From the IMG/VR virus record IMGVR_UViG_3300045988_154339: DNA of 59,570 bases. The stretch is one strand, 5' to 3'. This DNA comes from a virus. Every line of letters starts with the position of its first letter. Within the stretch, counting starts at the first letter, position 1. A program made the translations under genes and the position numbers. This document shows positions 1 to 59,570 of this stretch, in pieces. The notes beneath the pieces are model-generated. The model made no database searches. It was not told where the DNA came from and worked only from the letters and a program-made list of their open reading frames with translations.

Positions 1-55
1 TCCTTTAAGTTTATCTTAAATATATTATATCACACTTAAATTGAAAAGTACATCA
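1..55. repeat. Terminal direct repeat (assembly overlap); identical to 59516-59570
   Basis: TCCTTTAAGTTTATCTTAAATATATTATATCACACTTAAATTGAAAAGTACATCA is present at both ends of the window. This implies a circular or circularly permuted 59,515-bp unit. Confidence 0.95.
24..52 (-). promoter_or_regulatory. Promoter P1 (minus strand) for primase-helicase unit across the circular junction; duplicate at 59539-59567
   Basis: Minus strand reads TGTACT-17 nt-TATAAT with TGn extension (TGTGATATAAT). Followed by the conserved leader AAGATAAAC..AAAGGAGA and the ATG at 59506. Confidence 0.7.
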
Positions 56-331
56 TTTTTTAATACATTTTTGAATTTTTTTGAAAGTACTCATTTTGAG
101 TTTAAGTTTTTCTTTTATATCTTGAGTCAGAAAGTTCAAAAACTTAAAATGAAAACAAACGTTTACTTGAAAATTTAAGAAGTGCTCTTTTTGAGTACTT
201 TTGAAGACAAGTTAAAAAGTAAGTTAAAAGACTTAGTTTACTTTCGAAAACAGCTAGTGATTTTAATGGTATTTTAGAGATATAAATTTATTAAATTAAG
301 TTTTTTTTAATTACAGGAAAAAATAAAATAG

Positions 332-360
332 TTTACTTTCGAAATATATATGTATATATA
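332..360 (+). promoter_or_regulatory. Candidate plus-strand promoter (TTTACT-17-TATATA)
   Basis: TTTACT at 332-337, 17-nt spacer, TATATA at 355-360. Shares the TAGTTTACTTTCGAAA box with the minus-strand cassette. No gene lies immediately downstream. Confidence 0.3.
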
Positions 361-439
361 TATGGAAAAAAAGTTAAAACTTAAAAAGACCTCTCGCGAC
401 TATCAGTTTTTAATATTATATTTGAATGTAACTTAGTCT

Positions 440-571
440 TACACATGTCACACATGTCACACACGACATACACATATCACACATAACGTGTACGCACAAG
501 ACGCATACGACGCATGTGATGCGCATGTACATTATCTGAATATTCTCACGGTGTACATACACGTGTACGCA
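440..571. repeat. Alternating purine-pyrimidine (RY) tract cluster with tandem CACATGTCA x2 and GTGTACGC boxes
   Basis: CACATGTCA at 442-450 and 451-459. Runs of strict R/Y alternation of 9-21 nt (e.g. 551-571 GTGTACATACACGTGTACGCA). ACGTGTACGC at 487-496 and 561-570. Confidence 0.8.
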
Positions 572-603
572 GAAAATATTTTCGAAAAAGTGCATCAAAA
601 GGG

Positions 604-632
604 TTTACATTCGTGAAAAAACGTGATATAAT
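604..632 (+). promoter_or_regulatory. Promoter for the virion arm (TTTACA-17-TGATATAAT)
   Basis: TTTACA at 604-609, 17-nt spacer ending in TGA, TATAAT at 627-632, about 55 nt upstream of the portal ATG. Confidence 0.7.
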
Positions 633-688
633 ATAATTAAGAAGTATAATAGAACACTTCTGTGATTATACTCGAAGGAGGTCAACAC

Positions 689-2143
689 ATGCCCGGATTG
701 CAAGAAGAGATGCTTGAGCTCATGATGAAAGCTGAGAAACTCGGGGCAGGTAACGACTTCGAACATCGCGTCACAGACAGTGCACAGAAAATATTTGAAA
801 GTGCGAAAGAGAGTGTGCCGATGAAAGACTCATACGGCAACTCTCTTTTGTCTATCGGCAACAAAGAGGTGAGCGAGCACTTCTCGAATTACAACTTCGA
901 CAATGACACGCTCAACTGGTGGTTGTGGCTCGCACTCTATAACGAGAGCTGGGTGTTCAGACGTGTGATTGACAAGCCGTCACAAGATATGATACGCTGC
1001 GGCATCACACTCGCTGGCTCAAATCCGAAATTTTCAAACGTAATGCGCAAGCTTCAAGCAAAGCGCACTGATTTTATAAATCTTCTGCAATGGGGCTCGC
1101 TCTTTGGTGGCTCGATTGCGTGTATGTTGTTCGATAATTTTAGCGATGACGACTACAAACAGCCTATAAACATTGAGAAAGCTCGTAAGTCTAAGACTAT
1201 GCGCTTTTACGTCGTTGACCGCTGGTATGGCGTAGCACCTTCATCTGAAATAGTCGATGACATGAACTCAATCGACTATGGGAAGCCGAAGATGTATAAT
1301 GTGACGTTCGCCGATGGCGTTACGAAAACGATGCATCACGACTTTGTGTTGAGATACGAACATCGAACAGCGCCTAAGCTCATTAAGAACGGACAATTAC
1401 AGGGTTGGGGCTACGCTGAAGGTGCACATATCTTAGGCGAGTTGAGTAGAGACGAAAAGCTCAAGAACAGCGTTCAGAGTTTGATAGATAAGTCGCTTAT
1501 TGAGGTCATCAAAATGGCTGGTATGCGCGGCATTTTCATGGGTCAAGATGCTGAAAATGAAGAACAATTGAGAAAACGACTCGAGATGGTGAACTGGGGT
1601 CGGAATTTTAACAGCTTAACGTTCTTGGACAAAGAGGATGAATATCAGGAACACGGCTTTGCAGGACTCACAGGCTTGAGCAACTTGCTCGAGCAAAACA
1701 TGTGGCAGATAAGTGCAGCCGTTGAGATGCAGGGTGTGTTGTTCGGTGACTTGAAGCAAGGCTTTAGCAATGACGTTGATGCTTTGGAGAGATATGACGA
1801 GACAATAAACGGGAGATGTGAGAGCTATTTGCGGCCTGTGTACGAGAAGTTCTTAGGGTTGCTCTTTCAGCTCGAAGACATCGACGACAAGGTGGAGTTC
1901 ACATTTGACTCGTTACTCGTCAAAAAGCAGGACGAGGACAGAATTAAGGGTCTGAGCTCGTTCGTTGATTTGTGTGCTAAGCTTCAAGATGCGGGAGTTC
2001 TGACACCCAAACTCACAGGTCAAGCGCTTATGAAGTACGTCAACAAAGGCGAAATAAACTTCGGTCTCACACAAGACGAGCTCGATAAGCTTGACGACAA
2101 GTTTGAGGAAGAGTTGGAGAATATCAAAATGGGAGAAGACTAA
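689..2143 (+). CDS. Portal protein, putative (DUF1073-like)
   Basis: ORF 662..2143. The ATG at 689 is preceded by GAAGGAGG (674-681). About 485 aa and first gene of the virion arm. The family call is from recollection of portal sequences, not searched. Confidence 0.55.
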   Translation: MPGLQEEMLELMMKAEKLGAGNDFEHRVTDSAQKIFESAKESVPMKDSYGNSLLSIGNKEVSEHFSNYNFDNDTLNWWLWLALYNESWVFRRVIDKPSQDMIRCGITLAGSNPKFSNVMRKLQAKRTDFINLLQWGSLFGGSIACMLFDNFSDDDYKQPINIEKARKSKTMRFYVVDRWYGVAPSSEIVDDMNSIDYGKPKMYNVTFADGVTKTMHHDFVLRYEHRTAPKLIKNGQLQGWGYAEGAHILGELSRDEKLKNSVQSLIDKSLIEVIKMAGMRGIFMGQDAENEEQLRKRLEMVNWGRNFNSLTFLDKEDEYQEHGFAGLTGLSNLLEQNMWQISAAVEMQGVLFGDLKQGFSNDVDALERYDETINGRCESYLRPVYEKFLGLLFQLEDIDDKVEFTFDSLLVKKQDEDRIKGLSSFVDLCAKLQDAGVLTPKLTGQALMKYVNKGEINFGLTQDELDKLDDKFEEELENIKMGED

Positions 2144-2145
2144 CG

Positions 2146-2420
2146 TGGCCAAGAAAACGAGCATACAACGTAACACACGTTCACTTTACAAAGGCCGCTT
2201 CTTTCTCGTTTTCTATGACAAATTTGACGAAAACCTCAAGTACATGTTCGACAATGTGAGAGACATTCTCAAGTTCATGGGTCAGGAAGTCACACGACTT
2301 AACGTGAACCGCGTAAACGTTGAACTATACAGGGCGCTCTCAAGCAAGGAGCACTTTTGCAGGTTCCTGACAGGCGAAGTGTTGCGCGTTTACATGATAT
2401 CAAACGACGATGTCGATTGA
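2146..2420 (+). CDS. Hypothetical small protein
   Basis: ORF 2091..2420 overlaps the portal gene. The GTG at 2146 follows GGGAGAAG and the portal stop. Confidence 0.4.
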
Positions 2421-2449
2421 GATAAATAAGAGCAAAAGGAGACACAACA

Positions 2450-2872
2450 ATGGCAAAGTTCGTACAAATTCAGTCGGATGTGACGATTCGGGTCACGACG
2501 GGTTTGCAGAACAAGGACGTCACTAACCCTGACGCACACGTTCCCGACAGACTCAAGGTCAATCCCGAATGGCCTAAACATCAGGTGCTCATTCGCAAGG
2601 GCGCACATCGCTATCCCGCCGAAATCGCGGAATGGGCGAGCGTTAAGGCGCTTGCAGCTGACAAAATTCTCACCATTGGCTCGACAGAAGAGGTCGACGA
2701 AAGCAAGCTCGACGAGCTTGAACAGAAAGACCTCAACACTGTGACTGAGGCGAAGACCGAGTTCAAAATGCCTGACGTAAAGAGTGACAAAACGAGCGCA
2801 AACAAAACGGGCGAAAACACGGGCGGCAAGAAAACGCTTACGCTCAGCGATTTGGCCGGCAAAGGAGAGTAA
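2450..2872 (+). CDS. Hypothetical virion-arm protein
   Basis: 140-aa ORF with AAAGGAGA RBS. No motif recognised. Confidence 0.5.
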   Translation: MAKFVQIQSDVTIRVTTGLQNKDVTNPDAHVPDRLKVNPEWPKHQVLIRKGAHRYPAEIAEWASVKALAADKILTIGSTEEVDESKLDELEQKDLNTVTEAKTEFKMPDVKSDKTSANKTGENTGGKKTLTLSDLAGKGE

Positions 2873-2904
2873 CAAGCTCTCAAATAACGTAAGGAGCAAA
2901 GCTT

Positions 2905-3654
2905 ATGGCAAACAACTTCAAACCGTGGGTTGACTCACCCACAGCAGGACAACAAGTTCAGTCTGCATCTGTGTTTGCAACAGACGCTCAAAGGGTTGAC
3001 GGCTTCAAAGCTGGCGACCCTGCAAGCGCGTTGCGAGTCAATTCGGCGTTGAGACAAGCGAATATCGTTGTGGCAGGCTTAATGCAAATGTGCGACGATA
3101 TCAAGACGCTTCCCGACGGTTTGAGTTTGATGTCGACTGTCACACAAGTCAAGAACGCAATCAAGGCTGCGATTGACCAGCTCGACGCCACAGTGTTGGC
3201 ATCGGCTAAGTCGTACACAGATACGAGAGAGGGTGTGATAAACGTTAAGCTCACAGACAAGCAAAATCAAATCACATCTAACAAGAACAGGCTTGACACT
3301 CTCGAATCTCGCGTTGACAACTTGGAAGATGAGGTCGCAGCGTTAAACGGAAGCTCCTCAACACTTGGACAGCGAGTGACAACGCTTGAGGATGAAATGG
3401 ACACTGCTCAGGCGGACATCACTCAGCTCAAAGGGTATTACGAAGTCAATTTAACAACGAGTTCTTGGACTGGAAGTGCTGGCAATTATTCGTACAGCAT
3501 TCCTGCTGCAACACATAAACGCGGAACACGTCCGAGAGTTCATACATACGTTGACGGTGAAGAGACGTACGACTCACCGAAAATCGACTGGACGACGGGT
3601 AACGTAACAGTTTACTCGAACGCTCAGGTCGCATTGAAGGTGCTTATATACTAA
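2905..3654 (+). CDS. Tail fibre protein with central coiled coil
   Basis: RBS AAGGAG. N-terminus (DAQRVDGFKAGDPASALRVNSALRQANI) resembles fibre N-termini. Heptad-rich middle. C-terminal 71 aa are homologous to the C-terminus of 5350..6537. Confidence 0.6.
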   Translation: MANNFKPWVDSPTAGQQVQSASVFATDAQRVDGFKAGDPASALRVNSALRQANIVVAGLMQMCDDIKTLPDGLSLMSTVTQVKNAIKAAIDQLDATVLASAKSYTDTREGVINVKLTDKQNQITSNKNRLDTLESRVDNLEDEVAALNGSSSTLGQRVTTLEDEMDTAQADITQLKGYYEVNLTTSSWTGSAGNYSYSIPAATHKRGTRPRVHTYVDGEETYDSPKIDWTTGNVTVYSNAQVALKVLIY

Positions 3655-3669
3655 AAGGAGGTGAGAGCA

Positions 3670-4023
3670 ATGGGTTGTGACTGCATGGTCGAACTTAAAG
3701 ACGACTACGATATCGAGCTTGTGCAAGGCGATTATGGTTCGTTTTTGTATAACATCACTGACCAAAACGATGAGCCGCTCGATAATGTTGAGTCTGTAAT
3801 TTTTACTTGCTCTCGTCTCAAAACGCAAATTGAGCTTTTGTCGATAAGTCGTTCGCAATTTGCGCTTACACTTGACTCGAGTTTGACATCTGGGTTTAGC
3901 GCATGTACATGTACGTATGATATAACAGTAAAGTTTAAGACGGCTCAAACGCCTATAACAGTCATTCATAATGGCGGTCTCACAATACTCAAAAAGGAGA
4001 ACAAATTGAATGGCAGTGGTTGA
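3670..4023 (+). CDS. Hypothetical protein (fibre module)
   Basis: ORF 3661..4023. The ATG at 3670 lies 8 nt after AAGGAGG (3655-3661). Confidence 0.45.
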   Translation: MGCDCMVELKDDYDIELVQGDYGSFLYNITDQNDEPLDNVESVIFTCSRLKTQIELLSISRSQFALTLDSSLTSGFSACTCTYDITVKFKTAQTPITVIHNGGLTILKKENKLNGSG

Positions 4024-4351
4024 GAAAAGTTTTCATGCGACGCTCAAAAAACGAGAGCCTGCAAAAGTACGTGTTGCAACATTGCTCATTCAATCGAATG
4101 ACTCGTACAAAGGCGACTTCGCAACAATACAAGATTTGCAAAAGGCTTCGGCATTTACGGGCGACTACGCAGACGTATTTGAGACAAACACTCGTTGGAA
4201 ATACGTTGATGACAAATGGGTGAACACAGAACAACCTATTCTCGTCAATCCGATACTCGCAACAAAGCAGGACGTTGGTGTCTTGGAAGAGCGAGTAGCA
4301 AGTTTGGAGTTTGCAATCGAAAACCCGACGCTGCTTATAACGAAAATCTAA
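4010..4351 (+). CDS. Hypothetical protein (fibre module)
   Basis: 113-aa ORF with AAAGGAGA RBS, tightly packed between neighbours. Confidence 0.45.
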   Translation: MAVVEKSFHATLKKREPAKVRVATLLIQSNDSYKGDFATIQDLQKASAFTGDYADVFETNTRWKYVDDKWVNTEQPILVNPILATKQDVGVLEERVASLEFAIENPTLLITKI

Positions 4352-4373
4352 AATCTGCCCGGACCCAATACAT

Positions 4374-4381
4374 GGGGGGGG
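4374..4381 (+). repeat. G8 homopolymer immediately upstream of the RBS of fibre gene 4398..5327
   Basis: CATGGGGGGGGCGAAAGGAGACATAAAATG read directly. The run ends 2 nt before GAAAGGAG. Confidence 0.9.
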
Positions 4382-4397
4382 CGAAAGGAGACATAAA

Positions 4398-5327
4398 ATG
4401 GCAAGTTTGGAACTCATAACTAACCTGAAACTCATTGACGGCTCTGCCCGTACAAGCGTTCCTACGCCTGAAGAGCTCCCTCTTGGCTACATGTGCTTCG
4501 GTATCGTCAATTCGAGAGCCTCCATCTGGGGCAACTACGACGGTTCCGTGCACGACTTAGTTGATGAGGGACAGGCAAAGGTCACAATCGTTCAGGTAAC
4601 CGGTCAAAGCACGACCGCGGTCATATCTCAAAAGGGTGTGACGGACGCTATCGCGACTGCAAAACAAGAAGTCGTCGACGGTTTAGGGTCGGCTGCTTCG
4701 AAAGATGTCGGAACAGCGGCAGGCAATGTGCCTGTGTTGGACTCTAACGGAAAGCTCGTTGAGAGCATAATTCCTGCTGTGGCAATCACAGAAACGTATG
4801 TCGTTGATAGCGAAACAGCAATGCTCGCTTTGAATGCGCAAGTTGGTGACGTTGCTATCAGAACAGACGTAAGCAAATCGTTCATTCTGCAATCTTTGCC
4901 TGCTTCGACAGCTGCAAACTGGAAAGAACTGCTTACACCTGATTGCAAAGTCATATCAGTAAACGGCAAACAAGGTGCGGTCGTTCTTACAGGCGCTGAC
5001 ATTTCGACAAGTTTTACACAGGCTGCTTCGAGAGCAAATGTTGCAACAGGTGAGACGCTCGCTGTTTCGCTTGGTAAAATCGCAAAGTGGTTCGCCGATT
5101 TGAAGGGTCTGGCGTTCAAGGACAAAATCGTTGCAACGACAGACATTACAGGCGTAATTCCAGTGGCGAACTTACCTACGGCGACAGCATCTGCTAAGGG
5201 TATTGCGAGCTTTGGGAACGGCTTGAACGTTGCGAACGGAGCGGTTACTGTGAGAGCGGGTCAGGGCATTACAGTTGATGCGAACGGAATTGCAGCAGAC
5301 GTTGTTCTGAAAATTGCGACAATCTAA
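4398..5327 (+). CDS. Tail fibre protein
   Basis: N-terminus MASLELITNLKLIDG..LPLGYMCFG is paralogous to 5350..6537. Internal KVISVNGKQGAVVLTGADI fibre repeat motif. Confidence 0.6.
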   Translation: MASLELITNLKLIDGSARTSVPTPEELPLGYMCFGIVNSRASIWGNYDGSVHDLVDEGQAKVTIVQVTGQSTTAVISQKGVTDAIATAKQEVVDGLGSAASKDVGTAAGNVPVLDSNGKLVESIIPAVAITETYVVDSETAMLALNAQVGDVAIRTDVSKSFILQSLPASTAANWKELLTPDCKVISVNGKQGAVVLTGADISTSFTQAASRANVATGETLAVSLGKIAKWFADLKGLAFKDKIVATTDITGVIPVANLPTATASAKGIASFGNGLNVANGAVTVRAGQGITVDANGIAADVVLKIATI

Positions 5328-5349
5328 AATCTCAACAAGGAGGTGACAT

Positions 5350-6537
5350 ATGGCGTCGGCTGAAATCGTATCAAATCTTAAGCTCATAACATCCGGAAAC
5401 GTGCCGACTACGTCGAACCTCGGGAATGGCGAGCTTGCGTTTGGACTTGTCGGTGGAGTTGCAAAACTCTATGGCAATGTGAACGGAACGATTGTTGACT
5501 TCTCTGATTTTTTGCGAACGGCACCTGTCACTTCAGTCGCAGGTAAAACGGGAGCGGTCACACTCAACAAAAGTGATGTAGGTCTTGGAAATGTTGACAA
5601 CACTGCGGACGCCAATAAGAGCGTTGCACAAGCTGCTGCTTGGAAAGGTACTGACACACGAGATGTGAACTCACCTCCAAGCTTTTATCAACAAAGCGCA
5701 AACTCGATGAAGTCTGTGTACGAGTTCAAATATACTACGACTATTGAAGTCAACTCGCTTTTGCCTGACACATATTGCTATGTGCAAACGCTCATACCTT
5801 GGGGCAACTTATCTGGCGGATTACCTGTTCAGCTTGCAGCACAAGGTTATGGTGGCACAGCAAGATATGCGATACGAAGTGCGACAGACGCAAGTACTTG
5901 GGGCGCTTGGAAGAAAATCGCAACACAAGATGAGATTCCGAGCGTGCCTGTGTTGAGCGTTAACACAAAGACTGGTAACGTTGTACTTACTCTTGCAGAC
6001 ATATCGAGTGTGTTCGTTGGTGTCGATCGTGCAAAGGTTTCGTTTAACGTTGGCTCATTACCGACTTATCCGGGCACGAATACGGGCATTACGTGGGGAC
6101 CAAATGGCTTTGGTATATCACAAGGCATAAATGAAAATTCGGGCATTTGGTTTGACGGTGACGGCATCAATATGTGGTCGCCTTGCGATAGAGACGCAAT
6201 CACATACTATGATGAAGATGACGGATCGAAAGTGTTTCGAGTCACATCTACAGGTATTGTATATCGCAAAGACGGTAAACGAGCTCTTTATGAGGGTGAA
6301 GCAGGAGGCGGAACGCCTTACGTCACAACAATCTCGAGCTGGTCGGGTTCAAGCGGCAATTATTACAAGCAAATCACAGCTGCAACACATGGTAAGGGCA
6401 CATACCCAAGCGTTCACACGTACGTTCAGAACGGGAGCTTGTGGGAAGAGACTTACGACTCACCTGCAATTGACGCTTCCGGAAATGTAACGGTCTACAC
6501 AAACTCAGCTATCTCAATCAAAGTCGTTATCAAATAG
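5350..6537 (+). CDS. Tail fibre protein
   Basis: MASAEIVSNLKLITSG..GELAFGLV N-terminus. SVAGKTGAVTLNKSDVGLGNVDNTAD motif common in fibres. C-terminal domain shared with 2905..3654. Confidence 0.65.
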   Translation: MASAEIVSNLKLITSGNVPTTSNLGNGELAFGLVGGVAKLYGNVNGTIVDFSDFLRTAPVTSVAGKTGAVTLNKSDVGLGNVDNTADANKSVAQAAAWKGTDTRDVNSPPSFYQQSANSMKSVYEFKYTTTIEVNSLLPDTYCYVQTLIPWGNLSGGLPVQLAAQGYGGTARYAIRSATDASTWGAWKKIATQDEIPSVPVLSVNTKTGNVVLTLADISSVFVGVDRAKVSFNVGSLPTYPGTNTGITWGPNGFGISQGINENSGIWFDGDGINMWSPCDRDAITYYDEDDGSKVFRVTSTGIVYRKDGKRALYEGEAGGGTPYVTTISSWSGSSGNYYKQITAATHGKGTYPSVHTYVQNGSLWEETYDSPAIDASGNVTVYTNSAISIKVVIK

Positions 6538-6550
6538 GAGGACACAATAT

Positions 6551-7204
6551 ATGAAGACAAACAGAGGCATATCTATGCGAAGTCAAAACGGCTCAAACAA
6601 CATTGACTTCAATCTTGAGCCCAATACTAACGCAGGAATGCTATTCGCTCGCAACATCGCATCCGGTCAGGCACCTGTGCAAGTGTTGCCTGGAACGAGC
6701 GGAAAGCAAGTGTATGGCTTTGAAGCACCATATCAGAAAATGTTCGACGTTGTCGATGCAATCTCTACATCGGGAGGGGGGGGGCTTCCTACTAAGAAAG
6801 CGGTTGCAGATGCAATGTGCAAAACTACTTGGACAGGTGACTTGGCACTTAGAGCTGCATCGTCAAATACCAGATTTTCTGCAACGATGCCTGTTTTGTT
6901 GTCTAAAGAATATTATATCGTGCTTCATTTTACAGGTAGTCTTGCGTCATCAAGTAGCAGCAGCACGAGTAGTTCAATAGATTTTGCAGCAATACTTAAG
7001 CCGAGCGCAACAAGTGATTATAACGATACGAAAACAACAGTAAGTGTTGCGCGACGTATGTCTGCAAACATTGCTCTTAATGCGAACATCGTTATAACGT
7101 TTACATCGAATAATGTGTCTGTATTCGTGTCAGCGGTTGGTGACTTACCGTATGTAAAGTCATTATCGCTTAGACGAGTTGATATATTGACAAAAATAAT
7201 TTAG
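6551..7204 (+). CDS. Putative fibre-tip / receptor-binding protein (contains G9 tract)
   Basis: AGGAGG RBS. The MKTNRGISMRS N-terminus is paralogous to 7242..7799. Ser-rich tract. Position in the fibre block. Confidence 0.4.
   Translation: MKTNRGISMRSQNGSNNIDFNLEPNTNAGMLFARNIASGQAPVQVLPGTSGKQVYGFEAPYQKMFDVVDAISTSGGGGLPTKKAVADAMCKTTWTGDLALRAASSNTRFSATMPVLLSKEYYIVLHFTGSLASSSSSSTSSSIDFAAILKPSATSDYNDTKTTVSVARRMSANIALNANIVITFTSNNVSVFVSAVGDLPYVKSLSLRRVDILTKII
6776..6784 (+). repeat. G9 homopolymer inside CDS 6551..7204 (codes GGG)
   Basis: TCGGGAGGGGGGGGGCTT read directly. A +/-1 change moves translation into frames that terminate early (compare the overlapping ORF 6603..6980). Confidence 0.9.
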
Positions 7205-7241
7205 CCGCAAGCCTCTAAGGCTTCGGCCTTGGAGGTTAAAA

Positions 7242-7799
7242 ATGAAGACAAACGTTGGTGTACAACGTCGAAGCACAAGTGGATTGCCGATTTTCGATAG
7301 TCTTGCAAATGCTGTTTCGACAGTCGATAACTTGCTTATCGGTAAACTGACAGGTCCGGACGGCACGAGCTTGTCATTCAAATCGCTCAACACAAGGAGC
7401 GCTGTTGGTGTGAATGGTGCGGGATCATTACAAGGTATACGACTTGGTACAGCACAAAAGCTTATCGCTAATTATAACGGCGATTTGATTGCAGCATCGC
7501 AATTGTGTTGGTCTGGCACAGGAGGCATTGATCTTAATTTGAGTTCGGCAATCGGCTGGAGAACACCGTTGCTCATTATGAGCAAAGCGAATGGTTTGAC
7601 AGAAATTGGTTTTTCGTCAAGTAACAGTGGAACGCCTGGAAATCTGTGCAATTCTGCGATTGCGAAAAAGATGCCGAACGGTTATTGGTCGTTGATTTTG
7701 TTCGGAAACGGTGTTTCAATAGGCAGTGTGGCATCATCTACTTGTTATGTGAGACCGTCAAGCACAACGACGCAATACGAAATCTATTCACTTTTATAA
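7242..7799 (+). CDS. Putative fibre-tip protein, paralog of 6551..7204
   Basis: MKTNVGVQRRS N-terminus. GGAGG RBS. Confidence 0.4.
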   Translation: MKTNVGVQRRSTSGLPIFDSLANAVSTVDNLLIGKLTGPDGTSLSFKSLNTRSAVGVNGAGSLQGIRLGTAQKLIANYNGDLIAASQLCWSGTGGIDLNLSSAIGWRTPLLIMSKANGLTEIGFSSSNSGTPGNLCNSAIAKKMPNGYWSLILFGNGVSIGSVASSTCYVRPSSTTTQYEIYSLL

Positions 7800-7812
7800 G
7801 GAGGAGTCAAAT

Positions 7813-8442
7813 ATGACTTTGCAAGAATTATTACAGAATGAACCCTACTTGCGAACGGACGAGAAGATGACAGGCATCTATCTTGTTCCGTGTGGTAAGT
7901 TTGGGTTCACAAGCTTTCCGGTTGGGAAAACCGAACAGGTCAAGAAAACACGCAAGCGTGAATTGCCGGCCGACTTCGTGATGCCCGAAGGAATTTCGAA
8001 AGAAGAGCAGGCTCAAATCGAAAACGAGGAGTATGTCGAAGACGTATTCACACTCAACGAAAACGCAGTACTCGTAAAAATCGAAGATTACGAGGCATTG
8101 CTTTCTCGTAAAAAGTGCTGGTCGAACGGCAAGCTCGTTGCTTACGTAAAGAGCAAGGTCGTTGCTGACGCGGAGACATTGCTCGCCAGTGTTGAGGATG
8201 CTCGTAAATCGCTTGCAGATGCTCAACAATGGCTGAACAAACACGACTATGTTGGCGTCAAAATTGCGCAAGCAATGCTCTTTAATGATGAGACTGAACT
8301 TGCGGCAATGAAAGAGCAATACGCATCGGTCATTGAGACGGCGAAAGTCAAACGTCAGGAAGTCAACGCATATACGAAATGGCTGAATGATAACGAGGCG
8401 GCAATTCAGGCTGCACAGGAGGTAATTCAAAACGAGCATTAA
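7813..8442 (+). CDS. Hypothetical protein, possible fibre assembly factor
   Basis: 209-aa ORF with AAGGAGG RBS directly after the fibre genes. No diagnostic motif. Confidence 0.35.
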   Translation: MTLQELLQNEPYLRTDEKMTGIYLVPCGKFGFTSFPVGKTEQVKKTRKRELPADFVMPEGISKEEQAQIENEEYVEDVFTLNENAVLVKIEDYEALLSRKKCWSNGKLVAYVKSKVVADAETLLASVEDARKSLADAQQWLNKHDYVGVKIAQAMLFNDETELAAMKEQYASVIETAKVKRQEVNAYTKWLNDNEAAIQAAQEVIQNEH

Positions 8443-8500
8443 ATTGGCACAAACGCTCTATGTGAGAGTGATTACAAAATTAAATGAAGGAGAAACATAA

Positions 8501-8806
8501 ATGGAACAGAAAACTCTCGTCTACAAAGACAACACGTATCGCATTCGCAAGATGAACGCGATTGAAGCACTCGCATTACGCTCTGCATCAGACATGAAGA
8601 GTGTTGCGGGTGCAAAGCAATTTTTCACCGACGTGCTCGAAAGACTCGAAGTGCAAGCCGGTGAAAAGTGGTTGCCCGTTAAGCAGGTCGACGCAAACGT
8701 GTATTTGCCTGCCGGCATCGAAGAAGACTTCGCAGGAATTCAGGCGCTTGTCGAGTTCTTCATGAAGGAGTTCTTGACACCTTTTTTCGAGAAGTCCGCC
8801 GAATAG
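8501..8806 (+). CDS. Tail assembly chaperone (G-like, short product)
   Basis: 101 aa, lies before the tape-measure-like gene, and ends just after a T_TTT_TTC slippery heptamer. Confidence 0.7.
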   Translation: MEQKTLVYKDNTYRIRKMNAIEALALRSASDMKSVAGAKQFFTDVLERLEVQAGEKWLPVKQVDANVYLPAGIEEDFAGIQALVEFFMKEFLTPFFEKSAE

Positions 8807-9021
8807 AGTCACTCGCACCGAGTGCACCCGTTGAAGGCAACTTGGACTTGCTCAAATGTGAGCGACTTGACACAATCGTGTACGCGCTCATATCGAGCAA
8901 GCTTGCAACACTGGCGGAGTTGCGAGACGTCTATGATTGCGAGGAGGCTCTTGACTTGTATGAATTATACACGGTGAACGCATACAATAAGAGTTCAATC
9001 CATAAAGCAATCAGGAAATAA
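8501..9021 (+). CDS. Tail assembly chaperone, -1 frameshift (GT-like) product
   Basis: The -1 frame is open from 8788 (CGA) to the TAA at 9019-9021. It encodes ..LATLAELRDVYDCEEALDLYELY.., has no start codon of its own and is absent from the ATG-based ORF track. Confidence 0.65.
8782..8788 (+). promoter_or_regulatory. -1 programmed ribosomal frameshift site T_TTT_TTC
   Basis: The zero frame reads CCT TTT TTC. The heptamer is in the X_XXY_YYZ register. Confidence 0.7.
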
Positions 9022-9026
9022 CACGT

Positions 9027-9120
9027 GAGTTCATCGTTTGACTTCTGAGATACTTCGTAGTAAAGGTAATAGGAATTATTTACCTGACACAAAGAGTCTC
9101 AGAATTAAACGTGGGAACTC
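9027..9120. repeat. Long-hairpin intergenic element, copy A
   Basis: GAGTTCATCGTTTGACTTCTGAGATACTT ... GGTAATAGGAATTATTTACC ... AAGAGTCTCAGAATTAAACGTGGGAACTC. Inverted arms around a TAATAGGAAT tip. Confidence 0.85.
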
Positions 9121-9133
9121 GAGGAGGTACATC

Positions 9134-9529
9134 ATGAAAAGGTTTCTATTTTGGTTCGTGCAATGTACTTGGGGAATTCTCCAAACTCTGGTAGGCGCGA
9201 TACTTCTCTTATGCGTGTCTTGCAAGATTGAGGGCCACGTCTGGTATCGAAAAGCGAGTGCCTCGACTGTGTTGGGCACAAGATTGAGCGGAGCAATCTC
9301 GTTGGGTGCATTCATAATTTGCTTTTACGCACCTGATGAGGACACATACAAACATGAGTTCGGGCATTGCATTCAGAGCTTGATACTCGGACCGCTGTTC
9401 TTGTTTGTGATAGGTTTGCCGAGTCTCATCTGGTGCGGTTGCTTTGACAAGTACAGACAAAAGCACAACATCTCTTATTATTCTTTCTACACTGAAAAGT
9501 GGGCGAATAAACTTGGCGGCGTGAAATAA
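9134..9529 (+). CDS. Membrane protein with HExxH motif (moron between chaperone and tape measure)
   Basis: ORF 9038..9529. The ATG at 9134 follows GAGGAGG. 3-4 hydrophobic helices. HEFGH zincin-like motif. Confidence 0.6.
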   Translation: MKRFLFWFVQCTWGILQTLVGAILLLCVSCKIEGHVWYRKASASTVLGTRLSGAISLGAFIICFYAPDEDTYKHEFGHCIQSLILGPLFLFVIGLPSLIWCGCFDKYRQKHNISYYSFYTEKWANKLGGVK

Positions 9530-9542
9530 TCGCCGCACACAT

Positions 9543-9624
9543 GGGCCTGAAATGGTGTCGATTGCGATTAAGACCCTAAACGGGAAGTCGTAAGACCTGA
9601 GTTCAATTCTCAGCAGGTCCACCA
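9543..9624 (+). ncRNA. tRNA-like element (canonical acceptor stem, T arm and CCA; non-canonical D/anticodon region)
   Basis: GGGCCTG pairs with CAGGTCC. T arm CTGAG-TTCAATT-CTCAG. Discriminator A plus CCA. I could not fold the 47 nt between into a standard D arm and anticodon arm. Confidence 0.35.
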
Positions 9625-9649
9625 AACACAATCACAAGGAGGTCGAACA

Positions 9650-10714
9650 ATGGACGAGTTTCATCTTGATATGGGCGTAAGATTTACACCCGACGAAAAT
9701 AGCGTCAAAGAGATTGATAAGCTGTTCGACTCGTTTCGCAAAATAAAAGTCTTCGGCGGCGATGAAGGCATCGCTAAAATGCGTGAGCAATTTGATGACT
9801 ACAACACAAGGCGTTCGAGTTTGCAGCAAGCTCAGTCGATGCTCGACCAATACAGAACAGTTCAAGGCAAAGGCGACAAGTTCGAAGATGCAACGACAAG
9901 AGAGCTCATGAAGTACATGCAGGAGCTCATTGACAGCAATGAGAGCCTGAAAGAAGAGTTCGGTCAAAACTTCAAAACCGAGTTTGACGAGAGCACTGAG
10001 GTCATGATTGGCAATCTCAAAAGTCAATTCCTCAACAAGCTCTCAAGTCTTGCGCAAAGCTTTTTGAGCTCGATAGGAAATCTCTTCAAAGATGCTTGGA
10101 GCGAGCTCGGCACAATGCTTCAGAGCTCGCTTTTAACTAATGCGAACACTCGTGAGAATGCGTTCAATTACGGGTTCTCTGCGAGTGAGTCGTACGGGTT
10201 CGACAAAGCCAAGCAGATGTTGGGCATTCAGTCAGAGGAAGACCTCTGGTACATGAACGACACACAAAAGAGCAAGTTCCAAGAGATAATGACGAAGTAC
10301 TCTGAGAAGTACGAACAGCTCTATGATAGTGGCTTCTTCGATAAATATTTGCAGTTTCAGATTGAGATGGAAGAGTTCAAGCTCGATATGCAAATGGAAA
10401 TCATCGAGTTTTTCATGGAGAATAAGAACACAATCAAAAAATTTATGGAGCTCTCGATGAGTGCGATGGAGTTCATTGTGAATGCACTCGGTTGGCTGAT
10501 GGACTTCTTTGGAGGAAGTGAACAAACATCTGATGAAGAAAAGCTTGCGAACATAAACGATATCATCGGAAGCTACACTTCGAATAACGGCGTCGTCAAT
10601 CAAACGTTCAGCAACAACAACACGTTCAACGGCACGACGGACTCTCAGAAACAGGCATACCTTGATATGCTTAACGCACAAATGGTCGAGGCGAAAAAAG
10701 GCTTAGGAGGTTAA
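9650..10714 (+). CDS. Tape-measure-like protein (part 1)
   Basis: Position after the chaperone frameshift pair. Helical, Q/E/K-rich. AAGGAGG RBS. Confidence 0.5.
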   Translation: MDEFHLDMGVRFTPDENSVKEIDKLFDSFRKIKVFGGDEGIAKMREQFDDYNTRRSSLQQAQSMLDQYRTVQGKGDKFEDATTRELMKYMQELIDSNESLKEEFGQNFKTEFDESTEVMIGNLKSQFLNKLSSLAQSFLSSIGNLFKDAWSELGTMLQSSLLTNANTRENAFNYGFSASESYGFDKAKQMLGIQSEEDLWYMNDTQKSKFQEIMTKYSEKYEQLYDSGFFDKYLQFQIEMEEFKLDMQMEIIEFFMENKNTIKKFMELSMSAMEFIVNALGWLMDFFGGSEQTSDEEKLANINDIIGSYTSNNGVVNQTFSNNNTFNGTTDSQKQAYLDMLNAQMVEAKKGLGG

Positions 10715-10715
10715 C

Positions 10716-11999
10716 GTGGAATACGCAGTTCTCATATCATATATTGACCCGAATGATGCAACAAACGCGGTCACGATTATTCTCGACACAGTCAACGATA
10801 CGCAAGTAAACGCTTCGTCGACTGTGACGGAACACCCGACTGTGAACGGAACTCCGATGGCCGACCACATGTACAAGAACCCGATTGACTTGACACTCAA
10901 CGGAACGTTCTCGCTCAACGGCAAAAAGGCAATACTCATCGACAAAGCAGGAAAGAGCTTAGCACGAGTTGAGAAAATCTTTGAAGACATCAAAGACAAG
11001 GGCATTCTTTGCACAATCTCGAAAATCAAAATTGTCGATAGAGACAGCACACCGCAATTCACAGTACGCGACAACATGGTGTTGCAGAGCATCAATTGGG
11101 TTGAGAAAATCAACTCGCTTGGCTTTACGTTCAACTTCAGGGAAGCGTTACGAGCAGACGTTCAAGTCTATGACGTCGACCCTGACGACAGATTTGCGCC
11201 GGACATCACATACGCCGATGCATCGAACTTTTCCGATACATTGCTTGATTGGGACGCGGTCGATGAAGAGGTTTTGCAAGCGCTCATTGACTACAATCTT
11301 GCGGCGGACGACTTTCTTGAGTATCTTGCGACGATAAGTGTTGGGTCGCTCATCGCGATAGGCATTGGTGCAGCTGTTGCAACCGCACTCGCATCAACAC
11401 TTGTTGCGTTGGGCGTGGCAATCTCGACAATCCCTATCGTTGGTGCAGTTGTTGCAGCTGTTGCCGCGGTCGTTATCGGCATTTTCGCATTGTTTAAGCT
11501 CATCAAGAAAAGAGCTTATAAAATCAAGGCGTTTGTGTATTACAAGAATGCGACGAAGAGAGACAAAGAAGTCAAGCGCTTTATGGAGTTTTATGACAGT
11601 ATTCACAACAAAATTCGAACGCTTGATGGTACAATGAAAGTGTGGAGTGTGAGTGAAAACAAAGCTCAAGAGACACTCGTAAACATTGACGGCTCGTACT
11701 ACATTTTCAACTTTGAGAGAAACAACGTTGACTCGGGCTATGCGTACAAACTCAACGTCAGTGACATCAATGATACGGCAATCAAATGCACCAACACAAA
11801 CTGTGCAATCAATGCTTTCACTGACGGCAATGATAATAACATGCTTTTCAGTACGAGCAAAAGTCGAGTGTATCTCATTCGAGATGCAAACGCGGACCCG
11901 AACGATTTGACTCGGTACTTCATTTGCGCAGCACAATTGAGTCCCGTTGATTTTTCGAACGCGCTCACAAACATAATTCAAGAGGCCATCAAATACTAA
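10716..11999 (+). CDS. Tail protein with long Gly/Ala/Val hydrophobic segment (tape-measure part 2 or distal tail protein)
   Basis: The GTG follows AGGAGG, 1 nt after the preceding stop. About 60-aa hydrophobic stretch LIAIGIGAAVATALASTLVALGVAISTIPIVGAVVAAVAAVVIGIF. Confidence 0.4.
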   Translation: MEYAVLISYIDPNDATNAVTIILDTVNDTQVNASSTVTEHPTVNGTPMADHMYKNPIDLTLNGTFSLNGKKAILIDKAGKSLARVEKIFEDIKDKGILCTISKIKIVDRDSTPQFTVRDNMVLQSINWVEKINSLGFTFNFREALRADVQVYDVDPDDRFAPDITYADASNFSDTLLDWDAVDEEVLQALIDYNLAADDFLEYLATISVGSLIAIGIGAAVATALASTLVALGVAISTIPIVGAVVAAVAAVVIGIFALFKLIKKRAYKIKAFVYYKNATKRDKEVKRFMEFYDSIHNKIRTLDGTMKVWSVSENKAQETLVNIDGSYYIFNFERNNVDSGYAYKLNVSDINDTAIKCTNTNCAINAFTDGNDNNMLFSTSKSRVYLIRDANADPNDLTRYFICAAQLSPVDFSNALTNIIQEAIKY

Positions 12000-12015
12000 G
12001 CAAGGAGGTGACATC

Positions 12016-12984
12016 GTGGCAGTTAAAGCTTGGATGCGAGTTTTAAGAATAACACTCACAACGAAAAGTCCCGGACAGAACGGGAAAAACAAGCAACTCG
12101 TTTTTGAAGAGAATGAAAGCGGTGTCGGTCTTGCAATATCTGTGAACGGCAATAAGTTCATGAGCACGCTCAAAGACAATTGCACAGTCAAAATCTCGAA
12201 CTTGACTTACGTTGAGATTGTGCAAATCATCACAGGGCAATTCTACAACATCAAGATTGAGTGCGGGTATAAGTCGAGCGGCGTTCAGACGATTTTTGAG
12301 GGCGGGGTCATGTACATCTCGAACTTACGAGAGAGTGTCGACACCAACACTGTGACGATACTTTGTGCGTCCCACCTTGTTGCGTCTTACGGTCAAAGAC
12401 GTATCAATTTGAGCTTCAACTCTGGCATCAACATGTACTCGGCGATAAACTTTGTGTGCAAGGTCGGAGGTGTTCCGAACCCGAACATCTCGACGCAATT
12501 TAAGAAGCAATTCTTAGAGGGCATTGAGAACGCGCACAATCAAACTGCTGCAGAATGGGTCAACGACCAGACCACTAAAAAGGGCTCGTACATATCGAGT
12601 TCGGATTGTATTGGCAACTCATTCATGACATTGTTCGATGCGAACAAGAGCAACGCACGCGTCATAAAACTTAATGAAGATACGTTGCTCTTAACGAACG
12701 GGTTTCCTCGTATGACAGCTGACGGTTTGGTGTTCTCTGTAATGCCGACGTTTGCGTTTCAATGTGGCGACACAATCGTAATGGACAACTCGCTCATTCA
12801 AATCAACGTGACATCTCAAAGCGAAGCAACGAAAAATCTTGGCGGCTTACTCGACGAGAACGGTCAGTATATGATTTACGAGATGCACTATCAACTCGAA
12901 AATCGAGGACAGAACTTCTTCCTCGAAATCTATGCTAAGACGAGGTCGAGAATATCGGCGTACCTTGCAAAGGAGATTGGCTAA
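12016..12984 (+). CDS. Putative baseplate hub-type protein
   Basis: 322 aa, GTG after AAGGAGG, located between tape-measure-like and baseplate genes. Call is by position. Confidence 0.35.
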   Translation: MAVKAWMRVLRITLTTKSPGQNGKNKQLVFEENESGVGLAISVNGNKFMSTLKDNCTVKISNLTYVEIVQIITGQFYNIKIECGYKSSGVQTIFEGGVMYISNLRESVDTNTVTILCASHLVASYGQRRINLSFNSGINMYSAINFVCKVGGVPNPNISTQFKKQFLEGIENAHNQTAAEWVNDQTTKKGSYISSSDCIGNSFMTLFDANKSNARVIKLNEDTLLLTNGFPRMTADGLVFSVMPTFAFQCGDTIVMDNSLIQINVTSQSEATKNLGGLLDENGQYMIYEMHYQLENRGQNFFLEIYAKTRSRISAYLAKEIG

Positions 12985-13343
12985 TGGCACACGGAAATGA
13001 TACCGAAAACAGTTCGTTCTTAGACGTATGCTTTGCGCTCAAGAATAACGTGTTCAGAACAATGAACGTTGCAGACATTTGTGTTGTTCGTGAGATAAAC
13101 GGTGACGTTTTGAGATGTGAGTACATCACAGACTCCAACACAAACATTGAGTGCATCAAGCTGCAAGGTCTCGACATCAAAGTGAGTGACGTTGTGTTGG
13201 TGATTTTCACGAACAACGATTTTCGAGCAAGCCTGAATGCATTCAAAGTAGGTCAGGCAAACACGGACTCTAAAACGACTCTGTATCATGAAAAAGCGTA
13301 CGGTATTGTCGTTGGCTTAATCTACAGAAAACCGGAGGTATAA
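12984..13343 (+). CDS. Small baseplate-module protein
   Basis: TAATG overlap with the upstream gene. 119 aa. Confidence 0.4.
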   Translation: MAHGNDTENSSFLDVCFALKNNVFRTMNVADICVVREINGDVLRCEYITDSNTNIECIKLQGLDIKVSDVVLVIFTNNDFRASLNAFKVGQANTDSKTTLYHEKAYGIVVGLIYRKPEV

Positions 13344-13347
13344 GAGA

Positions 13348-14655
13348 ATGCTTAAAGACAGAAAGTTTGAAATCGGCAACTTCGTAAGACTTGCGAGTGC
13401 AGGCATGGAAGTTGCAGAGTTCGTCGATGTAAGGGACGCAATTATCAAACGCTACAAAGAGGTGTACGGGTCCGACATCGACCTAAGCACAGCAAGTGCT
13501 GACGGCGTGTTCGTCAACGACATGGCTCTCATCATCAACAACATCTTACAGGTTATGAAGAGCTTATACTCAAATCTCGACGTTGATACTGCAAGCGGTG
13601 TCTATCTTGATGCACTTTGCAGATTGGCGAACGTCAATCGAATGGGCGCAACAAAGTCGACTGCATCGATTATCGTAACGAGCTTGCTTACGACAGGCGA
13701 CCCGGTCACATTCGGTGATATAGACGAAAACGGCAACGTTACAAATCAAATCACTTTCGTTGACAAGTCCGGAACCGAATGGGTGAGCGATGTGAGCGTA
13801 ACACTTGGACCTAGTGAAAGCGCTGAGGTCAAGGTCACTTGTACAGAGCCTGGACCTGTCGATGCTCCTGCAGGATGGATTGCTCAGACGCTTCTTGTCA
13901 TGAACTTGAAGGTCGAGCAAACCGAAAACGCAGTTCGTGGAAGCAATGAAGAGAGTGATACAGAGCTGAGACAAAGACGTGCACAATCTTCGGGAGCAAA
14001 CGGAGTGAGCGTACTTGAAAGTCTTGTGGGCGCATTGTTGGAAGTTACAGGCATCGATGATGTAAGCATTTACAACAACAACACTTTGGTGAATGCTACT
14101 GCGAAAGACGGCACAGTTATTGCTCCGCATAACATGTACATCATCGTTCGTCAGCAAAAAGGTCTGAACATTGCTGATGCAACAATCGGCGATTTGATTT
14201 ACACGAAATTGACGCCGGGCATCAAAACAACTGCTTCGACCGCTGCTGCAACAAACGGAACAGCAAAGCAATATGAGTTCATTCCTCAAATGCTCGGCAT
14301 TACGATAAACTACCTCAATCAATTCGTGTACTGGAAGAAAGCGGTCGCGATTAAGCCGACAATCACTGCGAAAATCAAACCGACACAATACTTCACAGAA
14401 AACGAGTTCGCAACGATTGCTCAGGAAGTTTACAATTACGCGAATAACATCAAGCTTGGCGACAGCATTGACGCCGACCAGATTTTCATCGCAATTCTTG
14501 AGGCGGACCCTGAATTCAAGGGTCAGAGAACATACACTGTGAGCGCATCGAACGTCAGTGTTGCGAATACAGACAATCCAGACACATATTACGAGTATTC
14601 GACGTTTTCATTCAACAAGGAGACCGACGGAACGTACACGCTCACAATTCAGTAA
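13348..14655 (+). CDS. Baseplate J-like protein
   Basis: 435 aa. The N-terminal region (..SADGVFVNDMALIINNILQ..ASGVYLDALCRLANVNRMGATKS..) resembles the gpJ/gp47 family. Confidence 0.6.
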   Translation: MLKDRKFEIGNFVRLASAGMEVAEFVDVRDAIIKRYKEVYGSDIDLSTASADGVFVNDMALIINNILQVMKSLYSNLDVDTASGVYLDALCRLANVNRMGATKSTASIIVTSLLTTGDPVTFGDIDENGNVTNQITFVDKSGTEWVSDVSVTLGPSESAEVKVTCTEPGPVDAPAGWIAQTLLVMNLKVEQTENAVRGSNEESDTELRQRRAQSSGANGVSVLESLVGALLEVTGIDDVSIYNNNTLVNATAKDGTVIAPHNMYIIVRQQKGLNIADATIGDLIYTKLTPGIKTTASTAAATNGTAKQYEFIPQMLGITINYLNQFVYWKKAVAIKPTITAKIKPTQYFTENEFATIAQEVYNYANNIKLGDSIDADQIFIAILEADPEFKGQRTYTVSASNVSVANTDNPDTYYEYSTFSFNKETDGTYTLTIQ

Positions 14656-14664
14656 GGAGGCAGC

Positions 14665-15396
14665 ATGAAGCATCTTATACCGCTGACAATACGAGAGTTC
14701 AGATACTACGAACGAAAGCTTCCGCTCTATTTGCGTAACGACGATTGTTTTATTGAGCATTTTCGTTTGTGGTATGAGCTTTTGATGGGCGAAGGCGATG
14801 ACGAACAAGGCATCGCACTAAACGAGTTCAAAGGCGTGTCACCGACAAGTGACTTGCTTTTGCATTTGCTCAACATCTACGACAACGACTTTTTAGACAC
14901 AATCTCGCAGCTCAAAGATTATGACGACAATTGTGATTTGCTTGACATGATTGGCAATCTCTTCGGCTTACGCAGAACGTTTTCACTCGAGTATTACGAG
15001 ACTGTGACTTCGACGACAAAAACAGCTGCGACTGTGTCGTTGACAGATAAAGAGTTCTTAACGCTCATTAAGGCACAAATCATTCGAAACTACTGCAACG
15101 GCACGTATGAGCAAGTCATGCAATACTATACAGACGCAGGTCTTCAGATTTTACCTGTCTACAATGACACGTACGATGCCAGTGTTGACGCTTACTTGAA
15201 CAAGAGTGAAGATGTAACGCCCAACATCGATAAGCTCTTCAGAGGCGGCTATTTGACTGTCGAACATCTCGGTATTCGATATACGTACACTATCACCGAA
15301 ATGCTCAACGTTTTGGTCTGGGCTGACGGAAACGGTCAAGGCGGAAATTCGTTCTGGGCAGACGAAAATGATGTAGGAGGTGTGTTCACAGTATGA
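14665..15396 (+). CDS. Baseplate/tail-fibre-associated protein
   Basis: 243 aa after baseplate J. AAGGAGG RBS. Confidence 0.4.
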   Translation: MKHLIPLTIREFRYYERKLPLYLRNDDCFIEHFRLWYELLMGEGDDEQGIALNEFKGVSPTSDLLLHLLNIYDNDFLDTISQLKDYDDNCDLLDMIGNLFGLRRTFSLEYYETVTSTTKTAATVSLTDKEFLTLIKAQIIRNYCNGTYEQVMQYYTDAGLQILPVYNDTYDASVDAYLNKSEDVTPNIDKLFRGGYLTVEHLGIRYTYTITEMLNVLVWADGNGQGGNSFWADENDVGGVFTV

Positions 15397-15866
15397 GAGT
15401 CAGACGAGTCATGGACGAACGTTCGGGTACAACAAGACGACGTACGATTGTGTGGTTTGGGTCGTATGGAACGACGACAAAGCTTGATGCAAATGGCAAT
15501 ATTATTACTCATCCAGAAATGCAACCAGATGGCAGCGTCGTGCAAGTGCCGACGATGTTCGCAAAATTCGTTAATTCAAACGACAAACACGACAATTTTT
15601 CGAGCGAAAACACGATGGTCAGAGACTGTCTCATTCAACGCTTGAGCGTCATACAACACGAGCTCTGGTACAACTATCAGTACGGTATGCCGCTTGTCGA
15701 TGAAGACACAGCAAAAGTCACAATCGACAATTTCGTAATGAAGACGATACAAGCGCATCAAGATGTGTTGGAGATTACGAGTTTTACGAGCAATCTTGAT
15801 AAACACAACTATCATTGTGACGTTCAATTTACGACGAAATTCGGCAACACAAGTTTGTCACTCTGA
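15393..15866 (+). CDS. Putative baseplate wedge (gp25/W-like) protein
   Basis: ATGA overlap with the upstream gene. The segment VRDCLIQRLSVIQHELWYNYQYGMPL resembles gp25-like proteins. Confidence 0.35.
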   Translation: MRVRRVMDERSGTTRRRTIVWFGSYGTTTKLDANGNIITHPEMQPDGSVVQVPTMFAKFVNSNDKHDNFSSENTMVRDCLIQRLSVIQHELWYNYQYGMPLVDEDTAKVTIDNFVMKTIQAHQDVLEITSFTSNLDKHNYHCDVQFTTKFGNTSLSL

Positions 15867-15867
15867 T

Positions 15868-15896
15868 TATACTTTGGGCACTTTTGATGATATAAT
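15868..15896 (+). promoter_or_regulatory. Internal plus-strand promoter (TATACT-17-TGATATAAT)
   Basis: TATACT at 15868-15873, TGA plus TATAAT at 15888-15896, 22 nt before the ATG at 15919. Confidence 0.55.
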
Positions 15897-15918
15897 ATTT
15901 ATGAAGGAGAGATAGATA

Positions 15919-17793
15919 ATGCGCTTTCTTGTAGCAGAAAAACTTGGCCCTCACAAGTTCAAAACGCCTGAGGGTTATTTGATTTGCACGGACGCCATTT
16001 TGAGCAGAACCGGCAAACAAGAATATAAACGTTGCGAGCTTTTTGGCGATACATGCGAAGACCCCGACAAAATTGTGAACGTTGAACGCACAGACGACGA
16101 GGTGTTCTCCGATAAAGCAATGGCTTCATTTGAGAACAAAGCGGTGTGTATCGAGCACCCTGACCACGACGTCAATGCTGAAAATCACAACGAGCTTGCG
16201 GTCGGTTTTGTGCGTGATATTCATAAGGGCGAAGACAACGGAAAGCCTGTCATGATGGGCACGCTCGTTATCACAGACAAAGACGCAGTCGAAGCTGTTG
16301 AGAGCGGCGAATACAAAGAGTTGAGTTGTGGTTACGACTGCGATATCGACGACGACGGCGAACCGTGTCAACGCAACATACGCGGCAATCATGTTGCACT
16401 TTGCAAACAAGGTAGAGCAGGTATCGCACGAATTGTTGACAGTGTTGATGATACAAGATTTTGGGGCCAACAATACCCGTACGAATTGTGGCTGACATAC
16501 CCTAAAACAGGTCGTAAATTTATGGCTGGAGCGTTCAAAACACATGAAGAAGCAAGACGAAACACAGATCGTCTTCGTAAAGAATTTACGCATAATGTCG
16601 ATGGTATTCCAAATGCGGAAATTCGTGAAAATTTTAGAGACAGTGTCGACGATGCTGGTATCAAAGTTTGGCAAGTTCGTCAAGGCTATGCGATAGTCGT
16701 TAAACGTTACTGGAAACAATATGGACGTAATGCATTTGTCGATGCGACAGAGTCGAGCATTGAAGCTGCGAGATATCATCGCGGCTCGCTTGAACGCAAT
16801 GACAAAATGGAGTTCGTGATTGTCGATTGTAACGACGGAAAATATAAAATCGAGGACGAAGGTATGAAAGATATTCAAGCAACGAAAACACCCGGCACAG
16901 ACAAAATCATTTATGTGATGCAGTCGGACATCGACAAAAATCTGTACTTCTACATCGGCAAAACATTCTCGATGAAAGAGGGTGCTTGGGGTTACACGAA
17001 ATTCGAAATGGGCGATGACACGCCTGAACAGCTTAAAGCTGAACTTGCTCGAAACGGCTGGCATCAAGTTGCGAGCGGTCCGGCGAGAATTATTGACGCT
17101 TCGAACGAAGAGTGGACTGTCGTTGAAGAGGAGAATTATAAAAAAGCAAACAAGCCAATAATCGATGAAGAATACGTACAATTACCGCGTGGCAGATTTA
17201 AGGTTGTTGAAAAAACAAAAGAAGAACTTGAAAGAGAAGGTTACGGTTATCATCATTCTGCGAATGGCTATAGCGTTTATACAAAGAATAACACAGCGAT
17301 CGCAATTAAAGATGCGGTGAAAGATAACAAAGAACAACTCTTCACAATCGAATATGAACAGGACGGCGTGACGCATGTTCACAAAGTACGTGCAAATTCG
17401 ATTGAGGACGCCATTTCGAAAGTGAAATCTCAAGACGCAGGTGCATTACCTTCGTCTACATGGCAACACGGTTCTGTATATGTAAACGCTTCATCGCAAA
17501 TTACAAGTCAAAAAATTGTATCTGATATACGTGATTTTATGCGTTCCGCGGGTTTTGCAGTTTGCAAAATCGAAAACGGTAAAGTCGACGAATTAACTAT
17601 TTCGTTAAAAGTATCTGTTGTTCCGTCCGGAAAAAAAGGTAATGCTGCATCATTTACGTTTGACTTAACGTATATTCCGACATCAAGCTATCAATACAAA
17701 TATAAATCAAGCAGTGTTTCAGAAACACAAATTGCAACACAACTGCGTAAATTTGCGAATAGCAAATTATACGAAGATAAATCTCTTGAGTAA
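15919..17793 (+). CDS. DUF2213-like head maturation/scaffold-type protein with long C-terminal extension
   Basis: The N-terminal ~170 aa ([45 protein letters not shown]) recalls DUF2213 proteins found next to DUF2184 capsid genes. Confidence 0.4.
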
Positions 17794-17808
17794 GAAGTAT
17801 GTAAAAGA

Positions 17809-18270
17809 ATGAGTGACATCGGTGAAGGTCTTCGTAAATATCTTGCGAGCATTCCCGAGTATCAAATTCAAATCGGGGTGTTCAGCACAAAGACGAAACG
17901 CAAAACGACATACAGCGTAGGCATAACGAATGCTGAGCTGATGTTCATACATGAGAACGGGTCGCCGCTACATCATTTACCAGCACGACCCGTGCTCAAA
18001 ATGACAATAGAATACGGGAACACACTTATTAAGAGTGTGATGCAAAAAGCGCTTAAAGCGTATGTTGAAGTCGGTGAGCAAGGACTTGAGAAAGAGCTCA
18101 ACAAGATGTGTGTTCGTATGGAGAACTACGCTCGAGAGATAATCTACTCAAACGACGGTCGACTCGCGCCTAACACACCAAGTGTTGCAGCTCGCAAAAA
18201 AGGCAATCACCCGTTATTTGATACAGGACAGCTTGCACGAAGCATAACATGCAAACTTGTTCGAGTCTAA
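17809..18270 (+). CDS. HK97 gp10-like virion morphogenesis protein, putative
   Basis: ITNAELMFIHENGSPLHHLPARPVL resembles the gp10-family motif. Confidence 0.45.
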   Translation: MSDIGEGLRKYLASIPEYQIQIGVFSTKTKRKTTYSVGITNAELMFIHENGSPLHHLPARPVLKMTIEYGNTLIKSVMQKALKAYVEVGEQGLEKELNKMCVRMENYAREIIYSNDGRLAPNTPSVAARKKGNHPLFDTGQLARSITCKLVRV

Positions 18271-18286
18271 AAGGAGGTTATGCATC

Positions 18287-19048
18287 ATGATTGAAGACAT
18301 GAATGAAGTGAGCGCGGCTCTTAAACGAATGCAAGAAGAGCAAGCTCGACTCGATGGAACGTCCAACACTGTGGACGCTCCTATTGAAGCGAAAGATGAC
18401 GTTGAGTTGCCTGAGGTTAAGGCTGCGGAGCATGTCGAAAACGTATCGAAGGCTGTGAGCGAAGTCGTTGAGAATTTGCCTGATACATCTCCTTTACAAG
18501 TGCCTGCGCCTGAAACGCAATTCGGCGCTGCGATGGAACAAGTCAAGCTCAATGTGTTGGCTGAGGCGAGTGCAGAAGACGAGCAATTCGTTGACAAAGT
18601 CAAATCGACTCTCAAAAAAGCCGCAGTCAAGCACACAGAAGTTGAAGAGAAACGTGCAGACTTCGAAAAGCAAAAGGTCGATTTTGCGAGTGAAGTACTT
18701 CAAACAGAACAACAAAAGAATGAGCATCGTGCTATCGAAGATAAATGGGCGAACAGGGAACGTAAACGGCAATATCACTACAACGGCGTCAAGCCCATCA
18801 TGCGCTTCGTCGGCATTGAAGAGCCGCTCAATCTATTCTTGCTCTACTTGCTCACGCTTGTGTTGAGTCCGTTCTTTTTGCTCAGCAAACTCTTAAAGGG
18901 AACAGTCGGAGCTCTTATTGCGGGAGCATCCGATGGAGACCGTCCGAAAGCTGTGAAAGGCTTTTTGTGGACTCTAATCGCAATCATTGCCGTTATGGCA
19001 ATCGCAGCTGTCGTATATCTATTCCTTACGTGGCAAGGACTGATATAA
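18287..19048 (+). CDS. Membrane protein (C-terminal transmembrane helices)
   Basis: ORF 18257..19048. The ATG at 18287 lies 9 nt after AAGGAGG. Acidic N-terminal part and 2-3 C-terminal hydrophobic helices. Confidence 0.5.
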   Translation: MIEDMNEVSAALKRMQEEQARLDGTSNTVDAPIEAKDDVELPEVKAAEHVENVSKAVSEVVENLPDTSPLQVPAPETQFGAAMEQVKLNVLAEASAEDEQFVDKVKSTLKKAAVKHTEVEEKRADFEKQKVDFASEVLQTEQQKNEHRAIEDKWANRERKRQYHYNGVKPIMRFVGIEEPLNLFLLYLLTLVLSPFFLLSKLLKGTVGALIAGASDGDRPKAVKGFLWTLIAIIAVMAIAAVVYLFLTWQGLI

Positions 19049-19072
19049 ATTTTAGAAAGGAGAATAAACGCT

Positions 19073-19618
19073 ATGAGTCTTATCGAAACAAGGGCTTCGT
19101 ACATGCATCGTTTGCAGACGCTTATCGACGCTCGGCAGAAAGACATCGACGACAAAGTCGGGGCTTTGCGTGCAAAGCTTGAAGCAGAACAGATACAGCC
19201 GTATCGTGCTCAGCTTGAAGCCGAAAAGGTGACGCCCGAGATGAACAAGCTCGTCGAGTTCATCAATGACATCGATGCGATGCTTGCGTATGAAAATACC
19301 GAGACCGCTTCGACAGAAACTGCCGAACAGACGAGCGAAACAATCGAGCACGAAGAAGTCGAACAAGTCGCGGACCACAGTGTTGCTGAGGAGGTATCGG
19401 AGGAAACCGAAACGTTTCATGATGCGTCTAACGACAACTGTGCAGGAGATAACGTCGACGCCGTTCAGCACACTACCACTACCGCTAAGACGGCCGAAGA
19501 GCTCGTTGGTACGGGTTTCGAAGCAATCGCAGCAGACCTTGCCGACACAAAGGCGAAGCTTCGGTCTGTTGTTGAAGGTCGCCCTGGCATGCCTGGCATT
19601 GTACTGCCTCGTCGTTGA
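19073..19618 (+). CDS. Acidic hypothetical protein
   Basis: 181 aa, AAAGGAGA RBS, E/T-rich. Confidence 0.45.
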   Translation: MSLIETRASYMHRLQTLIDARQKDIDDKVGALRAKLEAEQIQPYRAQLEAEKVTPEMNKLVEFINDIDAMLAYENTETASTETAEQTSETIEHEEVEQVADHSVAEEVSEETETFHDASNDNCAGDNVDAVQHTTTTAKTAEELVGTGFEAIAADLADTKAKLRSVVEGRPGMPGIVLPRR

Positions 19619-19631
19619 CAAAGGAGGTATT

Positions 19632-20054
19632 ATGCAGAACATCGAAACAATCTTGAAAGTTGTATACGCGGTCGCATCAGCAGTAGCTGTTGCTGTTCCG
19701 CTCGTAATTGCGCTTATCGCGAATATCAAGTCGAAAATCAAAATTCGTAAGCAACTTGCAAACACTACCGACGAAGCTGAAAAGGCTAAGTTGGAAGCGG
19801 CAAATTCGGCAGCCACGACCGATATGCTTAATGCTTGCAACGAGTTGATTGCGAATGCTGAGACTCTGTACTCGGACATATCTTCGATACTTAAGAAAGA
19901 AGGCAAGTCCGCAGGCGCTGTCAAGAAAGACAGTGTGATGTCGAAGCTTCAGGCTTACGCGATTGAACATGGTTACGAATTCGATGCGGAATACTGGGAC
20001 AAGAAAGTCGACGAAATTGTTGACATGACGAAGAAAGTAAACGTATCGAAGTAA
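19632..20054 (+). CDS. Holin, LL-H-like, putative
   Basis: ATG after AAGGAGG. One N-terminal TM helix, then an A/K/E-rich tail (GKSAGAVKKDSVMSKLQAYAIEHG..VDEIV) resembling LL-H family holins. Confidence 0.45.
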   Translation: MQNIETILKVVYAVASAVAVAVPLVIALIANIKSKIKIRKQLANTTDEAEKAKLEAANSAATTDMLNACNELIANAETLYSDISSILKKEGKSAGAVKKDSVMSKLQAYAIEHGYEFDAEYWDKKVDEIVDMTKKVNVSK

Positions 20055-20147
20055 TTCACAGGAAGACTTCTGGGACACCTTTGGTCGAGTATAATAGGAA
20101 TATTATACTTGGCCATTAGATGTTCTCAGAATTAAAACTGTGAACTC
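20055..20147. repeat. Long-hairpin intergenic element, copy B
   Basis: TTCACAGGAAGACTTCTGGGACACC..GAGTATAATAGGAATATTATACTT..TGTTCTCAGAATTAAAACTGTGAACTC. Confidence 0.85.
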
Positions 20148-20236
20148 GAGATGTAAAAGAATTTTTCGTATGATTATATCTTTTGCATCGAATGTATTAT
20201 AATAATCATATAAAGATTAAAAGGAGACATGACTTT

Positions 20237-20662
20237 ATGAAATTCAATGTTCGTGACGAGAACGGCAAAGAATATAAGGTCGAGGAAGTCGAAGAGGTCA
20301 AAAAGACCGACGACGAAGACGAGACCAAAAAGCCTTTGACCAACACTTGCACAGACGATGCGCTGTCTCCCGAGGAAATCGCTTCCCTCAAGAAACTTGC
20401 CGGTATGGCCGACAAGCTCTGCGCTCTTGTTGATACGACCACTGATGAAGAGGTCGAGGATGAAGAGGAAGAGGAAGAGGAAGTAGAGGACGAGGGAGAG
20501 CAAATCGAAGAGGTCATCGACACCGATGAACCGAAAAAGGCGAAGGACTCCATCAAAAAGAGTGCCGGCGCAATCGAAAAAAAGACCGTCAAGACCGAGG
20601 ACAGCGTAGAGGAAGACGACGTTGCCGCGGCTTGGGCAAAAAGATACGGAGGTAACAGATAA
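20237..20662 (+). CDS. Highly acidic protein, scaffold-like
   Basis: ATG after AAAGGAGA. Run of EEVEDEEEEEEEVEDEGE. Lies immediately upstream of the capsid genes. Confidence 0.4.
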   Translation: MKFNVRDENGKEYKVEEVEEVKKTDDEDETKKPLTNTCTDDALSPEEIASLKKLAGMADKLCALVDTTTDEEVEDEEEEEEEVEDEGEQIEEVIDTDEPKKAKDSIKKSAGAIEKKTVKTEDSVEEDDVAAAWAKRYGGNR

Positions 20663-20664
20663 TC

Positions 20665-21168
20665 ATGAGTCTCATCATCAAAGACAAAATCAAGCAGCTC
20701 ATGCGCGGCTACCCCACCGTTTCCGATAAGTACAACGTCGAGGGCGGCATCGTGGAAGGCACCGACGGCGTCAACTTCGGCGACATGGTGGTCTACGGCT
20801 CGACGACCGGCTACTACAAAAAGGCGACCGCGCTGACGGACATCAACGAATTTGCGGGCTTTGTGTTGGCGACCAACGTTAAGCTCGAAGATACGTGGGG
20901 TAAGACAAACGACGGACCTATCACAAATCCCGGTGAAGCATTCAACCTGTTCATGAACGGCTTTATCGCCATTGCTCTTAAGAGCGACGCAACACTTGCG
21001 CAAATCAAAAACGGCGCAAAGGTTGCTGTTGTTCTTGCTACGGCGGACGTTACGACGGCAGACAAAATCGCGGCGGACACAATCGTGGAACTGCCCGGTT
21101 ACGAGTTTACCGGCATTTACGAGCAGCAGGGCGCAACCTTGCTTGCTGAAGTACGCAAAATCTGCTAA
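20665..21168 (+). CDS. Head decoration/structural protein, putative
   Basis: 167 aa between the scaffold-like gene and the major capsid gene. Confidence 0.35.
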   Translation: MSLIIKDKIKQLMRGYPTVSDKYNVEGGIVEGTDGVNFGDMVVYGSTTGYYKKATALTDINEFAGFVLATNVKLEDTWGKTNDGPITNPGEAFNLFMNGFIAIALKSDATLAQIKNGAKVAVVLATADVTTADKIAADTIVELPGYEFTGIYEQQGATLLAEVRKIC

Positions 21169-21182
21169 GGAGGTAAAACAAG

Positions 21183-22292
21183 ATGGAAGGAACATTCACT
21201 CCGAGTACCGTGACAAAAAACTTCTTCGTCGATAGCGTTTCGGCCTCCCACAGAGGTCAGTGCTTCGGCCTGAGCGATATGTACGATTCTCGTATGCGCA
21301 AAGCATACGTCGGGGACGCGAAGGTACATGACACCAACTTCGCATTCCTGACCACAACACTCGCCAAGCTTCACACGAAGCTTTACGAACCCAAATACTT
21401 CGTCACATACCAGAAAGACGTTTCGGTGGACGTGGGCGGCGGCTTCGTCGATTACGTTTCTTACTACACGGTTGACTGGGCGGGCATCATGAACGAATTC
21501 CGGAACGTGGTCGGAAACAATGCCAACTACATTCCGCGTGTCAACGCCGGTCTCAATCAGAAACGTGTAAACGTCTTTACGTTCGAGGTTGCGTATGACC
21601 TGCGCTTCATCGAGCTCGAAAAGATGAAGAAACTCACGCTTCAAAAAAGCATTCAGGACATTTATAGCAACGCGATTGTTGCCGGATGGGACCTCTTCGT
21701 TCAGAAGGTTGCTTACACGGGTATCGAAGGTACGACCGGTATGTTCAACAGCGACAACGTTTTGGTCACCACAATCGACAACAGCTCCGCTACGGCGGCG
21801 AACAGCGGCTTCAAGGGCATGTCCGACGCCGATGTTGTGGCTTTCTTCAATGGCGTTTTCGAAACGTATTTGCTCAACAGCGGCATGAACATCGGCATCA
21901 TGCCCGATACGTTCCTCGTTCCTACGTTCGTTGGTTCGGACCTGAGCTCCCGTTTCTCGGCGCTCTACACGAACACGCTCCGCAAGTTCATTCTGGACCA
22001 CAACCTCGGTTCCGACGAAAGCTCCGGCGAAGTCAAAATCAAAATCGAGTCCAGACCCGCGCTCAACGACATGGGTACTGGCAAACACGGCCGTATCGTG
22101 GCTTACAAGAACGACAAGGACTTTGTTCGTCTCGATATGCCGTACCCGATGCAGCACTACATCACGCTGCCCAACATCGACAAGATGTCGTACACCTCTG
22201 CGTTCGTCGGTCAGGTATCGGAAATTCAGATGCCTTACAACACGAACAATGCGGAATTCGGCGTCGTGTCTTACTGGGACTTCACGAAGTAA
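21183..22292 (+). CDS. Major capsid protein (DUF2184/encapsulin-like), putative
   Basis: 369 aa, AAGGAGG RBS, higher GC than its neighbours, followed by a strong terminator. The sequence recalls the DUF2184 family. Confidence 0.65.
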   Translation: MEGTFTPSTVTKNFFVDSVSASHRGQCFGLSDMYDSRMRKAYVGDAKVHDTNFAFLTTTLAKLHTKLYEPKYFVTYQKDVSVDVGGGFVDYVSYYTVDWAGIMNEFRNVVGNNANYIPRVNAGLNQKRVNVFTFEVAYDLRFIELEKMKKLTLQKSIQDIYSNAIVAGWDLFVQKVAYTGIEGTTGMFNSDNVLVTTIDNSSATAANSGFKGMSDADVVAFFNGVFETYLLNSGMNIGIMPDTFLVPTFVGSDLSSRFSALYTNTLRKFILDHNLGSDESSGEVKIKIESRPALNDMGTGKHGRIVAYKNDKDFVRLDMPYPMQHYITLPNIDKMSYTSAFVGQVSEIQMPYNTNNAEFGVVSYWDFTK

Positions 22293-22316
22293 GACACAAA
22301 CAAATATCTTTGCACA

Positions 22317-22353
22317 GGCGTCGACAACGACAACGATGTTGTCGGCGCCTTTT
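22317..22353 (+). terminator. Rho-independent terminator after the capsid gene
   Basis: GGCGTCGACAAC-loop-GTTGTCGGCGCC (12 bp, 1 mismatch) followed by TTTT. Confidence 0.75.
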
Positions 22354-22373
22354 GCATAGAAGGAGGCAGAACG

Positions 22374-22931
22374 ATGAAAAAATTTATTGTCGATACTGGC
22401 GACAAGAAGTATAAGGTTGAGGCAAGCACATACGATGAAGCCGTTTCGGCTGTGAAAGCAATTCAGCTGAAAGACGAAGCATCACCTCTTCAAACTGTGA
22501 ACGCGCTGCTTGAGGACGAACGTGCTGCTGTTGACGCTTACAACGTCGCTCTTGAAAATCTCAAAGGCAAAATTCCCGACGAGTCTTACGCAGCAATCGA
22601 GGCAATTCGAAACGATGAAAATCGTCACATCGAAAATCTTCAGGCTGTTGTAAACGGAAACGTCACTGAAAAGAACCTTGAAGATAGCGTGAACGACGCT
22701 ATGAATGCTGACGCGCTTGAAAGATATTTACAGCAAAAACTGAATAACAGAGATATAGAGCTTGTTGCAGAAGCGTATACCGCAGCGAATAAACCTGTTG
22801 CAGCATATGGCGACGGTTCAAAGACAACTGCGGCGAATATCGAGCATTTCACAAAATCGATTGGTTATGCTAACGTTAAGCAAGAGCGAGTCGATGGCAT
22901 GTGGGTTTGCTGGGTAGGTGTCACAGAGTGA
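22374..22931 (+). CDS. Ferritin-like (EncFtn/rubrerythrin-type helix pair) protein, putative
   Basis: LLEDERAAVDAYNVALENL...AIEAIRNDENRHIENLQ fits the E..A..Y ... E..H di-iron helix-pair pattern. Confidence 0.35.
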   Translation: MKKFIVDTGDKKYKVEASTYDEAVSAVKAIQLKDEASPLQTVNALLEDERAAVDAYNVALENLKGKIPDESYAAIEAIRNDENRHIENLQAVVNGNVTEKNLEDSVNDAMNADALERYLQQKLNNRDIELVAEAYTAANKPVAAYGDGSKTTAANIEHFTKSIGYANVKQERVDGMWVCWVGVTE

Positions 22932-22939
22932 GGTGATAT

Positions 22940-23422
22940 ATGGCAATCGTAGGAATTCAAACAAATCGTAAGAACCCTCCGTATACGATTGCGGACTTCA
23001 CCTTTTGGATGCCGCAGTTTAAGCAATTTATGGAGACCGACGAAGGTCAGACGATGTTTGACAATCTCTACGAAATTGCGAACAACAAAATCTTCAAGAG
23101 CATTTATGGCTCTGACTGGAAGCTTGCAATGAGTTATTGCATTGCGCATTACGCGACAATCATTGCTCAACAACAGCAGGCGCCAGTTGGAGATACGCTC
23201 GACTCTATCGCAGGTGGCGGTACGACAAAGGGCGTACTGTCGACTATGACTGTTGGGGGCTTTTCGAAAACGTACGACATCGATAAGACAATGAGTTCCG
23301 ATGACGAAGCAAAGTTCTGGAACCAAACGTCTTACGGCGCCGCGCTTTGGGCGCTTCTGAAAACGAAGAACGTTGCAAGCATTTTCGTTGTAACGTCCCA
23401 TCCTATTCCGGGGGCGAACTGA
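22940..23422 (+). CDS. Head-tail connector protein (DUF4054-like), putative
   Basis: 160 aa, position after the capsid gene. The [12 protein letters not shown]-terminus resembles DUF4054. Confidence 0.4.
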
Positions 23423-23423
23423 C

Positions 23424-23840
23424 ATGCGAACAAATCATCTCGTCGACCCTACATTTTTCTTTGACGCAATCGAGGAATTTTCGTTTAACTATCCGATTTA
23501 CGTCGTCAATAAAGCGGGCGACGTGGATGAGTACGGAAACACAAAGTTGAAGTACGAACGAAAGACAATCCGAGGTTCGTTGCAAGTTCAAACAAAGCGT
23601 GAAAGACAGTCGAAAGACGGCAACACTGCTGAGGTGCGGTATATGTTCTATTGCAAGAGCCTGTATCGTATAGATGTTGGCGACATCATCGAGTATAACG
23701 GCGACTTTTTGAGATGCAATGAGACGCATCCGTACGATGAATACGGTTGTCGTGAGGCAGCTCTTACAATGATACAACTTGCCGCATACAGAGACTTCGC
23801 TGACTACATCAAATATTTGAGAGGAGAGAAGCTGATATGA
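23424..23840 (+). CDS. Head-tail joining protein, putative
   Basis: 138 aa. Call is by position. Confidence 0.35.
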   Translation: MRTNHLVDPTFFFDAIEEFSFNYPIYVVNKAGDVDEYGNTKLKYERKTIRGSLQVQTKRERQSKDGNTAEVRYMFYCKSLYRIDVGDIIEYNGDFLRCNETHPYDEYGCREAALTMIQLAAYRDFADYIKYLRGEKLI

Positions 23841-24391
23841 ACACGATTGCGGACATCAACGAACTCAATAAGCTCGTACGCAATCAGTTGATTACTCAAG
23901 CTGAACTTCCTTCTAACAGAGTTCGTAACGCGCTCACAACGTACGGAGCAACGCTCGATAAGCTTTTAACGAAACAAGAATTTGACAGTGTTTGTCCTTG
24001 CGAAGAGCTGATGTTGTTCGAACTCAGAACTCGTGAAAATGACAGCGACGTAAGTATGACCGAGGTCGACGATACGGTGTCGTTCTATAAGTCGTATACG
24101 CTCTACATCATCTTGTATGGTGACAACGCTGCGACAATCATGAACAAGCTCATCGCCCGTTTAAGAACGCAAGCTGTACGGCAAGCACTTTACGAAGAGG
24201 GTGTATACATCGAGGAAGTCAAAAATGACTCGAGCGTAAATGAGTTTAAGAACGATGTGATGTGGCATAGACACGACACTGAAATTCTTATCTCGTGCAA
24301 GATGAGTATCAAGCAGGTAACGCCTGACGAGGCATTCGAAAAGGTCGACCCTGTCAATACAATTTATGAAGGAGACGAAAACAATGAATGA
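23837..24391 (+). CDS. Head-tail joining / tail terminator protein, putative
   Basis: ATGA overlap with the upstream gene. 184 aa. Confidence 0.35.
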   Translation: MNTIADINELNKLVRNQLITQAELPSNRVRNALTTYGATLDKLLTKQEFDSVCPCEELMLFELRTRENDSDVSMTEVDDTVSFYKSYTLYIILYGDNAATIMNKLIARLRTQAVRQALYEEGVYIEEVKNDSSVNEFKNDVMWHRHDTEILISCKMSIKQVTPDEAFEKVDPVNTIYEGDENNE

Positions 24392-25508
24392 CATTGATGT
24401 AAGACGTTTTGTCGATATCAATATCAAGCAACACGTGGAGACACAGATAAGCGGTACTCGTGACACGCTTGTGTTGTACACACACGAAGGAACGCTTGGT
24501 AAGATATCTGGCAACACTGTCACAAGTATCGGTGACAATGAAATTCTTGCTTCGTGGGCGGCCGCAAGTGCAGTTTACCCTGCGCAAACATTCCCCGATA
24601 CGAACGCATATCTGTCGATGTACTTCCAGAATGCGGGTGCAAGAGTTGTGGTCATCGAAGGAGTGGACTATACAGATTTGACCGCGGCGATGATTAAGTC
24701 TCTCGACAACAAGTTCATTTTGGTCGCACAATGCTCGGCTAAAGCGAACGTCGAGCTTGCGTATGCTGCGCTCAAAAAAATCGCAACAACTCGTGAAACC
24801 GACAAAGACGTTTACGGCGTAAACGAGAAAATCATCTTTGGTAGAACGATGACTGCAACAGATACGGACGTTATTACGAACTTCGCTTCGAAATACTCGA
24901 AGGTATATGGCGCGGAGATGACGATGGCGGCGTATTTGAGTGGCATCGACGTTTATGGCGTTTCGACCGTGAATGACTACATGTACACTGCCGAGAGCAT
25001 CGACGAAGAGGTTTTGACAGACGAGCTCTATGAGACTTTGTCGCTCAACAATATCAACGTCGACACATATTTCGCCGGAAACGTTCGTGACTTGGGCGGC
25101 AACCTCAAAAACGGTGCGGACTTGACGAACTCTTATGTTCGTATTATTCTACATCAAACGCTCACAGATAGATTGCTCGAGTTACTCGTTACGAAAATCA
25201 AAAACGTCGACGGTGTAGGCAAAATCTACGCAACAATCTCAAAGGAGCTTGAAAACTACAGAAGCTGTGGTTATTTGAGCACGGACAAAGTATGGACAGA
25301 CAAGACGATGACTGTGACCGCGAACGGAAAACAGTACACCATCATCGAAGAGGGAACGCCCTTAACGAATGGCTACTTCGTGCAAGTGTTGCCGATGTCT
25401 GCGCTCACGGAAAATGACCGTGCGGCTCGTAAAGCTCCTCCCATATACGTCATTATCGCCGACCAGTATGGCATTCGCGCTATTACGGTGAACGGCGAAA
25501 TCATTTAA
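24384..25508 (+). CDS. Tail sheath-like protein (DUF3383-like), putative
   Basis: ORF 24366..25508. The ATG at 24384 follows AAGGAGA. 374 aa, directly upstream of the tube-like gene. Confidence 0.5.
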   Translation: MNDIDVRRFVDINIKQHVETQISGTRDTLVLYTHEGTLGKISGNTVTSIGDNEILASWAAASAVYPAQTFPDTNAYLSMYFQNAGARVVVIEGVDYTDLTAAMIKSLDNKFILVAQCSAKANVELAYAALKKIATTRETDKDVYGVNEKIIFGRTMTATDTDVITNFASKYSKVYGAEMTMAAYLSGIDVYGVSTVNDYMYTAESIDEEVLTDELYETLSLNNINVDTYFAGNVRDLGGNLKNGADLTNSYVRIILHQTLTDRLLELLVTKIKNVDGVGKIYATISKELENYRSCGYLSTDKVWTDKTMTVTANGKQYTIIEEGTPLTNGYFVQVLPMSALTENDRAARKAPPIYVIIADQYGIRAITVNGEII

Positions 25509-25521
25509 GGAGGTCGCAAAG

Positions 25522-25971
25522 ATGAGATATTCTCTTGCAAACTATATTCTGTCTATCGCATCGAACGATAGCAAAATCAGTCAGCTTTTCAAAAATGTTC
25601 AAATCGGCGGCGAGGGCGACGCTCTTTCGACAATCAACATTCAGACAAGCGACAGACTTTGGGAAACGGACTCGTTCGCAACAGGCGCTTGGGTACACAA
25701 CAAGAACCTGAGCCGTGTTGGAACTTGCGAAGTTTCTATTAGTCAGCTGAGTGATGCGGTTGCAAAGTTCAAAACGTTCGTTGCATACTTCTACAGCGAA
25801 AGCGCGGACGACAACATCGAGGGCGTGACACTCACGCTCAGCGACTCCAACAACAAAGTCATCGCTACATGCGAAGACTGCTACCCTGTGCAAGTTCCTC
25901 CTCAGGAATTTGCGGCTAAAGCGTCAGAACAGAGATGGCAGTTCACGTGTGGTCGCATTACCTACACGTAA
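25522..25971 (+). CDS. Tail tube-like protein, putative
   Basis: 149 aa after the sheath-like gene. AAGGAGG RBS. Confidence 0.45.
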   Translation: MRYSLANYILSIASNDSKISQLFKNVQIGGEGDALSTINIQTSDRLWETDSFATGAWVHNKNLSRVGTCEVSISQLSDAVAKFKTFVAYFYSESADDNIEGVTLTLSDSNNKVIATCEDCYPVQVPPQEFAAKASEQRWQFTCGRITYT

Positions 25972-26007
25972 TCTGCTCTGCGAGTTCTCTTATTTATCTT
26001 GGGCGGT

Positions 26008-26031
26008 CCCGGGTGTCGAAAGATGTCCGGG
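26008..26031 (+). terminator. Hairpin with GAAA tetraloop at the end of the plus arm
   Basis: CCCGGGTGTC-GAAA-GATGTCCGGG (10 bp including G:U pairs). The downstream T tract is weak. Confidence 0.4.
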
Positions 26032-26060
26032 ATTCGTTCCGTTTACTTTAAGATAAACGA

Positions 26061-26153
26061 AGTCACTAGTTTAATTCTGGGACACTTTTGACGTTTTATA
26101 AATAATTCCTATTAAACATCTTGCGAAGTGTCTCAGAATTAAACTGGTGAACC
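26061..26153. repeat. Long-hairpin intergenic element, copy C (tip inverted; shares 3' flank with copy F)
   Basis: Positions 26063-26087 pair with 26126-26150 over about 25 bp, with two G:T pairs on the plus strand. The tip reads AATAATTCCTATTAAAC. The flank CAACGATTGATTGG lies at 26162-26175. Confidence 0.85.
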
Positions 26154-26200
26154 CATTTTGACAACGATTGATTGGAAAGTAACTAAAATTAAACATGACA

Positions 26201-26223
26201 AAACCCGGAGGTCTTCCGGGTTT
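26201..26223. terminator. Bidirectional rho-independent terminator at the convergence of both arms
   Basis: AAACCCGGA-GGTCT-TCCGGGTTT, flanked by an A run upstream and T runs downstream. Confidence 0.75.
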
Positions 26224-26230
26224 CATTTTG

Positions 26231-26335
26231 TTACTTTTTACGTTTCGTGAACAGTCGTTTGATTAAGAAGTAAGCTCCAACACTCAGGCTCACAATGAGT
26301 GCGACAACTGCAAGCCAGAAAATTGCATACATCAT
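26231..26335 (-). CDS. Small single-pass membrane protein (34 aa)
   Basis: Hand translation gives MMYAIFWLAVVALIVSLSVGAYFLIKRLFTKRKK. ATGA overlap with the stop of 26332..26532. Below the ORF-track size cutoff. Confidence 0.5.
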   Translation of the reverse strand: MMYAIFWLAVVALIVSLSVGAYFLIKRLFTKRKK

Positions 26336-26532
26336 TCTTCGTCCTCCGGAAACATGTCGTTCCAGCATGTGTTGCAGATGCCGGTTTGAATGAGCTCGCG
26401 CTCTTTAGGTTTGAGGTCAGGAAACAGATGCTGAATTTTGCCAACGCCTGCTTTGTAAGCCATGAATGCCGTGTCATCGACCTCGAGTTTGTTGATTTTG
26501 CCGCAAATCGGGCACTTTGCTTCGTAAATCAT
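26332..26532 (-). CDS. Zinc-ribbon protein
   Basis: ORF 26332..26595. An internal ATG gives MIYEAKCPICGK...CNTCW (CxxC...CxxC). Confidence 0.5.
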   Translation of the reverse strand: MIYEAKCPICGKINKLEVDDTAFMAYKAGVGKIQHLFPDLKPKERELIQTGICNTCWNDMFPEDEE

Positions 26533-26533
26533 G

Positions 26534-26725
26534 TTACGCCTCCTCGTAATCTTCGCAATCGAGTTTTTCACCGCCTTCGAACGGACACTGTCCACAGCAA
26601 GCCGAAATCATACAAAAGCCATTGCAATCGTGATAGCATTCAACTTCTTCGTCTTCGCATACAAGGTCCATGTCTTCAGCGTCTTCACATGCTCCGCCTG
26701 TTGCGTTAAAAATTCCGTCACTCAT
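26534..26725 (-). CDS. Acidic cysteine-rich small protein
   Basis: 63 aa with 9 Cys and many D/E residues (CYHDCNGFCMISACCGQCPFEGG). Confidence 0.5.
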   Translation of the reverse strand: MSDGIFNATGGACEDAEDMDLVCEDEEVECYHDCNGFCMISACCGQCPFEGGEKLDCEDYEEA

Positions 26726-26726
26726 T

Positions 26727-27710
26727 TTACACCTCCTTGAAGATTGTATCTTTCGTGCACATTTCCGCCGTTTTGTCTTCTCTCAAGCGAATGTACACAG
26801 GATGTCGTAAGCTTGTTTCCGTAACTTCTTGACATTTGACTTCGATGACCGAACCTTTAAGTTCAGACCATCTGTCACGCCACATGTTTCTCTCAGCGTC
26901 CGTTCCGCAATTGACTTGCGAAATGTGCTTGATGTTACCGGTCGTGGGGTCGTAATAGCCAATCGAAAGAGCACCCACAGTATCAATATATTTGCCACGT
27001 CCTTGTACGTAATCGTATACGACAACATCTACTGTTTCGAACTTCTTGCATTTGAGCGACGCGCCCATGTCACGATACGTTTTCTTGAGTGACTTAACGA
27101 CGATGCCTTCAAAACCTGCATCAATCGCGTTTTGCATCGCTTGCTCCTGTTCTTCGATAGATTTGAAGAAGTGAGCGTGCTCGATAGTGTTGGGTTTGAG
27201 CTCGTCGTCGATAAAATCAACGAGATGAACGAATTTGCAATCGATGAGCTCAACCATTTTGATTGCGTATTTGAGTCTCTCAAGATAGGGTCTATCTTCA
27301 AGACAAACGCCGTCATACCACAAGCAATCGAAAATTGCAAACTTCGGAGGCGTCTTTTCGGAAAGCTCTATCGCACGTTCGGGTAACGAATGCAGAATTC
27401 CGACAATTGTGTTCCAATCTTTCTGGTAACATTCACAGTCCAACACTGTGTACCCAAGGTCGATGTGACCTGCGATTGCGGAGATAATCGGAAGTTTGTC
27501 CTCGTTTTGCATGAACTTGCTCGTCTTTTTCGAAATTCGTCTGGATGTGCATGCAGCCTGATGTTGGTCGAAATGAATGAGCATTCTTTCGCCGTCATAT
27601 TTGGGCTGAGCAATCACAGGTTCGAACCTGTAAAGCTCGTTAAGCCACTTTTCTTTGTAGCCGCTGATGTGGTCTGCGTGATTGGGTTTGATTTGCTTTA
27701 CGTCAATCAT
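26727..27710 (-). CDS. lig: ATP-dependent DNA ligase
   Basis: Motif I KYDGER, EGIVVK, LKCKKF. The ATG at 27710 forms an ATGA overlap with the upstream stop. Confidence 0.85.
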   Translation of the reverse strand: MIDVKQIKPNHADHISGYKEKWLNELYRFEPVIAQPKYDGERMLIHFDQHQAACTSRRISKKTSKFMQNEDKLPIISAIAGHIDLGYTVLDCECYQKDWNTIVGILHSLPERAIELSEKTPPKFAIFDCLWYDGVCLEDRPYLERLKYAIKMVELIDCKFVHLVDFIDDELKPNTIEHAHFFKSIEEQEQAMQNAIDAGFEGIVVKSLKKTYRDMGASLKCKKFETVDVVVYDYVQGRGKYIDTVGALSIGYYDPTTGNIKHISQVNCGTDAERNMWRDRWSELKGSVIEVKCQEVTETSLRHPVYIRLREDKTAEMCTKDTIFKEV

Positions 27711-27940
27711 CTTTTGTACGTCTCCTTCGCATGTTTGTACTGTTCGATTGTAAGTTCGCCGGATTCGTTCGAAGTAAGCCAGTATCTGACTCCGCAACGA
27801 ACAGTCATTCCTGCGACTTTGCCTTTGTTCGTATACTCTTTCCCGTAAGACTTACGAATTCGCTCAACATCGAGCATGAGCAGTTCATACATCTTCGGGT
27901 CCATCTCCTCTTTTGTCACAATAAACGTTTTGTCACTCAT
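27707..27940 (-). CDS. Hypothetical protein
   Basis: 77 aa, first gene after promoter P9, AAGGAG RBS. Confidence 0.5.
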   Translation of the reverse strand: MSDKTFIVTKEEMDPKMYELLMLDVERIRKSYGKEYTNKGKVAGMTVRCGVRYWLTSNESGELTIEQYKHAKETYKR

Positions 27941-27972
27941 GATTGGGTACTCCTTATCTTTATTTTGTATTT

Positions 27973-28001
27973 ATTATATCACACTTTTTCTCAAAAGTAA
28001 A
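27973..28001 (-). promoter_or_regulatory. Promoter cassette P9 (minus strand)
   Basis: Minus strand: TTTACT (27996-28001), 17 nt, TGTGATATAAT (-10 at 27973-27978). Confidence 0.75.
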
Positions 28002-28041
28002 CTACTTTGATGTACTTTTTACAAAGTTTTTCAAAATATTT

Positions 28042-28081
28042 TTCAGAAAAGAGAAAGCAACCGAGACTTAACGTTTCGGTT
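28042..28081 (-). terminator. Rho-independent terminator (minus strand)
   Basis: AACCGAGAC-loop-GTTTCGGTT hairpin, followed on the minus strand by GCTTTCTCTTTTCT. Confidence 0.6.
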
Positions 28082-28107
28082 ACTTTCCAAATAAAGATTT
28101 GGAAAAC

Positions 28108-28203
28108 GAATTCACACGTTTAACTCTGAAACACTTAACGAGAAGTTTAATAGGAATATTTATCAAACACACAAAGTGTCTCAGAAGTCATCTGGTGAAC
28201 TCA
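28108..28203. repeat. Long-hairpin intergenic element, copy D
   Basis: GAATTCACACGTTTAACTCTGAAACACTT..GTTTAATAGGAATATTTATC..AAGTGTCTCAGAAGTCATCTGGTGAACTC. Confidence 0.85.
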
Positions 28204-28224
28204 GAGTATCAAAAGTAAACAACG

Positions 28225-28485
28225 TTACCACGGAACATCATCATCGTCCTCAGAGGGCTCAGAGTGTTCAGCAAGTGTTGTCGTGAATGTATCAGGTGGT
28301 GTGAAGACAACATCGAGCTCAGCATCGAGTGTTGGGTCAACGCATTCATCGACTTCGTCGATTGTAATCCACTTGAGCCATTTGCCGCATTGCTTACAAT
28401 ATGCTCCGATGTGTGGACCCTTTAAGCGAATGAGCGTTCCTGCATTAGGATGTAGCTTACAGCAAATCATATTCAGTCCTCCCAA
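28225..28485 (-). CDS. Zinc-finger protein
   Basis: CKLHPN...CKQCGKW. 86 aa with an acidic C-terminus. Confidence 0.5.
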   Translation of the reverse strand: MGGLNMICCKLHPNAGTLIRLKGPHIGAYCKQCGKWLKWITIDEVDECVDPTLDAELDVVFTPPDTFTTTLAEHSEPSEDDDDVPW

Positions 28486-28670
28486 AATTTAAGTCGACGA
28501 TGTAAGCAATTCGCATACGACGTCATGATGTCGATTTGCGACATAAGCAACATCTGCTGCACAGTCGACAATTTCGAAAACGGCTCACTCAACACAAACG
28601 TCTTGAGCTTGCTGAGACGTTCTTCGAGTTCATTGAGCTCGAGTTCGACACGTTCTTTTGCGGTTGTCAT
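28473..28670 (-). CDS. Hypothetical coiled-coil protein
   Basis: 65 aa, overlaps both neighbours by a few nt. Confidence 0.45.
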   Translation of the reverse strand: MTTAKERVELELNELEERLSKLKTFVLSEPFSKLSTVQQMLLMSQIDIMTSYANCLHRRLKFWED

Positions 28671-28999
28671 GCTTTACCTCCTTTTGCATTGAAGTACTCA
28701 ACGCTAAGTTTTTCAATCAAGTCAATGACGTCTATGACAGAGTCTGCGCACAAGTAAATCGCGCCCATTTCGGTGAAACGTCTCGCCCACTTCTCCTGTG
28801 TTGCACGAGGCTGTCCGCCAGGACGTTTGACTTCGATTTCAATGTGCTTGCCGAAAATGACGACCCACAAATCAGGTAAGCCCATTTTGTATGCGAAACC
28901 ACCTGCTTGACGTCGTTCGACGTAATTGTCAATTCCAGAAGCTTTGAGCTTTTTGAAGTACGACATGATAGAGTTTTGTATCTCTTTTTCGGGTGTCAT
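28667..28999 (-). CDS. VRR-NUC domain nuclease
   Basis: GLPDLWVVIFGKHIEIEVKRPGG fits the PD-(D/E)xK core of VRR-NUC. GAGGAGG RBS. Confidence 0.65.
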   Translation of the reverse strand: MTPEKEIQNSIMSYFKKLKASGIDNYVERRQAGGFAYKMGLPDLWVVIFGKHIEIEVKRPGGQPRATQEKWARRFTEMGAIYLCADSVIDVIDLIEKLSVEYFNAKGGKA

Positions 29000-29169
29000 A
29001 TATTACCTCCTCGTATTGTTTCTTCATAAAGTTCTCTGAAAACGCGTTCACGTTCTTGAGCCTTGATGAGTGCAAGCTTTACCTGTTCGAGCTCAGTCTT
29101 GAGCTCCTCGACAGCAGCATTGTCGACTTTTACAACTTCTTTTACGACTTCTTTGACAACAGGCTGCGC

Positions 29170-29571
29170 TTAGATTGTCATTGTTTCAGCGGCTTTTGTC
29201 GTGATATCGAGCTGTATGCAAAGCGCCTTTTCGATTTTGCGCATAACGCGGTCATCAACTTCACCAACGTAACTGCCGAGCCTGTAATGAGACACGCTTT
29301 GTACATGCTCGCACAAAATCGTGCCATACACAGGAAGTCCTTCAACGTTGAGCTCTACATGCGTAGGAAGCGGTTTCTTGTCTTTCGTCGTTAACGGAAC
29401 GACAGTTACTGTCGGCGAGAACTTGTTGCAAGTTTCGTTCGAAACAACGATGACAGGCCTGCCGCCTTGTTGTTCGCTTCCGGTTTGCTCTTTGAATGTC
29501 ATGTAGAAAATCTCGCCTCTATGTATTTCGCGTTCAAAAGTCATGCTGTCATCGCCAGGAATGATGTTCAT
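29170..29571 (-). CDS. mazF: MazF/PemK-family toxin (endoribonuclease)
   Basis: GEIFYMTF..GSEQQGGRPVIVVSN..SPTVTVVPLTT..PTHVEL..ILCEHVQSV is a PemK-fold signature. ATGA overlap with the antitoxin stop. Confidence 0.8.
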   Translation of the reverse strand: MNIIPGDDSMTFEREIHRGEIFYMTFKEQTGSEQQGGRPVIVVSNETCNKFSPTVTVVPLTTKDKKPLPTHVELNVEGLPVYGTILCEHVQSVSHYRLGSYVGEVDDRVMRKIEKALCIQLDITTKAAETMTI

Positions 29572-29765
29572 TTTGTGTTCTCCTTTATGTGTTCTAAAAT
29601 TCTTTGTTCGTCGTCATCGATAGGAATGATTTCGATGCGTTTTCGTTCTGTGTCGACCATAACTTGTACGTATGCATTGTCTTTAATGCCAATTAAACGC
29701 AAATATGTCGACGGAATGTGTGTACGGTTCTTTTGGTCAAGTTTCGTTATGTCAGAGAGCCACAT
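29568..29765 (-). CDS. mazE: MazE/AbrB (SpoVT-AbrB) family antitoxin
   Basis: ORF 29568..29831. The ATG at 29765 lies 8 nt after GGAGGA. KLDQKNRTHIPSTYLRLIGIKDNAYVQVMVD..RIEIIPI matches the swapped-hairpin motif. Confidence 0.7.
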   Translation of the reverse strand: MWLSDITKLDQKNRTHIPSTYLRLIGIKDNAYVQVMVDTERKRIEIIPIDDDEQRILEHIKENTK

Positions 29766-30165
29766 CGTCAAAGTCCTCCGGCTTAAAGAAGCCCTTTTCG
29801 ATGAGCTGTTCTTTCGTCCAGCCATTGCCAAGATAATACGAGATGTTCGACTTCATAATCGCACGTTTTGTCGCCTCAGTCTGACGCATCTCGTATCGAG
29901 TATCGACCTCAGCATGAATGTTGAGCGCATCGAGTTCATCAAGCAACTTTTGCTTTTCTTCAGGCTTATCGAGCGTCTTCAAAAACTTTTGCTTCCACTC
30001 TTCGTTTGCTCGTACAATTACGCCCCAATCAATCTCTTGACCGCAACACGGACAGAAGTGCCAGCTGTCGTTTGCGACAGTGAATGGGTACGCGCATTTC
30101 GCACATTTATACAGAATTTCGTACCCACAGGTTCCCATAGAATATGCTTTCGGTTTAAGTTTCAT
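29752..30165 (-). CDS. Zinc-ribbon protein
   Basis: ORF 29752..30183. The ATG at 30165 follows AAAGGAGAA. CAKCAYPF...CPCCGQ. Confidence 0.5.
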   Translation of the reverse strand: MKLKPKAYSMGTCGYEILYKCAKCAYPFTVANDSWHFCPCCGQEIDWGVIVRANEEWKQKFLKTLDKPEEKQKLLDELDALNIHAEVDTRYEMRQTEATKRAIMKSNISYYLGNGWTKEQLIEKGFFKPEDFDDVAL

Positions 30166-30185
30166 GATGCTTTCTCCTTTCACGT

Positions 30186-30250
30186 GAGGTCACAGAGTTA
30201 AATCTGAGACACTTCACGACGTTTATAAATAGAATATATGGACTTCAGAG
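30186..30250. repeat. Long-hairpin intergenic element, copy E (right arm truncated by the next gene)
   Basis: GAGGTCACAGAGTTAAATCTGAGACACTT..TTATAAATAGAATATATGG..ACTTCAGAG. The stop of 30245..30541 lies inside the right arm. Confidence 0.6.
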
Positions 30251-30541
30251 TTTGTATCTCACGTATTCAATGATGTTATGCTGTTTAATCGGCTTTTTCA
30301 AACCGAAACAACGACATTTGAAGAACTGCTGAGAATGGTCGAACGTTTCGATGACGTCTTTCTCATTGACTTTGACTTTAAGCACGAGCACATCAGTGTT
30401 GCCGTGCATATACGCGAACTTCAAACAGTCTTGAGCTGTCTCGCACATGTAGACGATGCCTTCGATGTTTCGACATTCGATGCCTTTATCAAGTATCTCG
30501 ATGAGATTTTTGAACGGCGTTGCATGATAGTACGTTTTCAT
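30245..30541 (-). CDS. Hypothetical protein
   Basis: 98 aa. N-terminus YYHATPFKNLIEILDKGI. No confident family. Confidence 0.45.
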   Translation of the reverse strand: MKTYYHATPFKNLIEILDKGIECRNIEGIVYMCETAQDCLKFAYMHGNTDVLVLKVKVNEKDVIETFDHSQQFFKCRCFGLKKPIKQHNIIEYVRYKL

Positions 30542-32104
30542 TACTCACCTCTCAATTCGTTAACTCTTGCAAGGTCTGCTTGGAACATGTCTTCATTATA
30601 TTCGATTGTTCCATCGAGCGCTTTACGCATGTTCATGTCAAGCCAGTTTCTTTGGAAGAAACAGTAGTACAACACTTTGTCTGCTTTTTGTCCAAGACGA
30701 TGCACACGTTTGTGACCTTGTGCGTAGTCTTTGTAAACTGGTGTCGAGAACAAGATGCACTTGTTGTACTCTTGCCAGTTCAGTCCAGTCGAACCGCTCG
30801 CAAAGTTTGCGATGATGATGTTCTTCTTATTCGTGAGCTTTTCAGCATCGGACATCTTTGCGTATCGTTCGTAAAACGTCAAGCTTTTGATTTCACCGCA
30901 GTAAACGTCGATGTTGTAGTCAAGCTTTTCGCAAATTTCGAATATCTCGCATAATTCCGGAGTATAGTTGTAGAAGAGTAAGTAGTTGTCTTCGTTTTCA
31001 CTCAAGAACTTTTCGAGAGCATCAAGTCGAGAACGGTCATACCAAATCGCTTTCGATGCGTTTCCGATAAAGCCAGTGCTCAGCTGACGAGCTCTCATCC
31101 ACGCAGTTCCAGATGTTTCAGCAAAGAAGTCTAAGCTCGGATAGTCAATGTTTCTGAAAAATGGGTTCGAGCACAGACTTTCTGTGTTGTAACGTTTTTT
31201 GTCGAACTCGCTAAGATTGATTTTGAGCGACTTCGCAAAGTCAAGAATATCTTTGCCCTTACGTTTTTCTCGAGTAAACATCTCGAATACCGGCGAAACA
31301 GGTTGCGAGATGTTGACGAAAAATTTGTCAGGTAAGTCCATAACGTCTTCACTTCGAATTGTAATTGCGTATTGATGCACGAGATTGAAGAGCGCATCAA
31401 CGTTCTTATACCCAACAATCGGCTGCTGCCATTCAAGCAAACCTGGTACTCGACCACGAATGCAGAAACGTTCAACGAAGTCGCCTTTCGTTTCAGGATA
31501 GCCAAGAAGTTTGAGCTGCGAATATAAATCGATGTAGCCTTTCGTAAACGGTGTGCCTGTGCAAAGATAAAGATGAACTGAGTTCGCCGTACGCTCAAGC
31601 GTATTTACGATTTGATTGATTGCTTTCGTTTGCTGAGATTGCAGGTTCTTGACTTTGTGCGACTCATCAATTATCACACAAACGTTTTCTCTTCGACAAG
31701 CTTTCAAAAACTCTGTGATGTTTTCGTTCAACACTATGCCGGACGACCTTGTTGAGCGTTTGCCGTGTTTGAACAGTCCTTCGTAGTTGATGATGAAGAG
31801 CTGCGGCAATGATTTTGTCAATGCAAATGCATCGGGCTCGGAGAACTTGTTGAGAAAGTCAAATTTGAATGTCGAACGACTCGCCCAATTAAGCCACGAC
31901 CCGGGCTCTGTCACAGGTTCAAGCGCTTTACCGTTTATCGTTACAATCAACACCTTCGAGCAGTTGTTGATTTCGGCTAACGCCAAGCTTGTTGGCGTTT
32001 TACTAACCGAGCCCCATGTCAAGGAATAAGCCGAACTTTTTGTAAGAACGAAATTTGTCAACTACATTCTTTTGGAACGGGTACAACTTGTCATAGATGC
32101 TCAT
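30541..32104 (-). CDS. SNF2-family helicase, interrupted by an apparent +1 frameshift near 32005-32015
   Basis: Main ORF 30541..32061 has DESH, GSTGLNWQ and QGHKRVHRLGQ. The true N-terminus MSIYDKLYPFQK..LFLDMGLG* (32003..32104, AAAGGAGG RBS) is in another frame. Confidence 0.8.
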
Positions 32105-32156
32105 TTTTCATCACCTCCTTTATTCAAGATTTTCATGCTTACCTCCTTTGGAGCTC

Positions 32157-32726
32157 TCAGATGAGAGCTCCTACCAATGCGTCCGCAGTGAGTTGATATT
32201 TACGAAGTTCGCAAGCTCTGTCAACCAGAGGTTCGGGAAGAGCAAATGTGCAACCGTTTACTGTGAGGTTCATCGTTCCGATAATCTGGAAACCGTCCTT
32301 AATGACGATTGTCTGTCCTTTGTATGTAAATTCAGTCTTACCATCGAGTATCGACTGCAAAAATCTGAGACTCTCAAACGGAAGAAGATTGATTTCGTCG
32401 AGCACAATTTTCTGACCGTTGACCATCGCCATTTGAAGAGCGGAAGGTCTGAAGTTCGGGTGTCCGTCCTCAAACTTGAAGTCCTCCATCAAATCCGAGG
32501 GAAGCATCGCCGAGTGGCAAACCATACAGAGATTGCCGGTCTCCTCCATCGCCTTTGTCGTTTTGCCGGTGCCTTGCGAACCGTAATAGACTTTGAAGCG
32601 TTTGTTTACGTGTTTCGTGCAAATGAGCTGTGAGGTTTCGTTCATGATTTCCTCAAACTCCGCACTCTTCATTTTCTCGACGATTGAGCTCGCATATTGA
32701 TGGTCGACCAAGTTGAAGTAATTCAT
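32157..32726 (-). CDS. AAA+ ATPase, MoxR/AAA_5-like
   Basis: Walker A GSQGTGKTT, Walker B IVLDEINL. 189 aa. Confidence 0.7.
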   Translation of the reverse strand: MNYFNLVDHQYASSIVEKMKSAEFEEIMNETSQLICTKHVNKRFKVYYGSQGTGKTTKAMEETGNLCMVCHSAMLPSDLMEDFKFEDGHPNFRPSALQMAMVNGQKIVLDEINLLPFESLRFLQSILDGKTEFTYKGQTIVIKDGFQIIGTMNLTVNGCTFALPEPLVDRACELRKYQLTADALVGALI

Positions 32727-32750
32727 TATGTACTCCTTTGCCGCTGCCGC

Positions 32751-33107
32751 TCAAGTGTTGATGCAGTAGTTGCACAAGGTATTCACAAATCTGAAGTTCG
32801 GTTCGAATTGGAATTCCGAGAAGAATGCGATGAGCTTGGTCATCACGTTCTTGCTCTTTTCGAGCAACTCTTCCGTAAGCTCAACACTGTCGGAGTTTGT
32901 TGCCTCGACCTGTCTGATGATGCGCATCGAATTGTCGAACTGAAGTTCCTTCTGCATGTCCGAGTAGCGTTTGCTCCGGAATACACGAACGAGTTCCTTG
33001 AACTGACCGATCGCCACGGGATTGCTGATGATTTCCCAAGACCCGTTGTGAGTCGACCAGACCGTTCCGTCTTTCTGAATTTGAACTTTGAAGTTTTTGA
33101 TTTGCAT
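32751..33107 (-). CDS. Hypothetical protein
   Basis: 118 aa, first gene after promoter P8. Confidence 0.5.
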   Translation of the reverse strand: MQIKNFKVQIQKDGTVWSTHNGSWEIISNPVAIGQFKELVRVFRSKRYSDMQKELQFDNSMRIIRQVEATNSDSVELTEELLEKSKNVMTKLIAFFSEFQFEPNFRFVNTLCNYCINT

Positions 33108-33143
33108 AGTGGTGTTCTCCTTGTTTATCTTTATCTTGTATAT

Positions 33144-33172
33144 ATTATATCACATATTTTTTCGAAAGTAAA
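33144..33172 (-). promoter_or_regulatory. Promoter cassette P8 (minus strand)
   Basis: Minus strand: TTTACT (33167-33172), 17 nt, TGTGATATAAT (-10 at 33144-33149), then the leader ACAAGATAAAGATAAACAAGGAGA. Confidence 0.8.
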
Positions 33173-33214
33173 CTACTTTTGAGTACTTTTTTGAAAGTTT
33201 TTTCAAAAATTTTT

Positions 33215-33239
33215 TCGGCGACCTTTTTGAGGTCGCCGA
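33215..33239 (-). terminator. GC-rich hairpin after the vWA gene
   Basis: TCGGCGACC-TTTTTGA-GGTCGCCGA (9 bp). The T tract on the minus strand is offset by an A run. Confidence 0.5.
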
Positions 33240-33243
33240 CGAA

Positions 33244-34809
33244 TTATTTGAGCAGGAAGCTTAGTGCAACACAGACTTGGTCAATCAGCTCTGCTGCATA
33301 CCTGCGAGTGTAGATACGTTTGATGCCTTTGCAGTAAGTTTCTGCGTATTTGCGGTTGCTGTCCTCGAGTATCATCACAGTGTTGGGCATGTTGAAGCGT
33401 TTGAATTGTTTACCGCTACGACCTTCGGTCGGGTCACTCAAAGCGTCTCCATCGAAAAGCACGATGTTGTAGTTCATCGATTGACGGTCCTGAACTTTCT
33501 TGATGATGCCTTCCGCGTAAGCAGGAATGTCGTTGCTTCCACCGCAATGAAGCTCTCTCTCATTCTTTTTCTTAAGCTCAAACTTCGTGTTCATCGTAAT
33601 CAAGTCGAACGTGAAGTTCGGTTCTTGCTGTTCGAGTTTTTTGAGCGCGAACAGAAGTTGATTGACGATTGTCTCATTCGAGTCGAACGAACCGGAGTTA
33701 TCAATGAAAAGATTGAGCTTGATTTTTGAGAACTGTTTGACATTCCCTTGACGATTTTGCTGAACGAACCACTTGTAATCGTCTCTTATAACCGAGCGAG
33801 GGTCAAACACACCCGAGTAAGCGTTTATCGCAGACGCATTCGATTTAGTCACCTTCTTATTTGCAAGAATGATGTTCGCCAGACGTTCCTGAACTCCAGG
33901 ATTGACGTAGACTTGCGAGTTCTCAAAGAGTTTTTTCACCTCTTCGTCCGCCGCCCTCGTGATGTTTTCGAAAAGCTCTTGAAGTTCTTCGTCTGACATT
34001 TCGTTGAGTTGTTCTTCAAGTTGTTTTTCGCGAAGCTCTTCCGGAGAAACTTCCGATTGACCAACACAGTTGAACTCTGTTTCGTTCATCTCATCAGACT
34101 CCTCAGCATCATTGTCATCGCCTGCGTTCATGCTCATGCCTGTGTTGTCGTTTTTCTGTTTCTCTTCGTCCGCCGCTCTCGCCTTCTCTTCGGCTTTTCT
34201 TTGTTTTTCAAGTTCGTCCTTAAGGAAGTCCTCTTCAACTTCACGGTAGAGAGCAATGATTTCGTCTTTGTAATTGTAATACGACCAGTAACTAGAGAAC
34301 CTGTGAAGTTTGCGATATTTTTTAAGAAGTGCAGCGACTTTGATGAGGAAGCGTGGTTTGCCGAGATGGTATCTAACGAGCGAATACCAAACGGAAAATG
34401 CAGTGTCGTGAGCAGGTTCTGTTTTTCCGTCCCAATCATTGACGAGCATGAGTAACTCTTTGAAGTCCACGCCCTTGTAATAGTTCCGGCATATCGACTC
34501 AATTCTCTCATCTTCAAATACATTCACGATGTTGTTCATGCTGAGCGATTTCGGAGTAATGAATGCATGGGAGATTTCGTGGTATGTAAGCGTTCTCGTA
34601 AGACGTTCTATGTTTTCGTCGTTGAGCTTGCTCTCAATCTTAGTCATCACGTTGTTGAGCATCGGGTATGAGATGTAAGCCTCGTCATCCATCGGTACGT
34701 AATACGAACCATTTTCATTCGTGAGTTTCAAAGGCACGTTACGTCCAATGTAATAGCCGACCGGTAAGGTTTTGAGTATATTCTCGATTTCAATGAAGGT
34801 GGGAAGCAT
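33244..34809 (-). CDS. vWA-domain protein with N-terminal HExxH metallopeptidase-like domain (DUF2201-like)
   Basis: HEISHAF zincin motif near residue 77. C-terminal MIDAS FIDNSGSFDS. 521 aa. Acidic central linker. Confidence 0.65.
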   Translation of the reverse strand: MLPTFIEIENILKTLPVGYYIGRNVPLKLTNENGSYYVPMDDEAYISYPMLNNVMTKIESKLNDENIERLTRTLTYHEISHAFITPKSLSMNNIVNVFEDERIESICRNYYKGVDFKELLMLVNDWDGKTEPAHDTAFSVWYSLVRYHLGKPRFLIKVAALLKKYRKLHRFSSYWSYYNYKDEIIALYREVEEDFLKDELEKQRKAEEKARAADEEKQKNDNTGMSMNAGDDNDAEESDEMNETEFNCVGQSEVSPEELREKQLEEQLNEMSDEELQELFENITRAADEEVKKLFENSQVYVNPGVQERLANIILANKKVTKSNASAINAYSGVFDPRSVIRDDYKWFVQQNRQGNVKQFSKIKLNLFIDNSGSFDSNETIVNQLLFALKKLEQQEPNFTFDLITMNTKFELKKKNERELHCGGSNDIPAYAEGIIKKVQDRQSMNYNIVLFDGDALSDPTEGRSGKQFKRFNMPNTVMILEDSNRKYAETYCKGIKRIYTRRYAAELIDQVCVALSFLLK

Positions 34810-34844
34810 CTGTGTGGTCTCCTTAATATCTTTATCTTGTATAT

Positions 34845-34873
34845 ATTATATCACATATTTTTCTGAAAGTAAA
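34845..34873 (-). promoter_or_regulatory. Promoter cassette P7 (minus strand)
   Basis: TTTACT (34868-34873), 17 nt, TGTGATATAAT (-10 at 34845-34850). Confidence 0.8.
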
Positions 34874-34919
34874 CTACTTTTGAGTACTTTTTGAAAAAAT
34901 TTTTGAAAAAATTTTCGCC

Positions 34920-34938
34920 TGATATACGCAGTATATCA
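34920..34938 (-). terminator. Hairpin downstream of terL
   Basis: TGATATAC-GCA-GTATATCA, followed on the minus strand by GGCGAAAATTTTTT. Confidence 0.4.
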
Positions 34939-34945
34939 AGCGAAG

Positions 34946-34981
34946 GTGCGTGTATACGTACATGTGTACGCATGTGTACGT
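34946..34981. repeat. Perfect 36-nt alternating purine-pyrimidine tract
   Basis: GTGCGTGTATACGTACATGTGTACGCATGTGTACGT alternates R/Y at every position. Contains GTGTACGC and GTGTACGT. Confidence 0.9.
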
Positions 34982-36993
34982 TACGTGATGCCTCCATAAT
35001 ACTTTAATGCGACACGCATGCATGCGACGAAACCATCTTTTGTCGTTTGATAGCGAACGTTTTCATCTTTCGATTTTGCGAATTTGAAGCTCTCGATATC
35101 GACTTTTGTAGAAACGCAATGCTTGTCGACTAACACTGACTTGTTCGAAAACGCCAAGTTCAATTGAGCAACACTCTTGTCAAAGTCTTCAATCTCGTAT
35201 CGTTCGACAGTCACAGACTTCTGATACATGCCTGAGAGCGCAGGTGTTGCAGAACAATCGATGAACACGCTCTTTTTAGGGGCGAACGCTTTGAGTTGAT
35301 TGAGTCCTTCTTCAAGCGATGCCTTGAACATAATCTCTCGAGAAACGATGAGCTTTGTCTTCTCGGCGTACTTGACTTTGATTTCGTGAGCCTTCCAAAG
35401 GTCTCCCTCTTTGTTGAAGAATATCGTCGAGTATTTGCTGTCGTAAGAGTCCGCGTCGACGACATTTTCATCGTTGAACGAACGTCCATATACCATATTG
35501 CGACGGTCCATAAACACAAACAACACCAGCATCGAGAATGCGTCCACGATGTCATCGTGTTCGACAAACGGGAAGTTGAGCAATCGTTGTTTGAGATTTC
35601 GCAAAGCAGGCGAGAGCTCCCATTGTTGAGTGAGCTTGTTGAAGACCGTACGAACAAAGACGACGTTTCCGGATACCATATAGAGCGATGCAGACTCAAG
35701 TCGTTGAAACTTAGAAGCCGTTCCAGGTTGAAACGCTTGCATTCCTGCGACAGTGTCTTGAAGCTGTTGCAAAATCGGCGAACCGTTTGCTTTGTCTTCT
35801 ATCACTTGTATTGTGCCAGGGAAGACGTTGTCGATTTGCTCGACGTATTCGACTCCCTTTGTGAAGCCCATTCGTTTCTCTAAGCAATCTGTGATGTAGA
35901 GCGTTCCACGAACTCGATACCCAAGACACGACCCTAAGAAGTCAGACGTATCTTTGTCTTTCACAGGGAAGTCGTGTGATGCGAATGTGATTTCGGCATT
36001 CTCAACACCAGGCGTGTCGGGCATGTCCTTTTCGATAATCATGTCCGGCTTAATTGCAGTCTTATCGGACGCAATCGGGTTTTGCAAGTACTGAGTCTCG
36101 AAAATCGTTTCACCAACATCGGCTCTCAATGACTCGTAATTGCCAAAACGTTCAGGCCACAAGAAGTCACCTTTTTTGAGTCGTTTTATTTGACCCGAGA
36201 TGGGAAACACGATTATTGTTTCGTGCTGGAAAATTGCAGGCAGCGTAATGAACACGTAACGAGCCGCAAGCTTAGGCTCGTTCATGATGTGACCCGCAAT
36301 GTCGTTTGGCGCGAGTCTTTGCTGAATGTTCATGATGATGCACTTGTTGATGTCGTTGATACGAGAAGGCATTGTATTTTGGTAATACGCCCAGGCATTA
36401 CTCATCTCAGCTTGGTCTTTACGAGCTGTTTCTGCGTTCGTCAAGTCGTCGTTGATGATGATGTCGCCGCCGTAACCGGTAAATGCGTTTCTGTTCATCG
36501 AATACATCTCAGCGCCTCGATTATCGACGAGCTGTCCTTTCGCATTTGTTACGAGCTCAATCTCAGGAAAGAGCTCACGAAACTCTGCAGAGTTGAGAAT
36601 TCGATGTCGCTTAGTGTTCATCTGTGTTGCAAGTCCGCCAGTGTGTGAAACAGATGCAGCTTTGATTGGAGCGGAAAGCCATAACCACGTCGGACCGAAG
36701 ACGTTGAAAATCATCGATTTCGTGTGTCTCGGAGGGACCATCAAACATAAATTTTGCTTGTTTTGACGAACATCTAATATGTTAACGTCCGGTCCGACTT
36801 CAGGTATGACGATTTTTGGAGCATCGTAACCGACCCAACCTTTGCACATATACTGAAACACTTCGCAATAATACTGAATAAGCCAACCATCAACGAATTT
36901 TGATGGGTCTGCAACATGCCAGAAAGCTTTCACAAACTCGTAAAAGCTTTTGCGATATAGCGTTCTTCGCAATGCTTTTTCAATCAGGTCCAT
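34981..36993 (-). CDS. terL: Terminase large subunit
   Basis: 670 aa. ATPase region (PPRHTKS.., DIIINDDLTN). C-terminal nuclease motif FVEHDDIVDAFSM. Confidence 0.85.
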   Translation of the reverse strand: MDLIEKALRRTLYRKSFYEFVKAFWHVADPSKFVDGWLIQYYCEVFQYMCKGWVGYDAPKIVIPEVGPDVNILDVRQNKQNLCLMVPPRHTKSMIFNVFGPTWLWLSAPIKAASVSHTGGLATQMNTKRHRILNSAEFRELFPEIELVTNAKGQLVDNRGAEMYSMNRNAFTGYGGDIIINDDLTNAETARKDQAEMSNAWAYYQNTMPSRINDINKCIIMNIQQRLAPNDIAGHIMNEPKLAARYVFITLPAIFQHETIIVFPISGQIKRLKKGDFLWPERFGNYESLRADVGETIFETQYLQNPIASDKTAIKPDMIIEKDMPDTPGVENAEITFASHDFPVKDKDTSDFLGSCLGYRVRGTLYITDCLEKRMGFTKGVEYVEQIDNVFPGTIQVIEDKANGSPILQQLQDTVAGMQAFQPGTASKFQRLESASLYMVSGNVVFVRTVFNKLTQQWELSPALRNLKQRLLNFPFVEHDDIVDAFSMLVLFVFMDRRNMVYGRSFNDENVVDADSYDSKYSTIFFNKEGDLWKAHEIKVKYAEKTKLIVSREIMFKASLEEGLNQLKAFAPKKSVFIDCSATPALSGMYQKSVTVERYEIEDFDKSVAQLNLAFSNKSVLVDKHCVSTKVDIESFKFAKSKDENVRYQTTKDGFVACMRVALKYYGGIT

Positions 36994-37002
36994 ACTTATG
37001 CC

Positions 37003-37371
37003 TTAATCTTTCTTCTTGAATTCAATGACTTTGCCGTCTTCTGCAGGTTCTTCAGGCATGTTCGTGCCGAAAATACCGAATGCTCTGCAAAGCGTCGACA
37101 CAACACTTGCAACATGAGCGTTCGACTGACACTCTTTAATGACGTCGCGCAACATTGCGTGCCGCTCTTCGAGCTGAGCTCTCTGATTGAGGGTGTTATC
37201 GATGTCGTTCTTGAGCGAATGCGTGAAGCCTTCAAACTTCTTTGCTTTGTCGCTCTCGTTAACGAGCTCGATGAGTTCGTTCTGTTCTGCTGTGACCTTG
37301 TCGATATGAGAGAGTGTTCTCTCCATTTCGTCCGCGGTCTCGATGAGCATGAATGTGAGGTCTTTTTCCAT
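37003..37371 (-). CDS. Hypothetical coiled-coil protein upstream of terL
   Basis: 122 aa, AAAGGAGAA RBS. Confidence 0.5.
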   Translation of the reverse strand: MEKDLTFMLIETADEMERTLSHIDKVTAEQNELIELVNESDKAKKFEGFTHSLKNDIDNTLNQRAQLEERHAMLRDVIKECQSNAHVASVVSTLCRAFGIFGTNMPEEPAEDGKVIEFKKKD

Positions 37372-37411
37372 TTTGGGTTCTCCTTTTGATATAATTTACT
37401 TATGAATAAAC

Positions 37412-37506
37412 GAGGTTCAGATTTGACTTCTGAGACACTTTGCTGCTTTTATTATTATTCCTATTAAAAGACTTGCAAAGTATCTCTGAGTTAATCTGGT
37501 GAACTC
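37412..37506. repeat. Long-hairpin intergenic element, copy F (tip inverted; shares 3' flank with copy C)
   Basis: GAGGTTCAGATTTGACTTCTGAGACACTT..TTATTATTCCTATTAAAAG..AAGTATCTCTGAGTTAATCTGGTGAACTC. The flank CAACGATTGATTGG lies at 37514-37527. Confidence 0.85.
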
Positions 37507-37541
37507 GTTTTATCAACGATTGATTGGTATGTAAACGAAAC

Positions 37542-38072
37542 TTACGTTTTGACATTCTTTTTGTTCTCGTAGTATCTTTTTCTTGCTTCACTCATTTTTC
37601 GTTTTGTTTCTTCGCTATGATGCGTACCCGCACGATTATTTGAGTTATACACGCCTTTCATACGTTTACTACGAGCTTCACATACTTTGGCATCAAGCGT
37701 CCAATGTTGACCGATGGGTCCTTTGTTGCCGATCGCACGTTTACGTTGACTTTCTTTATTTTGTTCTGTATTAGGACCTTGATATTTGTACGCTTCATTT
37801 TGTTTATGCGTACACCATTCAAGATTATCCGCCGCTGCATTCTTTTGATTGCAATCTTTATGATTGACTTCAGGTAAATTGTTCAGGTTTGGAATAAATG
37901 CAATTGCTACAAGCCTGTGTACAAGCCACTTTTTATAACACGGATATGCAACAGCATGTCCTCGATACGTAAACGTAGGTTCAATTATTTCGTGTGTCAA
38001 TGCGTTACGAAGTCTACCAAAATTTGAAACTTCGACGTTCTTTGCTATACTTGATGCCCAACATTCTGTCAT
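37542..38072 (-). CDS. HNH homing endonuclease with NUMOD-like C-terminal repeats
   Basis: EVNHKDCNQKNAAADNLEWCTHKQN (HNH). C-terminal GTHHSEETKRKMSEARK repeat. Lower GC than its neighbours. Confidence 0.8.
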   Translation of the reverse strand: MTECWASSIAKNVEVSNFGRLRNALTHEIIEPTFTYRGHAVAYPCYKKWLVHRLVAIAFIPNLNNLPEVNHKDCNQKNAAADNLEWCTHKQNEAYKYQGPNTEQNKESQRKRAIGNKGPIGQHWTLDAKVCEARSKRMKGVYNSNNRAGTHHSEETKRKMSEARKRYYENKKNVKT

Positions 38073-38890
38073 AACTTACCTCGTTTAAGTGCTTCAATTA
38101 ACTCGTTCTTTTTCATTGTGATAATTTTGTGAACACGATAATCATAAACAGAATACGAATATTTTGTCAAATCATCAATATCTACTATGGGTTGAGGTGA
38201 GCAGCGACAGTTCGGGTATTCACCCGCTCCTCCTACCATTCCGTCGAGCTCAGGTTTTGCGTGCTTCCAGAATACAATGACACCATTCATCTCTCTATGC
38301 GACTTACGTGTTCGCCTATCGTTCGATGCGAGCCAGATATACGCAACACTGCCGAGCTGTGTTGAGCGTTCTTCGAGAATTGCCGTTTGCAGCTTCGCAG
38401 TTTCAGTTCGAGCAATAAGAGCTGCGTTTTTGTGACCGTGCTTTTCGAGTTGCATTCTGAATGAGCGACGACCAATCGAGCCTTTTGCGACTTGTTCGAT
38501 AAGCGTCGAAGTGTATTTATGCTCGAGCACTTCAAGAAACTTGCTCGGTATCGATTTTATCATCGTGAAGTTGTGCTTTATCGCAGCGGTCATGTTGTTG
38601 TACTCATACTCTGTGAAAGATGTTTTGAGCGAGATGTGACCGCTTGCTCGAGCAGCTTCATAATACTTGCGCCAAACGCCTTTCGTTCCCGACAAACCTT
38701 GCTTGGCGAGCTCCTTCGAAAATTTCGCAGCAAAATCGTCGAATTGCTTCGACGATTGCAACTGCAACACTTTCTTCTTTACAGGCTTTCTGTCACCTCT
38801 CGAAAGAGATGCGAGCGTAGTGTTGGTGAAACACTTTTTGAAGAGCGTCCAGTAAATTTTGTTGATTTTGCGTTCGACTGCTTTTGTCAT
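38069..38890 (-). CDS. Phage Mu F / SPP1 gp7-like minor head protein
   Basis: ARTETAKLQ ... DRRTRKSHREMNG ... YPNCRCSPQPI. Confidence 0.75.
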   Translation of the reverse strand: MTKAVERKINKIYWTLFKKCFTNTTLASLSRGDRKPVKKKVLQLQSSKQFDDFAAKFSKELAKQGLSGTKGVWRKYYEAARASGHISLKTSFTEYEYNNMTAAIKHNFTMIKSIPSKFLEVLEHKYTSTLIEQVAKGSIGRRSFRMQLEKHGHKNAALIARTETAKLQTAILEERSTQLGSVAYIWLASNDRRTRKSHREMNGVIVFWKHAKPELDGMVGGAGEYPNCRCSPQPIVDIDDLTKYSYSVYDYRVHKIITMKKNELIEALKRGKL

Positions 38891-40680
38891 AGTATTTTCT
38901 TCACCTGCTTCATTTCGATAAACTCCTGTATGCGTTGATACGAACGACGAACGTAATAGTCATAGTCGATGTGCTGCATCGCCGCATTTACAGCAGACTC
39001 GGACAAAATCTCCGTATTGTGAACGAACACGTTGTCCGGAACATTTTGCAATGTACTTTTCGGAGCTCGACTGTCGGGTTTGTGCTTGTATATCGTCCAA
39101 CGAACGTCGGGATTGTTGTATGCGAATGCTCGACACACGCTTCCAAGACGTTCGACCGTCATCTCATTTGTGCACAAATCGAGCTTTTCGATATCAATCC
39201 AATCGTACGTGTTTTTCTTGCAAATGAACTGAAACATACGAAGCTGACGTTTGTGCATTTCGATGGTCTCTTCGGGCAAACGATTGTTCATGAAGTAGTC
39301 AACAACTGCATGCTCGATGATAATCGGCTCTTTCGCACGATACGAGTCTTCATAGAACGGGTTCTCCCAAGCGTCGTAATGCTTGAAGACTTCGCCCAAT
39401 GTTTTGATTTTGCCGTCCTCTGTGCGATACACGTAATTGTTGACGTCTCGCTGATGAATGTCGTAAACTTTCTCAAGCTTCAACACAAAGCCCGTTCTGT
39501 TTTGCCACTCATCGATGATGGCTCGCATTTCGGCTTCCTCAACACCAGGCAGCGCTTTCGCAATGATGCCGTCTGTGTTGCTCTGAATGATTGTCGCCTT
39601 TCCGTCAAGCTTTTCGAGCAAGTCGACTAAGAACATTTGGCCGACCATTGTAACAAGCGTTCCTCTATTCGGGTCGTAGAACTTGCACCATTGATTTGTC
39701 ATTGCGCCGAACACCGAGAGCAAAATCACCTTGTACACCCAACGTTTATTCGGGTCTGTCTTTTTGAGCTTGAGTTGTTCGTGATACATGTACGTGTAGA
39801 ACTCTTTGTACTCGTCAGGTATCGAACGAGGAAGCAAATCGTAGTTTATCATCACGAGATTGTAATACCCAGAAACGTCGAAGTAATACGCCCAATCTGT
39901 GTGATACTTTTTGAGTGCTCCGTGAATGCCACCTGCACCAAGCTTATGTGGCGTTCCGCAAATGTCGAGCGCTAAGTTCTTGCCCTTACGAAAATCTTCG
40001 TTTAAGTAAAAGTCCAACACTTGCTGATTTTTCACCTGAAGTGTCGGATAGACTGTCGGAGGAACGTACCAATCTTCGATGCCGTCAATCTTTTCAGCAT
40101 GAAGAACCATCTCTGCAACTTGCGTCCCTGTTGCATGCAATGCATCAAGCGGAAGTTTGAACTCGTTGATGATGTCAAGTCTCAACGTAAACTCCGACAA
40201 AGTGTTGTAGAAGTCGTCGAGCGTTTGGTCAAGGTCGTCTCTGTTATACGACTCAGTCTTAGCTCTCTCTTCAGCCGTCAAAAGTCGAGGTGTATTGAAG
40301 TCGACTTCGGACGTCGAGATGTCCTTACCGACAGCACACTCAACCGTTTTTAAGCCAATCATGTGCTGAGACATTAAGTCATACCAATGCAACGTGATAT
40401 CGAGATACGACTTACGAGAATGTTGAATGAGCTCATCAGACTTCTTTTTGATGGCGGGCGAACTACGTCCGCGAACAACTTCTTGCAAGATGTAGTTGTC
40501 GTAAAACGCATTGTTGTGACCGACCCAGATGCTTTGCTTATTTGCTTCGTAAAACTTAATCATCTCTGCTAAATTCCACGTTTGAAACACCTCAGCATCA
40601 TCGTCTCTCAAAACGATTGCTCCAAGAAGCGTATCGAATTTGAAGACCTCAAAGTCGAAAATGACAATGTTTCGTCTCAT
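38887..40680 (-). CDS. Family B DNA polymerase
   Basis: Exo I FDFEVF, Exo II NNAFYDNYIL, motif A YFDVSGYYN, motif B KVILLSVFGA, motif C SNTDGI. Confidence 0.75.
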   Translation of the reverse strand: MRRNIVIFDFEVFKFDTLLGAIVLRDDDAEVFQTWNLAEMIKFYEANKQSIWVGHNNAFYDNYILQEVVRGRSSPAIKKKSDELIQHSRKSYLDITLHWYDLMSQHMIGLKTVECAVGKDISTSEVDFNTPRLLTAEERAKTESYNRDDLDQTLDDFYNTLSEFTLRLDIINEFKLPLDALHATGTQVAEMVLHAEKIDGIEDWYVPPTVYPTLQVKNQQVLDFYLNEDFRKGKNLALDICGTPHKLGAGGIHGALKKYHTDWAYYFDVSGYYNLVMINYDLLPRSIPDEYKEFYTYMYHEQLKLKKTDPNKRWVYKVILLSVFGAMTNQWCKFYDPNRGTLVTMVGQMFLVDLLEKLDGKATIIQSNTDGIIAKALPGVEEAEMRAIIDEWQNRTGFVLKLEKVYDIHQRDVNNYVYRTEDGKIKTLGEVFKHYDAWENPFYEDSYRAKEPIIIEHAVVDYFMNNRLPEETIEMHKRQLRMFQFICKKNTYDWIDIEKLDLCTNEMTVERLGSVCRAFAYNNPDVRWTIYKHKPDSRAPKSTLQNVPDNVFVHNTEILSESAVNAAMQHIDYDYYVRRSYQRIQEFIEMKQVKKIL

Positions 40681-41090
40681 ACTCCACTACTCCCAAGTCC
40701 ATCGTTTCCACGTTCTGTTTGCTCAAAATTCTCAACCAGCTCAACACGTGCATTGAGTGCGTTGAACATCACAAGCGAACACAAACGCTGTTCACGCTCG
40801 ATGTGTTGTGTCTTGTTCGAGCAGTTTGTCACGATAATATGAAATTCACCCGTATAATCGGGGTCGATTATCGATGTCTGAATGACAAGTCCTTTTGCCG
40901 CAATCGAAGAACGAGGTACGAGCATTCCGGCAAAACCTTCAGGAATTGCAACGCCCAAGCCAAGCCCAATTGTTTTTGTTTCGAGCGGCTCAATGTCAAA
41001 CGCCTCAGGCATAAACAAATCTAAACCTACGTCAGGTAAATGCGACTTTGCCGGAGTCTTGACGTCCTCTCTAAATTTTTTGAACTTCAT
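40677..41090 (-). CDS. dut: dUTPase
   Basis: GLDLF, PRSS, IDPDYTGE, RGNDGLGSSG motifs. Confidence 0.9.
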   Translation of the reverse strand: MKFKKFREDVKTPAKSHLPDVGLDLFMPEAFDIEPLETKTIGLGLGVAIPEGFAGMLVPRSSIAAKGLVIQTSIIDPDYTGEFHIIVTNCSNKTQHIEREQRLCSLVMFNALNARVELVENFEQTERGNDGLGSSGV

Positions 41091-41119
41091 AGTCAGTTCT
41101 CCTTACTTATCTTATATTC

Positions 41120-41148
41120 ATTATATCACAAATTGTTCGAAAAGTAAA
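41120..41148 (-). promoter_or_regulatory. Promoter cassette P6 (minus strand)
   Basis: TTTACT (41143-41148), 17 nt, TGTGATATAAT (-10 at 41120-41125). Confidence 0.75.
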
Positions 41149-41182
41149 CTACTTTAAGCCACTTTTCGAACAATTTTGCAAA

Positions 41183-42034
41183 TTATTTTATGAGATACTC
41201 GAACTCTTCTTTTGTAAGCCCATCGTATTCTTCGTATGATGTGAACGGGTCGACGTAACCTCGATGACAGTTGTTGACTTTTTGAGGTGTTTCCCATGAC
41301 CCGCCATACCAAGTGCTCAACACTTGCTCCATCATGTACGGCACAGGCACCATCATGCCTTCAAACGGCATTGCAGCTGTCTTTTCGTACCACGACTTTT
41401 TCAAGATGATGAGCTCTCGGTCGTATCGCCAAAACGCCATATTTGCGATGTGTTCAGAGTGTTCGTTTCGTTCATGAACGTCTTTCAAAACCGAATTGAG
41501 CATGTCCCAGTAATAGCCGGGAATTCGAGGTTCGACGTCCTGTCCCGTATGCTTTGCGACAGTCTTGATGAAACCTGCGACATCTTCACGAACTTGTAAC
41601 AACTCAGGCGCATTGTCAAGCGGAAAGATGTCGAGAAACATGCCTTTGTTGTGCGAGCCTCGATACTCACGTTCTGTCAATGCCGTCGTGAATTTGTCAC
41701 GAAGTTTTGCATGAACTTCAAAGCAGTTATCAGTTCTCGCAGTCTGAAAGAAGTAAGCCGCGCCAAAGATTTGCGGGTCTCGTTCTGCGATGTTGAGCAA
41801 TCTTGTGTAGTCTTCACGAGGCATTGTAACGTCAACGTCGTCGTCCCACGGTATCATGTGACCGTCTCGAACTGTTCCGAGCAATGTTCCGCCGTCGACC
41901 CACCATTTGAGATTGTACTTTGCACAAACTTCTGCGAACGCTTTGAGCAATCCCACACAAACTTGTTTGACTTGCTCAAGTCGCATTTCAACGGGCATCC
42001 GTTTTTTGAGTAACTCAATCTTCTGTCGTATCAT
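41183..42034 (-). CDS. licD: LicD-family phosphotransferase (phosphocholine transferase-like)
   Basis: WWVDGGTLLGTVRDGHMIPWDDDVDVTMPREDY is the LicD signature. Confidence 0.75.
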   Translation of the reverse strand: MIRQKIELLKKRMPVEMRLEQVKQVCVGLLKAFAEVCAKYNLKWWVDGGTLLGTVRDGHMIPWDDDVDVTMPREDYTRLLNIAERDPQIFGAAYFFQTARTDNCFEVHAKLRDKFTTALTEREYRGSHNKGMFLDIFPLDNAPELLQVREDVAGFIKTVAKHTGQDVEPRIPGYYWDMLNSVLKDVHERNEHSEHIANMAFWRYDRELIILKKSWYEKTAAMPFEGMMVPVPYMMEQVLSTWYGGSWETPQKVNNCHRGYVDPFTSYEEYDGLTKEEFEYLIK

Positions 42035-43598
42035 TTTCGGCCTCCTCGTCTATGTTGAGTTTTGCGTTATGTCGTTTTAATTCAATAAAGAACGAAATCA
42101 CGATGCATATCATAATGAACGTTAGCAAAAACGCACCGATTATCGCCATTGATTGAAGCAAATGATTTGTGCCATCTAAGAATATGAGCGCAATCGGCAA
42201 CACTAAGAATAACAGCGCCCAGTAAATCTTTACTGGCTTTGACGGCGATGCGTCAATGTCAAGCTTTTTGTACGAGAATGAACTCACAACATCTGTCAAA
42301 GCATCGAATGTCGAAGCGTAAAGCCCGAACATTGTGAGCAGGAGCAAAGGAAGTGCGATGTACCAGAAGCCCGAACCTTTCGAACAAATCAACTCGATGA
42401 TGCATTGTGCAGGTGACGCGCCCGAAGCAATCATTCCTGCAAAGTCAAAACCCGATGCTTGAGCACTCATTCCGAAACCACCGAAAATCGTAAAGCTTGC
42501 AAACGTTCCGAGCAAACCTGCTGTACCGCCTTGTAATAACACTTGCTTGATTGTGCGACCTTTCGAGATTTTCGCAATGAAAAATGGAGTCGCAACGCAC
42601 CAAGCAATCCAGTACGCCCAGTAGAATACCGTCCAGTCTTGCACAAATCCACCCGATACACGAGCAGGGTCTGTCCAAGTTGCCATGCTGAAGAAGTTTA
42701 TGAACATGTTTCCGATGCCCTGAATGCCATTCTCAAGAATGAACAACGGGTTGCCCATAATGAAGAACAACGCCAAGAGTAATGAGAACAAAATCGTTGT
42801 TATCTTTGCGACAATCGAGATGCCTTTATGCCCGACCAACACTGCGGCTGTGTAGATGATTGCGATGATGCAAAGTATTACGACTGAGATTACTGGCGAT
42901 GATGCAATGCCGAAAAGTTTGCAAACAATAGCAGTCATAAGTGGTGTTGTTACACTAAACGTCGTCGATGTTCCAAGCAACAGTCCAACTACCGCTATAA
43001 CGTTTGTTGTTGATTTGAGTCCGTTTGCAAGTTTCGGTCGACCTGTTTTTTCGAAAATCGGAAGACACATTTGACCCATGCCCTGTGCATCACGTTTTTT
43101 GCGAGTGAAGAACATAAATGCGTATATAACAGCCAACACAAGATAGAACGCCCAAGGAATGAGTCCCCAATGAAAATACGTGTAAGTCGATGAGTTGAGC
43201 ATCTGGTCTGTCGAACCGGCACCTGTAAGTGCGTTGTTTGAGTTGAAGTAATACGTCCACTCATGCATTGCATAGAACAAAATGTCCGCAGCCATAGTCG
43301 ATGTAAAAATCAGAATGCCGTACGTTCCGAGCTTCATCGGTTTGTCTGTCTCTTTACCGAGACGAATTTTGCCGACCTTTGAGAATGCGAGATAGAGTAA
43401 AAGCAAAAATGCAGCAAGCCCGAACAGCAAATAGTACCAGCCAAACTTGTCGCCGATAAATGTACGAACTGCCATAATGATAGTCTCAGCTTGTGTTGCA
43501 AAGATTGTGATGAGCACACCCAATGTAATTACGATTATTGCCGGAATGAACAAGATTGTCTTGTCAAACTTGGCGAGTCGTTCACGAATTTTTTTCAT
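42015..43598 (-). CDS. BCCT-family (betaine/carnitine/choline) transporter
   Basis: ORF 42015..43826. The ATG at 43598 lies 6 nt after AAGGAGA. About 12 TM helices. BCCT signature WTVFYWAYWIAWCVATPFFIAKISKGRTIKQ. Confidence 0.8.
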   Translation of the reverse strand: MKKIRERLAKFDKTILFIPAIIVITLGVLITIFATQAETIIMAVRTFIGDKFGWYYLLFGLAAFLLLLYLAFSKVGKIRLGKETDKPMKLGTYGILIFTSTMAADILFYAMHEWTYYFNSNNALTGAGSTDQMLNSSTYTYFHWGLIPWAFYLVLAVIYAFMFFTRKKRDAQGMGQMCLPIFEKTGRPKLANGLKSTTNVIAVVGLLLGTSTTFSVTTPLMTAIVCKLFGIASSPVISVVILCIIAIIYTAAVLVGHKGISIVAKITTILFSLLLALFFIMGNPLFILENGIQGIGNMFINFFSMATWTDPARVSGGFVQDWTVFYWAYWIAWCVATPFFIAKISKGRTIKQVLLQGGTAGLLGTFASFTIFGGFGMSAQASGFDFAGMIASGASPAQCIIELICSKGSGFWYIALPLLLLTMFGLYASTFDALTDVVSSFSYKKLDIDASPSKPVKIYWALLFLVLPIALIFLDGTNHLLQSMAIIGAFLLTFIMICIVISFFIELKRHNAKLNIDEEAENDTTED

Positions 43599-44337
43599 TG
43601 TCATTCTCCTTATTTGCTTGCTTATAGTCAAGCACTGTGTCGATTTCAAGCAATGCAGGTTTGTCTGCAACGTATGCACAAAGGTCGAATTTATCGTCAT
43701 ACAACACACAAGGTATGTTGTCAATGTAACATTGCATATTCTTACCGTCTTTTGTCGCTTCCTTTGCGAGTTCATAAAGTTTTGCCATGTCCATAGGCGT
43801 CCAGAACGATAATGAACGTAAGACATAACCAGATTTGTACGAACCGTCTGTTATGACACGATGAATTTTACGTCTTGCTGCGCCAGAGATATTTGCGACC
43901 CACTCTTTTGCGCAACATTCAGCGTCTTCGCAATATTCGAGATAATACCCAGAACGTTCGATTTTCGTTTCGATTACACTGTCATCTTCGATGTATAAGT
44001 CTGCATCGAGCATAACTGTGCCATACGACTTTGAACAACGAGAAAGTCCTTCATAGCCCTTAATGAACGAGATGATGTTGTTCGTACAAAACCACTTCTT
44101 GTTGTACACAAGCGTGACGCCGTACTTTTCGTTCAGATAATCGAACATCCAGTACTTGTAGCCTGTAACGACATAAATATCGTCGATGCCTTTAGCCTGA
44201 AGCTGTTCGATAAGACGTTCAATCAACACTTCGCCTCGTACTTTGCACAAAGGCTTGGGTTGTTCGTCAGTCAGGTTTTCAAGTCGTTTACCACGACCTG
44301 CCGCAAGAATTATTGCGGACTTGATTTCATGTACCAT
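43582..44337 (-). CDS. licC: LicC-like nucleotidyltransferase (CTP:phosphocholine cytidylyltransferase-like)
   Basis: N-terminal AIILAAGRGKRL...QPKPL loop. 251 aa. Confidence 0.75.
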   Translation of the reverse strand: MVHEIKSAIILAAGRGKRLENLTDEQPKPLCKVRGEVLIERLIEQLQAKGIDDIYVVTGYKYWMFDYLNEKYGVTLVYNKKWFCTNNIISFIKGYEGLSRCSKSYGTVMLDADLYIEDDSVIETKIERSGYYLEYCEDAECCAKEWVANISGAARRKIHRVITDGSYKSGYVLRSLSFWTPMDMAKLYELAKEATKDGKNMQCYIDNIPCVLYDDKFDLCAYVADKPALLEIDTVLDYKQANKENDNEKNS

Positions 44338-44367
44338 TTAAGGTCCTCCTTACTTTATCTTAGTTCT

Positions 44368-44396
44368 ATTATATCACAATTTTTCTCAAAAGTAAA
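44368..44396 (-). promoter_or_regulatory. Promoter cassette P5 (minus strand), drives licC-BCCT-licD
   Basis: TTTACT (44391-44396), 17 nt, TGTGATATAAT (-10 at 44368-44373). Confidence 0.75.
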
Positions 44397-44450
44397 CTAC
44401 TTTGATACAACTTTTCAAAAATATTTTCAAGAACTTGAATGAAGAGATAG

Positions 44451-44472
44451 CAAAAGCCCGAGCTTATCGGGC
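44451..44472 (-). terminator. Rho-independent terminator after the kinase gene
   Basis: GCCCGA-GCTTA-TCGGGC, followed on the minus strand by TTTTGC. Confidence 0.6.
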
Positions 44473-44479
44473 AATTGCA

Positions 44480-45379
44480 TTATTCTTTGTTTTTGATATA
44501 TCGCAGCACGATGTCCGAGTATTTGTCGGCGTACTCAAATTGATTGTTTGTGTAGTCGCCGTATGTTACGCCACAATTTTGCTTGTAAATGCACCAGTTA
44601 TACCAGAGCATTCCTGCAAGAGCGGCGTACCCGTAAATCTTATGTCGAGTATCGTTGTCGATGTCTTTGCGAAAGTAGTTGCTCATGATTGTGTTGAACT
44701 GTTCTCTGCTGTAGTTGCAATATGTCGCCCACATTGCAATGTCAACATGCGGGTCTTGCAAACCTGCGTACTCCCAATCAATGAGGGTCGGTATTCCCGA
44801 GCAACCCGCAAAAATCGCATTGTCGGGATTTGCATCAATTTGGCATAAACAACACTTGCGAGGCAGTCGTTCAATCCAAGCAGCGATTTGCAAGCATCGA
44901 TTGTACACCTCTTCATATTTTACTCGAGGAGTGTGATTGCGAATTTTTGCAAGCTCGCGGTATCTATCGATGTTGGCAGTCAACGAGAAGTACTCGACGT
45001 TCGGTCTAAGCTCAAGTTCGTGAAACTCACGAAGTTTTGTCATGCACGCCATAACGTCGGTTGATTTGTTCGGGTCGCAATTACGAGGGTTTGTGATGTA
45101 CTTCGTAATTTTCATGCCGTCAGGCGAGATGAAAACTGTGAGATTGTCGTACTCGAGATTGTGCAAAAAGTTGTAGACACGATACTCTTGCGCACGATTG
45201 ATGAGCTCTTTTGAACCTTTGCCGGGAAGTCGAACTATGTACTTTTTTGACTTTACGTCAATCAAAATACTCGAATTCGTCATACCTCCTGCAGCATCGT
45301 CACATATACAAATATCTTCGGGTAAACACCAAAGTATACTTGATATGAGCTCGTATTGTGATTTAGTAAACGTAGGCAT
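44480..45379 (-). CDS. licA: Choline/ethanolamine kinase-like (APH fold, LicA-like)
   Basis: Catalytic loop CQIDANPDNAIF (Q in place of the usual H). LIDWEYAGLQDPHVDIAMW. Confidence 0.7.
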   Translation of the reverse strand: MPTFTKSQYELISSILWCLPEDICICDDAAGGMTNSSILIDVKSKKYIVRLPGKGSKELINRAQEYRVYNFLHNLEYDNLTVFISPDGMKITKYITNPRNCDPNKSTDVMACMTKLREFHELELRPNVEYFSLTANIDRYRELAKIRNHTPRVKYEEVYNRCLQIAAWIERLPRKCCLCQIDANPDNAIFAGCSGIPTLIDWEYAGLQDPHVDIAMWATYCNYSREQFNTIMSNYFRKDIDNDTRHKIYGYAALAGMLWYNWCIYKQNCGVTYGDYTNNQFEYADKYSDIVLRYIKNKE

Positions 45380-45397
45380 TGTGATGTTCTCCTGTTT

Positions 45398-45486
45398 ATC
45401 TGGCTTAACTTCTGAGACACTTTAATGAGGGTGTAATAGGAATATTTAGACCTCTCATTAAGTGTCTCAGAAGTAAACCTGTGACT
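45398..45486. repeat. Long-hairpin intergenic element, copy G
   Basis: CTTAACTTCTGAGACACTTTAATGAGGGTGTAATAGGAATATTTAGACCTCTCATTAAGTGTCTCAGAAGTAAACCTGTGAC. About 20-bp near-perfect inner stem. Confidence 0.85.
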
Positions 45487-45926
45487 TAGTTTTGATTGTT
45501 CAGATACTCAAGATGTGTCTTGATTTCGTCGACAATCGCATACGGCGTGTACTCCGAAGTGTTGAACACGAGTATATGATTTTCCGGAACGTCGAAACGT
45601 TCTTTGAGCTCATAAAGCGCAAGCTTAAATGCTTGAGTCATCTCTTCGTATGTGAAGCCCGTGTTCGGTTCGTTCGTGAGTTTGCAACGAATTTCCCAAT
45701 CCTGTTTGTCGACTTCGAGCAACACAAAGAGTGTGTTCTTTGCATAATCTGCGCCGTCCCATTCGATGTTCCGTTTGTAAAGCTTTGCATACGCGATTTG
45801 CGAAATCAAACCGCGTGCTCTGCACAAATACTTTCCGGGTTCGAGATAAAACACATACGGTCTGACAGAGTCTTTGCCGCATTTGTCGATGCCGTCGAGT
45901 TCGATGTTGAAGACTTTAAGTTTCAT
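45486..45926 (-). CDS. dNMP/thymidylate kinase-like P-loop kinase
   Basis: ORF 45486..45953 (TTG). The ATG at 45926 gives MKLKVFNIELDGIDKCGKDS (P-loop). Confidence 0.55.
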   Translation of the reverse strand: MKLKVFNIELDGIDKCGKDSVRPYVFYLEPGKYLCRARGLISQIAYAKLYKRNIEWDGADYAKNTLFVLLEVDKQDWEIRCKLTNEPNTGFTYEEMTQAFKLALYELKERFDVPENHILVFNTSEYTPYAIVDEIKTHLEYLNNQN

Positions 45927-46845
45927 TGAAAATACCCGCCTTCCAACGTTCAATCATCTCTTTTTCGCCCGGGAATAAGAGCTCAAATTCTTCGTTGTCA
46001 TACATACGCATGAGTTCGGCATACCACGCACTCTTTTTGAAGTCGCAAGTACAATTCACGGTTGCCGCCGTAACTTCTTCGTTCGCATCGTTGAAACGCA
46101 TAAACGAGTTGCCGAACACTTTATCTGTGTTCATGCCTTTTTTCTGTTTTGCACCTTGACAGTCACAGCCGGCAAGAATGTCCTTGTAGAACAAATACGT
46201 GAGCTCGTCAATGTCGCCGCTTTCGTAATCTTCTTCGAGTTGTTCAAGCATTCTGTGAAGACACAATCTGTAGACGAGATTGATTTCGTCGCTCAGATTA
46301 TTCTCACAACGCATACCGAACGAGCCACAAAATGTATTGATATCGACGACATACACAAACGATGTGGTCTGTCCGTGAATGAGCATGTAACGAGCGTCCT
46401 GATACGGAATGCCCATGTCGACGAGCTTGTTGTAAAAGTTTTGCGAGGCTTCGCAAAGTTCGATGGCCTCTTTGCGCAGATTTTCGTCCTGCCAGATGTT
46501 GAGCGGAATGATTACGTTGTGCCCAACAGGCTGCGGCATTTGAGATTCGACGTTAAACGCCGCTTTGCGTTGGCGTGTGATTTGCGCAAGACAAACGCGA
46601 GATACATTCTCAATTCTGAACGTCATAAGTGCCTGTTCACGAGGCATAGGCAACGCCTTGAATGCGATGATGTTGCGAATTGCTTCACGAACACGTTTGT
46701 CGTTTACGTCGTATTCGACGTCTTGCAATTCGCGCCAAGTCATTCTGTAGCAGTTCCACGCATGTCTTGCGATATTTTTGTCATAGTCGACAATGCTTAC
46801 GTCGACATCCGAGTAGCCTGCCGAATAAGGTGCGAGATTTTTCAT
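45916..46845 (-). CDS. ThyX-like (flavin-dependent thymidylate synthase fold) protein with degenerate signature
   Basis: FRIENVSRVCLAQITRQRKAAFNVESQM aligns to the ThyX RHRxxSxxxxSxR block, but with H->Q, S->A and R->M. Confidence 0.6.
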   Translation of the reverse strand: MKNLAPYSAGYSDVDVSIVDYDKNIARHAWNCYRMTWRELQDVEYDVNDKRVREAIRNIIAFKALPMPREQALMTFRIENVSRVCLAQITRQRKAAFNVESQMPQPVGHNVIIPLNIWQDENLRKEAIELCEASQNFYNKLVDMGIPYQDARYMLIHGQTTSFVYVVDINTFCGSFGMRCENNLSDEINLVYRLCLHRMLEQLEEDYESGDIDELTYLFYKDILAGCDCQGAKQKKGMNTDKVFGNSFMRFNDANEEVTAATVNCTCDFKKSAWYAELMRMYDNEEFELLFPGEKEMIERWKAGIFNET

Positions 46846-47360
46846 TTTTTCATGACCTCCTTAAGTCTTTGCTCGATTGTTTTGAGACGTTCAAGCGTTT
46901 CGTCTTTGATTGTTTCGAATGTTACGTTGCCGAGTTCAATTTCGTTATACGCATACTGCAACACAGACATTGCGTCTGCGTACTTTACGATGAGATTTAC
47001 TGTGTTTTCGCTTTCATCGTTCATCAGTTTTGCGAGTTCCGGAAAATGCTTTTCGAAGTACTTGTCTTCGTAAACTTTGAGCAACGGATAGAGATTGAGC
47101 GCGACCTTTACATCGTATGTGATGTCGTTGAGTTCCGTTTCAGGCATGTCATGCAACAACGATTTGAGAATACATGCAAGCATCGACTCATTATCGAGTT
47201 CAAATCGTTTGCACAATTCGAGTGTAATGAGCGTCGTAAAAAACGAATGCTCCGCGACGCTCTCATCTTTCAGTCGTGTTCTGTGATTGTACCTCGTAAT
47301 GTTCTTGAGCTTGTACATTTCGAGGAGCTTTTCTTTGCTGAAGAATAATTCGTCCATCAT
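46842..47360 (-). CDS. HD-domain 5'-deoxynucleotidase (YfbR-like)
   Basis: ESVAEHSF ... LLHDMPE motifs. Confidence 0.7.
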   Translation of the reverse strand: MMDELFFSKEKLLEMYKLKNITRYNHRTRLKDESVAEHSFFTTLITLELCKRFELDNESMLACILKSLLHDMPETELNDITYDVKVALNLYPLLKVYEDKYFEKHFPELAKLMNDESENTVNLIVKYADAMSVLQYAYNEIELGNVTFETIKDETLERLKTIEQRLKEVMKK

Positions 47361-47797
47361 TCCACCAGCCCATCGAAAGAGTGTACCTGCTTGAACACGT
47401 AAGAGTCTTTATCGACGAGCAAATTTTCAAGCTCATTGATATCTCTTGCAACTCTGCCCGTTTTAGCGAGCATCAAATTGAACGGCTTATCGCCGAGTGT
47501 TTCGCAGTAGTAAATTACGGGCTTTTGCTTTGCGTACGCATAACCGCATTCCCAAAGCGTGCCCATGTCTTTGTAGTCGGTGATTGCAACAACCAAGTCC
47601 GCCTCGTCAATCGCCTTGCAATTGTTGAGCAAGACCTGAGTCATGTGGTCGGTCTCTTTACCGACTTTGAAGTCTCCACCAGCGGTTCTGGGATTGAAGA
47701 CCTCGAGATTTTTGCGACGTTCGAGGAAGTTTCCTATGCGAGTATGTTCTTCTTCCTGAGCCGGACTGAACCAGCCGCCTGCAAAATAGATTTTCAT
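47357..47797 (-). CDS. Nucleoside 2-deoxyribosyltransferase-like protein
   Basis: MKIYFAGGWFSP ... DMGTLWECGYAYAKQKPVIYY. Confidence 0.7.
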   Translation of the reverse strand: MKIYFAGGWFSPAQEEEHTRIGNFLERRKNLEVFNPRTAGGDFKVGKETDHMTQVLLNNCKAIDEADLVVAITDYKDMGTLWECGYAYAKQKPVIYYCETLGDKPFNLMLAKTGRVARDINELENLLVDKDSYVFKQVHSFDGLVE

Positions 47798-48099
47798 TTT
47801 GTCTCCTCCTTATTGAAAATGCCTGCCTTATAAAGCGCAAACACAGCCATCGCAACACAAGCTATTGTGATAATGAGAAACACGACACCGAATATCGTGC
47901 TTGTCGAAATCGCGGACTCAAGTGCGACATGATTTGTTTGATACTCATACGTCCCTTTTACGAGTGCATCAAGCTGACTCACTTTCGAGGCACGAATGAC
48001 GAAACAAACGATTGTTACGATGAGTCCGATGAGTCCACCGATGCCGAACATCGAGCCAATCTTCAACCGTTTTTTCTGCTCTTGATTGAGTTCTTTCAT
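47794..48099 (-). CDS. Membrane protein (2 TM helices)
   Basis: 101 aa, AAAGGAGAA RBS, two hydrophobic helices. Confidence 0.5.
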   Translation of the reverse strand: MKELNQEQKKRLKIGSMFGIGGLIGLIVTIVCFVIRASKVSQLDALVKGTYEYQTNHVALESAISTSTIFGVVFLIITIACVAMAVFALYKAGIFNKEETK

Positions 48100-48112
48100 G
48101 ATTTGTTCTCCT

Positions 48113-49006
48113 TTATCTTAAATGTGAATACATGTACTTGAGGTACCTGTAGTCATTGTTCATCCACTTTCGCAAGTGGTCTTCGTCTTTGCTCTGAAAA
48201 TACGGCGACGTTTCGAACAACTGTCTTATCATATCTTCGTCCGTCGTCACGTTCTCGTAAAGCATTGCAACGATTTGATAATCTCGTTCGCTCTCATCTC
48301 GTCCTGCGCCCGGAGCTTTCGAGAACCACAAAGACTGGAATTTTGAGTTTGTAATGTAGAGTCGAGCAGTTTTATTGACCGCCTCCTCAAAGTCGATGTT
48401 GTCATCTGCTACAAGCGATTGGGTTTGAGGCTTTGGCGGGCGAACCATAAAGCGTTCGAGGAATTGATTGAGCGCAACATCTGTGCCTGCAGTGTGTTGT
48501 ATCGGATTGTTGCTTATGTAACGACCGGTTACAGTCACAAATCGATTTGACTTTGACGGCTGATAGTATTCAATGTCGATCTTCGAATTTTTGATGTAGT
48601 ATGTGTCAGTGTAATTCTCAATCAAATCATGCAAGAAAAGTACTCGCATTCCTTTGCCCGAAAAGCTAAACTCACAATACGCTACGTCTTCGAATAAGTC
48701 CAACACTTCACGTCCTCGTTCATCGATTGTGTCAAAATTGAACGGTTCTGCAAAGCAACCATCAACGTCTATCGCACACACTTTACTTGCTTGAATTGAG
48801 ATGCCGATGCCGACAATTCTTTTTCGAGTCAACATAGGCGACTCCATCAATTCCTCAAGCTTTACAAAGTCTGTCACAACATCAGTTCTTGCTTCGAAAC
48901 CGTCCGGTTTGTATGGAATTTTCGAACGGTTTACGAAGCAATATCTGAAGTCGTAGTTAACGAGCTCGCAATTGACTATCGACTCTAATGTATCGATAGC
49001 ACTCAT
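48113..49006 (-). CDS. Primase, archaeo-eukaryotic (AEP/prim-pol) type with PriCT-like C-terminus
   Basis: CAIDVDGC (DxD), SFSGKGMRVLF, C-terminal SERDYQIVAMLYENVTTDEDMIRQLFETSPYF. Confidence 0.6.
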   Translation of the reverse strand: MSAIDTLESIVNCELVNYDFRYCFVNRSKIPYKPDGFEARTDVVTDFVKLEELMESPMLTRKRIVGIGISIQASKVCAIDVDGCFAEPFNFDTIDERGREVLDLFEDVAYCEFSFSGKGMRVLFLHDLIENYTDTYYIKNSKIDIEYYQPSKSNRFVTVTGRYISNNPIQHTAGTDVALNQFLERFMVRPPKPQTQSLVADDNIDFEEAVNKTARLYITNSKFQSLWFSKAPGAGRDESERDYQIVAMLYENVTTDEDMIRQLFETSPYFQSKDEDHLRKWMNNDYRYLKYMYSHLR

Positions 49007-49009
49007 GCG

Positions 49010-49564
49010 TTACACCTTCAATCCGAGCTTTGCCGCGGCTGCCCAGCTGACGAAGTTGACCCATGCACTTTCGGTGCCGTCGTCTTTTGTCGAAACGTCG
49101 TTGTGCACGTAGATGTTCATGCCGGTAAGAACCTCGAGCGCGTCTTCGATGAGTTCGGAGTTCGTAAAGTACTCCTTCGTCAGAAGAGGAACGCCGGGTT
49201 CGTCGCCCTCGAATTTGAGCATGTCTGCAACAAAGCGCCGTACGGAGTTCTCGTCGCTGAACGGGAAGTACTTGAAAATCGTGCGATTTTTCGTACCCTT
49301 GAGCGTAACCGGCGTCGGTCTCGATTTTGCGTCGAACGTAAAGTCCGTGCCGTCTTCGACGACTTTGAGCTGGAATGCGACCATAAGCTTTCCGCTCGAT
49401 TTGCTCGGTTTGAGCTCCGCTTTCTTGACTTCACAGAGATAATACCCGTTTTTGAGCTGCGCGAAGCCGGAACTTTCGGCGCTTACGTCTTTAATGTCGG
49501 ATGCGCCGAGCAGTTCGTCGAGTTGATTGAACAGGTTCTTCATGTCTTTTTCGTTGTTTGCCAT
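49010..49564 (-). CDS. DUF669-like putative ssDNA-binding protein
   Basis: 184 aa directly downstream of the Sak4-like ATPase, as in known Sak4 modules. No search done. Confidence 0.4.
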   Translation of the reverse strand: MANNEKDMKNLFNQLDELLGASDIKDVSAESSGFAQLKNGYYLCEVKKAELKPSKSSGKLMVAFQLKVVEDGTDFTFDAKSRPTPVTLKGTKNRTIFKYFPFSDENSVRRFVADMLKFEGDEPGVPLLTKEYFTNSELIEDALEVLTGMNIYVHNDVSTKDDGTESAWVNFVSWAAAAKLGLKV

Positions 49565-49576
49565 TTTGAGTTCTCC

Positions 49577-50704
49577 TTATTTTTTCGCCTTCATTGCGGC
49601 TAATTTTGCTTTGATTGCTGCAAGCTTATCATCCGGCTGAACCGTGACTGTTTCCTGTGCAGACTCTGCAGCGGGAGTCTGAGGAATGTTGTTGTCTTCG
49701 TAAGGTGCGTTTTCACTTACCTTTACTTCAACATCGGGCTGAGTTGTGACATCGCCCGTAGCGACCGGCGTTTCCTGTTTCGGTGCAGGCTGAGGTTCTG
49801 CAACAGGTGCCGCCTGTGTTGCGTTGTCGAGGTTTGCTTTTTTCGCCTTAAGCGCCGCAAGCTTTGCTTTCATATCAAGCGATGCTGCGGTTTCGGGCGC
49901 AGAAGTTTCTTCGGGTTTTGTCTCTTCGGCAGGTGCGGGAGCAGGTGCAGGTTCTGCTTTTGCGGGTTTCTGTTTTGTCTGAGCAGGTGCGGAAGTTTTT
50001 GCCGGCGCCGGAATGTCGAGATTGAGTTTGATTGCTCTTGCGAATTCGTCGAAATCGAGCGGAATATCATGAGGAATTACATTTTCATCGACTCCTCTGA
50101 TAATTCCGAACTCGTTCTCTTTCGGAACGAGCGAGAGGAAGCGTTTTTTCGTGATTTTTCCGTCGGGCTCTTCTTCCGCTGCCGTATAACATCTCAGGCA
50201 GTAACGAACTCTGCCTTCAATCATGTCGAGCACTTTGTCCGGAATACGCGAGCTGGGCGCATAACGAGTATGCTCAACACCGCGGCGGTCTTTCGTTGTG
50301 AACGTAATGCCGTGGCAAATGAGAATGACGTGCTTGTCCATCGAAAGCAGCTTCGAGATGGTGATGAAGAACTCGTTCCTCGTTGCGTCGTACGCTTTGC
50401 CGTAACCAACGTCCGAGACATGCTCGATTTTGTTACGAACACAGTACTCCTGCTCGCACCATTTGAAGCCGTCTTCGAGCAAGTCAACCACAACGGTTTC
50501 GTAACCGTCAAAGTCGGACTCCAAAACGTCCTTCATGTCGGCCCAGGACGATACATTTTTATGCGCGTTCGGGTCTGCACCGAACTCGTCCAGCCATTCA
50601 TAGTTCCCGTCTGTGCAGACGAAGAACGGTTTCGGCGCTTTCAAGGCAAACACAGACTTGCCTACGCCGGGCTCTCCGTAGAGAAGCATCTTGATACGTT
50701 TCAT
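49577..50704 (-). CDS. AAA_24 / Sak4-like recombination ATPase with low-complexity C-terminal tail
   Basis: Walker A LLYGEPGVGKS. Core of about 220 aa, then a P/A/E/T/K-rich tail with two KAKLAA(L/M)KAKK motifs. Confidence 0.65.
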   Translation of the reverse strand: MKRIKMLLYGEPGVGKSVFALKAPKPFFVCTDGNYEWLDEFGADPNAHKNVSSWADMKDVLESDFDGYETVVVDLLEDGFKWCEQEYCVRNKIEHVSDVGYGKAYDATRNEFFITISKLLSMDKHVILICHGITFTTKDRRGVEHTRYAPSSRIPDKVLDMIEGRVRYCLRCYTAAEEEPDGKITKKRFLSLVPKENEFGIIRGVDENVIPHDIPLDFDEFARAIKLNLDIPAPAKTSAPAQTKQKPAKAEPAPAPAPAEETKPEETSAPETAASLDMKAKLAALKAKKANLDNATQAAPVAEPQPAPKQETPVATGDVTTQPDVEVKVSENAPYEDNNIPQTPAAESAQETVTVQPDDKLAAIKAKLAAMKAKK

Positions 50705-50724
50705 ATAGGTTCTCCTTTATCTTA

Positions 50725-51087
50725 TTATTTGTTGAGTAATGTCAACACATGCTCTTCGTCTATCGGTTGATAGGTGATGCGCAAGATGTTGAGCGCGTTT
50801 TGGATGTCCGTCAACGAATACTTTTTGCGAGCATCGTTGGCTTGAAAGCGTTCGAACATTTCGATTGCAACGACGTTGTACGTGATTTTACGAACGCGCT
50901 TGATGTTGATGCTGAACTTTTCGTTCTTCGGATGATACGTGATACGAGCTCTGTTCGTACACCGAACGCACACATTGTCGCCGTCAATCCAAAATTCATA
51001 CTTCGCGTTCATGAACGAAAGTTCGTCTTTGCTCAAAGCTCGACAGTTATTCGCCAGCGGAAGCTTCGGTTTCGGTTTCCGTGCCAT
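50725..51087 (-). CDS. Hypothetical protein
   Basis: 120 aa. AAGGAGG lies 8 nt upstream of the ATG. Confidence 0.5.
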   Translation of the reverse strand: MARKPKPKLPLANNCRALSKDELSFMNAKYEFWIDGDNVCVRCTNRARITYHPKNEKFSINIKRVRKITYNVVAIEMFERFQANDARKKYSLTDIQNALNILRITYQPIDEEHVLTLLNK

Positions 51088-52315
51088 CGTTTTCTACCTC
51101 CTTTTCTTGATTGAATGAGTACAATGGATTGTCGTACTTTTCATTGACGTTCACGCAGCCGAACGCCTTAATAACCTTTTGCTTCATATTAAGCGTCTTG
51201 AGATAAAGCAAAATCAAGTCGTCGTCGATGTAGTATCGCGAACGAAGATATTCAACGAATTGCATGAGTGTTGTTTCGTCCGCGATTTTGTCCTTAAAAT
51301 ACTCGATGTACAAGGGTTCGAACAATGAATATTTATTCAGAACTTTTGCATAATCTGCATCGGCACATCTCATATCGAGTTCAATGCAATCACGCTTGTC
51401 ACTGAATAATTTTTCATCTTCGTCCCAGACAAAATCGGTGATAGCGTACAACACGTACGCATTCGGCGTGTGATAGAATATGTCGTAGAAGTCCGACTTA
51501 CCGTACGACGTCTTTGCGTTTGAGAAGTTGATGAAGAACAATTTGTTATCGACGATTGTCTGAGCCGCGTCCGCCATAACTGATAAGTTCTCGATGTACG
51601 AGTTGAGCAAACGTTCGTCGATGTCTTTCTTTGGAAACTCGTGATAGTTCACGTAATTCTCCGTGTTGATTTCATACTCGAACTTCATTCGATTGAAGAA
51701 CTCGGACTCGTTCTCCATTTTCTTTTGACGTATCGCCGTCTTCTTGATGTTGATGATGCCGACCTTTACGACCGGAACGTCCGGAAACTCGGACTGCAAC
51801 ATGAAGATGTAGCGATAAATCTGGTCAAGATAACCGTCCCAGTCAGGTTCATACGTCGATGTTTTGTAGTCGATTACGACGAACCCTTTGTTTGTGAGCA
51901 ACAACAGGTCGACTATGCCCACAAAATCGTGATGGTCCTGATTTTGCAAGAACGACTTGAGCTTGCCCGTCACGTAAAGCTCATGCGTTTCGTCTTCCAA
52001 AACGAGCTTTTCGTCCGGATTGTCGGGGTCGACAAGAATTTGTTCGAATATCTCGTCTTTGTGCTTGAGATACCCGTACACCATCGCTTCCGACAAGAGC
52101 TGCTCTCTTGTGTATGTGTCGCCCTGCTTGAAGGTGCCTTGTTCTTTGAAGTACGAGCTTAAGTCGCATGTGTTGTGTTCGATGCCCCAATGAACTGCTG
52201 AGCCAATACTCAGAGCAGGCTTTTCGACTTTCGTCCAAATGCCAAGCTCGTAAGTAAGTCGATAGCTCATAGGACAAGACATTATCTTTGCGAGTTTTGA
52301 GTGTGAAAGTTTCAT
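51047..52315 (-). CDS. PD-(D/E)XK (RecB/Cas4-like) nuclease
   Basis: GIVDLLLL..GFVVIDYKTS (D...D/ExK) and QIYRY (QhxxY). Confidence 0.6.
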   Translation of the reverse strand: MKLSHSKLAKIMSCPMSYRLTYELGIWTKVEKPALSIGSAVHWGIEHNTCDLSSYFKEQGTFKQGDTYTREQLLSEAMVYGYLKHKDEIFEQILVDPDNPDEKLVLEDETHELYVTGKLKSFLQNQDHHDFVGIVDLLLLTNKGFVVIDYKTSTYEPDWDGYLDQIYRYIFMLQSEFPDVPVVKVGIINIKKTAIRQKKMENESEFFNRMKFEYEINTENYVNYHEFPKKDIDERLLNSYIENLSVMADAAQTIVDNKLFFINFSNAKTSYGKSDFYDIFYHTPNAYVLYAITDFVWDEDEKLFSDKRDCIELDMRCADADYAKVLNKYSLFEPLYIEYFKDKIADETTLMQFVEYLRSRYYIDDDLILLYLKTLNMKQKVIKAFGCVNVNEKYDNPLYSFNQEKEVENDGTETETEASAGE

Positions 52316-52956
52316 ACGATCTGCACCACGCCTTCAAGTTCGAGTTCGTCGATTGTCTTCCAGTTTGTCGAAATGCAAAGCTCCTCGTCGTCATGATAAT
52401 CGACAACGAACTTCACAGTCTTGTTTTCATCGAACCTCGAACGAATATTCATTTTTGCGAAGTATTCGTTGATGAACGCAACACAAGACTTGTTGTCGCC
52501 TTCAAAGAGCTCAAGCTCGTTGATGTCGGCGCCCTCTTGAACGCCTGCTGCGATTTTGAGAGCACGAGAACGGCTTGTCACGGAACTTGTAGTCTTTTCT
52601 TTCTTTTCTTTGGGTTGAGACGCAATGTTAATTTGCACCTCGGAGAAAAGCTTTTCGGTCCTGACGAACTTGCCGTCCTTTTGTTTCTGCCACCAGGTTA
52701 CGTCGTTTGTATCAACAATAAGCGCCGCATCTTCGCAAGCAAACGAACATATGTCGTTCGGTTTGCTCTCAAAAATCTCGGCAAGCTCTTTCGTTTCAAG
52801 CAACGCCCTGAGCTGATTGTAGGGAACGCACTCATCGATATCATCGACGACGATATGTACGAGTTCGTTCTCCGTTTTGATGTACGAACAGAATTCGTTG
52901 AAACGCTTTTGCGTGAACTTACCGCCCGTAGCATCAATCGTGTAGATGTCTGCCAT
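52312..52956 (-). CDS. Hypothetical protein
   Basis: 214 aa, first gene after promoter P4. Confidence 0.5.
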   Translation of the reverse strand: MADIYTIDATGGKFTQKRFNEFCSYIKTENELVHIVVDDIDECVPYNQLRALLETKELAEIFESKPNDICSFACEDAALIVDTNDVTWWQKQKDGKFVRTEKLFSEVQINIASQPKEKKEKTTSSVTSRSRALKIAAGVQEGADINELELFEGDNKSCVAFINEYFAKMNIRSRFDENKTVKFVVDYHDDEELCISTNWKTIDELELEGVVQIV

Positions 52957-52978
52957 TTGTATGGTCCTCCTTGTTTTA

Positions 52979-53007
52979 TCTTGATTATATTATATCACAT
53001 CTGAAAC
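52979..53007 (-). promoter_or_regulatory. Promoter cassette P4 (minus strand)
   Basis: TTTACT (53002-53007), 17 nt, TGTGATATAAT (-10 at 52979-52984). Confidence 0.75.
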
Positions 53008-53079
53008 GAAAAGTAAACTACTTTTGAGTACTTTTTTTCAAAAAATTTTTCGGAAAGTTACTAAATTTTTGAGATGACA

Positions 53080-53112
53080 AAGCCGAGTATCTCGACTTGA
53101 AATACTCGGCTT
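53080..53112 (-). terminator. 11-bp hairpin at the end of the TerS unit
   Basis: AAGCCGAGTAT-loop-ATACTCGGCTT. No clear U tract. Confidence 0.4.
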
Positions 53113-53335
53113 AGTGAGAGGGTATAATTACGACGTAGTCGATTGCTTCAGTTCTAATCAACACAGGCCCATACTTAACGAACATCTTTGCGGTTGCATT
53201 TGCGTTGAAGTTATTCACTTCGTCTTGCGTCAAGCCGTCGAGTTCTATCGGGCGTCTGCGTCGATGCAGATAAATTTTGAGAGTGAAAAATTGTGATGCT
53301 TGAACTTTCATATCGTTCGTCTCCGTGTTGGCCAT
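53111..53335 (-). CDS. Hypothetical protein
   Basis: 74 aa with TAGGAG RBS. Confidence 0.45.
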   Translation of the reverse strand: MANTETNDMKVQASQFFTLKIYLHRRRRPIELDGLTQDEVNNFNANATAKMFVKYGPVLIRTEAIDYVVIIPSH

Positions 53336-53337
53336 GA

Positions 53338-53523
53338 TTATTTACTCCTACGTTTAGTGATAAGCTTGTGCGTTTTTTCGTCACGTACGAGACGACCGTC
53401 GGCAAGACGAGCAAAGAATTCCGTTTTGCTTTCAGGCTTGTACGCCTTTCGCCCGGTATCTTTGCACCAAGTTTTGAAGTCGTTTTCTGTTACGCCGGCG
53501 ATTTTGTAAATTTGCTTGTTCAT
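53338..53523 (-). CDS. Hypothetical basic small protein
   Basis: 61 aa. Confidence 0.45.
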   Translation of the reverse strand: MNKQIYKIAGVTENDFKTWCKDTGRKAYKPESKTEFFARLADGRLVRDEKTHKLITKRRSK

Positions 53524-53535
53524 TCGGTGCCTCCT

Positions 53536-54273
53536 TTATTTGTATTGCTCGTTAAGCAGAGCAAGTGCTTCATCTGCAGGAAGAGACTCAATGTATGCAG
53601 CCTCTTCAGGTGTAAGAACCGGTTCAGAATTCTGAATTCGCATCGTGTTTGTTGCAGTTACGATGTCACGATTTGGCGAAGTCGAAGGTTTGCTTTGTTC
53701 GAGTAATGCTTTAATTGCTCCCACACTCAAATCTTTGACGAGAATATTCACATCACGCATCATCAACACAGACGGGTCGCCCATCGATGCGAGCTTCATT
53801 TGATTGAGTTCAATAAGCATGCGTATTACTGCGAGCTTATCGCGAGTCGATAATCTGTCAGCGGCAGGAATTTCGCTGTCCTCAATAAGCGATGTGAGAT
53901 AACCGCCTATCTCGTTAAGCGACATCATCTTTTTCGAGAATTGACGATGATACAATGCACGAGAGATGCGTCTAATCTCTTGTTGAACTGGGAATGATGT
54001 AAAAATCTCAAGTGCTTCATCATTTTCAATGTGACAGAATACCGCAGCTGTCGCAATGTTGCGATGTTCAATGTAATGCCTGACGAACTCTTTTGTCTTG
54101 ACGGGTAAATTATATTTGTTAAGCGGGTCAACAACAAGAGAGAAGTCAGGGTTCGTTTCAAGCTCTTGCTTATATGCAAGCTCGATTTGATTGACATTGT
54201 CTTGAGCAATCTGCAAAGCACGTTCTTGTGCTGCGAGTTCTTGCTGTTTTTTCTTGACAGGTGTACGAGCCAT
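53536..54273 (-). CDS. terS: Terminase small subunit (Terminase_2-like), putative
   Basis: KTKEFVRHYIEHRNIATAAVFCHIENDEALEIF..VQQEI...RLSTRDKLAVIRMLIELN follows the TerS HTH and oligomerisation pattern. Confidence 0.55.
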   Translation of the reverse strand: MARTPVKKKQQELAAQERALQIAQDNVNQIELAYKQELETNPDFSLVVDPLNKYNLPVKTKEFVRHYIEHRNIATAAVFCHIENDEALEIFTSFPVQQEIRRISRALYHRQFSKKMMSLNEIGGYLTSLIEDSEIPAADRLSTRDKLAVIRMLIELNQMKLASMGDPSVLMMRDVNILVKDLSVGAIKALLEQSKPSTSPNRDIVTATNTMRIQNSEPVLTPEEAAYIESLPADEALALLNEQYK

Positions 54274-54284
54274 GACAACCTCCT

Positions 54285-54458
54285 TTACTCAAATATATGT
54301 TCGTCTCTCCGAACAGTCACTTGTCTTTGCAGGTCGTCAATCCATTTTCTCTGGCGAAAATGCTGATACAAAAGGTCAGGCTCCCAAATTGCCAGCATTC
54401 TTATTCTTAGAGACTCTTGGCATTGTTTGCCGGAGTATTCAAGCAAATCACGCCTCAT
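54285..54458 (-). CDS. Possible small ORF
   Basis: ORF 54285..54503 overlaps the tRNA. An internal ATG at 54458 avoids the overlap. RBS is weak. Confidence 0.25.
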   Translation of the reverse strand: MRRDLLEYSGKQCQESLRIRMLAIWEPDLLYQHFRQRKWIDDLQRQVTVRRDEHIFE

Positions 54459-54468
54459 CTCACGGGGA

Positions 54469-54542
54469 TGGAGCTCGATGTTGGAGTCGAACCAACAATT
54501 CATGATTACAAATCAAGTGTTTTACCATTAAACTAATCGAGC
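54469..54542 (-). tRNA. tRNA-Thr (anticodon UGU), CCA encoded
   Basis: Minus strand: GCTCGAT TA GTTT AATGGTA AAAC A CTTGA TTTGTAA TCATG AATT GTTGG TTCGACT CCAAC ATCGAGC T CCA. Perfect acceptor, D and T stems. One U:U mismatch in the anticodon stem. Confidence 0.85.
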
Positions 54543-55019
54543 GTCTTTTGTTTTGAACGACGAACTAGTCTGCCTTTGCCTGTCCTGCCACCAACGTTAC
54601 GAAATGTGTCTGTCATTGCATGACAATTGGGACAAATCAAAACTATGTTTGATACATGCCAATTTGTATGGTCACCATCAATATGATGCAATTCTAAAAT
54701 GCTATGACCTGTATAGGGATTAACACCCCTTAAAACCACAAGAGGAACAAGTATCATTTTGTTTTTCAGCTAAATATCGATAAAGCCATACTTTAGCTGT
54801 AGCTATGGTCGTTTCATCAATAGATGCTACCCATTGTTCATACTTTGCTCTTGCTGTTTTACGTAAACTTTCTTTTGCGTACTCAGGCAACGAACAATCT
54901 CTTTTGGATGCTGATAATTTTACTCGTTCAGAATGTTCTGCTCGTTTTTCAGCCGTCCAAAATCTTTTTTGACCTTCAGATATTTTTCGTTTTGTTTCTT
55001 CAGAATGTTTTCTTGCCAT
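54533..55019 (-). pseudogene. HNH endonuclease (N-terminal NUMOD-like, C-terminal CxxC..HH..CxxC) split by a frameshift at a G4 run
   Basis: ORFs 54720..55019 (..CSSCGFKGC*) and 54533..54757 (..ELHHIDGDHTNW..CPNCH). Removing one G from GGGG (plus-strand CCCC, 54726-54729) gives CGFKGVNPYTGHSILELHHIDGD. Confidence 0.75.
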
Positions 55020-55028
55020 CTTGTATTT

Positions 55029-55057
55029 ATTATATCACATTTTTTCTCAAATGTAAA
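55029..55057 (-). promoter_or_regulatory. Promoter cassette P3 (minus strand); HNH ATG only 9 nt after the -10
   Basis: TTTACA (55052-55057), 17 nt, TGTGATATAAT (-10 at 55029-55034). The ATG at 55019 sits inside the conserved leader ACAAGAT and has no RBS. Confidence 0.7.
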
Positions 55058-55118
55058 CTCTTTTGGGTACATTTTAAGAAAAAATTTTGAAGCAATTTTG
55101 AGATTTGCAAATGTATCA

Positions 55119-55216
55119 AGAATTATTCTGAGGTATATCAGAGAAAACAACTTGTGAGATAATAAGAATATTAAATAAGAGCTGCAAGATGTCTCAGAGT
55201 TAATCTGGTGAACTCA
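55119..55216. repeat. Long-hairpin intergenic element, copy H (left arm degenerate)
   Basis: Right arm AAGATGTCTCAGAGTTAATCTGGTGAACTC is intact. Tip is GATAATAAGAATATTAAAT. The left arm retains only ATTCTGAGGTAT. Confidence 0.6.
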
Positions 55217-55245
55217 CGTGTACACGTGCGTATACGCATATATAT
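55215..55245. repeat. Perfect 31-nt alternating purine-pyrimidine tract with nested palindromes
   Basis: CACGTGTACACGTGCGTATACGCATATATAT. CACGTGTACACGTG and CGTATACG are perfect palindromes. Confidence 0.9.
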
Positions 55246-55262
55246 TATATAGTACACGTGAG

Positions 55263-55547
55263 TTATTCCAGACCATAACTCCTGAAAATCTTTCGAACGA
55301 CAAACCAAAGATTATTCGCCTCGTCATTTGAGAGTTTGCATTGAGGCGACACAAGATATTGAGCGAACTCTGTCTGAATATCGACCAACATCAGCTGGAG
55401 CTCATGCGGGATGCTCTTCGGGTTTGACTTAATAAATTGCTCACGCAAGTCAGGCTCAGTTTGAGTAGGAGCATCTGGCTCAGGCTTGTGTTGGTCGAGG
55501 TCTTTCAGATGTATTGCCGTAGGATAAGACTTTTGCATGGCACTCAA
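55263..55547 (-). CDS. Hypothetical protein
   Basis: 94 aa. Overlaps the stop of the HD gene. Confidence 0.45.
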   Translation of the reverse strand: MSAMQKSYPTAIHLKDLDQHKPEPDAPTQTEPDLREQFIKSNPKSIPHELQLMLVDIQTEFAQYLVSPQCKLSNDEANNLWFVVRKIFRSYGLE

Positions 55548-56176
55548 AACAAATTCTTGATGTCGAGCTCTTTACGAGATGCGAGATAATCGCACATGTG
55601 AACGAAATGTTGCAACGGGTCGGAAGGAACGGGAAGTGTTACGCCAGGCGAGTAAGATGAAGTGTTCCACTGACCCATGTGCGACTCGATGCCTCGAGCG
55701 ATAGTGTTGAGAATGAGTTGAATGTTCTTCGCCATGTCGTCAACACTAAGGAAATGCTCGTCGAAATTGAAGTGCGTTCTCACAGCTTCTGCGGCAAGAA
55801 CAGGATGGTCAAAGCGAGTGTATTGCGACTTTGCTTCGTCGGAGATGCCGGACTTGCGTGTATCGTGCATAATGAGTGCAGCGATCGCACAGTCGAGTTC
55901 GTATTCAGAAAGTTGTAACGGATTGGGCGTGCGTAAAATATTCGCGAACAAGCATGCAGCTTTCGTATGACGAACGAGTCCGCCTTGACCAAGTGCATAG
56001 TCGGGGTGATATTTGCCCGTAGACGATGCAGGAATGTCGAAGAAGTAGTTCGGAATTGCGCCGATGAGCTCTTCGGTGAGAGTGCGAATTTCGAGGTCTT
56101 TGATGTACGAAAGCTCGCGTTTGAAAACTGCGACTTTCTGTTCTGCTGTAAGAACGGGACAAGAGTTGGGTTGCAT
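55544..56176 (-). CDS. HD-domain phosphohydrolase
   Basis: ORF 55544..56239. The ATG at 56176 follows AAGGAGA. GKYHPDYA ... LIMHDTRKSG. Confidence 0.6.
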   Translation of the reverse strand: MQPNSCPVLTAEQKVAVFKRELSYIKDLEIRTLTEELIGAIPNYFFDIPASSTGKYHPDYALGQGGLVRHTKAACLFANILRTPNPLQLSEYELDCAIAALIMHDTRKSGISDEAKSQYTRFDHPVLAAEAVRTHFNFDEHFLSVDDMAKNIQLILNTIARGIESHMGQWNTSSYSPGVTLPVPSDPLQHFVHMCDYLASRKELDIKNLF

Positions 56177-56201
56177 AGATTTATCTCCTTTTGATGTTGA
56201 T

Positions 56202-56693
56202 TTATGCTTTGAATTTGTCAAGCTGAACGTTCGCCTCATGCAAAAGCTTTAAGGCGAAATCGTCGGGATAGCCTTCAAGATAGACGACTCGTTTGATGCC
56301 TGCGTTTATGATTTGCTTAGCACATATCGAGCAAGGCTGATGTGTACAGTACAGAGTCGAACCGTCAACACTGATGCCGAGCTTTGCAGCTTGCAGCAAT
56401 GCGTTTTGTTCAGCATGTATCGCAAAGCAGACCTCTTGTCGAGTGCCGGACTCAATGTGAGCAAGTTCACGCAGACATTGATTTTTCTCTGCACAAGACT
56501 CAATGCCTGACGGTGCACCGTTATAGCCGGTCGTGAGAATGCGTTTGTCTTTCACAATTACAGCACCAACTTGACGTCCAGGACGAATGCAACTTGACCA
56601 AGTTGCAATCTCTTGTGTAACGCGCATAAAGCGAGCGTCCCAGCGGTGTTGTTGAGCGAGTTCTTGACGCATTTTTTCAAGATGTTCGAACAT
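56202..56693 (-). CDS. dCMP deaminase
   Basis: HAEQNAL ... PCSICAKQI zinc motifs. GYNG. Confidence 0.9.
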   Translation of the reverse strand: MFEHLEKMRQELAQQHRWDARFMRVTQEIATWSSCIRPGRQVGAVIVKDKRILTTGYNGAPSGIESCAEKNQCLRELAHIESGTRQEVCFAIHAEQNALLQAAKLGISVDGSTLYCTHQPCSICAKQIINAGIKRVVYLEGYPDDFALKLLHEANVQLDKFKA

Positions 56694-56708
56694 GTTTTGA
56701 CCTCCTTA

Positions 56709-57020
56709 TTAGTCTAATGGACCGTCGGCGTATGTGCAATAGTAAAGCGGGTCGCCGATGTTCCAGATATTGCATTGTTTGCATCGATGTAAGTAGAGCT
56801 CGTTCTGCATGCGAGAGTATAAGTCATAGGGCAGATAGCGTTCTGCAGATTTGAGCCAATCGTAAAGCGTCAATTTGGGAACCTGATAATAACTCGCAAG
56901 CTCACGTACATTACGATGTGTTTCAAGCATGTTCAACACTATGCGTTCGAGCGTGTGCTCACGTCGAGTGTGATACTCGTAATGCATGCGAGACTTGTGA
57001 GCGTTCGCGTTCATAATCAT
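56709..57020 (-). CDS. Helix-turn-helix DNA-binding protein
   Basis: NVRELASYYQVPKLTLYDWLK looks like an HTH. 103 aa. Confidence 0.5.
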   Translation of the reverse strand: MIMNANAHKSRMHYEYHTRREHTLERIVLNMLETHRNVRELASYYQVPKLTLYDWLKSAERYLPYDLYSRMQNELYLHRCKQCNIWNIGDPLYYCTYADGPLD

Positions 57021-57023
57021 GCC

Positions 57024-57365
57024 TCACATCGTTTGAACGAGCGCAATGAGCTTGTCTGAGAGTTGTGCAACGAGCAATGCGCATGTGCTGAAGTACTCGT
57101 TTACGTCGAAAGGCGTGCTGTGAAGTGTAGTTTCGATTTTGTAAAGCAAGTCGTTCAACTCACTTGCAGATGCGGGCATATAGCACTTTCTTTCAGAACG
57201 CTCTTTATTGAGAGCAACGAACTCTTTGTCAATGAGCATCTGCTTCATGTCCAATACAAATGCGTTGAGAATTGCGTCGTGCTTGTCACGCAGAATTTGC
57301 TTGTCGAGCTTGGCTTGAGTGTTCAAGCTGAGTGCGAGCATTTTGTGAGGTACGAATGTTTTCAT
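57024..57365 (-). CDS. Hypothetical protein
   Basis: 113 aa, first gene after promoter P2. Confidence 0.5.
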   Translation of the reverse strand: MKTFVPHKMLALSLNTQAKLDKQILRDKHDAILNAFVLDMKQMLIDKEFVALNKERSERKCYMPASASELNDLLYKIETTLHSTPFDVNEYFSTCALLVAQLSDKLIALVQTM

Positions 57366-57397
57366 ATTTGAAGTCTCCTTTCATTTATCTTGATTAT

Positions 57398-57426
57398 ATT
57401 ATATCACATCTTTCATCAAAAGTAAA
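57398..57426 (-). promoter_or_regulatory. Promoter cassette P2 (minus strand)
   Basis: TTTACT (57421-57426), 17 nt, TGTGATATAAT (-10 at 57398-57403). Confidence 0.75.
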
Positions 57427-57495
57427 CTACTTTGAGTAACTTTTTGAAAAAGATTTTGAAAATTTATGGAAGTGTAAGAGTAAATTATAATGATT

Positions 57496-57513
57496 TGTGT
57501 GTACGTGCATGTG
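57496..57513. repeat. 18-nt alternating purine-pyrimidine tract
   Basis: TGTGTGTACGTGCATGTG, upstream of promoter P2. Confidence 0.8.
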
Positions 57514-57527
57514 AAATATGCTCAGCA

Positions 57528-57740
57528 CTAAGCGAGCGGACAAAGTCCAGTCTCTTTACAAGATGCTTGAGCAGCTACATCATCGCAATGCTCGCACCAA
57601 CCTGCCGCTTGGGAGTACTCACACAAAGGTTCATCGGGGTCAGAACGACATTTGGGACAATACGCATAAAGAGACTCACGAGTATAGACACAACCGCAAT
57701 ACACACAAGTAATTTTTTGACCTTTATATTTGCCTATCAT
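57528..57740 (-). CDS. Cysteine-rich zinc-ribbon protein
   Basis: ORF 57528..57818. The ATG at 57740 follows AAGGAGA. CVYCGC...CPKC...CEHC. Confidence 0.5.
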   Translation of the reverse strand: MIGKYKGQKITCVYCGCVYTRESLYAYCPKCRSDPDEPLCEYSQAAGWCEHCDDVAAQASCKETGLCPLA

Positions 57741-57751
57741 GATTTGTCTCC

Positions 57752-59506
57752 TTATTTGATGATTTGCAGACGGCCTTTTTTGAATGTGCAATGAATACAC
57801 GCAACATTGGCTCCACATCTTGAAATGCAGTTCGTGCCGTAAATTTTCTGAATGTTCTTGTTGAACATGTGTTGTGAAGTTTCGATGCCGAGATATTCTT
57901 TCAAAAACGGTAAACTCATAAAGAGTTCGTCGATGTCTTCAATATAGTCTGAGCCACAGTAAATATCTTCGTTGACCTCTTTAACGTGCTTTGTTGCATT
58001 TACAAGAGCATCGAATGAGTTGAAGATTTGTATGTCATTCTCATCAGTGATTGTGTAAATAATTCCACGTCGATTTTTCGCATTGAATAACGCAGTTTTA
58101 CCAAGTTCCATATTCTCTTTGCTTGTTCTACACCAAGTAAAAATGTGCTCGCAACGAATTTTTTCGATTTGTGTTTTCAAATCATGATTGATGTCTGCAT
58201 ACTCAGCATTCCATTCATTATGTGTAAACGCAAATGTCGTTGTGAAGTTATTCGTTGCAGATTTGATGCCATACATCGCAAGATACACGAAAATTGTAGT
58301 GTTCAACAGGTCTGTCTTCAGCTCTCGCAAGTCTTGCGAAAACGTAGTGTCATAATAATCACCGAGCTTTAAGAACGACTTTGCTACATCCCACGTGTAA
58401 AATATCTCGAACATATTGATACGTCTTAAGAAGCCGTTCGTTGTATCTGCGAACTTAACTTCTTGTTTATCATTGCCTGCGAACACGAATTTGCAGTTGA
58501 TAATACCCGAATATTTTGCGACGTTTTTGTGTTCGATTGTTTGGTCTTCAGAGCCTGTAAGAGATTTGATGTTCTTAGACTCACGATACGTTTTTGCAGA
58601 TGTTTCCAAAAATATATTATGTGCATGACCTTCAAGCGTGCCTGTAATGAAACGGTCGTTCTCGATTGCATCTAAATCGTTTGACGCAGGCTTGGGTATT
58701 ACATGCGAAGTGAAACAGCCATCAAATAACGAGTTCTTGCCGTTTTGACCTGCGCCAACGAGCATCACAAAATATTGTGAAAATGAGTTGAGACACACAT
58801 AACCCAAAATCTGGCACAAATGTTCAAAACGTTCAAGACTGAATTTGTGCTCAGCATCGTGGCAAATATTATAGGCGAGCTCAAAGCAATAATTGTGTTG
58901 AGTATCGTCGATTTCGCTCAACATTTGTACAAAATCTTTGAGCTCAATGTCTGCAAGTGAAAAATCAAGCGGCTCAAAGTTGTAATTGAAATACCAACGA
59001 ACGAGATATTTATTTGTATATGAGATAAGAGTCGAGCCTGTTTTGAGCTGAATTTTTTCGTATTGAAAGAGCCATTTTGCATTACGAAAATCATATACGC
59101 CATTACGAAATGCGATACATCCGTCAGGTATGAATTGAGCGTACTGCAAATATTTATTTTCACCGACATTGTCTTTGTTGAATGTGATTGTTTTGAGCAC
59201 AGCACGCAAATTCATAGTCATCTTGGATACAATCTGCGAAATACGGTCAAATGCTTCATCTGTCAACACTTTGAAGTATTTGTTACGTAAAATCGAGTGC
59301 AAATTATCGACGAGTATTTCGGTCGCAGTCTTTTCGTCACAAAAGTTGAAGTTGATTTGTGAAAATTGCTTTGCCAAAAAACCGCCATTATCAAGCTGAT
59401 AAACTTGACAATCTTCTGCAAGTATAGGCAGCCAGTCTGTAATGGGCCGTCCAAGCAAAGCCTGTTGGTCTATCGTCGAAGCAATCGTTTCAATAGATTT
59501 TAACAT
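57752..59506 (-). CDS. D5/P4-like primase-helicase (SF3 NTPase)
   Basis: 584 aa. Walker A MLVGAGQNGKNS, typical of the D5_N/P4 primase C-terminal helicase family. Confidence 0.65.
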   Translation of the reverse strand: MLKSIETIASTIDQQALLGRPITDWLPILAEDCQVYQLDNGGFLAKQFSQINFNFCDEKTATEILVDNLHSILRNKYFKVLTDEAFDRISQIVSKMTMNLRAVLKTITFNKDNVGENKYLQYAQFIPDGCIAFRNGVYDFRNAKWLFQYEKIQLKTGSTLISYTNKYLVRWYFNYNFEPLDFSLADIELKDFVQMLSEIDDTQHNYCFELAYNICHDAEHKFSLERFEHLCQILGYVCLNSFSQYFVMLVGAGQNGKNSLFDGCFTSHVIPKPASNDLDAIENDRFITGTLEGHAHNIFLETSAKTYRESKNIKSLTGSEDQTIEHKNVAKYSGIINCKFVFAGNDKQEVKFADTTNGFLRRINMFEIFYTWDVAKSFLKLGDYYDTTFSQDLRELKTDLLNTTIFVYLAMYGIKSATNNFTTTFAFTHNEWNAEYADINHDLKTQIEKIRCEHIFTWCRTSKENMELGKTALFNAKNRRGIIYTITDENDIQIFNSFDALVNATKHVKEVNEDIYCGSDYIEDIDELFMSLPFLKEYLGIETSQHMFNKNIQKIYGTNCISRCGANVACIHCTFKKGRLQIIK

Positions 59507-59515
59507 CTTAAGGTC

Positions 59516-59570
59516 TCCTTTAAGTTTATCTTAAATATATTATATCACACTTAAATTGAAAAGTACATCA
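59516..59570. repeat. Terminal direct repeat (copy of 1-55)
   Basis: Identical 55-mer. Carries the -10 and -35 of promoter P1 (59539-59567). Confidence 0.95.

Follow-up and report, generated by a model that had tools for sequence, protein, structure and literature searches.

A family of long imperfect hairpins at fixed intergenic sites in an uncultured phage clade

The phage genome and its hairpin copies

The window analysed here, a stretch of 59,570 nucleotides, is a complete, circularly assembled phage genome of ~59.5 kb, in which bases 1 to 55 are repeated at 59516 to 59570. Structural genes, including those for the portal, tail fibre, and baseplate, occupy the plus strand from position 662 to ~26000, and the minus strand, from ~59500 down to 26200, carries replication, nucleotide-metabolism, packaging, and accessory genes. 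Among the minus-strand genes are those for a D5-like primase-helicase (DUF5906), a PD-(D/E)XK nuclease, ThyX, DNA polymerase, the large terminase subunit, an SNF2 helicase, and a ligase. Gene directions run outward from approximately position 0 and are convergent at ~26 kb. Megablast of the window found no close cultured relative. The portal is <28% identical to known phages and the DNA polymerase no more than 33% identical, with the best polymerase matches in phages of Paenibacillus, Bacillus, Staphylococcus, and Enterococcus. Because the nearest cultured relatives of its DNA polymerase infect these genera, the host of the phage is probably Gram-positive.

A promoter of ~89 nt is repeated in the genome, with approximately 10 occurrences (TTTACT, 17 nt, TGTGATATAAT, with A/T tracts upstream), several of which are preceded by ordinary G/C-rich terminators with U tracts. 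The predicted promoters resemble the host sigma-70/sigma-A type, and no gene for a phage RNA polymerase or RNase III was found among the 54 ORFs scanned; the host polymerase appears to transcribe the phage genes. Neither an integrase nor a recombinase was found among the same ORFs.

The initial annotation had described eight intergenic hairpin elements in this genome, and all eight are present, at or within ~5 nt of where it had placed them (Table 1). Of the eight, A, B, C, D, F, and G are full copies, E is truncated, and H is decayed. Allowing up to two mismatches, the 13-mer TTCTGAGACACTT has 13 matches in the window, compared to 2.7 +/- 1.7 in shuffled sequences, and none of 100 shuffles reached 13. 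We built one covariance model from six copies and a second, broader model that includes divergent copies. With the first model, the full copies scored 72 to 99 bits (E values of 1e-17 to 1e-24), and copy E fell among background matches (E = 0.8); the broader model gave higher scores for both E and H. No further copies were found in the window with either model, even when the first was run with its filters off. A sliding-window MFE scan for additional long hairpins was too noisy to use, and a gapless palindrome finder overlooked known copies.

Table 1. Positions of the hairpin copies and neighbouring features in the window, with covariance-model (CM) scores and folding energies where available
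Feature	Coordinates	Strand	Coordinates with extension	Form	CM score (bits)	MFE (kcal/mol)
Copy A	9024-9123	+		full hairpin	92.6	-38.0 plus, -34.2 minus
Copy B	20049-20150	+		full hairpin	72.3	
Copy C	26056-26157	-	26056-26188 (extension 26158-26188)	full hairpin	99	
Copy D	28105-28205	-	28073-28205 (extension 28073-28104, small hairpin)	full hairpin	89.6	-33.6 minus, -18.8 plus
Copy E	30186-30262	-		truncated	13 (first model), 24 (broader model)	
Copy F	37409-37509	-	37409-37545 (extension 37510-37545)	full hairpin	90.1	
Copy G	45393-45491	-		full hairpin	80.1	-40.3 on both strands
Copy H	55117-55218	-		decayed	21 (first model), 25 (broader model)	
Head protease	at 15919	+				
Major head gene	21183-22292	+				
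HNH homing-endonuclease gene	37542-38072					
Choline kinase gene	44480-45379					
Terminator-like site flanking copy C	26005-26034	+				
Terminator-like site flanking copy C	26226-26198	-				
Terminator-like stem after copy D	~28045-28080					
Promoter after copy D	28001-27973					
Promoter downstream of copy H	55057-55029					
Ordinary terminator	33239-33215					
Ordinary terminator	34944-34914					
Ordinary terminator	44472-44456					

All eight copies are intergenic, in agreement with the placement between cistrons first reported for them. Five of them (A, B, E, F, and G) lie between ORFs on the same strand, with no promoter or terminator between the element and the upstream gene, and three of these five (A, E, and G) occupy the exact gap between a stop codon and the next RBS, within operons that require read-through. 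Copy A spans the gap from the stop codon of ORF 8842-9021 to the RBS (GAGGAGG) and ATG (9134) of an accessory membrane-protein gene (131 aa; window 9121-9540), which is missing from L044. Copy G occupies the interval between the stop codon of ORF 45486-45953 and the RBS of a gene whose product has a choline kinase domain. Copy E has an intact 3' arm and a shortened 5' arm that runs into the end of ORF 30245-30541, with an RBS immediately after the element; the same truncated form is present in L007, L013, L014, and L015. Copy B is located directly 3' of the stop codon of ORF 19266-20054, approximately 1 kb upstream of the major head gene.

Copy F lies between the HNH homing-endonuclease gene and a 122-aa ORF, which is followed by the large terminase gene, and it ends ~35 nt ahead of a Shine-Dalgarno sequence. 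The accessory gene beside it encodes a 176-aa homing endonuclease with HNH_3 and NUMOD3 domains, and it is missing in six loci (L013, L024, L025, L027, L028, and L030), with the breakpoint at 37545. Because this gene is inserted at the 3' end of a Mu-F-like gene, its adjacency to hairpin F is most simply explained as coincidence. The hairpins are unlikely to be the target of the endonuclease, given that the genome that carries it has every core intact.

The remaining copies (C, D, and H) are located at the ends of transcription units. Copy C lies where plus- and minus-strand transcription converge, flanked by a terminator-like site on each side. It is positioned beyond a terminator in both directions in this genome, an observation that counts against reading it as an RNA element. 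The ligase gene and the terminator flank hairpin C in L017 and L018, where it is thus in the 3' UTR of the leftward operon. Copy D closes a leftward operon and is followed by the small hairpin of its extension, a terminator-like stem with a T-rich tail, and then a promoter. Copy H, upstream of another promoter, has retained both cores, and its outer left arm is gone; its orthologue in L028 folds better, at -25 kcal/mol.

Hairpin architecture, covariation, and strand bias

A full element is an imperfect palindrome of 99 to 102 nt, and the G+C content of the elements is 33 to 39%. As proposed from the first inspection of the sequence, each full copy forms one hairpin, in this case a single long structure with an MFE of -34 to -43 kcal/mol, whose stem comprises 30 to 37 Watson-Crick pairs plus G:U pairs, for ~40 to 45 bp in all. 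The base of the hairpin is an outer stem (GAGTTCACCAG...) in which three 1x1 positions are mismatched in most copies. Above the outer stem is a 13-bp core formed by TTCTGAGACACTT pairing with AAGTGTCTCAGAA. A conserved 11-bp core box (UUCUGAGACAC pairing with GUGUCUCAGAA) is the same on both arms. The inner stem, of ~10 bp, differs in sequence from copy to copy, and the tip is an A/T-rich sequence of ~13 nt (TAATAGGAATATT). The variable inner stems had been suggested to keep pairing with their own partners, and folding energies bear this out: cognate halves have a mean energy of -15.5 kcal/mol, compared to -9.9 kcal/mol for swapped halves, and only 4 of 720 permutations were as good.

The tip had been interpreted as a conserved GNRA-type GGAA loop, an interpretation that we abandon. 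GGAA reads UUCC in half of the transcripts, occurring in either orientation relative to transcription, and in relatives it is replaced by other A/T-rich sequence, with A/T-richness alone being kept. The orientation of the tip has no relation to the direction of transcription, as had already been noted, and it is fixed per site in all relatives. Copies C, D, and F have in common a one-sided extension of ~30 nt plus outer inverted repeats (GTTTACTTT ... AAAGTAAAC), and the side on which the extension lies goes with tip orientation and is independent of transcription direction. Site-specific fixation of tip and extension orientation is not expected for an RNA element and counts against an RNA reading. 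We considered whether the extension contains a promoter (TTTACA-17-TAAAAC in copy F) and rejected this candidate: the hexamers are not kept in C, D, or distant orthologues, and a promoter at copy D would be antisense. Sequestration of the ribosome-binding site was likewise rejected, given that the Shine-Dalgarno sequences after A and G are unpaired with the stem in extended folds.

Chimeras that combine halves of orthologous hairpins are far less stable than the native hairpins. At site C, the native hairpins of the window and of L018 fold at -37.6 and -34.2 kcal/mol, respectively, compared to -16.4 and -16.2 kcal/mol for the chimeras. Chimeras were similarly destabilised at site B and, against the most distant orthologue (L016), at site D. 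The initial annotation had asked for formal covariation statistics, and the outcome depends on which sequences are compared. Among close copies and on the conserved arms, no covariation beyond conservation was found (79.7% of cells paired, compared to 79.6% in shuffles), and RNAalifold on a MAFFT alignment retrieved just the 13-bp core. A signal appeared once divergent orthologues were included: 79.1% of cells pair, compared to 74.7 +/- 0.6% in shuffles; double-sided changes number 119, compared to 70 +/- 9; and the covariation score is 0.217, compared to 0.142 in shuffles and at most 0.087 in slid registers. None of 500 shuffles matched the divergent alignment in pairing, double-sided changes, or covariation score; this alignment was fitted to the structure, includes both strands of each site, and consists of related sequences. 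That the conserved arms alone lack covariation is a point against an RNA reading. Separately, template-switch (quasipalindrome) mutation can preserve the complementarity of the arms without selection.

The elements had also been proposed to fit RNA hairpins read in the local direction of transcription, and the strand on which each site folds more stably supports this at A, B, and D, where the transcribed strand is the more stable one. The plus strand is favoured by 0.4 to 4.4 kcal/mol at site A (10 of 10 distinct variants) and by 4 to 19 kcal/mol at site B (11 of 11), and the minus strand is favoured by 1.5 to 15 kcal/mol at site D (9 of 9). Distant copies mostly agree with the sense-strand preference at these three sites. 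The proposal did not hold for copy C, which had been assigned to the plus strand; there, 9 of 11 distinct variants fold more stably as the minus strand. At F and G neither strand is favoured, and at H the bias is slightly reversed, which speaks against an RNA reading. The bias is also weak when individual substitutions are tallied: at paired positions, changes between Watson-Crick and G:U pairs number 46, compared to 32 between Watson-Crick and A:C, with a further 37 polymorphisms that break the pair outright and 11 that are compensated. Because the energy bias is present at three sites and the bias by substitutions is weak, we regard an RNA reading as favoured over a DNA reading but not as established. 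If replication were co-directional with transcription, hairpins on the lagging-strand template would show the same bias.

Retention in related phages and tests of known element classes

Three protein-seeded scans of IMG/VR yielded ~20 related contigs with 55 to 100% protein identity, and the synteny of the flanks in these contigs was confirmed. Every locus that holds both flanks of a site (5 to 20 loci per site) has an element of the same length, within 1 nt; among these loci we found no empty sites. With the broader covariance model, hairpins were detected at sites B, C, D, F, and G in the most distant contigs (L016 to L021, L029, and L031), and relatives at 55 to 66% protein identity keep the hairpins at these five sites with both arms altered together. 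The initial annotation had named occurrence only as decaying duplicates, with no conservation in relatives, as an outcome against it; same-site elements are instead present in ~20 IMG/VR contigs. Matches in L002 and L005 were set aside as chance, each being an inverted repeat inside a coding ORF of an unrelated phage.

The core in distant contigs is often TCTCTGTTGAAC pairing with GTTCAACAGAGA, or TTCTGGTTGAC. These core variants are lineage-specific, with GAGACAC in the window group and GTTGAAC in L017, and they are common to the paralogues within one genome. Nucleotide identity of the hairpins is 56 to 93% and roughly tracks that of the flanks (64 to 91%); their sequence is not unusually conserved. 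Because hairpin identity is approximately that of the flanks, it is structure rather than sequence that is retained. The family could serve as a metagenome marker for this uncultured phage clade, with the covariance model detecting it down to 55% protein identity.

We compared the elements with several known classes. The initial annotation had held that they lack U tracts and are not simple terminators. The latter stands, as a terminator scan picks none of the elements and finds ordinary G+C-rich terminators with U tracts elsewhere in the genome (Table 1); the former is true of copies A, B, E, and G, whereas C, D, and F end in TTTT or TTTA. In an Rfam scan of the window at gathering score, the sole match was a tRNA-Thr, and no element reached that score; the sub-threshold matches to plant microRNA precursors at E <= 1 reflect the generic shape of a long hairpin. 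MITE- or REP-like mobility was rejected because there are no empty sites, target-site duplications, or bacterial copies. The copies have no consistent flanking direct repeat, and a search of 185,579 bacterial and archaeal species genomes with an exact core-pair pattern, which diverged copies escape, gave 4 chance hits in unrelated metagenome-assembled genomes. An attC-like identity is also excluded by the motifs: GTTRRRY is absent from every copy, RYYYAAC occurs just in D and G, and the scanned ORFs include no integrase. The elements are not restriction-site decoys (GAGAC/GTCTC in the core), as the genome shows no avoidance of the motif (103 occurrences compared to 123 expected).

The arrangement of the elements around accessory genes had been likened to the shuffling cassettes of T4-type phages (PeSLs), and a role of this kind as a recombination hot spot found no support. 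When the window was compared with its relatives, 2 of ~100 indel or replacement boundaries abutted a hairpin, namely A and F. The mean identity shift was 0.034 across hairpin junctions and 0.033 at 59 other gene junctions (Mann-Whitney p = 0.42).

Interpretation and comparison with known systems

Our best explanation, to which we assign a probability of roughly 40%, is that the elements are double-stranded RNA hairpins, located between cistrons and in 3' UTRs, that are cut by host RNase III or that block exonucleases. Double-stranded RNA of 40 to 45 bp is a substrate for bacterial RNase III. Because relatives keep the hairpins at the same places, a role in cutting or stabilising long mRNAs is suggested. 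We infer that the elements are transcribed, that RNase III cleaves them, and that this affects expression. In such a mechanism, host RNA polymerase would transcribe the elements within long polycistronic mRNAs, and each transcribed element would fold into an imperfect double-stranded hairpin of ~40 to 45 bp, positioned between cistrons in the case of A, B, E, F, and G and at the 3' end of an operon, before the terminator, in the case of C, D, and perhaps H. Host RNase III would cut the stems, or the stems would block 3'-to-5' exonucleases, and the operon mRNA would thereby be divided into segments of differing stability, setting the relative expression of the flanking genes.

After cleavage, the upstream cistron would end in a 3' stem, and the downstream cistron would have acquired a 5' end just a few nucleotides ahead of a strong Shine-Dalgarno sequence. 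RNase III sites in T7 act likewise, leaving the upstream cistron with a 3' stem. At operon ends (C and D), the stem may shield the 3' end or exert control over it. The 11-bp core and the three 1x1 mismatches could position or limit cleavage, or they could bind a further protein. Because the core box, the mismatch positions, and the length are conserved, the sequences suggest specific recognition, by RNase III or by another factor. A more particular version of this idea is that a trans-acting factor that coevolves with the phage lineage, possibly a phage dsRNA- or DNA-binding protein, reads the hairpins, because the 11-bp core differs between lineages and yet is common to the paralogues within a genome. 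We regard such a factor as a long shot. If it exists, the hairpins would not be passive RNase III substrates, and they would constitute either a phage-specific regulon, in which accessory and capsid genes are controlled at the level of processing or translation, or a decoy of structured RNA directed at a host defence.

Several other explanations have to be weighed against RNA processing or stabilisation. The elements could be functionless or selfish quasipalindromes, an old repeat family in tolerated intergenic sites whose arms are kept complementary by template switching. Such a family would fit the decay of copies E and H, the tolerance of many pair-breaking polymorphisms (24 to A:C and 37 to other mismatches, compared to 11 compensated), a tip orientation unrelated to transcription, the lack of covariation beyond conservation among close copies, and a rate of change in the hairpins approximately equal to that of their flanks. 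We nevertheless consider it unlikely, if worth keeping in view, given the constant length of 99 to 102 nt, the lack of any relative with an empty site, and retention at the same sites down to 55 to 66% protein identity in a compact genome, together with the conservation of the three mismatch positions, the consistent strand bias at A, B, and D, the lack of target-site duplications, and the absence of the family from bacterial genomes. Rather less probable is an action at the level of DNA, for which the initial annotation had rightly left room. Here, a protein of the phage or its host would bind the elements as palindromes or cruciforms, or the elements would be PeSL-like recombination sites for module exchange. 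A protein-binding palindrome needs neither 45 bp of pairing nor an inner stem that varies and covaries, and for recombination, identity shifts at the hairpin junctions are no greater than at other gene junctions, nearly all indel boundaries are at other places, the scanned ORFs include neither an integrase nor a recombinase, and attC core sites are lacking. These points stand against a core box that is the same on both arms, a lineage-specific core common to the paralogues of one genome (GAGACAC in the window group, GTTGAAC in L017), an A/T-rich centre that favours cruciform extrusion, a tip polarity independent of transcription, and the two accessory-gene indels that abut hairpins A and F, each of which could be explained by DNA-level action.

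Long hairpins could also stop or pause RNA polymerase at operon boundaries, acting as attenuators, terminators, or read-through insulators. Copies D and H are directly upstream of promoters, copy C is at the convergence of transcription, and the ends of C, D, and F are TTTT or TTTA. This explanation is improbable for the family, however, since A, B, E, and G lack a U tract and are located in operons whose downstream genes need read-through, since ordinary G+C-rich terminators with U tracts are used elsewhere in the genome, and since a separate small terminator-like stem follows D. The least probable explanation, which we mention as a very slim chance, is that the elements fold as single-stranded DNA on the lagging-strand template, where they might, for example, direct priming or primosome assembly by the phage primase-helicase. 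It draws on the D5-like primase-helicase (DUF5906) that the phage encodes and on the sense-strand bias at A, B, and D, which would fit the lagging-strand template equally well if replication follows the gene directions; it depends on an assumed origin and assumed fork directions, the primase has no link to these sequences, and eight sites per 59 kb are too few for lagging-strand priming.

If the hairpins are processing or stability elements, they would provide a well-defined case, in a non-model phage, of operon mRNAs divided by a dedicated, clade-conserved hairpin family. Their unusual length, core box, mismatch positions, and constant length would offer handles on recognition by RNase III or by another factor in the host. 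If they are functionless, they still show for how long a family of quasipalindromes can survive in a compact phage genome.

Among known systems, the comparison with RNase III processing sites, which the initial annotation had raised, remains the most economical reading, with cleavage as its prediction. The early and late mRNAs of T7 carry intercistronic RNase III sites (R0.3, R0.5, R1, R1.1, R1.3, and others), each consisting of ~two helical turns around an internal loop, and their cleavage has been demonstrated by experiment. In both cases, related imperfect hairpins lie between cistrons in the long mRNAs of a phage with few promoters, and the upstream RNA ends, or would end, in a stem. The T7 sites have no U tracts, which here is true of A, B, E, and G. 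The stems described here are longer than the T7 sites, at 40 to 45 bp, and are capped by ~13 nt of A/T-rich sequence; two of the elements are located at operon ends, and their cleavage is predicted; the two sets of elements have no sequence similarity, and Rfam has no model for the T7 sites. The RNase III sites of phage SP82 reportedly lie between cistrons. The early mRNA of SP82 is cited as carrying cleavage sites for B. subtilis RNase III (Panganiban and Whiteley 1983, as cited in PMC4838370). The resemblance to the present family, in which SP82 is compared by description only, consists of several mutually similar stem-loops between phage cistrons in a host that, in our case, is probably Gram-positive.

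PeSLs of T4-type phages combine a sigma-70-like promoter with a G/C-rich terminator stem-loop; they sit at indel junctions and give rise to mini-circles (PMC2839356, PMC4122927). Like PeSLs, our elements are a repeated intergenic motif with a stem-loop; A, F, and G adjoin accessory genes, and D and H are near repeated promoters. Unlike PeSLs, six of the eight copies have no promoter (D and H have one ~60 to 100 nt further on), the stems are A/T-rich, A, B, E, and G lack a U tract, and the junction tests were negative. The description of a PeSL is better met in this genome by the family of ~89-nt promoter repeats, which are often preceded by an ordinary terminator. The ESAS elements of Cluster K mycobacteriophages have 17-bp arms separated by spacers of 4 to 13 bp and are tied, in one orientation, to a 13-bp start-associated motif (PMC3203893). 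They resemble the present family in being repeated imperfect inverted repeats with a variable spacer just upstream of a subset of gene starts, conserved per gene family across related phages, with lineage-specific consensus variants and a function that is unassigned in both cases (PMC3203893). Unlike ESAS, the elements described here have arms of ~45 nt and no companion motif.

The bacterial repeats REP/BIME, ERIC, Correia, BOX, and RUP can stabilise upstream mRNA or undergo cutting by RNase III. Like our elements, they are imperfect palindromes, of ~100 nt, and the bacterial ones are co-transcribed with their neighbours. They are chromosomal, numerous, and often mobile, with presence/absence variation and target duplications, whereas the family described here is limited to one phage clade and occupies fixed sites without empty sites or duplications. 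Families of intercistronic hairpins are already known in phages; this family differs from them in its size, its architecture, its placement, and the uncultured clade to which it belongs.

Hairpin cores in related contigs

The core of the hairpins, a conserved paired box within their arms, is GAGACAC in the window. Paralogous hairpins in distant relatives share a core of TCTGTTGAAC paired with GTTCAACAGA; the exception is the hairpin of contig L018 at site B (the position of hairpin B, 20049-20150 in the window), which retained the window-type core. As read from the sequences, the core patterns in L017 and L018 suggest that the copies have evolved partly in concert or that a binding factor co-evolves with them. 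We also detected a perfect 19-bp inverted repeat that shares the TTCTGAGACACTTTC core of the hairpins and lies inside a 348-aa ORF of an unrelated viral contig (37% G+C; L002, 2336-2398, and L005, 192-254). No protein similarity to the window was found in that contig, and the repeat is most likely a coincidence.

Genes beside the hairpins

A free-standing homing-endonuclease gene with HNH_3 and NUMOD3 domains (37542-38072, minus strand) adjoins hairpin F. Six related loci lack this gene; the breakpoints lie at 37545 and at 38079-38130. Downstream of hairpin H, a NUMOD3 motif occurs in an ORF of 99 aa (54720-55019), which contigs L022 to L024 lack. Directly after hairpin A, the window encodes a predicted membrane protein of 131 aa (9134-9529, plus strand) for which no family match was found; contig 139937 (L044) lacks this gene and has 6 nt in place of window positions 9121-9540.

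Accessory genes, genome layout, and palindrome avoidance

The phage encodes a complete set of genes for a lic-like phosphocholine pathway (41183-45379, minus strand), with a terminator and a promoter internal to the cassette. This is an unusual auxiliary gene set, which could allow phosphocholine decoration of host surface glycans. Also on the minus strand, a nucleotide-metabolism set (45916-47797 and 55544-56693) includes ThyX, a YfbR-like 5'-deoxynucleotidase, a nucleoside 2-deoxyribosyltransferase, a dCMP deaminase, and an HD-domain protein, hinting that nucleotide pools may be altered or DNA bases modified. Genes for the large terminase subunit and a possible small subunit (34981-37371, minus strand) are transcribed along with the replication genes, far from the portal gene (662-2143, plus strand), which is the first in the plus-strand structural operon.

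Across the whole window, the short palindromes GATC (11 sites, one of them within the HNH gene) and CTAG (5 sites) are strongly avoided, and GAWTC occurs 7 times versus approximately 133 expected; counts of GACTC (57) and GAGTC (49) are normal. On these site counts, the avoidance of GATC, CTAG, and GAWTC points to host restriction systems with those specificities.

Coordinates of hairpins in distant relatives and of features in the window
Feature	Coordinates	Strand
Hairpins, L017	9157-9257, 11019-11122, 17491-17590	
Hairpins, L018	9168-9254, 11009-11110	
Choline kinase	44480-45379	minus
LicC-like nucleotidyltransferase	43582-44337	minus
BCCT choline/betaine transporter	42015-43826	minus
LicD	41183-42034	minus
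Terminator in lic-like cassette	44472-44456	minus
Promoter in lic-like cassette	44396	minus
Single tRNA-Thr (anticodon TGT), early region	54469-54542	minus
~89-nt promoter repeats	6-94, 573-660, 27955-28043, 33126-33214, 34827-34915	
~89-nt promoter repeats, further copies	41102-41190, 44350-44438, 52971-53059, 55011-55099, 57380-57468	

Promoter repeats

The window contains a second repeat family, with copies of approximately 89 nt that are promoters (TTTACT, a 17-nt spacer, and TGTGATATAAT) with A/T tracts upstream. Ordinary terminators lie ahead of several copies. These promoter repeats are the closer analogue in this genome of the promoter-early stem-loops (PeSLs) of T4-type phages, which are promoter-terminator composites.
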